A DNA stretch of 64,000 nucleotides, from assembly GCF_964355755.1 (NCBI RefSeq), contig NC_092680.1, forward strand, positions 20,779,045 through 20,843,044, in the 5' to 3' direction. Under the pieces are notes generated by a model. The model was not told where the DNA came from and searched no databases. It worked only from the letters and a program-made list of their open reading frames with translations. The position numbers were made by a program, and so were the translations under genes. The number at the start of each line of letters is the position of its first letter. Within the stretch, counting starts at the first letter, position 1. Positions 1 through 64,000 of the stretch are shown here, piece after piece. The stretch comes from Antedon mediterranea (Eukaryota > Animalia > Echinodermata).

Positions 1-756
1 TTCAAATAGTGTTAACAAACAATAGGTCTGTATTACCACCAGTGTAAAGAACGTCCTGGTATTTGAACAAATGTACCAACAATTTAACTTGACTGTAGTT
101 TTGGAAATATAAAAATGTTGTGTTAGAGACATTGTATTTTCGATCATTTTTCAACGACATTTAATGTTCAAAAACAATAAATATTTATAAATTATTTACT
201 GTTTTTGAGATCTTATATCAAGTCTCTACACACTTTGTAAATATTTCATAAATGATAGAAACGATCCGTCGGGTTGCAGACAAATATAAATACTGTAGTC
301 ATTATTTGCTGTCGGAAGTTCGGCAACATTATTCCGTAAAAGCAGAGGCTGATATAAACTACTTAAAAAAGTCATTATTTTATTTTTTTAAAACAAGGGT
401 GTTACTAACACACCTGCTTCCATGATAGCCACATCTGTGTAGATAATAACTTAGTAGTTCAATTGGCAGTGAGGCAAGACAAAATTTATGCAGCAAGACA
501 TTATTTTACATCAAAGATCAAAGAGCTTATAAATACCAATCAAGCACCGAATAGTCATTTAATTGTTGCTAATTTGCAACTGTCATCGGAAGAGTGTTGG
601 TGAGATAATATAAAAAAGGGTGAATACAGATGACATATATTAATATCTGTTGAGGGTTAGGGCTATCTATTTAGATATATTATAAAAGTATAAATAATTG
701 ATTGATACTATCATTGCATAGTACAGCATGCTAAGATATGCCTCGCACGTTTTGAA

Positions 757-3700
757 ATTGTAAACTATATACAGCATGTCTATGGAAAGAGGTAAACAGA
801 ATAATTAAAGCAGTAAACATAAATTGTAAACTATACAGTATGTCTATGGAAAGAGATAAACAGAATAATTAAAGCAGTAAACATACATTGTAAACTATAC
901 AGTATGTCTATGGAAAGAGGTAAACAGAATAATTAAAGCAGTAAACATACATTGTAAACTATACAGTATGTCTATGGAAAGAGATAAACAGAATAATTAA
1001 AGCAAAACATACATTGTAAACTATACAGTATGTCTATGGAAAGAGATAAACAGAATAATTAAAGCAGTAAACATACATTGTAAACTATACAGTATGTCTA
1101 TGGAAAGAGATAAACAGAATAATTAAAGCAGTAAACATACATTGCAAACTATACAGTATGTCTATGGAAAGAGATAAACAGAATAATTAAAGCAGTAAAC
1201 ATACATTGTAAACTATACAGTATGTCTATGGAAAGAGATAAACAGAATAATTAAAGCAGTAAACATACATTGTAAACTATACAGTATGTCTATGGAAAGA
1301 GATAAACAGAATAATTAAAGCAGTAAACATACATTGTAAACTATACAGTATGTCTATGGAAAGAGATAAACAGAATAATTAAAGCAGTAAACATACATTG
1401 TAAACTATACAGTATGTCTATGAAAGAGATAAACAGAATAATTAAAGCAGTAAACATACATTGTAAACTATACAGTATGTCTATGGAAAGAGATAAACAG
1501 AATAATCAAAGCAGTAAACATACATTGTAAACTATACAGAATGTCTATGGAAAGAGATAAACAGAATAATTAAAGCAGTAAACATACATTGTAAACTATA
1601 CAGTATGTCTATGGAAAGAGGTAAACAGAATAATTAAAGCAGTAAACATACATTGTAAACTATACAGTATGTCTATGGAAAGAGATAAACAGAATAATTA
1701 AAGCAGTAAACATACATTGTAAACTATACAGTATGTCTATGGAAAGAGGTAAACAGAATAATTAAAGCAGTAAACATACATTGTAAACTATACAGTATGT
1801 CTATGGAAAGAGGTAAACAGAATAATTAAAGCAGTAAACATACATTGTAAACTATACAGTATGTCTATGGAAAGAGATAAACAGAATAATCAAAGCAGTA
1901 AACATACATTGTAAACTATACAGTATGTCTATGGAAAGAGATAAACAGAATAATTAAAGCAGTAAACATACATTGTAAACTATACAGTATGTCTATGGAA
2001 AGAGATAAACAGAATAATCAAAGCAGTAACCATACATTGTAAACTATACAGTATGTCTATGGAAAGAGATAAACAGAATAATTAAAGCAGTAAACATACA
2101 TTGTAAACTGTACAGTATGTCTATGGAAAGAGATAAACAGAATAATTAAAGCAGTAAACATACATTGTAAACTATACAGTATGTCTATGGAAAGAGATAA
2201 ACAGAATAATCAAAGCAGTAAACATACATTGTAAACTATACAGAATGTCTATGGAAAGAGATAAACAGAATAATTAAAGCAGTAACCATACATTGTAAAC
2301 TATACAGTATGTCTATGGAAAGAGATAAACAGAATAATTAAAGCAGTAAACATACATTGTAAACTATACAGTATGTCTATGGAAAGAGGTAAACAGAATA
2401 ATTAAAGCAGTAACCATACATTGTAAACTGTACAGTATGTCTATGGAAAGAGATAAACAGAATAATTAAAGCAGTAAACATACATTGTAAACTATACAGT
2501 ATGTCTATGAAAGAGATAAACAGAATAATTAAAGCAGTAAACATACATTGTAAACTATACAGTATGTCTATGGAAAGAGATAAACAGAATAATTAAAGCA
2601 GTAAACATACATTGTAAACTATACAGTATGTCTATGGAAAGAGATAAACAGAATAATTAAAGCAGTAAACATACATTGTAAACTATACAGTATGTCTATG
2701 GAAAGAGATAAACAGAATAATTAAAGCAGTAAACATACATTGTAAACTATACAGTATGTCTATGGAAAGAGATAAACAGAATAATTAAAGCAGTAAACAT
2801 ACATTGTAAACTATACAGTATGTCTATGGAAAGAGATAAACAAAATAATTAAAGCAGTAAACATACATTGTAAACTATACAGTATGTCTATGGAAAGAGA
2901 TAAACAGAATAATTAAAGCAGTAAACATACATTGTAAACTGTACAGTATGTCTATGGAAAGAGATAAACAGAATAATTAAAGCAGTAAACATACATTGTA
3001 AACTATACAGTATGTCTATGGAAAGAGATAAACAGAATAATCAAAGCAGTAAACATACATTGTAAACTATACAGAATGTCTATGGAAAGAGATAAACAGA
3101 ATAATTAAAGCAGTAACCATACATTGTAAACTATACAGTATGTCTATGGAAAGAGATAAACAGAATAATTAAAGCAGTAAACATACATTGTAAACTGTAC
3201 AGTATGTCTATGGAAAGAGATAAACAGAATAATATAAGCAGTAAACATACATTGTAAACTATACAGTATGTCTATGGAAAGAGATAAACAGAATAATCAA
3301 AGCAGTAAACATACATTGTAAACTATACAGTACGTCTATGGAAAGAGATAAACAGAATAATTAAAGCAGTTAACATACATTGTAAACTATACAGTACGTC
3401 TATGGAAAGAGGTAAACAGAATAATTAAAGCAGTAAACATACATTGTAAACTGTACAGTATGTCTATGGAAAGAGGTAAACAGAATAATTAAAGCAGTAA
3501 ACATACATTGTAAACTATACAGTATGTCTATGGAAAGAGATAAACAGAATAATCAAAGCAGTAAACATACATTGTAAACTATACAGTATGTCTATGGAAA
3601 GAGATAAACAGAATAATTAAAGCAGTAAACATACATTGTAAACTATACAGTATGTCTATGGAAAGAGATAAACAGAATAATTAAAGCAGTAAACATACAT

Positions 3701-4410
3701 TGTAAACTGTACAGTATGTCTATGGAAAGAGATAAACAGAATAATATAAGCAGTAAACATACATTGTAAACTATACAGAATGTCTATGGAAAGAGATAAA
3801 CAGAATAATTAAAGCAGTAAACATACATTGTAAACTATACAGTATGTCTATGGAAAGAGATAAACAGAATAATTAAAGCAGTAAACATACATTGTAAACT
3901 ATACAGTATGTCTATGGAAAGAGATAAACAGAATAATTAAAGCAGTAAACATACATTGTAAACTATACAGTATGTCTATGGAAAGAGATAAACAGAATAA
4001 TTAAACCAGTAAACATACATTGTAAACTATACAGTACGTCTATGGAAAGAGATAAACAGAATAATCAAAGCAGTAAACATACATTGTAAACTATACAGTA
4101 TGTCTATGGAAAGAGATAAACAGAATAATTAAAGCAGTAAACATACATTGTAAACTATACAGTATGTCTATGGAAAGAGATAAACAGAATAATTAAAGCA
4201 GTAAACATACATTGTAAACTATACAGTATGTCTATGGAAAGAGATAAACAGAATAATTAAAGCAGTAAACATACATTGTAAATAAACTATACAGTATGTC
4301 TATGAAAGAGATAAACAGAATAATTAAAGCAGTAAACATACATTGTAAACTATACAGTAAGTCTATGGAAAGAGAGATACACAGAATAACTAAAGCAGTA
4401 TACATACATT
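757..4410. repeat. 64-bp tandem satellite, ~57 copies
   Basis: Unit CATTGTAAACTATACAGTATGTCTATGGAAAGAGATAAACAGAATAATTAAAGCAGTAAACATA repeats head-to-tail with few substitutions. Confidence 0.97.
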
Positions 4411-4947
4411 TTCCAGTTATTTTCTTTTAAAAAGCTTTTATTTGAAACTGACAACGATTACATCAATAAATTATACACGTTAGAAGCATTCTGTATCTAT
4501 AAGTAAAGATTATAAGTCTACTAGAAAAAGATAAAAAAAATACCTTGTTGAAAAGTGGATTTTTATTTTTTCCTTGTAAATAGATGATTTTGAATATAAC
4601 TTGTATTGTAAATGGAGATATATGCTTTGTAATTGTTTATTAAAAAATTGTTAATTTAAAATATGTTTCGTAAATAGATGCTTTGAAAAAAAAGGTAATT
4701 TGTGGAAATATGTTTTGTAAATAGAATTGATGAGTAAATAAAACTTATGTTAAAGGGTGAAAAATAGTATTTTATAGAAAAGAGAGAAATGCATTGTTAA
4801 ATATATGTTTGATTAAAACAAATGCAATTAGTAGAAAATATGAATTTTTTAGATATAATAACCAATGAGCAGACAGTACTGTTTGGATCTTATTATATCT
4901 CGTGATTGCAGCTCAGGTTTTGAAATGATACTATGTACAGTACCACA

Positions 4948-5385
4948 GAACTAACTAACAAGCCTGTTAGTGGCGATGATTTGCTGAACTAACTAACTAA
5001 CTAACCAGCCTGTTAATGGCGAAGATGATTCGCTGAACTAACTAACTAACAAGCCTGTTAGTGGCGATGATTTGCTGAACTAACTAACTAACCAGCCTGT
5101 TAATGGCGAAGATGATTCGCTGAACTAACTAACTAACCAGCCTGTTAGTGGCGAAGATGATTCGCTGAACTAACTAACTAACCAGCCTGTTATGGTGATG
5201 ATTCGCTGACCTAACTAACTAACCAGCCTGTTTAGTGGCAATGATTCGCTGAACTAACTAACTAACCAGCCTGTTAGTGGTGATGATTCGCTGAACTAAC
5301 TAACAAACCAGCCTGTTATTAGTGGCAATGATTCGCTGAACTAACTAACAAACCAGCCTGTTATTAGTGGCAATGATTCGCTGTT
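4948..5385. repeat. Minisatellite, ~42-50-bp variable unit with (AACT)n core
   Basis: GAACTAACTAACTAACCAGCCTGTTAGTGGCGA(AGA)TGATTCGCT repeated ~9-10 times. Confidence 0.9.
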
Positions 5386-5424
5386 GGTCTGGAACGAAAT
5401 TAAGAATAAAGAATACACAATACC

Positions 5425-5633
5425 TGTATAGGCTGAGTCAGTTATGTGGGACATTGTACACTGATTATGAACACAAAGAGTGCACAAACTCAATGTATAG
5501 GCTGAGTCAGTTATGTGGGACATTGTACACTGATTATGAACATAAAGAGTGCACAAACTCAATGTATAGGCTGAGTCAGTTATGTGGGACATTGTACACT
5601 GATTATGAACACAAAAAGTGCACAAACTCAATG
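5425..5633. repeat. 69-bp tandem repeat, 3 copies
   Basis: TGTATAGGCTGAGTCAGTTATGTGGGACATTGTACACTGATTATGAACAC... x3; explains ORFs 5341-5631 and 5367-5669. Confidence 0.9.
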
Positions 5634-6384
5634 AGCGTGCTATGCAAAGTACAAATTAAGCATAGATAGCCTATATATAAATCCAAAGCCAAATTTGTAC
5701 AGATAAAACATAGAATGGGACAAACCCAGATGAGATGTTAAAATGGATGGATTTATTTAACATAAAATGGGTTACTAGATAATCTGTATTAAGAAATGTA
5801 TACGAGTATAAATTATGTATGTAGATGATGTAAAAAAAGAATTATGTTACTAAGGAAAATAATAAGTTTGTGTTTTAATCGAAAATGAGTTTTAAAAATG
5901 ATATGTATAAAAAGAGGAATGCAATATTAGTAGAATTTACAAGTTAAACAGATGAAAAAATAATGGAAAGAGTAATATGTAAAGAAAGGAATACAACTTT
6001 AAAAAAATTGTATGTAATGTAAACAGATAAAAACAAATATTGTAAATAGAATAATAGAATAATATATATAGTGTATAGAAATGAAAATGTGTTTAGAGAC
6101 AAATATATATGTAAAGAGGAGCACGTATATGGAAATAAAAGTGGGAAGAACCCACATAAAATAAAATTTACTGTAAAATGTAAAATTTTAATTTCTAAGT
6201 TTTAAAAGGGTTATGGAGATATGGCCATTTGGTCGCCATTTTGAACTTGGGGCTGTTACCATGGTTACGGGATTGTGAAAATGTGTTACCTAGCATTTTT
6301 GGTATCCTAGCACCATAATAAAGTGAAATCAAGTGAAATCTCACTTTGGGCATTAAAATCCTACGGAAATACACGAGGACCCTG

Positions 6385-6806
6385 AATATTAGGACGAAAC
6401 GTACGACATAAGCACAACGCAATTGACCAATGACAAGCATTGGAGTAATCAAAAATAATCATTTCATTTCATTTATTTATTTGACCAACAAAGTGACATA
6501 ATATACAATGTATAAAGATGAATTGGTCAGGAACTGCTAAAGTAATTAATACTATGTAACTAAGAGTCAGCAGTCCCATGATCTTAACTAAAATAAATAT
6601 ATAATATATAATAAATAAAGTAAAAAGCTGTGAGTAGGCCTATACAGACAAAAAGAACAAATATGATATACAAAAAAATTGAATTAAATATACAAAAAAA
6701 AAAGAATTAAAGAAAATTATCATGAAGGAAAGAGTCAAAAGATGATAAAAGATGAGGAAAAGATTCAGTAACATTGGGGCTTGCGTTGCGTCCTAGTTGG
6801 AACCCT
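6385..6806. mobile_element. Degenerate MITE (same family as 52208-52333) split by an inserted A-rich LINE-like tail
   Basis: AATTGACCAATGACAAG (~6421) and TTGCGTTGCGTCCTAGTTGGAACC (~6781) match internal and terminal motifs of the 52.2-kb MITE. Confidence 0.5.
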
Positions 6807-7552
6807 ACTGTACATCGCTAAAAATATTAATTTCCTCTCATAGAGTTAGTGCGCACGCTATACGAATAATGTGAGTGTGATTTTTACATTTTACCAATGA
6901 AAGTGTGGGAGCATCAATCGCCTCTTTGATCTCTAGAAAGCTGCAAGATGGCTTCTGTAGCAGCAGCAGCACGAATATCGGCTGCACAACTTTGTGTCTG
7001 CACAATGCAAAAACTTTTCTACGGATCTCCTCCATGTGGTAGTACCTACCTTATCCTATCTGTCTCATGCAGTTCCGTAGAATTTAGATTGAGTAACAGT
7101 AGTTACTGTTCCATTCTATCTTATAGAAGATACCATGAAGAGTTTTAACACGAAATGTCTGATTTCATGGGTAGATTGTTAAGCGTCGGTAGTTATTTCC
7201 GGGTGTGTTAATCCCTTTGCAACAAAGAATGCACAACACACCGCTTGTGTCAAGCTAGCCGACAATAAGCCAGCCGACAATAAGCCAGCCCACTTTTATT
7301 TTTTCCAGCCGACAATAACTAACCTACACCTTTCATTCTTTCGGTAAATAAATCGTCATGCTGACGAAACTGGCATTATCTACTTATTATATACGGAGAG
7401 CCATTTATGCATTTAAACTTTTAAAATAAAAATAGTACTACGGTGTAGGGCCTAACTGCTCCAGTGGATCCAATTTGGCACAGCGGGAGCACAGTGAAAA
7501 GTCACTAAAGTGTAATATCTTTTCGATGTACACTATGCTCCATTGGACTCAA

Positions 7553-8950
7553 TTTGATCACACTATTTTACTTTCAAATCTCTTTAACTAATGGTATCCT
7601 GGCATTACTCTTGACCTATTCAAAGACTATCTGTCCAATCGACTTACATACAGTATATCAACAATGTTCTGATTTTAAAACCTATTGTTTGTGGTGTAGG
7701 CCTACTTCAAGGGTCTGTATTAGGTTTTTTAGGTGTTAAGCATACACAATTTCTTGGAGTACAAATAGACGAAAAACTAACCTTAAAAACCCATATTAAA
7801 GAAATCGAAACTAAAATTTCTAAAAAATATTGGAATTTTATATCGTCTAATTCCCTTTACTTATCCAAACAAATCCTTTGCATTATTTATTGTTCACTTA
7901 TTTTACCTTTTATTTCTTACTCCAATCTTGTCTCGTCAAACAACTATATTTCAAACCTCAACAATATTATGTTTAATCTCCAAAAAAAAAACCCATTCGC
8001 CTCATCTCTGGTGCATCACGCCTAGATCACACGAGTGTGCTTTTCTCTTATTAGTTAGTTTATAGAAGAAAGAGAGATTCTCTGATCCAAGTATTTAAAA
8101 TACTGAAAGGATTCGGTAAATTGGACATTGAAACCTTTTTTAATATGTCAACTATCCATTATACTAGAGGTCATTCTTTCAAACTATGAAGCCGCGGGTC
8201 AAAACTAAATGGGGATCAAATAATTTTGGAGCAAGAGTTGGAACGCCGCTTGCCGAGAGTTGTTGTAGAGTCAAAGTCATTGAATCAGTTTAAGTCTAAT
8301 TTGAAAGAACACTGAAAAACCACCACCAGAAGTTTCAGCCGTATGTAAGAGATTTGTAATTCCAGAGAGGCGAATAAGCAATTTGCTTTAGCCTTAATTT
8401 CAAGCTAATTATCTTAAATCGTTAACTGAACAACATCAATATATCCTCCAACAATGCACTCGTCAATTGTCTACTTCCCACTAAAATTGCTTGCAGCTTC
8501 ATAAAAACAATAACATCATAGCGTGATCTTCTTGTAACTTACCAAATTAACATTATGCAACATAATATCCGTTATTATTAGCACCAAATTATATAATGAT
8601 CTCCCTGACAAAATTATGATACCTTCAAAAAAATATTTTCTTTTAAATTAAAAAAAAAAAGGAGTAACACATTTATTTGGTTTTCTGTGATTCCATAGTA
8701 TAAACATGGTCTTGTCTTGTTGAGTGCTTTTCTTGTTTGTCCTATTTTCTTTATGCATGTTAAATTAAACATAAACATGATTGCAACTTCTTTGTTTTCT
8801 TTTTCTTAACTAGCTACCCGTCACAAGTTTGTTTGGACGGAGACCTTCAAATGTTGTTACTTCCTGGGTTTTGCCTCTTTATTATTTATATTTGTATTAT
8901 GTTACCTTGAAAGAGAAAAAGAAATAGAAATAATATTTTTATTTGATTTG
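7553..8950 (+). mobile_element. Degenerate L2/CR1-clade LINE 3' portion with a nested CR1-type 3' end (~8060-8400)
   Basis: Frameshifted RT remnants: DHTILLSNL, LFKDYLSNR, FLGVQIDEKLTLKTHIKEIETKISK..GILYRL, YCSLILP. Nested piece reads LIQVFKILKGF..TRGHSFKL. Ends in an ATTTGATTTG tail. Confidence 0.8.
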
Positions 8951-9149
8951 GCGCCAGTCGAGAGTGATATAAAACATAATTCAAGTCAGTAAATTTTGAT
9001 ATGTGTTCATGTGTTTATTGTTAATACACCGTGCTCCAGTAGTGAACCCTATTTGGTGCCAGTGGACCACAATGAAATGGTCACATACAAAACACATCGA
9101 GAATAAATACTTTTCGAATACAAAAATGTTTCAAATTTGTTGGTATAAT

Positions 9150-9566
9150 GTATATAATAGACCAGCTTCAGATTGGTTCCACCACCCACCCGAAAAGGGC
9201 ATTTGACACAATGTGTGTATATATTATAGACCAGCTTTAGATCTAGCTGGTGCCACCCGAAAAGGACATTACAGTAATGACACAATGTTTGTATATATTA
9301 TAGACCAGCTTCAGATCTAGCCGGTGCCACCCGGAAAGGACATTACAGTAATGACACAATGTTTGTATATATTATAGACCAGCTTTAGATCCAGCTGGTG
9401 CCACCAGGAAAGGACATTACAGTAATGACACAATGTTTGTATATACTATAGACCAGCTTCAGATCTAGCTGGTGCCAACCGAAAAGGACATTCCAATAAT
9501 GACACAATGTTTGTATATATTATAGACCAGCTTTAGATCTAGGACATACAGTAATGACACAATGTT
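9150..9566. repeat. ~74-bp tandem repeat, ~5.5 copies
   Basis: TATATTATAGACCAGCTTYAGATCTAGCTGGTGCCACCCGAAAAGGACATTACAGTAATGACACAATGTTTG recurs. Confidence 0.9.
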
Positions 9567-10302
9567 TTCTTGAGTCCTATATATTATTATGTGTGAACAG
9601 GAAAGTTCAGGTAAACGTTTCAGGTACCCAAAACAAAAAAAAAAGTGTAAAAAATAGATCCAGAAATTAAAAGAAAGAAAAATAAATAAATCAAAATCAA
9701 TGTTTTTGTTGTTGAAAACTTTCTAATGGTACTCTAATGGGTTGTGTAGAATTACCATCAGCATCTTGGAAATACTACTCAAGTTAAGGATCAGGGTGGA
9801 TTTGAGGTTTGTAGAAATTATTTTCTAGTCAGGGCTGTGCTTTTTTTTTCAGTCAGGGTTGCGTAAGTTAGGTTTACTCGTTGGCTCCTACTGTAATCGT
9901 CGTTGGAAGATACATAAGCATATCACGGAGGCATTCGAGAGAGACTACTGTCTCAGAATTATATTGCTGACTGCAACTGCAGAATGACGTAAACAAACAT
10001 ATGCATGTCTATGACAATAAACTACATGGTTACATTCAGTTTATACTCATCGTATGATATTGTTAAATTGTGTTGTACGAGATTTAGTATACAGTAAACA
10101 AGGCAAAACCATTTTAAATTCAATAAAACTCTATGGCACTATCTATGATGATGATAAAACAATACATCTGCATTTTTTACAGTTCAGTGTATAACTTAAT
10201 TCTTAAATTCCATATTTTGGTGATTTTTTTAGCTCTATCTGTACCTATTCGGCCTATACGATACGATATAAATACATCTGAATATATTAATTACAATTCT
10301 AT

Positions 10303-11600
10303 TTACAATTCTGACATTTCACTGGATGTTGTTTTTGTCTGAGATCCTTCAGATGATTCTGTACAAAGACAAAACAAGAAATTAACATTTTAATAATTTT
10401 AACAAACAATATATTATGACACAAACAATGGAAATAAAATAATAAAATTAGGCCTAGCATAATTATTGAGTAAATACTGGGAAACAGAAAGTTCTACTGC
10501 CAGCAATAGACTGAATTTAATATATAGCATGCAGGCGTCGTGCCATCAGAGAAGAAGATTACGGTAGCTTATTGCCGATTGTTTTAGTGTTTAGTGATGA
10601 ATATATAGCATGCAGGCGTCGTGCCATCAGAGAAGAAGATTACGATAGCTTATTGCCGATTGTTTTAGTGTTTAGTGATGAATATATAGCATGCAGGCGT
10701 CGTGCCATCAGAGAAGAAGATTACGGTAGCTTATTGCCGATTGTTTTAGTGTTTAGTGATGAATATATAGCATGCAGGCGTCGTGCCATCAGAGAAGAAG
10801 ATTACGGTAGCTTATTGCCGATTGTTTTAGTGTTTAGTGATGAATATATAGCATGCAGGCGTCGTGCCATCAGAGAAGAAGATTACGGTAGCTTATTGCC
10901 GATTGTTTTAGTGTTCAGTGATGAATATATAGCATGCAGGCGTCGTGCCATCAGAGAAGAAGATTACGGTAGCTTATTGCCGATTGTTTTAGTGTTCAGT
11001 GATGAATATATAGCATGCAGGCGTCGTGCCATCAGAGAAGAAGATTACGGTAGCTTATTGCCGATTGTTTTAGTGTTCAGTGATGAATATATAGCATGCA
11101 GGCGTCGTGCCATCAGAGAAGAAGATTACGATAGCTTATTGCCGATTGTTTTAGTGTTCAGTGATGAATATATAGCATGCAGGCGTCGTGCCATCAGAGA
11201 AGAAGATTACGATAGCTTATTGCCGATTGTTTTAGTGTTCAGTGATGAATATATAGCATGCAGGCGTCGTGCCATCAGAGAAGAAAATTACGATAGCTTA
11301 TTGCCGATTGTTTTAGTGTTCAGTGATGAATATATAGCATGCAGGCGTCGTGCCATCAGAGAAGAAGATTACGGTAGCTTATTGCCGATTGTTTGTGTTT
11401 AGAATACTGATGATGAAACAATTGAGATTTAATCAAGATGAGTTAATGGTGAAACAAACATGAACTTACCTGTTGCAAAAAGCGCTTGACATGAGCAGTA
11501 TTCATAGCCTTCTTTCTTCCACATGGAACAGAATCCTTTTGCAAACACTTGTCAAGATCAATTAAGTGATGGTGGTCATATACATTACAATTACAACAAT
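10303..11600 (-). pseudogene. Relic 3' end of a paralogous ROCO gene: last COR exon fragment plus a short terminal exon
   Basis: 11470-11600 encodes HLIDLDKCLQKDSVPCGRKKAMNTAHVKRF, matching HLIDLDKCLKNDSVPCGRRTNMNTAHIKRF at 15083-15190, with a GTAAGT donor. 10303-10358 follows an AG and starts AATCATC like the DED exon, reading ESSEGSQTKTTSSEMSEL*. Confidence 0.65.
10519..11395. repeat. 81-bp tandem repeat, ~11 copies
   Basis: ATATATAGCATGCAGGCGTCGTGCCATCAGAGAAGAAGATTACGRTAGCTTATTGCCGATTGTTTTAGTGTTYAGTGATGA; source of the 276-aa repetitive ORF. Confidence 0.95.
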
Positions 11601-11996
11601 CAATTCCCATGAACTTGTATTGCAAACATGCTTAGGCCTAATTTATCTCATAACGATCTCTATGCTTGTCTGAAGTTTGAATGTACTGCTGATAAACTTG
11701 CTATTATTGAATTCCGCGCAGCGGCACTTAATTGTAATTTAAAAAATCAAAACCCCGCAAAATGCTCTGTTGTGCCATCCACTTTTGAAGACGCGTGTGT
11801 GCGCGCGTTGCTGAATCAATTCTTGTTATATAAAGGTATATATATATAAATCGAAGTACTGTTGTAAGTTACAGTAGGCCCTACTTTGTAAAATCTCGAG
11901 TGCGCAGGGCTATTTATAAGAACAAGCATACCCAAGTTTCTTTTGATGATTCACCTGCTTGTGTGTTATAATATTATAGGGAGAAATACGTGTGTA

Positions 11997-12110
11997 CTGT
12001 CGCACTTTATAGTAATCGTCGCACTTTGTAATACCTGTCGATATTTGTAACAAAACTATCCTATACTTTGTAATATTACAAAGTACGATGATTATTACAA
12101 AGTGCGACAG
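11997..12110. mobile_element. Small MITE with TA target-site duplication
   Basis: TA|CTGTCGCACTTT ... AAAGTGCGACAG|TA terminal inverted repeats with internal subrepeats. Confidence 0.7.
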
Positions 12111-12745
12111 TAGGCTTACGTACGTCCTGGTGTCTTCAAACTGACATGTTTACTCAATATAACAATTAAAACATTTGAAAATTACTAGCATTCAGATTCT
12201 AATTTATTAAAATGTATCATTCTGTATGGACTAAACTAATAATTCACTACAGTATATTTTATATGAAATATGTCTTTAAATATACATATAAACACAATCA
12301 CTTTAAATTTGATGAAATCTTAGTAGCAAACTCAAACATATAAAAGCATAATAAAAAATAAATATATAGTAATAAAAAATACATACTTTAACATTAGGAG
12401 TAAAAAAAAAAATAGTTTTTTATTTACATACATAAGATGATATGCCAGTTTTCATAACAAATTTCTGTTAATTCTTTGTAATAGACAAATAAAGATACTA
12501 TGACTATGACTACATAGAGATCCAATGAGATAATCTTAAATACAAAACTACTATGGTACAATGTTGTAATAAAGGGAAAATGTAGAATCAATTGTGGTCT
12601 GATTGTTGTGATTTCCAGTTCTATTTCTGTAGCATATTTATATATATTACTCAATGGTTGGTCAAGTTATGATTGGGCCTGGGTGCTAAACTACACTTTT
12701 CATCTCTTAATTTCAATGTGGTGACTTCTGGGTGCTTTAAACAGA

Positions 12746-13302
12746 AAATAACCTATAGTTACAATACCAACTGTCAATTACCAAATAACCTATAGATACA
12801 ATACCAACTGTCAATTACCAAATAACCTATAGTTAAAATACCAACTGTCAATTACCAAATAACCTATAGATACAATACCAACTGTCAATTACCAAATAAC
12901 CTATAGATAAAATACCAACTGTCAATTACCAAATAAGCTATAGATAAAATACCAACTGTCAATTACCAAATAACCTATAGATACAATACCAACTGTCAAT
13001 TACCAAATAACCTATAGTTAAAATACCAACTGTCAATTACCAAATAACCTATAGATACAATACCAACTGTCAATTACCAAATAACCTATAGTTACAATAC
13101 CAACTGTCAATTACCAAATAACCTATAGATAAAATACCAACTGTCAATTACCAAATAACCTATAGTTACAATACCAACTGTCAATTACCAAATAACCTAT
13201 AGTTACAATACCAACTGTCAATTACCAAATAACCTATAGTTACAATACCAACTGTCAATTACCAAATAACCTATAGATACAATACCAACTGTCAATTACC
13301 AA
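12746..13302. repeat. 37-bp tandem repeat, ~15 copies
   Basis: AAATAACCTATAGWTAMAATACCAACTGTCAATTACC head-to-tail. Confidence 0.95.
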
Positions 13303-13616
13303 GCCAATTTGGTCTAAATAAAAAACCTCTACTTTCACCTATATACAATATTTATAACAACATAATATCAATTATCAGGGTATAATGCCTCTACCTTTTG
13401 ATTACGTAGGCCTCTATGTCCACACACAATCTGCACAGAAGTATATAGAGAATTATGGAGTGGAGAAGATATGCCAACTCTTTAGACAGCAAATCTTCAA
13501 AAGGTTGTCTGGAAATTATAAAAATAAGAACAAAACAAGTCAACTACTTGATATGTGGTTAACCATTGCTGTATTTCCCTAAACTACCGTTATTTTGGTA
13601 ATACTTCAAATCGGGT

Positions 13617-16600
13617 CTATTCTAACTTTTCTGCAGCAACAGTCATATTATTCTTTTTCAAATGTTCGATAAATGACAGCAACCTGTCTTCCCTTAGGAT
13701 GCCTCTCTGTTCAAGATCTAGAATCACAATCCACTGGTTTTCACGTTGTTTCCTAGAAACATTATTTAGATGGATGAGCGTTGTTACATTGTCTTGGGAA
13801 AGCGTATTGCCGAAATCTATCAACTTCTGTCGGTACGTTGTAACAGTTGTTACATGATGATCGGATTCATCGAACGCGTTCTTCAGATATTTGTTATCCT
13901 CAAGAGCACCTTTGGTACCGGTGACATTGATGATATCGATAAGAACTTTAAAGTTGGTTACGTGAAGATGACCAGCCTTTTTCAATAAATTAAACAACTC
14001 CATGGTGGTGTCAGCCTTCTGTAGAGCATTGTAAGGCGTTATCAGATCTTTGCACAACACCTTCAGCATATCAAGTGAGTCATGCTCATCATACCAATTC
14101 GATACTTGTACCAACATTGTTTGAAATTTCTCCTTTGATGATTCTTTAAAAAAGCAATGAATAAGTAAAAACACAATATTTTTTCTAAAATATAATAGTT
14201 AATTATATCTCAACCGTAATAGTAATAGTAAATAATAATTGTTGACTATTTTTTATTTTTTAAAGGTATTCAGTTAAAATATATACAATAATTATGTACA
14301 ATATGTATTATATGGATGGAAATTAGAAGAAAATAATATTAAATGTCTGGTGTTTTTAAATTTTCTTTTTAATAACACATGTATATTGCACCAATAATAT
14401 TAATGCTCAGTATATCACTGGGTGGTTTAGAGTTTCTTATATGCCTATTAATATATAAATATAAACATAGTTACCTCCAAATGCCCTTGACAAAGACTCT
14501 GACACTGACTCTGGCTGTAACATTGGCTCTGGCTCTGACACTGACTCTGGCTGTAACATTGGCTCTGGCTCTGACACTGACTCTGGCTGTAACATTGGCT
14601 CTGACACTGACTCTGGCTGTAACATTGGCTCTGACTCTGACACTGACTCTGGCTGTAACATTGGCTCTGGCTCTGACACTGACTCTGGCTGTAACATTGG
14701 CTCTGGCTCTGACACTGACTCTGGCTGTAACATTGGCTCTGACTCTGACACTGACTCTGGCTGTAACATTGGCTCTGACTCTGACACTGACTCTGGCTGT
14801 AACAGTGGCTCTGGCTCTGACACTGACTCTGGCTGTAACATTAGCTCTGGCTCTGACACTGACTCTGGCTGTAACATTGGCTCTGGCTCTGACACTGACT
14901 CTGGCTGTAACATTGGCTCTGGCTCTGACACTGACTGTAACATTGGCTCTGAAGTTGGATTTGAATAATTATAATAAGTAAATATAAGAATATGTAAAAA
15001 AAGGAAAGAAAATTGCATAATATAATAATGACAATAATTATGATGAAGTAATTTGTATGACAACGAGCAAGTACAGACTTACCGGTCAAAAAAAATCGCT
15101 TGATATGAGCAGTATTCATATTCGTCCTTCTTCCACATGGAACAGAATCATTTTTCAAACACTTGTCAAGATCAATTAAGTGATACTCTTTTGGGTTACA
15201 AGCAGTGCATAACACACGTAGATTGTAGCCAATGCCCTCGTAGATATTGCAAACAGTTTTCAGTTGCTCCTTTAAATAGCTTAGTACCTAAAACATAAGA
15301 TTGATGTGTTTACAGTATTTATAGATTTATATTACATATTACAGGATAAGTTTGTACATAACACATAGATTGTAGCCAATGCCCTCATATATATTACAAA
15401 TAGTTCTCAGTTGCTCCTTTAAATAGCTTAGTACCTAAAACAAAGATTGATGTGTTTACAGTATTTATATGACAGGATAAGTGGATTACCTCCATGCAAA
15501 CACTTGGTTCTGGTTTAAATATCAACTTGGTTTTTTTTCCATCACCTACTATAGACTGCACAACTTCAGTCCTGCGCAATATTTCAAGCTGCCAAAAAAC
15601 AAAATGTATTCATTAACAAATGTAATAGCCCATCCTCTGATTTTATACTCTATACACATTTGAACATATTTGCATGGTAGGGGCATGGTGATCAGATTAA
15701 AATGTTATATATACTATTGTTACCTAAATGTTATGCTTTTTCTTTAAATAAAAATGTTATAGAACAAATAGTAATCAAATTCATACCTTTAATGCATGTG
15801 GTTTTTCCTTTTCATGGTAAATTCTGACAGAGCCTAAACTGACAGTGTGATTACTAAATTTGAAATCACTACGATTACGGAACACTTCTGAATCATCACT
15901 ACCCTTTTCAGTCATCAATTCCAGGAATGCAACAACCAACGTGTTGTACACAGCATCAGGAAGAAAGTCTGTCGGAGTCAGATAAATTGATACCGTTTGT
16001 GTGTCATCTGCTTTGACTTTCAGAAAGTCTTTTTTGTCAACTTTCATTCGGCAGGGAACCAGGAATACCCGATTACCTTCTTCAATTCCCTGTTAATTTA
16101 AACATCACAATTACACATAAATTGGTATAAGTGATTAGTAAGAGCTTAATCAAAGAAACGATTAAAAGTTTATAGTTATTTACCAACCTTTGTCTTCTCA
16201 AAGAGCAAACGAAAAACTTTCATCAATTCTACAAAGACATCAAAGAGATCTTCATCTTCGTTTCTCCACAAATAACATAGTAACTTTTCCTCAAGAACTC
16301 CTTCATTACTAAGCTTTTCCCATAGCATCTGTAATTGCTTCCGATCTTCTGCTTTCTTCTGTGTACAAAACACACAGTAAAATAGATGTTATAGACCTAC
16401 TGATGAGTTAAAGCAACCAATATAATACCAAGTTTCAAAAACTACATTAAACAGGGTCATATTATTTTACTCATGTGAAATCTAGTATAATATATAATAT
16501 TCCATGCCTATATATACCTACCACTTTAATAGTTGGTGTAACTACTGTGATAACTTTTGTCAAAATTTTAATCATCCAGAGAAGATTTGTTATCACAATG

Positions 16601-19600
16601 TTTCTTAATTTCTCATTAGTGCCGGTATACAAGATTATTCCAGTGTCATTCAGATACATTATCACAGTGGTGAGTACATGTTTGGATATATTACATTGAG
16701 TTGCTATCTCAGATACCTTTAAAACACAAATGACATTTTAATAAAATGCTATTATACTAAATTATCTGACAAACAAATTTAGCATTAGTAAATACAGTAA
16801 CAATGTTTTCTCCCAACTACAAGTCATATTATGCTTACATCAGGGAGTCTTATTTTACAACTAACTGGCTTCCATTAACTATTTGGGAATCTATTCGTTT
16901 TCATTTATTCGTTTATTCGTTTTGTTTATTCAATAAATATTCTCCACATATATTAAAAATACATACGAATAATACATATAAATAATAATAAAAAGTGAAG
17001 TACAGAGAGATTAGCCTATAGGAAGGTTAGCCTATACAAAGAGTCAAGTTTACTGTTTTGAATACATTGTTTTACATGACACTATAATGACAGCTGTTTT
17101 TAATGTGTATATTATTTTTGATCTGTATTTAATTGGATTTGTGTTGTTGTAGAAAAATGTTTTTGTGTTGAAAACCAAATTCAAACCTTACCTCAGTTAA
17201 GGTAATGCTTAATCTTGTTTTTCCAATTATTTGCAACTTTTCCTGTAACTCAACCCACTTTACAGGAACTTTTCTCACCATTTCCTTCATATGTCTACCA
17301 ACGTTTCTCTTAAGTTTTATAATGCCTTCATGTGACTTTACAGTGTTATCCACCATGTACATTTCACGATCTACATGCTTGGCATACGGCATTCCTTTCA
17401 TTGCATCAAACATCTGCATGAACATCTCCTCAGCCTTTATTTGACGAAATTGTATAATCATAAATTTACTAAATAATAAAATATGTTTGTTTTCTATCTT
17501 ATACTACAAATCTGTTGAGCATATTGCAGGTTTAGTTTTGTTGAATAGTTATATAAATGTATACTACAGTTATTACCTTCATCTGCTTTTCTAATTTTGT
17601 GCCTGACAATTTGTCCATATGGGTAGCAACCAAACAGATAGGAGGTGACTCTATGCTTTTGTCATCAACAAAAACGGGGTTTCCTGAACCATGTTGTAAC
17701 ACAGTATGTTCATAAATAGACCTTACCCAGAAAAAATTCATGTCCAAATTAGTCATACCAAGCGATTCCTGAAATCAAATATGAATAATCAAAAAAGGAT
17801 ATTGAAATTACAATTTAACTCATTTGTATTAAACAAAATTGCTAAATAATACATTTTACTTACTATTGTTGAATCTCGTGGATTAGCTAGTTCATTCAAG
17901 TTGTCCATGACATTAAATGTAACACAGTATGATACTTTATTTGTGAGGAAAAACTGAAAAAAGTTAAGGGACCATTTACCTTTTCTTTATCTTAATTCCT
18001 TATTGTAATATTTACCTGATTCGTTATAACTATCTGTGGATGTCATAATGGTAAAAATGGTTAAATTTGTTTGGTTTTTTAGTCAGTACCATGAGAAAAT
18101 TGTGCACATATGCAGTAATTTAATTTAATAACTGAATTTTATAATAAATTTCTAAAAATGCCGACATTTTTAGAAAGAAATGTCACTGATATCAGATACA
18201 CCGTACTAGTCTACAATATTACATTATATCGAATAGTAATATAGTGGTAGTACTTTACAGAATAAGTAATTACGTATTCTTTAAAAAAAGCTTTCATGTA
18301 CAAAACATACTTATTCAGGTGAAGGTTAGAATAATATATAAATGCATAAAGTTTGTAAAAATGGTATTTGGGTAAGAGAACACAGATTTACTCTGGTGGT
18401 CCTCCATAAATTTAACTTATAGGCTTACATTGTTTGTTACTACTTTCTATTTAGGTCTAGAATAAATTATAATAACGGAAGTGAACAGATGCAATTACTT
18501 GTATCTATATTAATACCCAAATAAGAAAAATCTAGTTTTAAATTCCAAAATTTCTCTTATGAATGTAATAAAAATGCCCCAAAATAAACATACCCTGTGT
18601 GTTATGTAGTAGTCTAGTTGACCAGCATAGTCCCATATACTAGTTATGTCACTCACATTTGCTTTTTCTTTTCCAATTATTTTCATCCAAATATTCAAAA
18701 GTTGACCCACAATTGTTGTATCATTGCTTTCTAAAACAAAAATTATAATATTTGTCTTTAATTAAAGACTGTGTGTATATGAAACCCACAAAATAGATTG
18801 ATCAATCTGTGTTGTAAATCTGCAGATGATTTTAGAATGATTTTTTAATTCAGTAGTCTGTGCCTACCTTTCCCTAATTTCTTATCCACATTTTCTGCTA
18901 ATGCATGTGCACGTACTTTCTTGGATAACTCAACACCTTTACAAAGCAAGACAAAAAAGCATGATCATAGACAGAGTGGTTACGAGTTAGAGAAAGAAAT
19001 ACAAATAGTAGGACCTACATTTAAAATAGAAATAAATAATTCATTCCTTTTAAACTTTGATGTAATGGGGTGCAAATTTATGGAATTGGTGCAATATTTC
19101 TAAAGACTTCATAATTTAAAAATAGAAAATATTTTAATTAAATTTAATGTAGAGTATATACATACACATTCTTTCTAACATTGTTCAATCTGTCTGTCTT
19201 TATACTATGTATGTAACTGAACAATGCTTTTTTTATTTGTTAAAGTTACGAGAGTTTGTTTGATGCTGACTCACCATCTACATCTGTCACTTCGTTCCAC
19301 GTACTACAATCCTCCGTTGTTGCTTGAAAAACTGTAGTTGTTACGATACCATCTGTTGATGGCTCTCTGGAATTAAACCTATTATAATAATGTATGGTAA
19401 AGTGAAACATTATCATGATTTTAAAATAATCAAGACATATATTATTTACTGAAAAAACAGAAACTGTATAAATAATAAATTAAATAATCATTGTATAGTT
19501 TACTTTTGTAGAACTATATGCATTTAATAGTAAAAAAATCATCTAAAAATTCAATTAAATCTTCAATTCAACAGGAAATAATGTTTATTTGAATAAACAA

Positions 19601-22600
19601 ACAGGCTTTCTATCAAAGTACTATCATTACTCATAGCGGTTATTTTTTACCTTTCACCAAGCATAGCCTTTACACAACTAGTCTTGCCAGCACCCTCTTT
19701 CCCAAGAAACATACATCTTGAATTCACAACTGAAATCTCACCATTTTGAAGCTCATCTTTGTATATTTTAATAGCATCTTTACCCTTGGAATATACTTCT
19801 GCTGGAACTAATAATTCTAATATAAAAATATCAATATAACATTTTGAAAATTTCAAATTTGAAATTCACTTTTTTATTCACACATAACATCAGCATACAA
19901 GATTAACATCTAAATCTAAATTATTTATCAATGTCTATTAATAGACATTGATAAATAATTTAATTGTTGTTTTAATATTTTTTATGTATTGTTCCGCAAA
20001 ACATGAAAAATGAAGATTGATAAAAAGCCATTATGTAGTTTTAATCAAGTTATTTCCTGAACAGTCACAATGACATCCCACAGACAATTTGACTTTGAAT
20101 AAATTTCAAATACTGTAAATGATTGCGTTCTTCGGTTACATTTTTGGTCAAAGTAAATAACTACCATATTTACCATTGGAATATACTGCTGGAACTAATA
20201 AATCTAATATTTATATCATTATCAAATTTAAAACCATGTCAAATAATGTTTTATTGTTCATAAAGAACCTCTTACAAGATAAAAATATAAACTTACTGTC
20301 AAAGTAGATTGCAATCTTGTTTTTTTCTTTTTCACTGATGTATGCATTTTTTTCTAAAATATTCACTGGTGTGTTTCCTTCCTATAAACAATTAATTAAT
20401 ATTTTAGTTTAGTATTAAGAAATAATATGAATTGATATTGGCTACTGAGCGGTACATAATCCAGACACCCATATCAAAAACAATCAAAAATCACTATTCT
20501 GTAGTGTATTCTAATAATGTGTAAAAGAGAAACTGCTAGTATGGTTGATATACAGACCCTACACCATTAAACCAATGGTGATTTCATGCTATCTCAAAGT
20601 CAGATTAAATAGCAAACTCCTTTATTGTATTTATTTATTATTAATATTAGTAATAGTAAAGCAATTTTACAAATGAATAACCATTTCAAAACTCATATTA
20701 TCAATTTTTTATAAATATATTGGTATCTTTATCTTTATAAAAACATAGTGGTAAGGTTGTTAGGCACCCTTTCCAAATCTATTCGTGGTACAACCAAAAT
20801 TTCCATATCTCTTCACACTACAATTAAGTTGTAAGTATGGGTGTGTGGAATTTAGTTCTTTCTTTTCTATTGGAAAGGAAATCGGCAAGCCATTGCATGA
20901 TACAACCATACAAAAGTAAGAAGTCTACTGTATAAAGGCAATGCGATGCGATGAGTGAAATAATCAATTTATGGTACATTTTTATATATTTTATGGTGTA
21001 AATTATGTTATTTGCTTTTTGTTGTTATTATATTACAAATAGTTAAAGACTAAAAGTAGAACAGAAAAAATCTTTATATAATTATAATAATTATGAAGTT
21101 TTAAAAAAAACTAGATAAAAGATTTTTCTGACACATTAATAATTATACATTTTACTCTGTTAGGTTTACAATATATACTATATATTATTCATATTATGAT
21201 ATTATACCATTCTCAATGCAGTAATTAATCCTAATTACAGTATTTTTAATGATAAACTAGACACAAAAAGTGATTAATTGATTATCATTATCATGAGTGA
21301 GAAAAAAAATATGGTTACAGTTACTGTAACCATATTTTATAGTAAGTATACTGTATGTATTATTCAGATAATTATATGACTAGAATTGACTGGCCAAAAC
21401 GCCTCAGATGCTATCTCCGGCCGTCTAGAAAAAAAATTTTGGACCCGGACCCCCCTAGACGATTATTTTCTCATATCGGCCCCCTCTTTATCAAAATCCT
21501 ATATGGATAACAGCTATATAACAACCAATAAATGTATAGCAAAACACATCTCATCACAAATGGTAAAGTATACTGTGTGTATTCTCTTGCAACTTAATCC
21601 TGTAGTAAATTTGTTGCAGTTAAGTTCATTATAATTTACATCATTGTCTACGTTTGTTACAGTATCTTATAGTAATTTATACAATCTTATGAATCGTTAT
21701 ACCTAGTCTTAAAAATAATTGCATTTTGAAATGAGTAAATTATTTCTTTTTTGTTAATCCAATACAAGAAAACAAATAAGTATGTAATAAGTATGTGTAA
21801 ATGTGTGTATGTATAGTGTCATACAGTAATTGTGTATTATTGTAAATAAAACAATTACCTTATTTTGCAATGACAATGATGCACCATGCTGTTGTATGAG
21901 GAATTCCACTATTTCCAAGGTACAATATCTATTACTCACATACAAATGAAGTGGAGTGTCTCCATCCTTGATAAACAAAATCGTAATCATAAGTTCAATA
22001 ATATTGATAACAGCTATATAAGTAATTGATAAGTGCTAAATAGACAACCAATAAATGTATAGCAAAACACATCTCATCACAAATGGTAAAGTATACTGTG
22101 TGTATTCTCTTGCAACTTAATCCTGTAGTAAATTTTTTTTTTTTTTTTTTTTTTTTAACCATATTTAATGAGGGTGATCCATCCAGCTGTTGCTGATCAT
22201 TAGGGACCCTCAGAGGTTCACAAGACAAACATATACACAAGATGCTCTACATAAACAAAGTCTTATTACAAGTCTTTGGGAGTGGGGTAATTTGGTCCTT
22301 AGAAAAAATCCTGACATGTGACGGGACTTGAACCCAGGATCATTGGAGTGGTAGACAAGCATCATAACCACCAAGCCACAACTCCACTGTTGCAGTTTAA
22401 ATTCATTATAATTTACATCATTGTCTACCTTTGTTACAGTATCTTTACATAGTAATTTATACAATCTTATGAATAATTGTTATACCTAGTCTTGAAAATA
22501 ATTTCATTTTGAAATGAGTAAATTATTTCTTTTTTGTTAATCCAATACAAGAAAACAAATAAGTATGTAATAAGTATGTGTAAATGTGTGTATGTACTGT

Positions 22601-24580
22601 CATACAGTAATTGTGTTTTATTGTAAATAAAACAATTACCTTATTTTGCAATGACAATGATGCACCATGCTGTTGTATGAGGAATTCCACTATTTCCAAG
22701 GTACAATATCTATTACTCACATACAAATGAAGTGGAGTGTCTCCATACTTGATAAACAAAATCATAATCATAAGTTCAATAATATTAATAACAGCTATAT
22801 AAGTAATTGATAAGTGCTAAATAGACAACCAATAAATGTATAGCAAAACACATCTCATCACAAATGGTAAAGTATACTGTGTGTATTCTCTTGCAACTTA
22901 ATCCAGTAGTAAATTTGTTGCAGTTAAGTTCATTATAATTTACATCATCATTGTCTACCTTTGTTACAGTATCTTTACATAGTAATTTATGCAATCTTAT
23001 GAATTGTTATACTTAGTCGTGAAAATAATTTCATTTTGAAATGAGTAAATTATTTCTTTTTTGTTGATCCAATACAAGAAAACAAATAAGTATGTAATAA
23101 GTATGTGTAAATGTGTGTATGTACTGTCATACAGTAAGTGTATAATAGTGAAAAAAATTACCTTATTTTGCAATAATAGTGATTTACCATCGTGTACGAG
23201 GCATGCTATCAATATTTCTGAGGTAGGTTCTGTATCATACAACGACAAATACAAATGAAGTGGAGTGTTTCCATCCTTGATGAACAAAATCATAATCATA
23301 AGTTCAATAATATTGATAACAGCTATATAAGTAATTGATAAGTGCTAAATAGACAACCAATAAATGTATAGCAAAACACATCTCATCACAAATGGTAAAG
23401 TATACTGTGTGTATTCTCTTGCAACTTAATCCTGTAGTAAATTTGTTGCAGTTAAGTTCATTATAATTTACGTCATTGTCTACCTTTGTTACAGTATCTT
23501 TACATAGTAATTTATGCAATCTTATGAATTGTTATACTTAGTCTTGAAAATAATTTAATTTTGAAATGAGTAAATTATTTCTTTTTTGTTAATCCAATAC
23601 AAGAAAACAAATAAGTATGTAATAAGTATGTGTAAATGTGTGTATGTACTGTCATACAGTAATTGTGTATTATTGTAAATAAAACAATTACCTGATTTTG
23701 CAATGACAATGATGCACTATGCTGTTGTATGAGGAATTCCACTATTTCCAAGGTACAATGTTCATACCACAAATACAAATGAAGTGGAGTGTCTCCATTC
23801 TTGATAAACAAAATCATAATCATAAGTTCAATAATATTGATAACAGCTATATTAGTAATTGATAAGTGCTAAATAGACAACCAATAAATCTATAGCATAG
23901 CGTCATTTCATACAAGTGTTTTTTGTAAAAAGGAAACGTTCTCTGTAAATCTAAACTATGCATAATGTATGATTCTTTTTATATACCTCATCAGTAGTTT
24001 TTAAAATATCTGGATGTTCCCTGCAAATGCGTTCAATTTTCTTCAAGTCCCCATTACGCATAGCTTGTTTCAACTCGTACCTGTCAAAATGCAAGAAATA
24101 ATGCATTACTGTATTACCAGAGATTTGATGAGAATAACAGTTCATTATAATAATATTTATAATTTTATAAGAAAATCGTACCCTAGTGTTTTTTTAAAAT
24201 TTTAATCTTGTAAATAATTATGTATGTTTACACTTAATTCAGCCAAGGATGTTTTTCAGGCACAGCCATAAATAAAATTATAAACACAAAAGAAGGAAAC
24301 CATTAAAAATATAATAATGTAGGTTAGTAAACTCATTTTACATTGTTTTTCAATTATTATACTTCTTATACATTTCAGAATGAATATCTAGATGGTGGAT
24401 TTATAATAAAATTTAAAAATCCGTCCGTTTCACTTATTCTGATTAGTATAAAATGAAATTCAAGTTTAATTATTTCTATATTTTTTAATGTTAGTGTATA
24501 CATCGAGTCTGCTTGATTTGAATTAAAAAATAAAAACAAAATAAAACAACATACCTAGTATACCACAGAATTGAAGACAT
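13617..24580 (-). CDS. ROCO-family protein: ankyrin repeats, Roc GTPase, COR, Pro/Glu/Ser linker, tandem DED-like domains (multi-exon)
   Basis: Phase-compatible GT-AG exons (approx.): 24555-24580 (MSSILWYT), 23987-24080; ANK 23692-23799, 23162-23275, 22640-22747, 21859-21966; 20297-20381; Roc 19651-19816 (VPAEVYSKG..GKEGAGKTS P-loop), 19275-19378 (STDGI), 18868-18936, 18594-18730 (WDYAGQ), 17864-17953, 17577-17768 (LVATHMD); COR 17192-17434, 16520-16716, 16188-16358, 15787-16089, 15490-15588, 15083-15287; linker 14475-14948; last exon 13617-14143 with two DED-like helical units and TAG. Confidence 0.88.
14475..14948 (-). repeat. Coding minisatellite exon, 36/30-bp unit (PESVSEPEPMLQ)n, ~13 copies
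   Basis: 474 nt between TTCAG and G|GTAAC, phase 1-1, open in frame with the flanking ROCO exons. Confidence 0.75.
21385..21505. mobile_element. Fragment of a DNA-transposon/MITE end at the edge of the ankyrin cassette array
   Basis: GC-rich island AAAACGCCTCAGATGCTATCTCC...GGACCCCCCTAGAC...CCCCCTCTTTATCAAAATCCT resembling common non-autonomous element termini. Confidence 0.4.
21505..23897 (-). repeat. Tandem array of ~500-528-bp exon+intron cassettes, each carrying one ankyrin-repeat exon (4 exons)
   Basis: Marker ATAACAGCTATAT recurs at ~21507, 22007, 22788, 23316 and 23840; intronic parts are near-identical. Confidence 0.95.
22133..22387 (-). mobile_element. Young tRNA-derived SINE with poly(A) tail
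   Basis: Minus strand has A box TGGCTTGGTGG, B box GGTTCAAGTCC and a ~25-nt pure A tail. Absent from sister cassettes, whose empty site is GTAAATTTGTTGCAG. Confidence 0.85.
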
Positions 24581-24984
24581 ACTGCATCTACATTTACCTT
24601 TAATCGTGTGTCAATGACTAGAAAAAAAAAATAGGAAAGACAAGGTGAACATTTAATCTCTTCTGATAAAACTCTTTTTTTAACTCTTTTCTTTTTCTGA
24701 TTTTCTCTCTGAATATATTCTTCTCTGGGTACTTTTTAGGCATCAGTTTCAGGGTTCAAATTGTTTTACTTTATAATCAATTATTTTTTATTATCAATAA
24801 CACTAATTGTTTAGGGTTACTGATTATTAGTTTTTGCTAGATTGACCACATAAATAAATATTAACAAATAACTTTTGTCATAGGCCTACTGAATCAAACC
24901 AAAAAGCAATACAATAACTACTACTGTCTGTAAGTAACCTTTAGTATGGTACAAAAGAGGTACTATATATCCTTTCGTCTAAAT

Positions 24985-25158
24985 GCCAATTTACACAGAC
25001 GAGTGGTAACGGTAATAAAAATATAGAATCTTTGTTATTCCTTTTGATCATTTACCACAACGCGGAGTGGACGGGCGGTTTCCGTTCAGGATATATTATA
25101 CGTTGGACAAGCTACGCGGTTTTCCGTTTACCGTCACCGTTTGTCTGTGTAAATTGGC
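24985..25158. mobile_element. MITE, PIF/Harbinger-like
   Basis: TIR GCCAATTTACACAGAC / GTCTGTGTAAATTGGC in TAA/TTA context, ~400 bp upstream of the ROCO ATG. Confidence 0.75.
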
Positions 25159-26643
25159 CTTAATAGTACTCGATACTGAAATAGTGTATCGGACTCTTGT
25201 TAACAAACAATAGGCCTGTATTACCATCGTGTAAAGAATGACTGTACTGGTATTTGAAAAAATGTACCAACAATTTAACTACTATTATGCAACAGAAAAA
25301 CTTACATATAATTACTGCACTTTCAGTAAAACTGTGTTACTTTTAAAAACTATTATTTTATACTTACATAACCACTGTTCAGGTAGAAACATTTACATAA
25401 TAGTCATGGCGACAGAACCCGTCTCCTGGTGTTACTGATGAACTTTAGACTTTACTTTGGCTACAGTAAACTTTTATCTTAGGTAAAGATAAATAAAACA
25501 TATTGTCTACAACTATAAACACCATGTTTACAAAACTTGAGGACTCAAGTTTTTATGTAATTCACACATACAATTTTTTACCTTGCCTGATCACCTGAGG
25601 GTACAGTTATAATGTACAAAAAACCTAATGATAAAAAATCTGTTTTTGTCAAATTTGTCATTTATACCATCTTTAAACAAGACCCTATTTCATTTCTTCT
25701 GCTGTAAAAAAAGATTTTTATTAGCATTAAAAGTGTAAAATAAAAGTAAAGAAATTAAAACATTAAACCATTACAGTATAATGGGAATTTTGTTTAGGAG
25801 GGGATGGGGGATATTTTTTATTTTTGAGGGAGGGGAATAGTTCTTTGAAGAGAGTTTTTGTTTGTTATTGTAGGCCTAATGCACACATAATAATCAATAA
25901 TAATGACTACAAATACAATTAATATCAAGTGATAAAATACAGTAACAATTTTATTGTAAAGTTATAGATAATCTACTCATTAATTTCACTGATACAAATA
26001 GAAATGTGTTTTTAACAAATATATTTTGCAGAACATCGAGCTAATAAAGGAATACTGTCCCATACCTGAGGAACACATTAGCAATATTAGCACATTTATA
26101 ATTTAATTCTGGAAGGTACTGTATATAAGATTGTATTATATTAATGCTACAGTTGTTTTGTGTTTTCAATGTAAACTAGTACATAATACATGTAGTTTTA
26201 ACAACTTACAAAAGCCTTTAGAGCAGTCACAATGATAATTTTTTTGTTCCAATTTCTGATTGTGTGAATAAAAATGTAGTAGGTATACAGTAACAACAGA
26301 CTACAAAGGTCTGTTCTTATTACTTTACACAAATATTCAAGAGTACTATAATTCACCATTATTACACTTGCATTGCATTTTCTATCATATGTGGTTCTAT
26401 AAAGTTGTTTTTTTTTGCTTAGATTCGGTCCCCATAAAAATCTTTCTGTTCTTTTGAGATAGGTTTATTGTGTAAGTTGCTTTACCAGTTTATGTTAACA
26501 TGACCTATAGTTGGCACACACACATGCTTGTCTGTTTTATTTTTCTGATAAATCATATCATAGCCTATTCAATTCCAATAAATAGATAGACAGACACTAC
26601 CATGGAATCCATTGTAATCTATTTCATAATAAGAAGTGTAAAT

Positions 26644-29600
26644 CTATTCGTTGAGAAGCTTCTGTTTCTGTATACACTTCCACATCCATTTGTCATCAAC
26701 AACTTTGGCAGATGAATCAAGTTTAATCTAAAAAGATAAAATGAATTGTTACATTGTGAATTTACTTTGGACAATCAAGCATGATGGGAGTTTATCACAA
26801 TTTCTCCAAGTATTTGTGTTCTGGCTTAGGTATAGCCTAAACGGGAGTAAAGTACTACAACATTTGGTTCAGACCTACTAACCAATGACACACTAGGATA
26901 GTACATTACAATAGGTATGTCTCTTGATAATCAGTCTGTTATTAGTCAAACATTATTTGTCAGTCACTAAAACTAAAATCGAGTCAACTACAATATCCAA
27001 AACTCAATCAACCAAATCAACAAATGAGTCAAACACATGAAACAAAACTACAACAAATAATTAAATAAACATCATATTGATCATTTTATAGAAAAGTGTA
27101 GGTTTTGTAAATGAGGTAGACTTACTATTTGAGGATTGTTGCCTTGTATGATGTGTGTAACTGATGGTTTAAGATCTTTTACAACATCACCGTCATAAGT
27201 AAGTAGCAGTTAATAAAATATCAGAAACCAATGACTAATAAAATAGTAATCATCCTTAATCTACTTCTGAACGTACAAAAATATTACAATTATTTCCAAG
27301 GCCTAATATTATGTGCCTTGTTGTGAACTTTTAAAAGGATATGCAATGATGTAACGAGTCAACTTCTTTTGTTGATTGCTGTCAACATCTGAGAAATAAA
27401 CACAAACACCTCGTAGAAAACTAGGCAGGCTAAACGTCTGTTGATGATTCTTTGGATTCATTGCTAAGCTTGAAGTTGATGGTTTGTTGATGTCTGGTTG
27501 GGTCACTACAGCCTGTTTGACGTCTGATTGGCTGACAGTCCATTTGACTTGATTGTTTCGGCTTTTTCTCGAGTAATAGTATCTGATCAATTAGTTAAGA
27601 AAACTGAACAGAAAAATTTAAAATGTACAGTGAATATCACCATTTTCAACTTATTAATTTGTTGGAATTGGAGATGAAACTAAATACATTTAAATATACA
27701 AATCAAATCAAGAATTATTAAGTGAGCAGGATATTGTTTGTTATAATATTATTGTGTTAGGGTAATAATAGTGTAGATGATGAAAGTGACAGGGTAAGTA
27801 TTACCAAGGGTTTTCTAAACATTACAGAACCCTTGAGCATTCTCTAATGTTACTAAACATTCTTCTTCTAAAATCCCATTGCTATCATAAAGGATACATA
27901 AAGACGGGTATCCCTTTAGCTGCCAGATGTTTCCTTAGCAGTCGTTCTGTTCCATACCAATTAAAACCTGCTTTTGCATAGCCTATCCTTGGCAGATGAA
28001 CACTTGCTACAAAATTTCGTCAAAGAAGTATAAACACATATAGTATAGGCTGGTATGTCGTTTATATGAATGTCGTGTATATTTTTTGTTAAAAGCAAAC
28101 TTTGACTTTATTTCATATCTTGATAATATAAGGAATGAAAAAAAATATGTTGCCATTTTTTCAAAAGACATTTAAAGGACCAAATTCAAGATGGCCGCCA
28201 ACATTCAAATAACCCTTTTAAAAATCAGAATATCATCAATAATACAAATTATAAATGTGGAACAAGTCCGTTTTGATGGTATTACTGTACCCATTATACA
28301 ATCCTAACTATGTAAAGCGATAATCTGTCGGCCATCTTGGATTTCAAAATGGCCGCCACTAAAAATTAAATTCTTTAAATAATTTTAAGGTGTAGGCGAT
28401 TATTATTCAAAGTGTTTTATTGGGGAGGCGTTTATTCAAATAAATACCATCATAATACATTATTTAATTTAAACATCTTTTGAAACTAACTTCCGCGACA
28501 GTGTAGGGCGTTTCGGCCCAAGAAGGAAGATGTTTTAGACGGCTTGCAATATGGGCCCTAATGGGGCACAGATAGCCTACAGTTATTCCTGCCAGCTTAC
28601 TCAATAAAACTCGGCTATCGGGATTTTATTTTTTAACTACTGTACCTTCACACGCATGGTTCAATCCGAAAATAAACAAAAAACTAAAATAGCTAATAGC
28701 CACTAACGACCAACTTTACTGAAACCAGGTAGTTGCAAGGTGAACCTGTGAACTCATCGTGAACCCGGAAATTACTTTGACCGCGTACAATTGAAATTGA
28801 GTTGAAAATCTACCGATGAATCAGAAATTTTGTTTTAAAACTCTTTATAATATATTCCTAAGATAGAAATATGGAACAATATCGTAATAGTGAAAACTGT
28901 TTTACATTTCGCGGTACACCTGAGATAGTTCAGGTAGGTATCCAAGGCAGAAATTTGTTCCAAAGTTTTTCCATTGTGCTCGCCTATGTCAGAATTAACC
29001 ATAATTTATATATAGATTCTAAATTACAGATCTCATTTCTTTTCATGAAACTGAAACTTAACAGGAGACAGGACCACAATATAAAACAAGTGCATTTATA
29101 CCTTATTGTGAAATCCTGTATAAATATGTTAAATAATAAATGCGTTATTGCTATGTAATTCAATGTCTGAACCTTCAGAGCCATAGTCACCAGTATGGTT
29201 GGTAAGTTTCAACCTATCAACTTTTGGCAGAAGCTTGAAGGAAATACAGATAAAGCTCTGCCTATAAATAACCTTGTAAATGAATGAACTCCTACTTCTC
29301 ATCTTCTACAATCTCAACCAATTTCATTAGATATGTACCCCCTACAGACAGACCAGCATTATACACTGGTTTGATGAGTGCACATGGTTGTGGTATAAAA
29401 ACCCATGTACTAGGGAAAGACAAGAATGCCTGGTGATGACTCTTACCCGAGATGAGTGGAGGTGGACAGAAATGACATCAAAAAGCAATTATTATGTCGA
29501 CCCGGTGAACTATATGGCTTTTGGTTGGACATGTAGCATTGTGAAAATAGTGTTGAGGCAAGTGCTTTTGTTGAAACTGAACTTGTATTACCTATACAAC

Positions 29601-32600
29601 TAGTGACACAAATCGGGACAAAAATATCTTAAATGGAAAACATCTGTAAAGGACAAAAGAACACTAATTCTGCTTTCTCTCTACAACTTGCTTCTACAAA
29701 TGCAGACGGAGAAAGAGATTCTAAGTTAAGTATCATTTTATTTGAAAGAGGCTGATCATAAAGATATTAACTTGAATACAGAGAGTCGACGAAATCTAAA
29801 TGATGTGGTTAAACTATATCCCTATATACAGTATGGTATGTATATGAGAGGACATGTATGTGTGAGACTTGCTGGATTTACATCAATTGATCAGGGTCAT
29901 TGAGCGTGGTATCATTGGAATAACACAAATTAATGATTTCATCAGAGCTGGCAAATTTAGTTTACATTTAAAGAGAGATGATATCCCGATTAATGAAGAA
30001 TGCTGCAATTCGCACAAAGGTGTTTGTTGGCCATGGCATGATGAAATTGGACAGAAAATGTTTGAGGCATTGGTAAAAGTCTTGTAGAAGGCAAACTGTC
30101 TATATGGGATCCTAAGAAAACAACGAATATTGGCAAAAAATATATATGACGGTGAATACAGGTGACAAACTTATCAAAGTAAAAGAAGACTCCTATAGAG
30201 ATTATTTGCCGGTGAAATGAGGTATTTCAGTTATTTTGCCAATTTGTTTCTGAACAAGGTCTGTGGAAGTTTGATGGATACAGCAGTAGAGAACGAAGGA
30301 AGGTCAACTTACTGTATCGCATCCAAGATTAGAAATATTTCATTGAAGGACTTTGGCAGAGTTAGTTGTCATTTAACTGAAGAAGTTTATGAGATGTTTT
30401 AATATGAAGAAGTGTACTGTCAGTAATGTAGACCTCCTGATGGTCAACATTTTGTGTTAATCACCATGTTGTTGTCATAAGCATATCATTTTGTATATTT
30501 CAATCTAATTTTATTTAACTTATACAAGTTTTAATAAGAAATTTAACCCATTTAAAAAAAATTGCGGCCATTTTAAAATTCAAAATGGCCGCCATTTTGT
30601 GTTAATCACCAATGTTGTTGTCATAGGCCTATCATTTTATGTGATTTCAATCAACGTCATAACTTGCACATGTTTTAATAAGAAATTTAATCCATTTTTT
30701 TAAAATGGCGGCCATTTTGAAATTTAAAATGTCAGAATACTAATGAATATAGGTTTATAATAATTCTTATATAGCAGAGAACCCATATGAACTTAAAATA
30801 TTATTCATAATGGGTGTTACTTTGTCCAATATGGTACATTTATTGGATATTTTACATATTGGCGGCCATCTTGGATTTGACACCCTTAAGCTTTTTAAAA
30901 AAAATGGCAACATATTTTTTTCATTACTTTACATCCTAAAGACACTAAATCAGCTGGAATTTTGCTTTTAACAAAAAAATGACACGAAATTACATACTGG
31001 CCTACACTAATATCTTATTTTATTTTATGACAGTTTTGAGACAATTCTCCTTGAGAGGCCATATTGTAACAACAAGTAAAGAGTAACATTGTCAAGATAA
31101 AATATAACAATATAATATATTTTTATTGCCTTATAAAAAGGTTGATTATAATTATTATTGATGAAGTATAATGGATATTAATAATAATAAAAGCAACAGA
31201 TGTTTACCTTTCTTTTTTCTGGCAATATTATAGATTTTTTGAAGAGCTGTCTCTAATGCAGATAACTTAATACCTGATAGGTTGTTATACTTATCCCTAT
31301 GCTGAGCCACAACTAATATCAGCTGCAAAATAATTTATATATTTGTTTATTTAATGTTATATTATGTCTATTTCTTTAAATTAAATCACGATTTTAATCG
31401 AATTAACATTGAGTTTTAGGTGTCCAAGTTAAGTGGTCAGTAGTCATAGTAATAGGTCATCCATTAAGTGGTCTGTAGTCATAGTGATAGGTCATCCATG
31501 GAACTAGTAAACCTACCCAATCTTTAGTATCTTTCTGTGATTTTATATCATCTAATTTCATAAGATGTGCATCGCCAAGGTTTAAATCTAAAGAATAAAA
31601 CAAAGACAAGGATCTATCCTTCATTATATCAATTATAATAACAACACTTGCAATCAAATTTACAGTAGTTTCACAATAGGTTATGTATATAAGGTTCATA
31701 AACTCTAAATATTATTGATTTAATATCAATTTAATCAATATAAAATAAAATACAGCAAGCTATGCCAAAGTGTAATTAATGACCACAGACATTAATTAAG
31801 GGTATGTTTGACTGTCATTATTTATCTTTATCTATACATTATTCAGGTGAACAGCATTACATACCTTTCATCTCACCAGCTAGTTCATACCTATCAGCTG
31901 GCGTTGGACTGCGTGCATCAATCGCAGAGAATAAACCACCTGAACCCCAACTACCGCTGTCATCTATACAAAAAGAAAAAAGAGATTTTACTTTTAATAT
32001 GAACACTTAATTTTGTTTGCAAAAAATTGAATTGATGAGGAAGTAATGATTAATGTATAATCTCTTTCTCTTTGTTTTAATTTCTCATTTATTTCTTTTT
32101 TTGTTTTATCCTACATTTCCTTGCACATGGTTGTGGTTGTGATGATTTACAAATGTATCAATACTATATCAATTAATTCATTACTACAAACAAGAATTGA
32201 AAGTACTGAAATCTGATATGAAACCCAGTATTAAATAAAAAAGAAATGTTAATTTTAATATGAACTAAATTCTTTTTTATCCTCCATTTCTTCGCATAAC
32301 CTTTAAGAAAATATAGACGATTTAGTAGTGTATCTTAAGTACTGAAATCCAGTATTTAGAAAGGAACATTACATTTCAATGAAAAATGCACAATTTACAC
32401 TCTTCAAAAACTCACCAACACAATGAACAATGAGGGCGTCTTTGCCATTGGTATTTACTGGATGTGTAACGTCACCACCAACATAACCAAGAGGTGTGTC
32501 ATCTTGGTCATCTAGTTCATCTTCATCCTCTTCATTTTCAGATGGTACATTCAGAGATTCATAATCATTCTCTTTCCACATTTTCTCACTGAATAACAAA

Positions 32601-35600
32601 ATTCAAATATAATTATAATCTTTTCTGTCACCAACGTTACAAAGTTTTTTAAAAGGTCAAAGTTTACAGATAAATAAAATATAAATTATCATTGGTTAGC
32701 GCTTACAGTTTTCGTCTTCTTTCTTCTGTTCGTTTCATTTCAGCTTCCTGCTTCAGTCTAGCACGTTTGGTGGCAGCATCTTGTCGTTTCTTCTTTAATT
32801 CTTCCTGTTCCTCATCTGTAAGAATCTTCCTCTTTCTATGCGGTAAGTCTTTTAATGACAATGATGGTGTGTTCGTACTTCTCCGTGACCTTTCACCTGA
32901 TGTGCTCTGTTCATTTTTCATTATCTTGGCTACGTGGTAAAGTAACATTTTGAATATTTTAATTAACAAATTTGTGTTTTTGTTAATCCTTTATGTACAC
33001 AGCCATGGATTATTAAGAAAGACTGTGTACACCTATCTGTTGAAGATAGAATTGTTTTGATATACAACTAAAAAAATATTTGCACATTTTTCAAGTATGC
33101 TTCAACCCTTATATTTTATTTGACAATCACCATTAACAAACATTAAAAATGATTACCTGCCAACATTTCATCAAAAGCATTGAGGGCAGCAGAGCTGGTT
33201 TCTTTCGAGTAGTCTTTACCTTCAAACATGTACATGTGACTATCTAATATTCAAATGTAAACAACAAACAAGACATTATTAATATAAAACTTAAGAGGCC
33301 AATAATAACTTTATTCAGTCTGTCCTACTACGGTTGCTTGAGGCTGTACTACTGAATTGAAGTCAAGTTGTAATTTATTTTTCTCAATTCTACATTAAAT
33401 AATAAATTAATTCCAATACCTTGCGTTTGGAAATCCTCACATGAGTCACTTATCAACTCAGCATCATCTTGGGCAGCGTCTAAATCCTCGTTACTCATCT
33501 TCCATTCTCCATCTACACTTGGTCCCAGTATTCTCTCAAGATCAATTCCGTTTGTCTGTTCTTCTTCAAGGAGTTTATCAAGTCCAAACTTAAGCATTTC
33601 AGACAGCTAAAAAAAAACCATGTTTTACATTTGTTATAAATTCTCACTAAAAAAAAAAATAAAACAAAAGAAATGAATTTAACATAAAAATTCAATGGGC
33701 TCAGAACTACAACCACCACCAGGAAATAGATTTTGGTCCTAAAAAATAATTTTTATATAATTAGTCATAACTAACACACCTGTTGTGGAGTTTCTGATGT
33801 ACCATTCTTGGTGCCTAAGGAGAATTGACCGCCCTCTATCACCGAAATGGTTAGCTTAAGCTTAGCATCTGCCCTTCGTAAAATCACTTCCTCAACTGAA
33901 TCTTTTCCAATTAAACGAATAATCTTTACTGGCCTTAAAAAACAAAATAAACAAGTTGTGATTAACAATAAAAACAAAAGTTTAGAATTTAGCTATTAGA
34001 AACAGATTACAACTAATGTTTTCAAGAGTGCATTGAAAACCTATCTGCTTTGGTTTTCCACAAGCGCCTTGAGCACTTTGGTGGATATGTACGCCTAACA
34101 AATCCTATTATAATTTCTATGATGTATAAAGAAAAAATAAGATAACTTACCGAGATTGTCCAATTCTATGAGCACGTGCAGAAGCTTGTAGATCATTCTG
34201 TGGGTTAAAATCTGTATCCAAGAATATCACGGTGTCTGCACTAACCAAGTTTAACCCTTGACCTCCAGCTTTAGTACTTAGTAAGAATACAAATGTCTTT
34301 TCATCTCGATTAAAATTCTTAATTGCTAAGAATCGTTCTTCACCTCTCACTGATCCATCAAGTCTTTCGTATGAGTAGCCTAGTGATCACAATAAAGAAA
34401 AATAAAATGTTAACAATACAGTTAGTTCTTCACCTCTCACTGATCCATCAAGTCTTTCATATGAGTAGCCTAGTGAGCACAACAAAGAAACATAAAATGT
34501 TAACAATACAGTTAGTTCTTCACCTCTCACTGATCCATCAAGTCTTTCATATGAGTAGCCTAGTGAGAACAATAAAGAAACACAAAATGTTAACAATACA
34601 GTTAGTTCTTCACCTCTCACTGATCCATCAAGTCTTTCATATGAGTAGCCTAGTGAGCACAATAAAGAAACATCAAATGTCAACAATACAGTTAGTTCTT
34701 TACCTCTCACTGATCCATCAAGTCTTTCATATGAGTAGCCTAGTGAGAACAATAAAGAAACATAAAATGTTAACAATACAGATAGTTCTTCACCTCTCAC
34801 TGATCCATCAAGTCTTTCGTATGAGTAGCCTAGTGAGCACAATAAAGAAACATCAAATGTTAACAATACAGTTAGTTCTTCACCTCTCACTGATCCATCA
34901 AGTCTTTCATATGAGTAGCCTGTGAGAACAATAAAGAAACATCAAATGTTAACAATACAGATAGTTCTTCACCTCTCACTGATCCATCAAGTCTTTCGTA
35001 TGAGTAGCCTAGTGAGCACAATAAAGAAACATCAAATGTTAACAATACAGTTAGTTCTTCACCTCTCACTGATCCATCAAGTCTTTCATATGAGTAGCCT
35101 AGTGAGAACAATAAAGAAACATAACATGTTAACAATACAGTTAGTTCTTCACCTCTCACTAATCCATCAAGTCTTTCATATGAGTAGCCTAGTGAGCACA
35201 ATAAAGATACATAAAATGTTAACAATACAGTTAGTTCTTCACCTCTCACTGATCCATCATGTCTTTCATATGAGTAGCCTAGTGATCACAATAAAGAAAC
35301 ATAGAATGTTAACAATACAGTTAGTTCTTCACCTCTCACTGATCCATCAAGTCTTTCATATGAGTAGCCTAGTGAGAACAATAAAGAAACATAAAATGTT
35401 AACAATACAGTTAGTTCTTCACCTCTCACTGATCCATCAAGTCTTTCATATGAGTAGCCTAGTGAGAACAATAAAGAAACATAGAATGTTAACAATACAG
35501 TTAGTTCTTCACCTCTCACTGATCCATCAAGTCTTTCATATGAGTAGCCTAGTGAGCACAATAAAGAAACATCAAATGTTAACAATACAGTTAGTTCTTC

Positions 35601-38600
35601 ACCTCTCACTGATCCATCAAGTCTTTCATATGAGTAGCCTAGTGAGCACAATAAAGAAACATAGAATGTTAACAATACAGTTAGTTCTTCACCTCTCACT
35701 GATCCATCAAGTCTTTCATATGAGTAGCCTAGTGAGCACAATAAAGATACATAAAATGTTAACAATACAGTTAGTTCTTCACCTCTCACTGATCCATCAA
35801 GTCTTTCATATGAGTAGCCTAGTGAGAACAATAAAGAAACATAGAATGTTAACAATACAGTTAGTTCTTCACCTCTCACTGATCCATCAAGTCTTTCGTA
35901 TGAGTAGCCTAGTGAGCACAATAAAGAAACATAGAATGTTAACAATACAGTTAGTTCTTCACCTCTCACTGATCCATCAAGTCTTTTGTATGAGTAGCCT
36001 AGTGAGAACAATAAAGAAACATAACATGTTAACAATACAGTTAGTTCTTCACCTCTCACTGATCCATCAAGTCTTTCATATGAGTAGCCTAGTGATCACA
36101 ATAAAGAAACATCAAATGTTAACAATACAGATAGTTCTTCACCTCTCACTGATCCATCAAGTCTTTCATATGAGTAGCCTAGTGATCACAATAAAGAAAC
36201 ATCAAATGTTAACAATACAGTTAGTTCTTCACCTCTCACTGATCCATCAAGTCTTTCATATGAGTAGCCTAGTGATCACAATAAAGAAACATCAAATGTT
36301 AACAATACAGATAGTTCTTCACCTCTCACTGATCCATCAAGTCTTTCATATGAGTAGCCTAGTGAGCACAATAAAGAAACATCAAATGTTAACAAGGTCT
36401 GTTTTACAGTACAGTGAAGTAGCCTCAAGGAAGTGGTGTAGTTTTCGCAAAAAAGGAAACAATATCTGTTTAAGTCACTTGGTTGTCAAAGGCCTCTGTA
36501 AAAAAGTGGTCAGGTTGAAACTTTACAAACCTTATTAGTGGCTAAGGCCCTGCAGTAGTTTTGATAGCTTTTTTAAATGTTATATATCTATATGTATCTC
36601 CATTGATGTCCAGCCACTGATACACACGGCATTGTCATTTTTTTTTAACAAGTTGCCTTTCGATATACAACTATATTAGTAATGTAACAGATGGATACAA
36701 TTTGTATACTGTATTGTGGATTTGTGGTGTTTTTTATGTATTTATGTGTGTTTGACCTGAATAAATGAATACCCTCTGTACTCTTTGGTGTTTGTGTTCC
36801 TAAAACTGACCTCTGAATCCTAGGTAATCCTGTACTATGTCCAACATCCTGGTCATCTGGGAGAAAAGAAGGACCTTATGACCATGTTGATATAGCAACA
36901 GAAGTAGTTGATCTAACAGGTGCAATTTACCACTTGCTTCAACCAGGTGTTCCCCAAGTTCAAATGGCTCTGGTTCCACACCTGCAAAGAGAAAGTTTAC
37001 CTTTTCCTTACTTCAACTTTTTATGGTAAGATTTGATAATCTCTAAAGGAGGTACTGTATTAATAAATTGAACTATTATTAAATTGAACTATTGACATTA
37101 AAAAATATTAATTTGAAAATTAGGATTAGTAAACAATGCCCAGGTGGAACTTAACATAAATTGTAAAGTGCAAAAGTACATACAATACAAATATCAAAGC
37201 AATGAAATTCCTAAATAATTACCATCAAATAAATATGGGTGACTGACACATTTCCTGAGTTGAATCATAATGTTCATAAGTTGTGTCTTAGATGGTCCAA
37301 TACAGTCTTGATTAAATGCAGCTGGAAAAAGAACATACAGAAACTATTATCTAGTACTCTTAATTACAAGTTGTACGTAATAACATTAAAAACTGTTGAA
37401 ACAGAGGTGTACAGTACATGAGAAATGTCATTAAAGTGAAGCTACAGCTTGAATTAGCAAAATTAAACGATATTGCTTCGTAAAGCTCAGCATTATTAGA
37501 TTCTTGGCCTTTTAAAATTGATTCAAGTTTTTTTTTAACAAACGATTCAAACGATAGCTGGTCTTCGCTTTCGAATTCAGCAGGCTTGGTATTTGCTCGT
37601 GTAGATCGTGACATGGCGGCCTAGAGAAAATTAATATGCAAGTAGTGCGTTTCAGGAGCTCGTTGTGTAAGCGTCTTACTCCGATCGAATCATTGAACTG
37701 TATTGACCTAGTGCCAAGGTTGTAACTCACCACTCTATCAACTCCACTCCCTTAAATAGTTTATCCATCCTGTAATTGGCGAGTTTACTCACTGTTGGAT
37801 ATAGTATGAAATTTAAAAAAAAAGGTGATATAAATCCGATTGAAAACTTGCTTTATAAATGTCACAAGATGGATGCACAGAATTCAACTGACCATAGTCT
37901 TTAAGAAGCACAGCTTTGTAGTACTTTTTCTGTAGGGCTGTTAGTCCATGAAATAGAACAACTTCAGTCTTCTTTGGCAGATCACTCAAAACTTCTGATT
38001 TAGTTCTTCTGAGTAGAAAAGGTGACAGCAAGTTGTGCAACTGGTTTTTCACTGTATGTGTATAATATAATTCATTATTTGGAAGGTTGAATTTCTATAG
38101 TTTTAGATTTTTAATACAATCATTTAGAAATGTCAAGAATTTGTTAATATGCCTAATTTTTCAATTTCTTTGTTATAAAAGGCTGTAGAACAAATTAAGC
38201 AGAGTATATTTATAGACAAGAATTAACTCAATTGTTTTTGTTTTTAAATCCAATTTAGAACTACCTGAATCGTCATCTATATTTTCAAAATAATCTATGA
38301 AATCTTGCGAGTATTTCTGTTTGAATATCTTGGGTGCAATGAATGCTAATAGGTTATACAGTTCCTTTAAATTATTCTGTACTGGTGTTCCTGTGAGCAG
38401 AAGACGTGTCACATCAAACTAGAAAAAACAAGAGGGCATATTTGTAGTTATAAACATATCAAATAAAGACTGTGAGCTTGAACAGGATCATGTAGGAAAA
38501 TACAGTAATCTAATTATCATACTTTTCTCGAACATAAAAACTCTCAGTTAAATGATATTGACTTACATTACTGAGTGCTTGATGGAGCATAGCGTTTGAG

Positions 38601-41376
38601 TTTTTAAGTCGGTGAGCCTCGTCAACTACCAAGGCTTCCCACGGTATGCTCTCGAGAAATGCAACATCTTTAAGCACCATCTGAAAATATATTGAGTATT
38701 AATATACACAGTAATTAATACTGCTTCCTTCTTCTAGCATTAGTGCTGGAGTTGACTCTATGTTGCAGGTGCAAACAGTGATGTTGTATCTATGTTTTGC
38801 CAATTTAATCTGAACATTGACCTGTACATTACCTGTACTACTATACTATTAGTAATAATCAATGTAAGACTTATTCATTACAGATACCTCATAAGTTGTT
38901 AGTATCACATGATACCCTTGTGATCCATTTTTAATTCTTGTTTGAATGTCAGCTCTTATCTCCTTATCACCAATGTACTGTACAATCTTTAAGCAAGGGG
39001 AAAACCTGTATAAAACCATATCAGTCATTTTTCATTATTAAGTTATCATAAATACACATTATGTTATACTTTTTACACAATAAATAAGCTATTTTAAAGG
39101 TGTATAATACATAATTTGATTATAATTTTTATCATGAAAATGTTGATCTATGGTCTAATATCAAATCTAAAACCCATTCAATTGAAGCACACAATAGCCT
39201 GCGTCATTATCTTACTTTTCAAATTCATCTTTCCAATTATCCATGACCGATAAAGGGCATACCACTAAAAAGCGTTCCTTTTTTTTAACCATTGCCAGAT
39301 ACAACAGAACTGCAATTGTCTGCAAAAAAGACAAAAATAGTTCAAATGATCAAAATGTTATGTCAGCAATGATAAAAAATGATTTATGATGATGTATAAA
39401 AAATGTAATGCAAAATTACTGACTGTATATGTTTTGAAACGATAAATAAATGAACGATAACAAATTGACGATGATATGACTATAAAAGTTATGATATGAA
39501 TGGTAAAAAAGAAATGATGGTCGTACTTGACAGGTCTTTCCCAGACCCATTTCATCTCCCAGGATACATCCGTGGTTTTTCAAGCAGCGTGCAACCATCC
39601 ATTTTACTCCTTCCACCTGATACGGTCTTAGTGTTATCCCTAATAAAGATAAAATGTCGAAATAATAACAATCAATTAACTAGATTTGAACTCGTCACTA
39701 CGGACGAGTTAGGTTATCCGCAGCGCAAAAGCCACGTGCACGTCATACGTTAGAATATTGAGCGCAAAAAAATATACGATTATGGCATTGAAAAATGTTA
39801 GTGCGCTCTCTATTTTGCGTCGCGTCTAAGTATATACGGTATAACACTATATACTGTATACGTACTACATACAGTGCAGAATAGGTGAAAATAAGTGACC
39901 AAAGTTATTGACGCATTTGAACATGATGACGTCATCACAATTTTTAAAATGGTGGATCATGTGAAAGATAATTGATTGATCTAGACAATATAAAAAAATT
40001 TAGTGAAATGGAATAAGGATAAGTAGAGATGCGCTCTATTAAATTGACGAGCTATGACGAAAGAGAAAAAAATCCTATATTTTATATTCGGGTGGCCATA
40101 CGATGACGTCACAATGTCCGGTTAGCCATATCAATGCATGATTCGAGAAAAACAACTCATCTACTTCCAGAATATGTAATTTTAAAAAAGTTCACCACGT
40201 AGTTTAGAATTTATGACTGTTTAAAAAAAGGTCTAATTTTGACGATTTTTTGAAGTTTTTCATTAAAAATGCGCGCAAATTGTTCAATTCTACGTGCTCG
40301 TATGACGTGATATTAAGTCGAAATTGTATAAAAATTGGTAAAATTACTAGAAAAGGCTGAAAAAACAAAAATCAAGCAAAAAAAGGATGTTTTTGCGCTA
40401 AGTGCGCACGTGCGCGTAAAAAAATTGCGCACGCGTGGGAATTTTTGAAATGCTCAAAATGACCTGAAACGCGTAGAAAGTTGATTAGAAATTGATTTTA
40501 CGCATTTTGAAATTTTAAACGCGCGTGCGCGCGTAACTTTTTGTCAAACATGCCATTTTTAATCCATAGAAAGTTTGAGCATGTTATGACTTAAATTTTC
40601 ACCAAGTTTCAATACAAAATGACTTTTAGTTTTTATTCTATGATCAATCATTGAAATTCATAAAATTGCGCGTAACTTACGCTGCGCAATTCGGACGTGA
40701 CCGAAAACCTTATTACGACATCTTCAGATAGAGGTCAATCTTCTGATAAAGTTATACAATGTTATGTTAAGAAGATTTAGAGATACACTAGCAACAAAAT
40801 TTGTGGAAAGAAAGAAGAAAATAGAAAAAAAAAGAGAAAAAGAAAAAAAAAAAGATCCTGACAATAACAAGGGGTTATCCGCCAAGTGCGGATAACCAAA
40901 AAATAAATACAACAAACGATTTTAAGCCGATATTTGTATGTGTAAAATTTATGTCGAGGATTATTTATGAATTGACAATACACATAACAATTATGCTGAG
41001 TATAGTTTGAATTGATGCTTAGTAGGTAGGCTAGTAAAAATTTAAAAAGGGGCAGTCTTCTAGTTCTAGTAGGCCTACTAGTACTAGCTAGTAGTAGGTA
41101 GGCCCTATCCTAGCTAGTAGGAATATAGTAGCTAACTAGTAGCTAGCTAATAATAGTTAGTAGGGGTAAGCCTAGACCTAAAACTACCATTTCAAACAAT
41201 ACCAGCCACTAATTAATAATAGGGCTTATAGGCTAGGCTTATATCTAAATCGACAACAAAATACCTTTCAAGAATGGTTCAATCATTAACAATTGAAACA
41301 AATTATTTTGTTTTTGTTTACAGACATCTTCATTGTCAAGTTTATAAAGGAGTTGACTTATTCGTTTAGGAATCAT
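26644..41376 (-). CDS. CHD1L: Chromodomain-helicase-DNA-binding protein 1-like (ALC1): SNF2 ATPase + macro domain + C-terminal BRCT
   Basis: About 22 exons: 41265-41376 (MIPKRISQ..), 39527-39639 ([20 protein letters not shown]), DEAH ~38615, [40 protein letters not shown], 34151-34379 ([24 protein letters not shown]), macro domain (GDVTHP..IVHCV; [11 protein letters not shown]; [22 protein letters not shown]), then BRCT exons 27343-27582, 27126-27198, 26644-26727. Confidence 0.95.
27199..27342 (-). other. U12-type AT-AC intron in CHD1L
   Basis: Donor ATATCCTTTT, branch-like TTTATTAAC and terminal AC. Splicing joins RYIIA to YDGDVV in frame. Confidence 0.85.
27583..27897 (-). other. U12-type GT-AG intron in CHD1L
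   Basis: Donor GTATCCTTTT, branch TTCTTAAC ~11 nt before the exon. Splicing restores GIPVFIYYYSR (human GIPTYIYYFPR). Confidence 0.9.
28041..31009. mobile_element. ~3-kb DNA transposon with long imperfect TIRs, Academ-like, in a CHD1L intron
   Basis: ATA|TAGTATAGGC... and ...GGCCTACACTA|ATA give TAG..CTA termini with a 3-bp TSD. About 160 bp of imperfect inverted similarity (TTTTTTGTTAAAAGCAAA, AAAAAATATGTTGCCATTTTTT, CAAGATGGCCGCCAA). Interior decayed. Confidence 0.8.
34335..36395 (-). repeat. 90-bp tandem array (23 copies) of a CHD1L 3' splice site plus exon start
   Basis: Each unit is intron end (..CACTAG) + GCTACTCATATGAAAGACTTGATGGATCAGTGAGAGGTGAAGAA ([15 protein letters not shown]). 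Only the copy at 34379 continues into the real exon. Confidence 0.97.
37360..37745 (-). mobile_element. Probable LINE 5'UTR/ORF1 N-terminal fragment in a CHD1L intron
   Basis: GC-richer leader and GCCGCCATG Kozak context followed by [38 protein letters not shown].., which then decays. Not needed for the CHD1L splice path. Confidence 0.5.
39678..40902 (-). mobile_element. Non-autonomous Helentron-associated element (HINE/DINE-1-like) in CHD1L intron 1
   Basis: Minus-strand 5' end TTTTTGGTTATCCGCACTTGGCGGATAACC (subTIR + inverted repeat) then a T/C tract. 3' end TGCGGATAACC + hairpin AACTCGTC-CGTAGT-GACGAGTT + CTAGTT. Confidence 0.8.
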
Positions 41377-42303
41377 CGTTCTAGGCTAGGCCTACTGTAG
41401 TGTACTGGCTTCAGTGGGTAATCACACACGTCCAAACTTGTCCACCACGCGCACTATTCAGGGTATGGCAATAGAGGGAGACATCAAATCAAAAGTAGGC
41501 CTAGGCTAGCCTTATTATATTATTGTCTGTCTTAATTTATTCAGTGATCCATAATATAATAATTTAGACGGTTTAGTAATACTTTGTTTAAAATAATATT
41601 ATTTTTTAAAATCAAGAGTATTATTTTGTTCAAAGATTTTTACAAACTGAGATACTATAGCTAGCTCTCAGCTAGCAGTAGCATGCATTACGTAACTAGT
41701 TTATGACGTAATTAGGGAAAACCCCTGCTGTAAGTCTCTGATTTTTTTCCGCACACACAAACCAGTATCTTTTGTACGTAATAAAAGATAAAGATGAATA
41801 AATCGCATAAACAAATATAATAACAATTATCATATCTTCCTCTTCTATTTTATTGAAAATCATCTTTACAATGTAAAAGTATTTTATAAATCTATATTAT
41901 GCAATTAAAAAACATCAAGGTAGTATTACGCATTTTAAAAGTTATTCAATAATACATGTCTATAATATTTTTGGAAATGCTTTAAAACATGTTTAAACTT
42001 AAGTAGTACCAAATGTAATCTGCTGCCCTTATTCCTCTCATTCTTCTCTGTGTTAAGTTGGTGCAACATTTTTATAAAAAAATATCTATTTTTATTATAG
42101 CCTTTATTTTTCTAATTATATTATTATTATATATGGAATTATAACATGAATTACATTGTATTGTAAACAGTCTTGCTAACACTTTGATATCTGTGCCAAT
42201 TTAGCCTATACAACTCAGCTATGTTTAACCAGAGTTGATTTCAGGCTGTTTGTGACAAAATCCTATTAATTGTAGCAATTTAATGAAATAAACTAGGAGA
42301 GAT

Positions 42304-42610
42304 AATGATCTGTGTCACACAGTATACTGATCTGTGTCACACAGTGTAATGATCTGTGTCACACAGTATACTGATCTGTGTCACATAGTATAATGATCTG
42401 TGTCACACAGTGTAATGATCTGTGTCACATAGTATAATGATCTGTGTCACACAGTATAATGATCTGTGTCACACAGTATACTGATCTGTGTCACACAATA
42501 TAATGATCTGTGTCACACAGTGTAATGATCTGTGTCACATAGTATAATGATCTGTGTCACACAGTATAATGATCTGTGTCACACAGTATAATGATATGTG
42601 TCACACAGCA
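42304..42610. repeat. 22-bp tandem repeat (~14 copies) just after the TPMT stop codon
   Basis: TGATCTGTGTCACACAGTATAA unit with internal hairpin CTGTGT-C-ACACAG. Confidence 0.92.
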
Positions 42611-42618
42611 TGATCCGA

Positions 42619-45600
42619 TTATTTCTGTACAATACGGTACACATTTCCCTGTATTTTTGTATCCTGGTCGATTCCATGAAACTCCAGCTGAGCCTGGGAC
42701 AGCATGTAGTCTTCTAATTTATCTACACTGCACTTGGGACCTGTATAAATAATATAACTTTTAAAACCACAAACTTAACACAGTGTTAAGCAAAAGAAAG
42801 AGAAATTGTAAATACTTAATTTTTGTAATGATTGCATGAAGTGGACTCAGTATACGATAACTTAGTAGCTGGTTATCTGTGCTGATCATATTAGGCAATG
42901 CTGGTGTGGGCCATAAGTATACATAATTATTATCAGGCCTACAACGTATGGAGTATACCTATTGTACAGGGGGATCAAGCAACCGATCACTTGGACCTGG
43001 GACTCCAAATCTGTAAGTTTTTTGAGAAAAAAAAAATTATACTAACCAAACATTTCTACAATTTCATTTTGTTTTATTTCATGTGGTCCAGCTGAAAGAA
43101 AGAAGCAGACTCTTTAACAATTGAATTTATCATAACAATAGTGAAATCAACAAACTGATAACAAATGCTTAAAAATATATAATATCATTAAATAGTGAGA
43201 CTTACTCTCAAATGCTCCATCAGGAAATTCAAAGCAATGTAGTAAATAGACTCCATCAAGCTTCAAAATGGATAACATCAATTTGAGGTAGCTGCAGAAA
43301 AAAAGTAAACTATTTTTTTATTTAATTGTAGGAAAAATAGGAGAGTTGGAGCAAACAATGTATTTGACAGTTCTTACACTGTCAGGAATGTTAAAAAATC
43401 CTCCATTGTTGTCCAATTACAACTCATATACTACATATTGGCCGCCATGTAACATACAGTACATCCACTCTCCCCATACCTGCTGAATCATGACATTGGT
43501 AGCCTTGTGACAGCTTAAAACAATGAGTTGACTTACAATTCTCGTTGATCAACATCAATTGCTTCCAAAGCACCTCTGTCCCATATTGCATCAACCATTC
43601 CACCAAATTCCCTTTAAGAGAAACAAAATGCTCAACCATTGCCCAGAATTGTAATGGATATATCATAGAACATTTATCTTGAAGAACTTGAACATACTGT
43701 ATGACCTGTTGTAACCAATGATACACATCTTTTTACACTCTTAATCAACAACCAAATTGAAAAAAGTGAATTGAACTTCAATCCTAACATGTCCATAATA
43801 ATTTAGTAGAATGCATCCAACACAATCATGATTTACCTCTTGTATTTAAACATATCACACTGGAACAGTTTGATGTTTTCATCTTTACTCTATAACAAAG
43901 AGAAACAAACTGTTAATTTACCTCCGCCAACGAGGTATATGTAGTCGATCGTGTTTGTCTGTTTGTTGAGGTTAGCAGGATTACTCAAAACGTAATTACA
44001 AGATCTTTACCATAAACAATTTCCCTTCTCCATCTTTGATGTCAGATTCAGTGAACTCCAAATTTGCTTCTTTAAAGAATGTTTTAATAGCAACATCTGA
44101 AATTTCAACACCAATAACTTTGTGACCCTTTTCTGCAAGCCTAAAAGAAAAATTAAACATTTTTGAGCAACTTAGGCCCACTATACTTTACTAATATTTT
44201 GAGATTGACTATTGAAATAGTATACCAAGTTAGAGCTAGCAGAATACATGGAATACAGCCACATTTGTAGTAGTAGTATTTGTACTTTTTTTTTTTAAAT
44301 GAACATTTTTATATTGATTTTTTTTATTCATGTAGGTCTAGAATAGATTAGCATTACAAATGTATTATCCCCTTGAAAAAAAAAATAATTCTTAAAAAAA
44401 TGTTTGTTGAATATTCCATTTTATTCCATTTTAATGTAACATAATAGTTATCCACTTTGACCAAAAATTGGACTAAATAAAAATGTACTTACCTGAATAA
44501 ATGTAATTTAAAGCAAAAAATTGTCAAATTGGCTACCAGCCGATGGCTTTTTGGTTGAATTTAACCATTTATTTTGTCATTTTACAAGTGAAAACATTTT
44601 TTTTTCTGTGGAAGTGATTAACTTTATTACAATATATCTTTAATTGAAAGAAAATTAGAAAAAAAAAGTATTAGGAATCAAAGATTTTTAAATACTAACC
44701 ACCTCATGTCAACTGCTTTACCACACAGAGGAAAAAATATTGTCAGGTTATCTCTTCCTTTAGTAAGTTTGTCTACGTGCCTTCCAAGTGACCTGAAATC
44801 AAAACTGGTTTACTAGGTTACAATATAGGAAGAAAATCACAGAATGCTGTACTACTATAAATAACTATTTAATTTCTTGATAGACTTGAGTATGTTCTTA
44901 TGCATTTGTAGTAACTTCAGACTAGCTATATATCATATTATGAGAAAAATTGTTTTGAACTTTTTTGAAAAGTTTTTTTGTATATTGTCAAGTGTATGCA
45001 ATTGTGTATTCATCATCAATGACATTTCCAATGCATATTTAGAAACGGGTGTTTTTATAAGTGATATTGACCTGAAAGGTCGCTTCACCGTTTTAAACAG
45101 ATTCTATTTTAGCCATCCATCCATCTATCAAATACATTTTAAATTCCTTTTTTGTATTTACTGGAACCAACTAGTATTGGTATTACCAACAATATTTATT
45201 AACAAGATCTGTTCATCGACTCACGGATGTACTTCCAACAAATGAAATGGTATTGAGTTTTCCACCCAAGACATCTTCCAGTGGTCAATGGACGACTCAT
45301 TCGTAATGTCCTTATCTGCATCACTGTAATAAATAGAAACAAGTTACTTAGTTTAGTTAATTTTATTAATTTAAGTTGTAAGTTGTATTTTAATTTATAG
45401 TTTTTGTTGTTGATAAATATTGTTGAAACAATCATATATATATATCACATTTCACTAGCAAAGTTACTAATACTATACCAGGCCTAGACCTGGTTATGAA
45501 CCTGCATTAAAGTGAGATGTATTTTACATCTCCCCGCAAATGGAGCTAGGCCTAGCTAGCTAGATTATTAATTATTTTTGCCTGAATGAAATTCCACGGT

Positions 45601-45940
45601 AATTGAGAACATAATACAGTTACAGCCCCAAGCAAGCAAAATGATCAACCATCCGTGTGGACAAACAACTATAAGGCCTAGGCTAGCTATAACGAATTGT
45701 TCTCTCCGACTTCTCTGAAAGTAGACCTGGCTCACCATACGTGTGTGCATAGAGGTTCACTATAATATCTCTATGGTGTGTGCATGCAGCAGCAACAGAC
45801 AGTAGTGGTGCGTCCGTACTATATCTACAGTTTTAGCCTAACCACACTAGGCTAGGTAGGCCTAGGCTAATTCTCAACCCTAATGTTAATTACAAATTAA
45901 CGCTAAACAACATAACTGTACTAATGACCTACTTCGCCAT
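42619..45940 (-). CDS. TPMT: Thiopurine S-methyltransferase
   Basis: Exons (approx.) 45933-45940 (MA), 45225-45323 (HWKMSWVENSIPFH), 44700-44792 (FFPLCGKAVDMRW), 44011-44140 (GHKVIGVEIS), 43837-43889, 43538-43611 (DAIWDRGAL), 43206-43291, 43047-43091 (GPHEI), 42619-42740 ending in TAA. Confidence 0.92.
43918..43993 (+). mobile_element. 5' fragment of a HINE-type element
   Basis: TTACCTCCGCCAACGAGGT..TGTTTGTCTGTTTG..AGCAGGATTACTCAAAA resembles a widespread HINE 5' end. Confidence 0.55.
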
Positions 45941-46300
45941 TATTTGCTGTCACTTGCAAACCCTTCTCTTTTCAAAAAACTCTTCTCAATTGATTGTAAA
46001 CAATCTGTTTTCGTCCGTGGTGTGGTGGTGTAGGTTGTTGTGTCGTTCGTGTGTGGAGACATGTACTTAACCTTTGACATTTTTTTCCAGGAACGTCTAC
46101 CTGTATTTCATCTGGGCGCTGATGGTGGTGGTGGTGTGTGTGTCAGTGGTGGTGGCGGATGGAATAATTGAGCTTTGGGTGGGGTTGTGGATGTTGTTAA
46201 GTTGCGAGTACGACTAGACCATAAAACCTCATATTAAATAATATAAATGATTCATGATCGATAAAAATACCGCCTCTTTTTAGGTACCGCCGCCCGTCAC
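45941..46300. promoter_or_regulatory. Probable promoter region between divergent TPMT and RING-NHL genes
   Basis: GC/CpG-richer segment immediately upstream of the TPMT ATG; the genes are head-to-head. Inference only. Confidence 0.35.
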
Positions 46301-47717
46301 TTTTTCTTCAGGCAAAAAGACGTGTTTTTTGTATCAAAATTAATTGAGATGATAACCCTATTATGATTTGGGGTTTTTTAATATTAATTATGAGTTGGCA
46401 AATATTGTTTCTAAAATGCAGGCTATATTTGCCCTTCGTGATGAATTTCGAAACATCTTCTCTTTGTTTAGTACTTTCGGAACCCGGATTGGGAATTACA
46501 AAATGTGGACATTTCAATGCGTTATCTATTTGCTAATCTTATCTAAATTATTTAGAAATTATTAGTCAATAATACTTTGACTCAGTGATAGGTTGTACAT
46601 AAACTATATGATTTCTGTCGTAAGTTTCATTTGCCGCCGGTGCCATCGACTGAGCTTGATTTAGGCCTTACAGCGTGATCCATCAAAAATCAAAGGTAAG
46701 GTTTTTTCAGTGCAATTTTTTGGGTCAAATTAACATTCAGATCACCATGTAAAACTTTTTTCAAGGTGTACCATGTAGGCCTATGTCTACTCCAATTTCG
46801 CTAATTTGGAAATGTAAATGTGAAGATAAGAGATGGTCCCCAGATGAAACATTGGTGACATTAATGCTATAATAGATAAGTCTAAGGTATGTCTCTACAG
46901 GCCTACCTAAGACCTATTTAATTACTGTAATTCGGTTTCTTCTTTTTTGGGGGGAGGTTTGGACCAACGCCCACTAAAAATAACTAAAATCCATTATGGG
47001 GACAAACTATCGCCGAAATATTGTTGGTTGAGGAAATAGAGAGAAATTGTGAACGACGATGACGTCACGTCATTAGCGAATTGGGTACTTTGGCCTAATT
47101 AGGTTGTACAAAGAATTAGATCTATATTTTTAAAAGGTATATATACAAACAATCATAACAGATGTTGATGAAGATAATGTCGGTTTATTAGAATGCAAAA
47201 CTCAGTAGGCCTACTGTACAATCGTAGACCCCTGTTCACATTCCTCCACAATTTAATCTGATCAGAGGTGACTCTGACATTCGATAACTGCCAACTTGGT
47301 TAAAATGGGGATTTCCCTTGAATGCCCTTATAATCAGACGAGGGGTACTCCTATGTTTGTTTAATGATTGTGTTTGTTTTGTTAACACACGGTATTTGAT
47401 CTTTCTATTTAGTTCAAAATTAAAGTATATTAACCAGTACCCATAATCGCTTTCAAACACAATGGCATATTTAAGAGCAGGGTTGTAATTAAGACATAAT
47501 ACATTCCTACGTGGACTTTCGTAATAATGTGACCTTTACGAGGGAAAAGTGAAATTTCACTCTTCTGCCTTTACCTTTTAAAACGAATAAGATGTAAAAA
47601 GCATTCGGTTGATACGGAGTAAAAATTAATGTCGGTTTCCCACTCGCAATTGTATATAGTCTGTAATATAATTTTTAGTTATAGTTAATTTAGACTGTGG
47701 TTATTGTTTTTTTATAG

Positions 47718-49310
47718 ATGACAACTGCAAACCTTTCTCCTGTTACCGAATGTACACAATGTGAACACGAATTTGACAGTGAAGTTCGAGTTCCAAAGGT
47801 TCAACCGTGTGGCCATACACTCTGCTCATCATGTTCTGAAAAGCTATACGACAGCAAATGGAAACGACTGAAGTGTCCACAATGCAAAGTCACCAGTACT
47901 GTAGATGACATCCAGAAGCTTCCGACTAACTTCAATGCACTCTCTGTCGTGGATATCAATACTGATATGATGTCTCGGAAACAGTCCATGAAAGGTCTGG
48001 TTGGTAACTTCATGGCTCAACTAAGCGATCAGGCGACCAAGCTTAGCAAGATCTCTGAGAGGCAAGAGAAGTTCCATGCGAACTACTCCCAGGTGAAGGA
48101 GGAAGTAGAAACATGCTTTAGTTCTCTAATCAAAGATTTAGAAGAAAGACGTGATGCACATTTATACGAGATGGAAGGAATTCGAATGGCAGAAATAGAG
48201 ATACTTCAAAAGCAAAAGAAACGGGTTGAAGCATTTCTTGGCTGCATCAACTCTGAACTTCAAGATCAAGAAGAAGATAAACTGTTCGATAGATTCCGTT
48301 CGGAGATGGATAACATCAAGTCGTTTGTTTCAGGCTTAGACCAGACGATAAAAACGATTTCGTTCGCGCCATCGAATAAAGGAGAAACGAGCATAGTATC
48401 CAAGCAGGTAGGGGCTTTGACGATTGGATTGGATAACGGTAAGGATCTAAAAGAATGTCATCTGCCAAACGTTACAAAAAATAAAGGGAAAGTCTCTAAA
48501 GTATTCAAAGAAAAATCATTCGGTTGTCTCGTTGACGTCACCGTCCTGTCGAATGATCTGCTGGCCGCAACTGATTCGAAGAGAAACTGCGTACATCTTT
48601 TGAATAAGTCTGGTAGCATTGTGACCTCTGTTGGTGATAGAGGGGTTGGGAAGGGTCAGTTTGTGTCCCCTGCAGGAATTTGCCAAAACAGCTTTGGTGA
48701 TATTTTGGTGGCCGATAAAGGTAACAACCGGGTTCATATCAGGTCAGTAACGGGAGAGTTCAAAGGCTTCTTTGAAAGTACCGTTAACAGCGTAAATATC
48801 TTGGATACACCAGTGGGTATATCTTGTAACCGAATGGGAAAGGTGTTTGTCTGTAGTCAAGGCAACCATTGTGTGCAAGTATTTTCAGAAGATGGCAAGT
48901 ACTTAAGTAAAATAGGTTCCCCTGGATGTGGAGACGGGTTGTTTAAGCAACCAGAGTTCGTTGCTTCCTCATTGGATGGCCGTATATTTGTCACCGATTC
49001 CGATAATGGCCGAGTTTCTGTATTCTCACAAGACGGAAGTTTTCTCAAGCACATTCGGCATCATAAAAATACGTCAGACTTCACTCCAAGAGGAATCTGC
49101 CTCAACACACAGGCAGATGTGTTTGTGTGCGGGTTAGATGCTATAGAAGTGTTCGATCAGAACGGAGAGTTTCTCTTTTCGTTTCCTGTTCTGAGATCTA
49201 AAGCAATGTTCAAAGCACAGGCAGGTTCGATAGGCGGAATCTGCATGGCTCTGGACACAGGTCTAGTCGTGGCTGGAGGAGAAGATCAAATTATTCATAT
49301 TTTCTCCTAA
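47718..49310 (+). CDS. RING finger - coiled coil - NHL repeat protein (TRIM2/3/71-like E3 ligase), intronless CDS
   Basis: 530-aa ORF with C3HC4 RING (CTQC..PCGHTLCSSC..CPQC), a coiled coil and NHL repeats (GQFVSPAGI, VADKGNNRV, FKQPEFVA, VTDSDNGRV). The ATG directly follows a TTTTTATAG acceptor. Confidence 0.93.
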   Translation: MTTANLSPVTECTQCEHEFDSEVRVPKVQPCGHTLCSSCSEKLYDSKWKRLKCPQCKVTSTVDDIQKLPTNFNALSVVDINTDMMSRKQSMKGLVGNFMAQLSDQATKLSKISERQEKFHANYSQVKEEVETCFSSLIKDLEERRDAHLYEMEGIRMAEIEILQKQKKRVEAFLGCINSELQDQEEDKLFDRFRSEMDNIKSFVSGLDQTIKTISFAPSNKGETSIVSKQVGALTIGLDNGKDLKECHLPNVTKNKGKVSKVFKEKSFGCLVDVTVLSNDLLAATDSKRNCVHLLNKSGSIVTSVGDRGVGKGQFVSPAGICQNSFGDILVADKGNNRVHIRSVTGEFKGFFESTVNSVNILDTPVGISCNRMGKVFVCSQGNHCVQVFSEDGKYLSKIGSPGCGDGLFKQPEFVASSLDGRIFVTDSDNGRVSVFSQDGSFLKHIRHHKNTSDFTPRGICLNTQADVFVCGLDAIEVFDQNGEFLFSFPVLRSKAMFKAQAGSIGGICMALDTGLVVAGGEDQIIHIFS

Positions 49311-49983
49311 TTTACCCAGCTTTGTAATGTACATACACTTCAATATCAAATTCATTTGCATTAAACGCAAAATAACCAAACTAGTGTAATGAATTCTTGC
49401 TGATTCAAATAATTATATCTAAAACCAAATCATATACACAAAACAAGTATGTATGTACCGGGAGTTATAATGTTATAAATGACATTTGAATCATCAGCAA
49501 TCACATGATCTTTATCTGTGTAAAAAATGATGATTGCTAAGATAAAGCTTAAATCTTTGAGTGTGCAGATTTCTATGAAGATTCCGAAAACATAATTACC
49601 TTTCATTTATCTTATTTATCCGATCCATTTAATTCCAAGGAAATCTACTTCGTTGCCCTTAATCAAATATAATATAATTTATCATATTATTATTATTTCT
49701 ATTTTTAGTTATTGTATACAGGTATAAATAAATAAAATGCTTTAACACAAAATTCGTCTAGTTTCCTTCCACTTTTGTTTAATTTCCCGACCCTCTTGGT
49801 CAAAATTGTGAAAAAATACATTTTTAGGCTAATTACTGTATTATATTTTGAGTTTAATATTGATTAAATGAAATTAAATTGTTTTGCATTGTATATTTGG
49901 TATTTACTTTTGGCTCTGTTTTATATTAAACTGTTATTACAGTTTCAATAGATGTTTGGAAGTTGAGACTCATCTGTGAGTCA

Positions 49984-50097
49984 AATAATGTTCAGTTAAT
50001 AATGTTCAGTTAATAATGTTCAGTTAATAATGTTCAGTTAATAATGTTCAGTTAATAATGTTCAGTTAATAATGTTCAGTTAATAATGTTCAGTTAA
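49984..50097. repeat. 14-bp tandem repeat x8 just downstream of the ATPSCKMT stop
   Basis: AATAATGTTCAGTT repeated. Confidence 0.92.
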
Positions 50098-50111
50098 TTA
50101 ATCAGTGAACA

Positions 50112-51566
50112 TCAGCTATCTGTTTTCAGTTTGTGTGCTTCATCCTGCTTTAATAGTACTTTTGTGATATCATAGAGCCACACTGAATCTATTCCTTCAT
50201 CGATGGTTTGTGACGGTGTCCAACCCGTGAAAGGAAAGCGACAGGCAACCACTTTTGATCCCGGAAGAAGCTCATTAGATAGTTTGCTTTCTAATTGTTC
50301 CATCTAAAATCAAAATTTTTATTTGTTTACACAACAGGTAGATCTTAAATTAAATCTACTTATTTAAAATAAATGAAGACGAAAATAAATTATTTTGGTA
50401 TGTTTTTAAACCTTGGGAAAAATGAACTTATTTGTAGGCTGAAGATACAGAGATTTAATAAAGCATATGATCAATAAGGTTCAAAATTTGTTAAAAAGAA
50501 CATATTAACTAAAAGGTGAACTGGAACATGCCATACTTTTCTTAAATGTTCAATTAAAATAAACACATCCTATACAAATCAAACAGTAACATGTTTGTGT
50601 ACTAGACTTTAGTAATCTGTCTATTTTACTAAATATGTCTATATCTTACCATAGATGATACTCCAAATATTACAACATTGTCATATTGTGATAGATCAGT
50701 TTTCCATAAGTCATTCCGATAGAAATTTGTATTGCCTTTTACTCTCTCTCTTACTGCAGTTATCTTGGAATACCAGACAAGCCATGGGTTTAGTTCATAA
50801 CCTGTGGCATTGTAGCCTCGTTTTGCAGCATCAATTACCTATCACCGAAGAAATAAATAATATTTATAATAATAAAATATTGATTTAATAATATAAATAT
50901 TATTAGGATTAGATTTTAAAGCTGAGCCTGTAACCAACAAATGAGTGTATATGTTTGTTATAAATTTATATGAGATTATATTCACTTTAAATTGTTACAT
51001 TAAAGTATTAAAGTAGGCCTAGTTAGTACTAGTTCATTCTTAATCTAATGAGATCTTAAGTTTGTTTATACAACACAAGGGATTTACCCTGAAACTGTAA
51101 CTACTTGATGTACATAAACAGTTATTTATCTCTATCGATTATATAATAATAAATATTACGTCGATCGAATGTCATTATTTAGGAAATGACATACTGAACT
51201 CCCCCTGCACACACTGTCAATGTCTTTTGTTAATGTTATCAAATAAAACATCCACGGTACCGGGGGGAGTGGGCGTATCATCAAACCAACAAAATAAAGA
51301 TATCTTACTATTCTTCCATCGCCACTTCCTAGGTCCACAAGTGTACCCGTTCTTCCATTAAGAACTTTAAATACATTATCAACTTGTCTGCTTGTAGCAG
51401 GCACGAAAGGGAGGCAGACGCGTCGGAATGCAGGGAGCACGAACGGGGTAGCGACAGCATACAACCCGCCGACTACAACCCCGCACGCACCAGCTATAAA
51501 TATACCGAATTTTGCCTTTTTGGATGACGAAAGTACATTATTATTAGGCTCTATTGTTTCATTCAT
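50112..51566 (-). CDS. ATPSCKMT: ATP synthase subunit C lysine N-methyltransferase (FAM173B-like)
   Basis: Three exons (approx.): 51309-51566 ([32 protein letters not shown]), 50650-50838 ([23 protein letters not shown]), 50112-50303 ([17 protein letters not shown]). Confidence 0.93.
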
Positions 51567-52207
51567 TGATTATAACAATTTATGAACATCAAACATGCTA
51601 GGCTACCTATATTTCAGTTGTTTTAGGCCTAGCCTCTGGCGAAAGTGTGAGATGCGATCTCAGAGCAGCATGGCGCAAATGTCAACATTAACAAACGCCC
51701 TCATCGCTAAAAGATCATTCTATAAATAATAACCAGGCCAGAGAGATGTAAAAAGCCGAATAAAATAATTGATATAATACATACAGTATTAATTTGTCTT
51801 CATTTTCTTTATTTTCAAAATCAGTATTGGTGATATCATTATCCAACTCAAGTTCGTTAATTCAAATGTACGTTATTCAATTTTTCTGACATAATTAAAA
51901 GACAAGACAAATCTCAATTTACATAAACTGTCAAATATAGATTTCAAAAGAGTGTTGTTGCACTTGAGTTGTGCCACAAATATATTATCTCAAGCTGATA
52001 ATGATTTTCTAAATTGAATTTTGTTTTAATCTATTTTATTTTTACCATGTATCATAAATTATGATCCGTCAATGCCAGGATTTAAAAGAAAGATGGTGTT
52101 ATAATTTTTGAAGGGAAAACACCGGGCAAATAGGACTGTCTCTGAAGTAAAATGGCTCCTATGAATAGCAGTGTCGTTGAAAAGCGCATTTTTGTTTCAA
52201 TCTTAAA

Positions 52208-52333
52208 GCTTGGTTCCCACTAGAACGCAACGCAAGTGAATTGTGACCAATCCAAGCGATGGATTCGAACCGTCCCTTGTCATTGGTCAATTCGTTTGCA
52301 TTACGGCTTATTGCGTTCTAGTGGGAACCAAGC
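52208..52333. mobile_element. MITE, PIF/Harbinger-like
   Basis: TIR GCTTGGTTCCCACTAGAACGCAA / TTGCGTTCTAGTGGGAACCAAGC. Confidence 0.85.
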
Positions 52334-53194
52334 AAAAGAAATAGAAACGTCGAACGTTTGACGTTAATTAGGGAACACAATATCAGTTTACAGTGTAATC
52401 AAAACTGATGTGCCGTTTTACTAATATAAATCATATTCCTAGGCCTACATGAATAATCAGTAATTCGATGGCAGAGTATAAACCAACATATTATGTTAGA
52501 CCATAAGATATGCATGCTTTATTTATGCAGTTATTATAAATCGAATATTTATTCCGCGTCTTGAAAAGCAGCATTGAAAAAAATTAGGTGTAGTGTATGA
52601 GGCGCAAAATACATGTAAATTTTAAATGTACATAGGTACGTCGCGCCTATTATTATATGTATTTTACACATACACACATTTTACTCATATACACTTTGCT
52701 GCTTATGGTGCCCCATTGTTTTCATGCTAAATCTTTAGAACATTATTAAGCAGCAAGATAAGCACACTGTGTGATTCATGATTTTTTACTCGGGGTACCC
52801 GAGTCTAGGACTTACTCATTTTCTCCTTCTCCTCCATCTGGACACTATTGAGTAAAAAGTGCGATTTTCAAAGTACTACTCCTCCCTTATTCGTTGTAGT
52901 ATTGAGCTGGGATTTCGCATGAATATACTACAGAGACATTTCCTCAAAGCTATAGAGCCGGATTTTTCATTTTCAAACCAGATGCAGCCATAAGACGTCT
53001 CGAAGATGGTACCATATAGCCGTATTTGGTAGGTTATTGATGTGTATGTGACGTCACATCCCGTCTTATGACGTCATTACAGCTTCATTTGCTGTACACC
53101 GAGTATCGCACATTCGTGCTTATTTGTTAATTAATTTGTTTAATTAAAAAGCCACAATGTGTGACACACACCACAGCGTTATGTAGTAATATGC

Positions 53195-53266
53195 GGCTTC
53201 TTGGCGTAGTGGTTATCACGTTTGCTTAACACGCAGAAGGTACCTGGTTCGAGCCCGGGCGAAACC
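53195..53266 (+). tRNA. tRNA-Val(AAC)-like, probably a pseudogene
   Basis: TGGCGTAGTGGTTATCACG D-arm, anticodon arm TTGC-TTAACAC-GCAG, GGTTCGAGCC T-loop and a downstream T run. Acceptor stem has mismatches. Confidence 0.6.
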
Positions 53267-53481
53267 TTTTTTTAAAACTTTATGGTGAAAAGTAATGTAT
53301 ACGCAATATGATAATTATACACAGTATATCTTATTTTTATTATTTTTTTAAATACTTATTTTGCGTAATCGGTAATTATCACTTTTACACATGTTTATTT
53401 TGCTTTGTGCTTATTACCATATTTATTTGTAATTTAAATGGATTAAAAAACTTTCTGTAACCCACATTTTTAGTGTAAGTA

Positions 53482-53552
53482 GGTTTCTTAGTGTAGTGGT
53501 TGTCAAGTCTGCTTAACACGCAGAAGAAACCGGTTCGAGCCCTGGCGAAACC
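53482..53552 (+). pseudogene. Second, more degenerate tRNA-Val(AAC) copy
   Basis: GGTTTCTTAGTGTAGTGGTTGTCAAGTCTGCTTAACACGCAGAAGAAACCGGTTCGAGCCCTGGCGAAACC; shares the downstream flank AACTTTATGGTGAAA with the first copy. Confidence 0.6.
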
Positions 53553-54955
53553 TATTTTTCTTTAACTTTATGGTGAAATAACTGTATACTGTGTCTGTAT
53601 ACAGCTTCTTTTGCTGTACCCCGAGTATTGCACATTCGTGCTTGTTTAAATAAAAAAAATTAAATAAAAATAACATTTAATGGCATTCAACTCTTAAAAT
53701 CGTGTGAAACATGCACTATTATTTTTGTAATTTTCATTTGATTATTTTTATTCATTTATGAGGTGTACTTCATAAAAAACATTCAGATTTATTTATTATA
53801 TTAAAATCAGGATGAATTTGAATATTGAACAATAACAAGTAAAGGGTAGAACAAGTTTGCCGTTTAAAAGAAAGCCTGTAATACAATGCAAAAGTACATC
53901 AAGTGGCATTGTACTTCTTTTTAATTTATAACATTTACATCATTTCAATTATGTTGTTCTTTAGTCACTGAGAGTAACCCATCATATAAATCAATTAATG
54001 TCTTACTTTACAAACGTTGTTGAATATACTTTAAATGAATTAATGATCTTTCTTCAGGTTATTATTACTGGTACTGGTACTGGTTCAAATAACCGTCTCA
54101 CAGAGACATCTGGTAGCCATTGACTTAAAGTTGGCATTTGGATGTGTTACTTTTAAATGTACAGTATGAAAGTGACTACTACCAAATTGCACAGTCACAA
54201 AACAACTTATTGCTTAAAATAATATAATCCTCTCTTAAACCTTTATAAATAAAAGTACCATTATAATGGGTTTAATAAATAGTGTTATATTACAATTATA
54301 TTTCTCTTTTAAACAGACTCTAAAATCATTGTATTTTTAAATTTTTTTAAAAAGAATTTTATACAAATTTTAAATCTTTTATTAAATATTTCGTATTTTA
54401 CATTTTGGATTTTAACTTTTATTCTAATCTCTTTGTAGTTTAAGGAATATATGCAATTTGTTTCTCTGTGTTTCTGGACCACAATGGAAATAAGTTTTCT
54501 ACTTTTTGGGATATCCTTTTAACTCGAGTCTGTTGTACTGATTTTAATTGTGTACATGTTTTTTTTGTATGTACTGTATCTGTGTTGACTCAGTTAATAA
54601 AAAAATCAATCAATCAAAGATAGATAGACCTATGACCTATGACCTATGACCTATGTATCGATTGTGTCCATCATAGAAACAAATGTTATTTTGAATTGAA
54701 TTGATAAAGTCATACATGAAGCCTCCTTAGCAATGTGAATTATGTGTCAAGTACAATACAACATTCATGTGTTGCACATAGTACGCTGTATCTTAGGATG
54801 TGCCAAGATAAAGTATAAATATTTCCATTTTGTAGAACCACACCATACGCAATACTTCTTTTCGTTTAATTTCATTTGGTTTACCCACAATAAAGTAAAC
54901 CTCTTTTCACTAAGTCTTGTATCGTTGATATCTTTCACAAATAAAACCACGTTAT

Positions 54956-55150
54956 AACAACTATATTATTCTCATACATGAGAATGGACACTCTTTTGTT
55001 GTTAAAACAACTATATTATTCTCATACATGAGAATGGACACTCTTTTGTTGTTACAACAACTATATTATTCTCATACATGAGAATGGACACTCTTTTGTT
55101 GTTACAACAACTATATTATTCTCAGACATGAGAATGGACACTCTTTTGTT
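54956..55150 (-). repeat. 50-bp tandem repeat x4 containing the channel's last codons and stop
   Basis: CTATATTATTCTCAKACATGAGAATGGACACTCTTTTGTT at 54961, 55011, 55061 and 55111 (minus strand reads QKSVHSHV*). Confidence 0.9.
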
Positions 55151-58100
55151 TTTTTCTACGACAAGAATCGTTCAGAAACCAAAACTCCATAGCTTCAATA
55201 AATGCAAGTAGACTGGCTCCAAAGAACAATCCAAGTGTACCCCCTAGATTTCCTGTAGAGAAAGAAGAAAGAAATAATGATTGAGATTCAACGCTTAAAT
55301 AAATCATAATACATCAACTCTCCCAATACCAGACCCCTTTGGGCTGGCCTAATATGTCTGGCTTTCTGGAAAGTCTGGTATTCAGAATGTGTTTGTTAGA
55401 GGTAAAATCAATTTGGGACCTTTTGGACCTCAAGAAAAGTCTGGTTTTGGGAGAGTTTCTGGTTTTCAGAGAGTCCATTATTGTGAAAGTTGACTGTATA
55501 ATACTAAACGAAATGAACATACTGATACTGATATTATTTTATTGTCCATAGTATTAGTAATATAAATGGAAATACATTTGAAACTGGCATGACATATAAA
55601 AAAAATATAAATATTATACAACAAATTCAGAAGATTACAACAACATACACAAGTACACATTAAAGCTAGGTTATGTCTACATACAGATTAAAAGCTTTTA
55701 TCATAAAATTATAAAAACATTAAAATACAATATTAAAAAAGAAGAATTGCACAATAATACGTTAACACTACAGTTTCCTATCTTTTTTTGCCGTGAGTTT
55801 ATCAATTTATGACGTTGGTTATAAAGGCGTAGCGGGATCGGTTTGTTCTTGTCTTAGGGACACAGAGCTTACCATATCGGAATCGAATAAACTGATCATT
55901 TAGGGGATGACTGACATTGCACCCATTGAACGCAAAGCAGCCTGTATTGATCTATCATTATATAATTCATCCAGGCAGATTGGTATATCGCCTATAAGTT
56001 TACAAGCTCTTTTCACAATTTGATTTAGCAATTAGATTTTTTTTATCTTTCTTACATAAATTACCATAGTTACAAATCAGACCGTAAGATAATACACTTT
56101 GGATCATGGTATATCTTGATGATAATTGCACAATACTGTATTAGAATAACTAGCTCTTAATTGCATTTACGTCATTATATCAATGTATGCAGTTTCTTAA
56201 TTAAAAAACATAATCTGATTTCCTCATTTGCATAATTTGTAGTGTGATTGATTGTCATGATATCTAAAAAAAATTCGATTAAAAAAACCATAAATAATTA
56301 AGGAGTCGTTATATAAAAGTTTGACATAGACTAGATGTCAACCGTCCCCTACTCCTCATGTACATTAATTATGCATGAAATAATGTTAAGCCGGATTTTG
56401 ATATTTATGATAAATTTTAAAGCTTCCGAATCTTGTTTAAAAAAAAAAAATAAATATTCAATTTACACAATAGGCTACTCCAGGTGTATTTACAACTAAT
56501 AGTGTATTCCCCCGAGCGAGCAGGCTAGATACCTCGTTAAACCACGATTACTACAGATAAGATTGGAGTTTCATCAGATAATAAATTCATAATAACGATG
56601 TATTAGTCACTCATTTTAACATTAAAAGTCAATTTTTGACAACAAACAAATGTCTTATTGCTGTTTACTAGGTACTTAATTGGTTGCTAAAAGGGAGCGA
56701 GACATTTGCTCCCACGCCTCATGCCTTTGGGTACGGTACTTTTGCATTTATATGGAAGTAGGCTATTTAAGTAGGATATTTAATTTGATAAATGTATATT
56801 TAGTTCTTGGTTTTTTAAACATTAACTAAAATACAGTATTTCAATGCGTGCGTGTCTTGTACATTCCTAACTTTACGGCAGATGTACATATAGGCCTACT
56901 TATCGGAATTAATGACCTGGAGGCGATGTTTTGTTCGTACATAAGTTGGGGGGCCCCTTATGTGAAAGATAGCCTAACTACTTCCTGATATAACTAAACC
57001 TAACCCTGTAAATAATCTCTCTCACTATAAAGTAAAAAGAAGTTGCTCATGGGATTCAAACCCCACACATCGACATTTAAAACCCATAGTATAGTACACT
57101 CGACTACACAGATGGCTCGACAGAAATCGTTTGCATTAGCGAATTGTGGTTAGCTTAATTCTTACGTCACACTTGGATATTACTAATGAATATTCATGTT
57201 TATTTTGTGACGTTTCATGAGGGGTCCCCGATTTATGTACGATCGCGACTCGGGGTATATAATGACAGAACACGACTATGATTATGATTCGGATGATGAG
57301 TTAATATTAAATAAACGCACAGGTAAATCAGTGCGTATGAACACATATCTCCTTCTGTGTACGACCTGATTATCTTCGGTCGAATTTAATCAATTAGCGT
57401 ATAGATTTTCATGTAGATAAGACACTTGATTTTGTCAGTGATTAACGACAGCAACCAAGCACTCTGGGAACGAACACGAAATGTTTAATCAATGTAACTC
57501 TATTACTGCAAGTATTAAATGAAAGTTCAGTTCGTCGTTGTGTCGTAAATCACTTGATTATAATTTTGTCTATGTAATCTAGGGACACAAGCATATATGC
57601 CTGCACATATCGCTTTGTTTTCTATCAATAGCAAATGCAACTTCTGAGTATATGTTTGTCTGTACTTTGCAATAAATTATGGCAATTAATTCAGCATCTG
57701 AACAACACCAATTACATTGCTTAATGCACAAAATGCAAAAATTATAAAAAAAGATGTTAAAATGTCAACAAAAATACAAGATACAAACAATAAAAAGGCA
57801 CTTAATATTAGAATTAATTATGTGTTCTGCGCATGTGTTTTTTTAGCGCGACCTTTCAAGTTAACAATTAAACGAAAGCTTTAAATGTTTACTACATACC
57901 AAGTAAACCTGTAAGACTATATCGGGCTCTGTCAATTTGTTTGTTCATTCTCAAATCCTCATAGAACACGTCAAGTCTTGCAAATGTGTGTCTAGAATCA
58001 AATAAGAATGATTAATGAATGACGTCATAACATGAAAGGCATACAGTAGTCCGATCTAACTTTGAGGAAAAAGAAGTTAGGCGCATAGAAACATAGTCAA

Positions 58101-61100
58101 CTACATAGTCATAATACACGCAATGCAAATGATTATATTTTACCTAAAATGTACACACAATTTGATCAAGAACTCTATTAAATACCAAGAAGCTAAATTA
58201 TGGAATTCAATCCATGTAGATATTAAAAATGCATCTACAACTTATAAATTTAAATTAGCATAGCCTACAAGAACTATTTACTTTCAAGATATGATGAACG
58301 TTAAATATATATATTTTATATGACCAGTGAAGATCGGATAATATGGTTTAAATAGCTTTGTTTTCTTTTATTTATTATTAGTTTATGTATATATTTTTTT
58401 TCTTTTTCGTATTCGTATTTAATAATGTTATATCTTGGGGTGGGTCAAACTTAAAGTCTTTCTGACGTATACGACTCTCCCCCCACATGATTAATTCATT
58501 GCATTTATTATCTTGTATGTAGGCCTATGTTATAATATTGTGGAAATAAAATAAATTGAAATTGAAATAATATTAGATTTTCTATTTGTAAAGTCCCTAC
58601 AACCATACTTGCTGAAAAGCTTCACACTTTCAACGTGGAAAAGAAAACATGTTAATGTGATCAACTTTTATTTACACACATATATGCCTAAATTGATTTT
58701 TGCGAGAAAAAAAAGTTTTTATCATGAATTATAAATGAGGAAAATCCATATTATAATCTAAAGCATTTAATACTGTTTGAGATTAAATATTTTGTATAGT
58801 AATAGAATTAAGTGTTGCTCCTACCTCATATATTCTGTCGTTCTTTCAACGTCACTGCTAATTCTTTCAAGATCGTTCGCAGCCTCTTCGCTGAAAGTGC
58901 TTACATTTACGAAAATACTATCAAATAAGTTATCAAAGAACGTTTCAAAGTATTTCTGCGTTCCTGAATTACTTATATTGCTGTGATTAGTAAACATATT
59001 CTCGAGAACACCAGTCATGGCGTTACTAAAGTCTAACACGTGATCATGAGCGCGTTCCTTGACGTCATCATAAAACTTTGAGTTGACGCTTATTGTTAGG
59101 TTACGATTCCAATCCCGAACTTCAAACATTTTATCCGTGATCTCAACCTCAACAAAACCAAACACATCAACTGCTATTTTTCGTAAGTGCTTCTGTAAAC
59201 TAGCTTCATTTATTTGATGTCCTTGAAAAGTTGTATTTAAAAAAGAAGGCGTGGCCTTAATGATAAATTCTCTCTTTTTTTCTGAGTTTGCGAATGTCAC
59301 TTGCCTGAGGTTAAAACGATAATGAGTTTTTGAAAAGATAAATAAAATTAAAATCACATTGAAAAACAGATTAGTCAACATAGTAATATCGTATAGTATT
59401 TACAGACAGACTAAGTTGAAATAAAATCTTATCGTATGAGATAAAAAAAATACGCGTTGTTTTTAAAGGAACATCGATTAAAAAATGTAACTTTAAAATT
59501 ATATCTGATCTGAGTATATAATAGGGAAGATCATTGTGGGGAAGATCATTGCTCTGGTTAGCCTTCTTCACTGATTTATTTATTTTGTGGAAATATTACC
59601 TAGGCTTACAAATTGAACTGAACGGATACTCAAAGTTGGCATTTCTCATATTCATTATTTTTCCACGATTAAAGCCATTTTAAAATGAATAATCTTTAAC
59701 TAAAAAATGTAAATTTCCAATACCGTATTTTCCAACCAAGCGCTCTTCCAAAATGTTCAAGTTTCTTAGTCATGTATAGGGTTCGTGCGACGCTTAGGGA
59801 TGGGTAGTTACTAGAGGATAGCGTCTTCTGAAGATCCACCATCTCACATGGCTCCGGGCAATTACAAATACGGTGTTTTTCTCGTGCAAAAATATCTGTT
59901 AATAATCAAAAACAGTAATCGAGATAAAGAAAACCATTATTATTAGATGTGAATTTGCAACGGAAGGTCAGTTTTACCAATAATTATTTTTTTAATTAAA
60001 AAATTGTTATCCAAAAAGAAGAAAAATTATCAAATTTTGAAGACGTATGGAATTGATTTTTTTAAAGACAAAACCATTCAATCTACCATTGCATGATCAC
60101 AATCAAAATGAAACCCATTTTTATTTTGTCGCCAAATATATTTAAATATTAGTACACTAAATCAATAGAAGCATGCATGATATCTGAGTATCATAAATCA
60201 CCTATATTGTTGCTGTAACAGTTCTTGTATTGAAGTGGTAAACAAAATGGCACAGAATCTGAAACTAAGTGACAAAATACAATGAATAATAGTAATATAC
60301 TGTTGCTGAAGAAATCCTGTCGCCTCAACTTTCTGCCCAAATTAAAAATAAGAAATTTGATCTTTAATTCACATTATAAATAAGTACATCTTTCTTAGAT
60401 TACACGATGTTTATAGAATGTTAATTCGAAGAAGTCTATCTATGGTTTATAAAGTAAAACCAATTCCAATTAATAAACATTTAAAAAAACAGCTAAATGA
60501 AGTCATCAAATTATAATATGTAGCATAAACATTATTGTACAGGTAGTGTACATTAAACCAATGTTAAACAATATTATAAGGGGCGTTAGTCAATCAATGA
60601 TAACGTTTATAAACGACCTTTCGTTGTTACGACGCGACGTGCTGCTACGCAGCTATCGAGTCTAAAAGTCATTCTGATTCTGCTTACTAAAACCGTTCAG
60701 ACGATATAAGTAAGATAGACGTAATAATGTACTTTAGTATCAAATAAAATTATTATCAAAACGTAATTTGCACCATTATCTGGAGTAAGCATAGGCCTAC
60801 TATCTGTTTTATTAGCCAATCACATTCATTGCAATTTAGTATTTAGTTAATCCTAGTGAGGAATGGATTGGTGAAAATGGGAAGACATCATGCTCACATT
60901 CGATTACAATATTTTCATTTTCATTGAATTAGAAACTAATCAGTTCATATGATTATAAAAATAAAGTTGGTTCATTGTTGTTCTTACCATTTGATGAAAA
61001 GAAAATCAGACATTTGCATAATTCAACAAAGTAATTGGTTTCACAATTTTGTATGCATCTAGATTTACTGTAATGTTCGTCCATCGAGAATGTTAAGTCA

Positions 61101-63711
61101 TCAGGTTTCTTGCTAGTGTTATTTGTGGTAATTTCTACACAGTCACTGAATGGTGCTGGCAGTAACTTAATCTATGGTAAATAAAACAACAAATCAACAA
61201 TAACCTTCAAAAAACAATGTTTGTTGACTTTAAAACTCTTTAATATCTTTGATTTTGCTTAATTATTTTCTTATTTATATCCAAAATGGTTGAAATATTT
61301 CTATTTTGTGAATTAGCGAAAGCAACAACAGCTTTTCCAATGTCAATGGTAATTATGGTTCATCAGAAAAGTGAGATTGTAATACTCACAAATCTCCGTC
61401 TAAGGCCTATGGATGTGCTCATACCAACTGCAATGTCAAGACCGTCCGATGCTACGTCAGTAGTATGATCATGCGCAGTAATCGAAACCCTGAATCCCAC
61501 CTTTTCTCTTGGTGCTGCAACATACTGGAGATGTTCCGCATTTAAAATTAAACTTAGACCATTTGATAATCCTGGAAGAATTATTATTACTAGTTACGTC
61601 ATGTTCATTCATTGTGCGCATGCGTAAACATTGGTACGCGCTTCCACAAACGATTCTTGACTCACATTTTTGGTGGATACTTTGTCCAGGCGACGACTAA
61701 CAGCGCATGCGCAGGTCTAAGTTGTCGCGCAAACAGAAGGCTCCACATTGATAATTAACCGTCTCGGTGTACTGTATTTCATTTCCAACTTTTATTTAGG
61801 CCTATTTGTATTAATCTCGTTTTTTAAATTGTATATTTTTCATTTGCATAAGTACATTAGCCGAAAATTATTACTTTCCAATTCTGAAATTCAAAACAAG
61901 CACGGTGATTCATTTACCACTTTCTTTTTAGTCAATGTTTTGCATTGTTATTGCAAGAACGATTTATTTATAACATATGAATAATTTAAGAGAGAATTAT
62001 GCAGCTATCAAATATAGACGATTAAAGTTAACCAAACCGACAAAAATTGCATTATGGAAATATACTCCATTGTAATATTTATATCGTATCTTGAATATTG
62101 AATTATTTGCATCATTATTCATGTACTACACTCTGCATACTTTTTACCTGAATTATTGACTTCCATTGGAGGAAGCCTAAATTTGTAGCAAACGCCGAAA
62201 TTGGTTAAAGTCTTCTCAAAATGTTGCGGACCACATTTTTTCATATTAAACCTGCACCTAGTATAGAAATATTGGTTGATAATATTACCTGTATTACATA
62301 AAGATATCGCAGTAGTAAAGGAGTATTCACAAAATCTCAAAACATATTAATAAATTCGATTCGTCGACCTATAATTGCAACTTTTCTAAGAAAGGAATAT
62401 TGTAGCAGACAAGTAAAGTATTCTTACTTACGACACAATCATATCGGTTTTGTCATGCCCATTCAAAGTGACAAGTTCTCTCATATCTCTTTTCCATAAA
62501 TTGAAGATGTCACTTTTCTGGTTCGTGACGTCGTCGTCATCGTGAAGGTTTGTTAATCCTTTATCAGGAAACAATTCCCGAATGAACCTTAACCCTTTCG
62601 TAAAAAAGTCGGCCGTACCATTAAATACAGGAACAATTTTATCTAACCTGTAAATGAATAGTGTTATTAATTTACTTTCGTGTTTTTTTGCACCGCCTAT
62701 ATACGATTTTTCCTCTAAGAACTAGAAGAAGTGGTTACGATACGATAGTATGTATTGTAATTTTTACAACTAGTACAAATGAAAATTGGTTCTTGATATG
62801 TACTGTACATGCAAGTTATTATATACTGTTTGATGTCTGATTTAAAAAATGTAAATTAAGGGAATAACTTGCAACTTACTGGGCTGAATTGCGCACAGGT
62901 GTGGACAACACATATACTCATTCGTAAATAGGCATATTATGTAATTCAGCTAATTTTTATGTTATTAAATAGATTGAAATTAAATATCAAAAACTTCAAA
63001 GAAGAGGAACATAGAAGATGTGTTAATGTTAATAACGATACTACTACTAAGGTACCTAGGCCTACTAATGTTTAACATTTTTAGAGTACAAATAGGCCTA
63101 TAATACGTATATGAGAGCATTGCATGATAAATACAATACGATGTGTGCTTATTTTATGACAAAGATTCATTTTTCAATTAGAAAATCGTTAGTGGAAGCA
63201 GGGAAAAGTTAAATCAAAATTAAATAAATAATTTAACTCTTCTCTGGTGGAAGTTTTGATTGGTATTTTGAACTGCTGGCGATTTCCATCCCAGTTCATA
63301 TTGTGTATTGTTGAATGTGTTTTTACCAGAATATATTTTGAGCATTAAGCACTTCTCTAGGCAAAAAGGGTATTAGACAATTTCATAACTCAAATCTGGC
63401 CTTGTGACGTGTTAGTGCTGCATGCAGATGCTACCTTTTGCCGGCATAACAAATTATCATAATGTGAACTAATTGTTTAGACAATATTTATTACTATTAT
63501 TATTTTACAAGATATGCCTTAGTAGTGTAGCCTGTATACTTACTTAAACATATTGCTGTTGCATATGGTAACCACAGGAAAAGGCATAGGAATAATAGTA
63601 TTATGACTAACTTCAGTGTATGTCGAATATGTCGTATATTCAATAATTGATTCCTTTATCTCACGTCCTAGGAAATACAGTGATACAATCAAAATCACCA
63701 ACCAAAATATC
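55122..63711 (-). CDS. DEG/ENaC (ASIC-like) ion channel; first exon(s) outside the window
   Basis: Exons (approx.) 63544-63711 (TM1; FPVVTICN), 62431-62647, 62147-62258 (CRFNMKKC..GVCYKF), 61390-61576 (GLSNGLSLILN..GFRV), 60988-61171 (LPAPFSDC..C..NC..CKC), 60201-60258, 59724-59895 (CNCPEPCE..YPS), 58825-59304, 57900-57991 (LDVFYEDL), 55122-55252 (NLGGTLGLFFGAS). Confidence 0.92.
56933..57244. mobile_element. MITE with imperfect TIRs and an internal tRNA-like segment
   Basis: GTTCGTACATAAGTTGGGGGGCCCCTTATG vs CATGAGGGGTCCCCGATTTATGTACGATC. Interior has CCTAACCC and a minus-strand GGTTTGAATCCC B-box-like motif. Confidence 0.65.
58100..58570 (+). mobile_element. L2-type LINE 3' end in a channel intron
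   Basis: IKNSIKYQEAKLWNSIHVDIKNAST..KFK remnant followed by a 3'UTR and an AATAAA(TTGAAA)n tail. Confidence 0.75.
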
Positions 63712-64000
63712 CTAATAAATCAAGATAAAATTATTGAAATATCTAAAAAAAAAAATAAATTGATGATTTAATATTATTATATAACACAGTTTCAATATGT
63801 TTTGTTTTAACGTTCGATACTATTTCAAAATTGATACTGATTTATCTGGGAAACTTAATGTGAAATATTTAAACATTAATTTGCATACATAGGCCTTCTT
63901 TCTAACAAAATTGAAATAAACAATATGCAACATTATCTTTTTTCATTTAATTTTTAATTAAGCTGTTCATTTACTCAGCTTAGTTTATTTATTTATACTG

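What the first reader, a model, noticed from the sequence alone, without database searches (positions are those of the whole stretch)
13617..24580. ANK-Roc-COR-tandem DED architecture: candidate GTPase-switched immune/cell-death receptor
Seen: one continuous splice path joining ankyrin repeats, Roc G1-G4 motifs (GKEGAGKTS, STDG, WDYAGQ, THMD), COR and a terminal exon with two helical units (FQTMLVQVS..LDMLKVLCKDLI..TMELFNLLKKAGHL; YRQKLIDFGNTL..VILDLEQRGILREDRL). Established: these patterns resemble the tandem DEDs of caspase-8/cFLIP. Vertebrate ROCOs (LRRK1/2, MFHAS1, DAPK1) lack tandem DEDs, and DAPK1 has a kinase and a death domain. Inference: NLR-like sensor-switch-effector logic with Roc-COR in place of NACHT. 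I do not know of a characterised protein with this layout, though death-fold ROCOs are reported in invertebrates.
Basis: partly seen in the sequence, partly recalled or inferred. Interest (0 to 1): 0.85.

Follow-up and report, generated by a model that had tools for sequence, protein, structure and literature searches.

The report
Feather-star Roco GTPase with tandem DEDs
A feather-star gene joins fast-varying ankyrin repeats, a GTP-binding switch of the LRRK2 type and a caspase-8-like pair of death effector domains; it belongs to an expanded family with swappable ends and is likely, though untested, an intracellular immune or cell-death receptor.

Summary
My own 21-exon GT-AG model (minus strand, 24580-13617, 1205 aa) is letter for letter RefSeq XP_071964214.1 of the crinoid Antedon mediterranea. 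Order: four ankyrin repeats, Roc with G1-G5 intact, COR, an acidic repeat linker, tandem DED. The last exon folds as a tandem DED (pLDDT 92; Z 17.5 to caspase-8, best death domain 8.6). It lacks the caspase-8 DED2 phenylalanine and the RxDL motifs, so binding to caspase-8 or FADD is not assured. RNA contigs show spliced transcripts of the family; the COR-to-DED junction itself was not seen in RNA. The gene belongs to a crinoid expansion (37 proteins seen, 2 species) whose COR cores end in tandem DED, HEPN, death domain or a second Roc-COR. Each ankyrin repeat is one phase-0 exon in a tandem unit; exons differ more than their introns. Best reading: an intracellular sensor-switch-adaptor receptor (about 0.55), function untested. 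The concept is in print: bacterial AP-GTPase conflict systems, brown-algal ROCOs, Trichoplax death-fold ROCOs, sponge Roc-COR-DED rows. I found no paper on this exact layout or expansion. New variant of a known kind.

The parts
24555..24580 (-). exon 1, start codon (aa 1-8)
   Evidence: matches P0001
23987..24080 (-). exon 2, N-terminal capping helices of the ankyrin stack (aa 9-40)
23692..23799 (-). ankyrin exon A1, 108 nt, phase 0-0
   Evidence: Pfam Ank 30.6 bits
23162..23275 (-). ankyrin exon A2, 114 nt, phase 0-0; divergent exon inside near-identical introns
   Evidence: Pfam Ank weak, E 0.042; 31/108 nt differ from A4 against 16/343 in flanking introns
22640..22747 (-). ankyrin exon A3, 108 nt, phase 0-0
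   Evidence: Pfam Ank 34.7 bits
21859..21966 (-). ankyrin exon A4, 108 nt, phase 0-0; 1 nt from A3
   Evidence: Pfam Ank 35.5 bits
21503..23918 (-). genomic array of four exon-plus-intron units, 88-96% identical in pairwise alignments
   Evidence: self-blastn
20297..20381 (-). exon 7, C-terminal cap of the ankyrin stack (aa 187-214)
17192..19816 (-). exons 8-14: Roc GTPase; G1 in exon 8, G2 exon 9, G3 exon 11, G4 exon 13, G5 exon 14; start of COR
   Evidence: intron 11 seen spliced in RNA-like contigs
15083..16716 (-). exons 15-19: COR-A and COR-B, ending in a Cys/His motif seen in the family alignment; phase-1 donor at 15083
   Evidence: Pfam COR-A 62.2 bits; COR-B weak, E 0.058; fold match to CtRoco and LRRK1/2
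14475..14948 (-). exon 20: acidic 12-aa-repeat linker (36-nt minisatellite), phase 1-1, possibly skipped
13617..14143 (-). exon 21: tandem DED (DED1 about aa 1033-1123, DED2 about 1131-1205) and stop
11461..11631 (-). orphan partial copy of the last COR exon downstream of the gene
   Evidence: 91% over 94 nt to 15091-15184; tblastn

Best explanation
The gene encodes an ankyrin-Roc-COR-tandem-DED protein that likely works as an intracellular immune or danger receptor: the variable ankyrin stack would bind a ligand, the Roc-COR unit would change its GTP-dependent monomer-dimer state, and the tethered DED pair would then recruit other DED proteins to start cell death or immune signalling. Shown here: gene structure, domain identity and order, intact G motifs, the tandem-DED fold, the family expansion, different C-terminal modules on close COR cores (as annotated), and faster divergence of the sensor region. 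Inferred: ligand sensing, GTP hydrolysis and dimer cycling (by analogy with CtRoco), release or clustering of the DEDs through the flexible linker, and the partner. Likely partners are a crinoid caspase-8-like protease, FADD, or the family's own second-type tandem DEDs (for example ZU5-tDED protein P0035).
For: Fold: AF2 pLDDT 92.3, pTM 0.88, 12 helices in two bundles. The first 26 Foldseek rows shown are all caspase-8, cFLIP or vFLIP DED pairs, TM 0.5-0.74, though none reaches E 0.001. VIA Z 17.5, rmsd 2.5, 165 aligned to caspase-8 tDED, against 8.6 for the best death domain, 7.6 PYD, 6.5 CARD-bearing chain. Switch: G1-G5 all present in P0001; ANK-Roc-COR model pLDDT 80, top hits LRRK1, LRRK2, CtRoco at E 4.5e-14 to 1.8e-13. 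Expansion: all 27 Roc-COR hits and all 15 tDED-profile hits are crinoid, on four Antedon contigs by length. Effector variety: of 16 Anneissia proteins, 5 carry tDED, 3 HEPN_DZIP3, 1 a death domain, 7 nothing detected; of 21 Antedon proteins, 19 carry a tDED. COR cores 80-83% identical to this one end in tDED-ZU5-tDED, a second tDED type, or a second Roc-COR. Sensor divergence: cap+ANK 48-50% identical to P0003 and P0013, against Roc 73-80%, COR 76-80%, tDED 80%. Exons A1 vs A4: 10 nt differences, all amino-acid changing, 7 within 15 nt (permutation p 0.0008) at the end of the first helix and the turn. Precedent: Kaur 2021, Zambounis 2012, Dyrka 2014 (passages).
Against: No functional data. DED2 has H-L where caspase-8 has F122-L123, DED1 has V-L for F-L, and neither DED shows RxDL; the DED2 FL motif is needed for caspase-8 chains (PMC3477315 passages). 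The nonsynonymous excess is not significant against synonymous sites (p 0.09 for A1/A4, p 0.20 for A2/A4), so gene conversion without selection is not excluded. Across 14 repeats, columns 29-30 vary as much as columns 11-16. The COR-to-DED junction was not seen in RNA, and the RNA pieces differ from the window by up to about 10%, so they may come from paralogs or the second organism. Paralog architectures are automated models in repetitive clusters and may be truncated or fused (P0036 looks fused). No crinoid caspase-8 or FADD was examined.
Confidence: 0.55

Rival explanations
1. It is a FLIP-like brake or decoy: the same sensor and switch, but the DED pair caps DED chains instead of starting them, because its DED1 pocket can accept a partner while DED2 cannot extend the chain.
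For: No caspase domain follows the DEDs. DED2 lacks the F of the FL motif in all 24 tDED copies printed for that position. Loss of that motif blocks chain growth but not recruitment in caspase-8. Atlas rank 2 is a v-FLIP-like cluster; cFLIP and vFLIP are among the top fold hits.
Against: Caspase-8 outranks FLIPs in sequence and fold. Sister genes carry HEPN at the same position, a domain class treated as an RNase effector in Kaur 2021, which fits an activating slot. Crinoid partners may have co-evolved other surfaces.
Confidence: 0.17
2. It is a non-immune ROCO scaffold for trafficking, cytoskeleton, development or regeneration, as with LRRK1/2 or DAPK1; the expansion and exon differences come from unequal crossing-over and gene conversion without selection.
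For: Characterised ROCOs have such roles (PMC4104024, PMC6337361 passages). Atlas neighbours are ANK-Roc 'DAPK1-like' clusters in molluscs, sponges and arthropods. The selection tests against synonymous sites are not significant. The window is rich in tandem repeats.
Against: Housekeeping scaffolds are usually few and conserved (my general knowledge). Here at least 37 proteins in two species show swapped effectors and a faster-evolving sensor part.
Confidence: 0.17
3. The full fusion is a prediction artefact, or this copy is decaying: the DED exon is not spliced to COR in this locus, or the locus is silent and the RNA signal comes from paralogs.
For: Junction not seen in RNA; the linker exon has a weak acceptor and low contig depth. 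Broken exon copies lie in and beside the gene.
Against: 20 of 20 introns are canonical with an unbroken frame over 1205 aa. The DED exon has a strong phase-1 acceptor (9.0, above the 95th background percentile 7.2) and the COR donor scores 8.6. COR followed by tDED recurs in two species and on several supported branches. Skipping the linker keeps the fusion in frame.
Confidence: 0.08

Closest known systems
Sponge Roc-COR/DED proteins listed in Kaur et al. [quoted passage not shown]
   Same: Kinase-less Roc-COR with ankyrin and/or a death-fold module; DED directly after COR in one case; placed among lineage-expanded predicted immune proteins.
   Different: Those rows list a single DED with TRADD-N, or death domains. 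Here there is a C-terminal tandem DED, no TRADD-N or caspase detected by Pfam, and an N-terminal exon-per-repeat ankyrin array.
Prokaryotic AP-GTPase (Roc)-COR counter-invader proteins (Kaur 2021, passages)
   Same: Same order: variable repeat sensor, Roc-COR, variable C-terminal effector.
   Different: LRR sensors and at least 24 bacterial effector types; not animal, no tandem DED named in the passage read.
Trichoplax ROCO repertoire (Civiero 2014, PMC4104024, passages and Fig. 1 legend)
   Same: Expanded kinase-less animal ROCOs carrying death-fold domains.
   Different: CARD and death domains with TPR or LRR; 'DED', 'death effector' and 'ankyrin' occur 0 times in that text.
Ectocarpus LRR-ROCO candidate immune receptors (Zambounis 2012, PMC3341825, passages) and fungal NLR ankyrin repeats (Dyrka 2014, PMC4986451, passages)
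   Same: One repeat per phase-0 exon in a ROCO gene (Ectocarpus); near-identical repeats with variable positions (both).
   Different: LRR rather than ankyrin in algae, NACHT rather than Roc in fungi. Positive selection was shown there, not here. No spare intronic ankyrin exons were found in this window.
Caspase-8, cFLIP and vFLIP tandem DEDs
   Same: Same two-domain fold, Z 12.5-17.5 over 155-169 residues, 14-22% identity.
   Different: Here C-terminal, no caspase domain, DED2 FL is HL, no RxDL.
DAPK1 and LRRK1/2
   Same: Ankyrin repeats upstream of Roc-COR; Roc-COR fold matches LRRK1/2. DAPK1's C-terminal death domain is from the listing and recall.
   Different: No kinase, LRR or WD40 found by Pfam; tandem DED instead of a death domain.

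Membership tests
ROCO proteins | Roc GTPase domain with G1-G5 motifs | tested here: met
   Pfam Roc above cut-off; motifs at 253, 276, 360, 449, 493; profile hits CtRoco at E 2.7e-11
ROCO proteins | COR directly after Roc | tested here: met
   COR-A 524-683; fold hits include the isolated COR 3dpt, target TM 0.71
ROCO proteins | GTP binding, hydrolysis, nucleotide-dependent dimer cycle | not testable with these tools
   needs biochemistry; CtRoco behaviour from PMC6337361 passages
Tandem-DED proteins (caspase-8/10, FLIP) | two packed six-helix DEDs | tested here: met
   halves match FADD DED (Z 11.2, 3-94) and PEA-15 DED (Z 10.2, 100-174)
Tandem-DED proteins (caspase-8/10, FLIP) | exposed FL motif in DED2 | tested here: not met
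   aligns to H-L (profile alignment to 4zbw)
Tandem-DED proteins (caspase-8/10, FLIP) | E/D-RxDL charge triad | tested here: not met
   no RxDL in the last helix of either DED; motif described in PMC4558505 passages
Tandem-DED proteins (caspase-8/10, FLIP) | binding to FADD/caspase-8 DEDs, filament formation | not tested
   no crinoid partner in hand; no complex prediction was obtained
NLR / STAND receptors | NACHT or NB-ARC ATPase | tested here: not met
   no such Pfam family at E 0.01; the NTPase is Roc
NLR / STAND receptors | N-terminal effector, C-terminal repeats | tested here: not met
   order is reversed
DAPK1 / LRRK orthologues | kinase domain | tested here: not met
   none in Pfam scan of P0001
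Exon-shuffled, diversifying ROCO receptors (Ectocarpus type) | one repeat per phase-0 exon in tandem units | tested here: met
   four phase 0-0 exons of 108/114 nt
Exon-shuffled, diversifying ROCO receptors (Ectocarpus type) | positive selection on ligand-facing residues | tested here: inconclusive
   clustered nonsynonymous changes, p 0.0008 for clustering, p 0.019 against introns, p 0.09 against synonymous sites

The most novel reading that the evidence does not exclude
Feather stars have built a second, Roco-based repertoire of intracellular immune receptors: ankyrin sensor cassettes diversify exon by exon inside homogenised introns, effector exons are swapped at a phase-1 boundary after COR (tandem DEDs of several types, HEPN RNase, death domain), and the tandem-DED members trigger caspase-8-type death directly, a GTPase-switched death complex without death receptor or FADD.
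Probability: 0.3. Interest if true: 0.75.

Novelty: new variant of a known kind. Interest (0 to 1): 0.5.

Why it matters
Roc-COR proteins have long been proposed as immune switches in algae, simple animals and bacteria, but no such animal receptor with a death-fold output is characterised in the papers I read. This gene puts the switch of LRRK2 next to a read-out that is easy to assay: DED assembly and caspase activation. If it works as inferred, it would show a GTPase doing the job of an NLR's ATPase in a deuterostome and give a kinase-free system for testing how the Roco monomer-dimer cycle drives output. If the DED pair is a brake, it would be a ligand-switched FLIP. As it stands it is an annotated but uncharacterised protein whose parts and logic have precedents.

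Tried and rejected
No whole genome is held for this window, so copy number and partners in the genome could not be counted. No listed run is on record as RNA; X8 is a guessed RNA run and X9 behaved like one. Depth of contigs cannot rank exons, so low depth over the linker exon is a hint only. RNA evidence rests on one laying; the COR-to-DED junction stays open. Single-sequence and 7-sequence searches of PDB sequences found no DED; only the more diverse profiles did. The 1.84-billion-protein HMMER search never ran, so the range outside crinoids is not settled: the word-index searches that returned only crinoids scored at most about 8000 candidates and miss distant relatives. NCBIfam gave only below-cut-off ankyrin matches. 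No alternative effector exon or spare ankyrin exon was found in the window. Rejected: death domain, CARD or PYD identity of the last exon; NLR membership; a dead GTPase. Literature: 10 searches; none listed a paper on a Roc-COR tandem-DED protein or a crinoid ROCO expansion; searches were mostly noise. PMC6321704, PMC10643122, PMC11463336, PMC9334734, PMC5094078 and PMC7159879 (passages) name no Roc-COR-DED protein in the passages seen. Subscription papers, figures, file 13 and the cut part of file 4 of the Kaur 2021 supplements were not seen and may bear on novelty.
Full report
Gene. Reading the minus strand, I built a 21-exon model from 24580 to 13617. All 20 introns are GT-AG; the frame is unbroken for 1205 aa. 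A search with the last exon returned a 100% match, P0001, named by the source as XP_071964214.1, uncharacterised protein of Antedon mediterranea. It equals my model at 1205 of 1205 positions. This is agreement between two predictions from the same DNA.

Domains. Pfam on P0001 gives ankyrin repeats, Roc, COR-A above their cut-offs and DED just below. On single exons, 3 of 4 ankyrin exons and the last exon (DED, 41.2 bits) pass. G1-G5 are intact. An AF2 model of residues 1-872 (pLDDT 80, pTM 0.67) matches LRRK1, LRRK2 and Chlorobium Roco.

The last exon is a tandem DED. The model has pLDDT 92.3 with 12 helices. Foldseek lists 26 rows of caspase-8, cFLIP and vFLIP DED pairs before any unrelated fold, with weak E-values of 0.001-0.12. 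VIA gives Z 17.5 over 165 residues to caspase-8, well above death domains, PYD and CARD. The Atlas's top three clusters are DED proteins. A nine-sequence profile finds caspase-8 at E 9e-6. In that alignment DED1's FL is VL, DED2's F122-L123 is H-L, and RxDL is absent. Since the DED2 FL motif drives caspase-8 chain growth (PMC3477315, passages), this pair should not be assumed to polymerise like caspase-8.

Expression. Nine runs hold part of the stretch, none on record as RNA. In the four runs laid, X8 and X9 show the joint 17953-18594 with CT..AC ends, which is intron 11, in 4 and 3 contigs; X1 and X5 do not. Several X8 and X9 contigs stop matching at exon edges (for example 16522-16713, 17576-17767). 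They differ from the window by up to about 10%, so they show spliced transcripts of the family and not surely of this locus. Only 15 of 250 joints were printed; the COR-to-DED joints are not among them. The splice sites favour the fusion: COR donor 8.6, DED acceptor 9.0, both above the 95th background percentile; the linker exon acceptor is poor (-4.1), but that exon is phase 1-1.

Family. The Roc-COR search gave 27 proteins, all from Antedon mediterranea or Anneissia japonica. With other calls the set is 37 proteins, some of them isoforms or near-duplicates. A tDED profile hits 24 of 37 (9 were used to build it; 2 hits are partial) and misses 13. Three Anneissia members end in HEPN_DZIP3, one in a death domain; Antedon P0013 has a second Roc-COR, P0002 has tDED-ZU5-tDED. 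In a tree of 26 COR cores from 25 proteins (12 of the 37 left out as short or redundant), this tDED type sits on several supported branches in both species, and the nearest three CORs (80-83% identical) end in three different modules. I read this as effector swapping on an ancestral COR-tDED layout; I did not run a clade test, and the paralog models are automated.

Sensor. Each ankyrin repeat is one phase-0 exon within a tandem exon-intron unit. A3 and A4 differ by 1 nt. A1 and A4 differ by 10 nt, all amino-acid changing, 7 of them within 15 nt (p 0.0008); this exceeds intron divergence (16/346, p 0.019) but not significantly the synonymous rate (p 0.09). A2 differs from A4 at 31 of 108 nt plus a 6-nt insertion while the flanking introns differ at 16 of 343 (p 9e-11); synonymous sites are raised too, which points to exon-limited exchange or intron homogenisation. 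The variable patch lies at the end of the first helix and the following turn, next to the surface that Dyrka 2014 describes as the binding face. Among 14 repeats from 4 proteins (my pattern missed A2 and some others), columns 11-16 and 29-30 are the most variable. The cap+ankyrin part is 48-50% identical to P0003 and P0013, the rest 73-80%.

Mechanism. Most likely the ankyrin stack senses, Roc-COR switches, and the DED pair recruits DED partners. CtRoco is monomeric with GTP and dimeric without nucleotide (PMC6337361, passages), so a switch here would at simplest bring two DED pairs together or free them. Echinoderm FADD exists and activates NF-kB in human cells (PMC7016406, abstract; sea cucumber, not crinoid). 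All of these steps are inferred. Rivals are a FLIP-like brake, a non-immune scaffold, and a model artefact.

Known versus new. The protein is a member of the ROCO family and carries a structurally true but non-canonical tandem DED. It is not an NLR; it may work like one, with reversed domain order. Repeat-Roc-COR-effector logic is described for bacteria (PMC8195603, passages), brown algae (PMC3341825, passages) and Trichoplax (PMC4104024, passages). Supplementary rows of PMC8195603 list sponge proteins with COR+DED and with Ankyrin+APGTPase+COR+Death. Kinase-less ANK-Roc look-alikes cluster in molluscs, sponges and arthropods. Ten paper searches listed nothing on this exact layout or on the crinoid expansion. 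The range outside crinoids is untested with a sensitive search.

Verdict. Real gene, correct architecture, plausible but untested receptor. New variant of a known kind; interest 0.5.

Noticed in passing
window 11461-11631 (-): Orphan partial copy of the last COR exon, 2 kb past the stop codon, ending in a GT donor; likely a remnant of another family copy.
   Followed up: partly
window 15354-15469 and 20162-20291 (-): Broken partial duplicates of exon 19 (92% identical) and exon 8 (72%) inside introns of the gene.
   Followed up: partly
window 22216-22388: A very high-copy interspersed element sits in the ankyrin array between exons A3 and A4 (depth and loose ends); another lies at about 24980-25161 just upstream of the gene.
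   Followed up: no
window 47718-49310 (+): Intronless 530-aa RING, coiled-coil, NHL-repeat (TRIM-NHL-like) ORF, lying opposite the minus-strand genes around it.
   Followed up: partly
window 37813-38094 (-): Exon of an SNF2-family helicase (Pfam E 1.4e-11); by recall it looks CHD1L-like, spread over about 27-44 kb.
   Followed up: partly
window 757-4410, 10519-11394, 12746-13302, 34323-36538: Long minisatellites (periods 64, 81, 37; a further one read from ORFs) that give spurious long ORFs.
   Followed up: no
P0013 (Antedon, 1681 aa): ANK-Roc-COR followed by a second, divergent Roc-COR and a hydrophobic C-terminus; a double-Roco protein or a fused model.
   Followed up: partly
P0002 and P0035 (Antedon): ZU5 followed by a second tandem-DED type; P0035 has no Roc-COR and could be the family's adaptor. 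These second-type DEDs are missed by Pfam.
   Followed up: partly
P0018, P0022, P0024 (Anneissia): Roc-COR with one or two HEPN_DZIP3 domains at the C-terminus, on separate branches of the COR tree.
   Followed up: partly
window 15083-15287 (-), aa 831-855: Cys-x2-Cys...His...Cys...Cys motif at the end of COR, recurring in the family sequences; may bind zinc.
   Followed up: no
window 19917-19962: Perfect 46-nt palindrome in intron 7.
   Followed up: no

Follow-up and report, generated by a model that had tools for sequence, protein, structure and literature searches.

Single-repeat ankyrin exon cassettes head a ROC-COR-DED gene of Antedon mediterranea and may form a variable sensor

Results

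The window encodes an ankyrin ROCO protein with tandem death-effector domains

The 64-kb stretch of Antedon mediterranea DNA analyzed here (the window) carries an intact gene of ~20 coding exons whose 1205-residue product is XP_071964214.1 (P0001). The gene was delineated by reading frames exon by exon, mapping P0001 along the window and assigning domains.

13617..24580, minus strand: host gene, ANK-ROC-COR-linker-DED-DED (ROCO)
24555..24580, minus strand: coding exon 1, MSSILWYT (sequence and start of P0001)
23987..24080, minus strand: N-capping ankyrin exon, phase 0 at its end (frames; modeled helices H2-17 and H21-30)
20297..20381, minus strand: C-capping ankyrin exon (frames and structure model)
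15083..19816, minus strand: ROC and COR exons (frames and Pfam on P0001)
14476..14952, minus strand: Pro/Glu/Ser-rich linker exon built of 36-bp repeats (sequence and P0001)
13617..14143, minus strand: final exon, tandem death-effector domains (Pfam DED)

The ROC domain required of a ROCO protein is recognized by Pfam in P0001 (34.9 bits, cut-off 27), with predicted motifs GKEGAGKTS (P-loop) in exon 19816-19651 and WDYAGQ in exon 18730-18593. COR-A follows directly behind it at residues 524-683 (62.2 bits, cut-off 35.3), the order expected of a ROCO protein. The last exon scanned alone contains two DED stretches (41.1 bits), and whole P0001 scores 31.6 bits, under the cut-off of 35.9. At E<=0.01, Pfam detects neither a protein kinase domain nor NACHT or NB-ARC in P0001, ROC-COR taking the place of the latter two. 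Pfam likewise finds no extracellular or membrane domain in P0001, so the host protein would be cytosolic. A relic COR exon lies at 11598-11461.

Four ankyrin cassettes lie in near-identical introns

Between the two capping exons lie four cassette exons (E1-E4) and their introns (I1-I3 and a last, partly homologous intron).

23692..23799, minus strand: E1, single ankyrin repeat, patch LWYEH, 108 nt (sequence; Pfam)
23758..23772, minus strand: hypervariable patch of E1, repeat positions 10-14 (E1-E4 differences; public-run variants; model)
23276..23691, minus strand: I1, 416 nt (5/292 differences to I2, 9/289 to I3 and I4)
23162..23275, minus strand: E2, divergent 38-residue repeat, 114 nt (sequence; alignment; model fold)
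22748..23161, minus strand: I2, 414 nt (sequence; alignment)
22640..22747, minus strand: E3, patch VSNRY, 108 nt (sequence; Pfam)
21967..22639, minus strand: I3, 673 nt including an insertion (sequence)
22136..22388, minus strand: poly(A)-tailed, SINE-like insertion in I3 only (alignment)
21859..21966, minus strand: E4, patch VSNRY, 108 nt (sequence; 1 nt different from E3)
21503..21858, minus strand: homologous 5' part of the last cassette intron (sequence; alignment)

All four cassettes are symmetric phase 0-0 exons with AG..GT ends, each encoding one repeat. Three of the four pass the Pfam Ank cut-off, and E2 scores 14.7 bits against 21.1; together with the structure model described below, this agrees with the TPLH consensus and helix-turn-helix solenoid that characterize ankyrin repeats. 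The cassette introns differ by 2-4%. The ~253-bp insertion in I3, between E3 and E4, is present once in the window; it is presumed to be a SINE on the strength of A/B-box motifs, and an Rfam scan of it returned chance-level matches only, none near threshold. Duplicated intron/exon borders also occur elsewhere in the window without receptor logic, in a CHD1L-like 90-bp array. An assembly artefact was considered for the cassettes and ruled out: the copies differ at many sites, one has the insertion, and related cassettes are present in sequencing runs of three organisms.

The first-pass annotation, made from the sequence of the window, had described four phase 0-0 exons of 108, 114, 108 and 108 nt, the alternative peptides LWYEH and VSNRY with their codons, first residues N/D/Y/D, exclusively non-synonymous differences and a divergent exon within near-identical introns. 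Each of these observations was reproduced, with the addition that the homogenized frame round E2 ends ~30 nt into its downstream intron. The orphan cassettes that it had proposed to look for did not appear: tblastn of the four exons against the 64-kb window matched only themselves, with no orphan, inverted or intronic copy.

Divergence is concentrated on the predicted binding face

E1 has 10 differences from E3 and from E4, every one of them non-synonymous, with 7 inside 15 nt; outside the patch, codons 28 (S/G) and 36 (Q/K) also differ. The exon exceeds the introns in divergence for E1-E3 (10/108 versus 10/332, Fisher p=0.014) and E1-E4 (10/108 versus 11/332, p=0.018). E2 differs from each other exon at 21-22/105 positions with free gaps versus 11-16/~330 in the intron (p<=9e-6), and at 32-33 of 108 nt when codon-aligned. 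The E3-E4 pair shows no exon excess (1/108 versus 11/329, p=0.31); these cassettes are plain recent duplicates, which counts against a reading of diversification. A further comparison, extended into 270 nt of downstream flank, uses the E1-E4 and E1-E2 rows only, since the flank of E3 ran into the I3 insertion. A single 15-nt stretch holds seven of the 22 differences between the E1 and E4 cassettes (permutation p=1.5e-4), and the 3' exon part of E1, E3 and E4 is 3% apart, the same as the introns. The 10 non-synonymous changes exceed the intron rate (Poisson p = 4-8e-4), and the lack of synonymous changes among them gives p=0.11 taken alone.

E2 has a different history. Its old core starts at exon nt 28, reaches ~30 nt past the exon into the downstream intron and is ~30% divergent within homogenized flanks. 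Its pS of ~0.20 indicates that the E2 distance is largely age, kept inside converted flanks. I1 and I2, which follow the two most different exons, are the most alike introns (5/292) and have both informative sites in common. Exon and intron histories thus disagree, on the strength of two informative sites.

The structure model is an ankyrin solenoid (pLDDT 93) in which all four cassettes fold as repeats, and the nearest solved folds are DARPin fusions (TM 0.81 to 7tbn_A). E1 forms a helix at 45-51 and a loop at 52-56, so that the patch covers the final residues of helix 1 and the helix1-helix2 loop, which is lengthened in the cassettes with loss of the usual Gly13 turn. E2 also adopts the repeat fold, with helices at 81-86 and 95-104. 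The available portion of PMC8415598 names repeat positions 33, 1, 3, 8 and 11-14 as diverse or contact-enriched in ankyrins; 6 of the 8 changed E1/E4 codons fall in these 8 positions (hypergeometric p=3.6e-4). The same portion of that source has positions 11-12 as the most diverse across ankyrins generally, which counts against special selection here.

Cassette divergence centers on repeat positions 1 and 10-14. In all four Antedon proteins tested, repeats of the same gene differ pairwise by 0.44-0.66 at concave positions versus 0.03-0.18 in the framework, and two controls have the same contrast (abalone P0017, 0.38 versus 0.12; P0020, 0.52 versus 0.07); neither E2 nor the five repeats of P0021 with long loops enter this comparison, and the controls are represented by repeats of matching length that have the helix-2 anchor. 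Taken together, the sequence comparisons suggest positive selection on the binding-face sites.

The cassettes belong to an expanded family

All 16 matches in one protein search are Antedon paralogs, many of them partial. Cassette-bearing members, with 1-13 cassettes each, are found on six chromosome-scale contigs, paralog exon structure being deduced from protein repeats alone. The family contains 52 repeats with 39 different position 10-14 patches and loops of 6-23 residues, and its expansion with fragments and pseudogenes resembles that of the exon-shuffling ROCO genes of brown algae. Ankyrin-region searches returned mostly generic ankyrins, with one new family member among the 120 matches listed and none in a second search. 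In a tree of 34 repeats and 37 columns, 20 of the 30 inner branches are open and E2 is not placed.

Public sequencing runs were compared with the locus. Among 40 of 56 variant rows from four runs of two organisms, 16 fall in the 15 of 338 nt that make up the E1 patch, and 13 of these 16 are at codon positions 1-2; the bias is suggestive only, and the run variants mix paralogs, alleles and species. Public contigs end at 23773, just behind the conserved LHLY, and none of them spans the cassette array. Contig depth is lower over the patch; neither copy number nor expression is read from depth, which carries no weight in the argument. At the patch, the majority sequence of run X6, which is unphased, reads LRYGN, and paralog P0406 carries LRYGH. 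As we read these sequences, E3 and E4 would lie one replacement change per codon from the LRYGN/LRYGH state and E1 three changes. Cap-to-cassette and cassette-to-cassette joins of family members without introns are present in X8 and X9. These joins are read as spliced family transcripts and not as proof for this locus, X8 being only guessed to be RNA.

The pattern could also arise without selection for diversity, if exon and introns were copied together in a genome prone to duplication, conversion homogenized the introns, and the patch stems either from one micro-conversion or from old drift in a loop under relaxed constraint. Such an origin is in keeping with other acceptor-plus-exon-start duplications in the window, the p=0.11 for the lack of synonymous changes, the age of E2 and a loop freed by the loss of the Gly13 turn. 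However, drift alone cannot exceed the intron rate inside E1, E3 and E4, whose 3' exon part is intron-like, the same positions vary in the separate sub-lineages of P0005, P0277 and P0021, and the codon-position bias of the read variants (again, suggestive only) points the same way. We judge this explanation unlikely.

Discussion

The most probable explanation, held with moderate confidence, is that the four one-repeat ankyrin modules heading an intact ROC-COR-DED-DED gene form a variable sensor diversified by germ-line unequal crossover or conversion and by diversifying selection on the binding face. Recombination in the common introns would copy or delete whole in-frame cassettes and overwrite their flanks, so that an old core, E2 for example, ends up in a young frame. 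Selection would favor replacements at two places, the helix 1 end and the loop lengthened by loss of the Gly13 turn, and occasional exon skipping may add combinations. A bound ligand would act as the switch of the ROC-COR GTPase, and signaling to cell death would run through a FADD/caspase-8-type partner brought in by the DEDs. The result would be an NLR-like intracellular non-self sensor with its domain order reversed.

The same diversifying evolution could serve a non-microbial ligand in allorecognition, gamete recognition or the guarding of fast-evolving self proteins. The available part of PMC4986451 describes fungal ANK/WD NLRs with this signature that act in allorecognition. A cytosolic protein is a poor fit to gamete recognition. 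Somatic fusion is not known in feather stars, and we regard a non-microbial ligand as quite unlikely. Combinatorial exon skipping as the main source of diversity, with many sensor isoforms per gene as in brown-algal ROCO genes, is very improbable. The exons are symmetric, isoforms XP_071957837.1 and XP_071957838.1 of one truncated paralog differ in annotation by exactly one whole cassette, and the available portion of PMC11378527 provides a precedent. Against this, the host gene has a single annotated protein that uses all four cassettes, and two of the four are near-identical, so skipping would yield few distinct surfaces. Somatic rearrangement or mutation in immune cells, like that of lamprey VLR cassettes, is brought to mind by conserved flanks bracketing a variable patch and by the range of loop lengths, but donor cassettes are absent from the 64 kb, the gene is complete in the assembly and germ-line processes account for everything observed, so it can hardly be correct.

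Germ-line diversification of a sensor agrees in part with the first-pass annotation, which had proposed an exon-shuffled ankyrin receptor repertoire analogous to the LRR-ROCO genes of Ectocarpus. It had missed the host gene; because that gene is itself a ROCO, the analogy is closer than was supposed. Its placement of the variation on the ankyrin binding face is borne out, and its exon-versus-intron contrast holds for E1-E3, E1-E4 and the E2 pairs and fails for E3-E4. Shuffling finds support in variable cassette number across the family and the one annotated paralog skip. The positive selection that it invoked is only suggested: the excess over the intron rate (p<1e-3) stands beside the weaker synonymous count and the age of E2, and no orphan cassette lies in the window.

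A bolder possibility, which we consider improbable, is a natural DARPin-like receptor library. Intron-framed cassettes, each with a variable, antibody-like loop, would be swapped between ROC-COR/DED genes numbering in the dozens, and crossover and skipping would recombine them in each individual or each immune cell, giving a large cytosolic non-self sensor repertoire. If true, a deuterostome would possess a diversified receptor system based on neither LRR nor Ig domains. The near-identical introns supply a neutral reference within the gene itself and shared PCR priming sites, with which cassettes could be catalogued in different individuals and cells.

A literature search, with most subscription papers outside its reach, found no description of an Antedon ankyrin-cassette ROCO family. 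The animal ROCO proteins DAPK1 and LRRK-type combine ankyrin repeats with ROC-COR, and DAPK1 also has a death-fold tail. The Antedon protein differs in having no kinase domain and in belonging to a lineage-specific multigene family with young, variable repeats. The gene suggests an NLR-like role for non-kinase animal ROCO proteins. Engineered DARPin libraries share the arrangement of N-cap, variable internal repeats and C-cap as well as the nearest solved folds, whereas the Antedon repeats are natural, 36-38 residues long and have a longer variable helix1-helix2 loop.

Spider silk genes (MaSp2, flagelliform) also have repeat exons between near-identical introns thought to promote unequal crossover, but in the available part of PMC9779670 these are homogenized structural repeats, whereas in Antedon it is at predicted binding sites that the exons differ. 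Among fungi, NLRs with highly conserved ANK repeats (Podospora) resemble the Antedon gene in concerted ankyrin evolution, variable concave positions and variable repeat number, as far as the accessible portion of PMC4986451 goes. They carry NACHT or NB-ARC where Antedon has a ROC-COR GTPase, an N-terminal sensor and a C-terminal effector, and the Antedon repeat differs in being its own exon with introns and in the loop inserted behind position 12. The LRR-ROCO genes of brown algae (Ectocarpus, Saccharina), in the available portions of PMC3341825 and PMC11378527, share a repeat sensor N-terminal to ROC-COR, symmetric exons of one repeat each, an expanded family and variable binding-face residues; exon skipping may be a further likeness, with one annotated paralog case here. 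Their repeats are 72-nt, phase 2 LRR exons and those of Antedon 108-114-nt, phase 0 ankyrin exons; the C-terminal DEDs and near-identical introns are features of Antedon, and the spare intronic, inverted or scattered repeat exons described in those portions for brown algae are absent from the 64-kb window. The host being an animal, the likeness is probably convergent. By these comparisons the gene probably corresponds, in an animal, to the variable candidate immune receptors known from brown algae and fungi. A variable repeat-sensor receptor would then have arisen by three independent routes, the other two being those of brown-algal LRR-ROCO and fungal ANK/WD-NLR proteins; in this deuterostome it would combine ankyrin exons and a ROCO GTPase with death-effector outputs.

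Cassette exons reside in a ROCO gene

The four one-repeat ankyrin exons (E1-E4) sit between ankyrin cap exons of a gene at 13617..24580 on the minus strand.

24080-23987, minus strand: N-cap ankyrin exon, preceding the cassettes
23799-23692, minus strand: cassette E1, AG..GT ends, phase 0-0
23275-23162, minus strand: cassette E2, AG..GT ends, phase 0-0
22747-22640, minus strand: cassette E3, AG..GT ends, phase 0-0
21966-21859, minus strand: cassette E4, AG..GT ends, phase 0-0
20381-20297, minus strand: C-cap ankyrin exon, following the cassettes

The gene continues beyond the C-cap exon with the ROC domain, the COR domain and a repeat linker rich in Pro, Glu and Ser, and then an exon that encodes two death-effector domains. 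The COR exon query is 100% identical to P0001 (XP_071964214.1, 1205 aa, Antedon mediterranea), and this gene model takes in all four cassettes. Roc and COR-A score above the Pfam cut-offs, the DED exceeds its cut-off in the isolated exon and falls below it in the whole protein, and the host protein has no Pfam match to a kinase or NACHT family. The host gene is a non-kinase ROCO with both defining domains. The first-pass annotation had compared the cassettes with the LRR-ROCO genes of Ectocarpus, and that comparison is strengthened by a host gene that belongs, like the brown-algal genes, to the ROCO class. The linker (14476-14952, minus strand) consists of coding 36-bp repeats, and unrelated low-complexity repeats occupy the same place in paralogs P0005 and P0007.

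Divergence is concentrated in a five-codon patch

Three of the four cassette exons pass the Pfam Ank cut-off, the exception being E2 (14.7 versus 21.1 bits). Between E1 and either E3 or E4 there are 10 differences in 108 nt, 10 non-synonymous and 0 synonymous, versus ~3% divergence in the flanking introns (Fisher p = 0.014 for E3 and 0.018 for E4); the absence of synonymous changes taken alone gives p = 0.11. A stretch of 15 nt holds 7 of the 22 differences between the E1 and E4 cassettes (permutation p = 1.5e-4). In codon alignments of 108 nt, E2 has 32-33 differences from each of the other cassettes (pN ~0.33, pS ~0.20). Its divergence from E1 is restricted to the interval from exon nt 28 to ~30 nt into the next intron: the differences number 3 before the exon, 2 within exon nt 1-27, 32 over the remaining exon, 5 across the first 30 nt of that intron and 5 over the 240 nt beyond. 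The four phase 0-0 ankyrin exons of the first-pass annotation, and their divergence beyond the introns, are real and beyond chance. The excess holds for comparisons with E1 or E2 and does not extend to the E3-E4 pair, which is 1 nt apart. A poly(A)-tailed SINE-like insertion (22136-22388, minus strand) is confined to one cassette intron and is a marker for dating later duplications.

Two processes are needed to account for this pattern. Unequal crossover or conversion within introns would even out the cassette flanks: the pS of E2 is far above its intron distance, and no two cassette introns are as alike as those behind E1 and E2 (5/292 versus 9-10 of ~289 for others). These two introns share both informative sites, and the pattern is what unequal crossover or conversion would leave, judged from those two sites only. 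Selection would act on the patch at repeat positions 10-14 of E1 (23758-23772, LWYEH), E3 and E4 (VSNRY), because the 3' exon part is 3% apart, like the introns, and the patch differs at 7 of 15 nt (Poisson p of 4-8e-4 for the excess over the intron rate).

Sequencing runs vary at the same patch

Ten coded public sequencing runs contain the stretch or part of it, and six were compared; their variants mix paralogs and alleles as well as species, and none of their contigs reaches across the whole array. In the 338 nt around E1, 16 of the 40 variants listed (of 56) fall in 23758-23772; sites there have as many as three alternative letters, and codon positions 1-2 account for 13 of the 16. Several contigs end at 23773, immediately behind the conserved LHLY. 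Run X6 reads LRYGN in its unphased majority letters, and LRYGH occurs in a cassette of a paralog. By hand reading, E3/E4 can be reached from such a state by a single replacement in every one of the five codons, and E1 by three changes. Repeated point substitution appears to fit these changes better than import of the patch as a single block.

Contigs from organisms B and C also match the cassette intron, and one from organism C covers an E2-like exon with both flanks. Runs X8 and X9 contain intron-less cap-to-cassette and cassette-to-cassette joins with letters unlike the window locus, which we read as spliced family transcripts. Within the N-cap exon, contigs of all four runs compared there carry four substitutions in 12 nt (24019-24030); these alter three residues by hand reading, and the window's version may be derived.

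The patch is predicted to lie at the end of helix 1 and in the loop

In the structure predicted for the ankyrin part of the protein (217 aa, pLDDT 93.1, pTM 0.88), helix 1 of E1 occupies residues 45-51 and helix 2 residues 57-66. The patch (50-54) thus covers the end of helix 1 and the loop. E2 takes a normal repeat fold in the model, and the nearest solved folds to the region are DARPin fusions (TM 0.81). Excerpts of PMC8415598 give positions 32-12 as the ankyrin concave surface and 1, 3, 11, 12 and 33 as the most diverse positions, with 13-14 among the contact-enriched ones. Six of the eight changed E1/E4 codons belong to an eight-position set drawn from those excerpts (p = 3.6e-4). Within-gene difference is 0.44-0.66 at concave versus 0.03-0.18 at framework positions in 4/4 Antedon proteins. 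The controls P0017 (abalone; 0.38 versus 0.12) and P0020 (an ENA protein; 0.52 versus 0.07) share this contrast, so the protein-level pattern is not unique to Antedon. The Gly13 turn is invariant in the controls; in its place, the repeats of Antedon carry a loop that is longer and variable.

A cassette family in Antedon

All 16 COR-exon matches listed (of 102 candidates) are Antedon paralogs. Proteins with cassette-type repeats are encoded on six chromosome-scale contigs, distinguished by their lengths, with 1 to 13 repeats each. A count found cassette repeats in 12 of 13 proteins, and the 52 repeats carry 39 different position 10-14 patches. The motif was matched by 4 of 144 new proteins in a profile search, at least 3 of them from Antedon, and was absent from the Anneissia and Glandiceps relatives retrieved. 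Among retrieved proteins, the cassette form looks confined to the Antedon lineage. One truncated paralog is annotated with two isoforms, XP_071957837.1 (295 aa) and XP_071957838.1 (259 aa), that are exactly one 36-aa cassette apart. P0021 (XP_071943401.1, Antedon) has 13 cassette-type repeats of two classes, with loops as long as 23 residues; it lacks ROC-COR and is the most antibody-loop-like family member. The cassettes are more interesting in the context of this host gene and family than alone.

Other paralogs differ in their tails or are fused to further parts: they have a second ROC-COR (P0002), a ZU5 (P0006) or an N-terminal stretch resembling reverse transcriptase (P0407), the last probably an annotation fusion. 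An 81-bp tandem array lies beside the relic of a further ROCO copy's last COR exon (11461-11598, minus strand; 60% identity to P0001).

Border duplications and other window features

A 90-bp x 23 tandem array (34335-36395, minus strand) lies within a helicase gene that we take from its motifs to be CHD1L-like. Each unit joins an intron 3' end and acceptor to the opening 45 nt of the exon, which places ~23 decoy acceptors ahead of the real exon. The ROCO gene has two intronic partial duplicates, one of the acceptor and start of its first ROC exon (20165-20205, minus strand) and one of the acceptor and start of a COR exon (15290-15434, minus strand). The window also holds a single-ORF RING, coiled-coil, NHL (TRIM-NHL-like) gene of 529 aa (47718-49307, plus strand) and a 64-bp satellite (757-4410; 57 copies, 97% matches) with a strong A skew.

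A probable variable sensor and its closest known systems

The architecture predicts a variable sensor, a nucleotide switch and a death-fold effector, which is NLR logic in reversed order. We consider a variable ankyrin-cassette ROCO sensor, shaped by recombining introns and patch selection, the probable explanation. Three observations count against it: no spare cassettes were found in the 64-kb window, E3/E4 are one recent plain duplicate, and the region has a general tendency to duplicate intron/exon borders. The boldest reading, assembly of an ankyrin repertoire per individual or per cell, is improbable.

The listings of literature searches showed no description, in crinoids or any other animal, of a ROCO family built from ankyrin exon cassettes. 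P0017 (Haliotis rufescens) has a precomputed PF00656 domain and ~28 near-identical ankyrin repeats whose variation lies at positions 11-12; it may be a parallel repeat sensor of molluscs. The ENA proteins P0019, P0020, P0024 and P0029 combine ANK and ROC, have similar repeats in long arrays and make up a further parallel family. The accounts that follow come from excerpts of each source. Spider silk genes are known to contain iterated homogenised introns (PMC9779670), and ROC-COR is fused to immune domains in Aplysia (PMC9334734); PMC13449251 contributed no specific point. In brown-algal ROCOs every LRR has its own 72-nt exon, and these genes show concave-face selection, spare intronic exons and exon skipping (PMC3341825, PMC11378527). 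Podospora ANK-NLRs combine repeat-number polymorphism with concave-face selection (PMC4986451). As far as these excerpts describe them, the Antedon cassette ROCO would work like the brown-algal and Podospora systems but is a member of neither.
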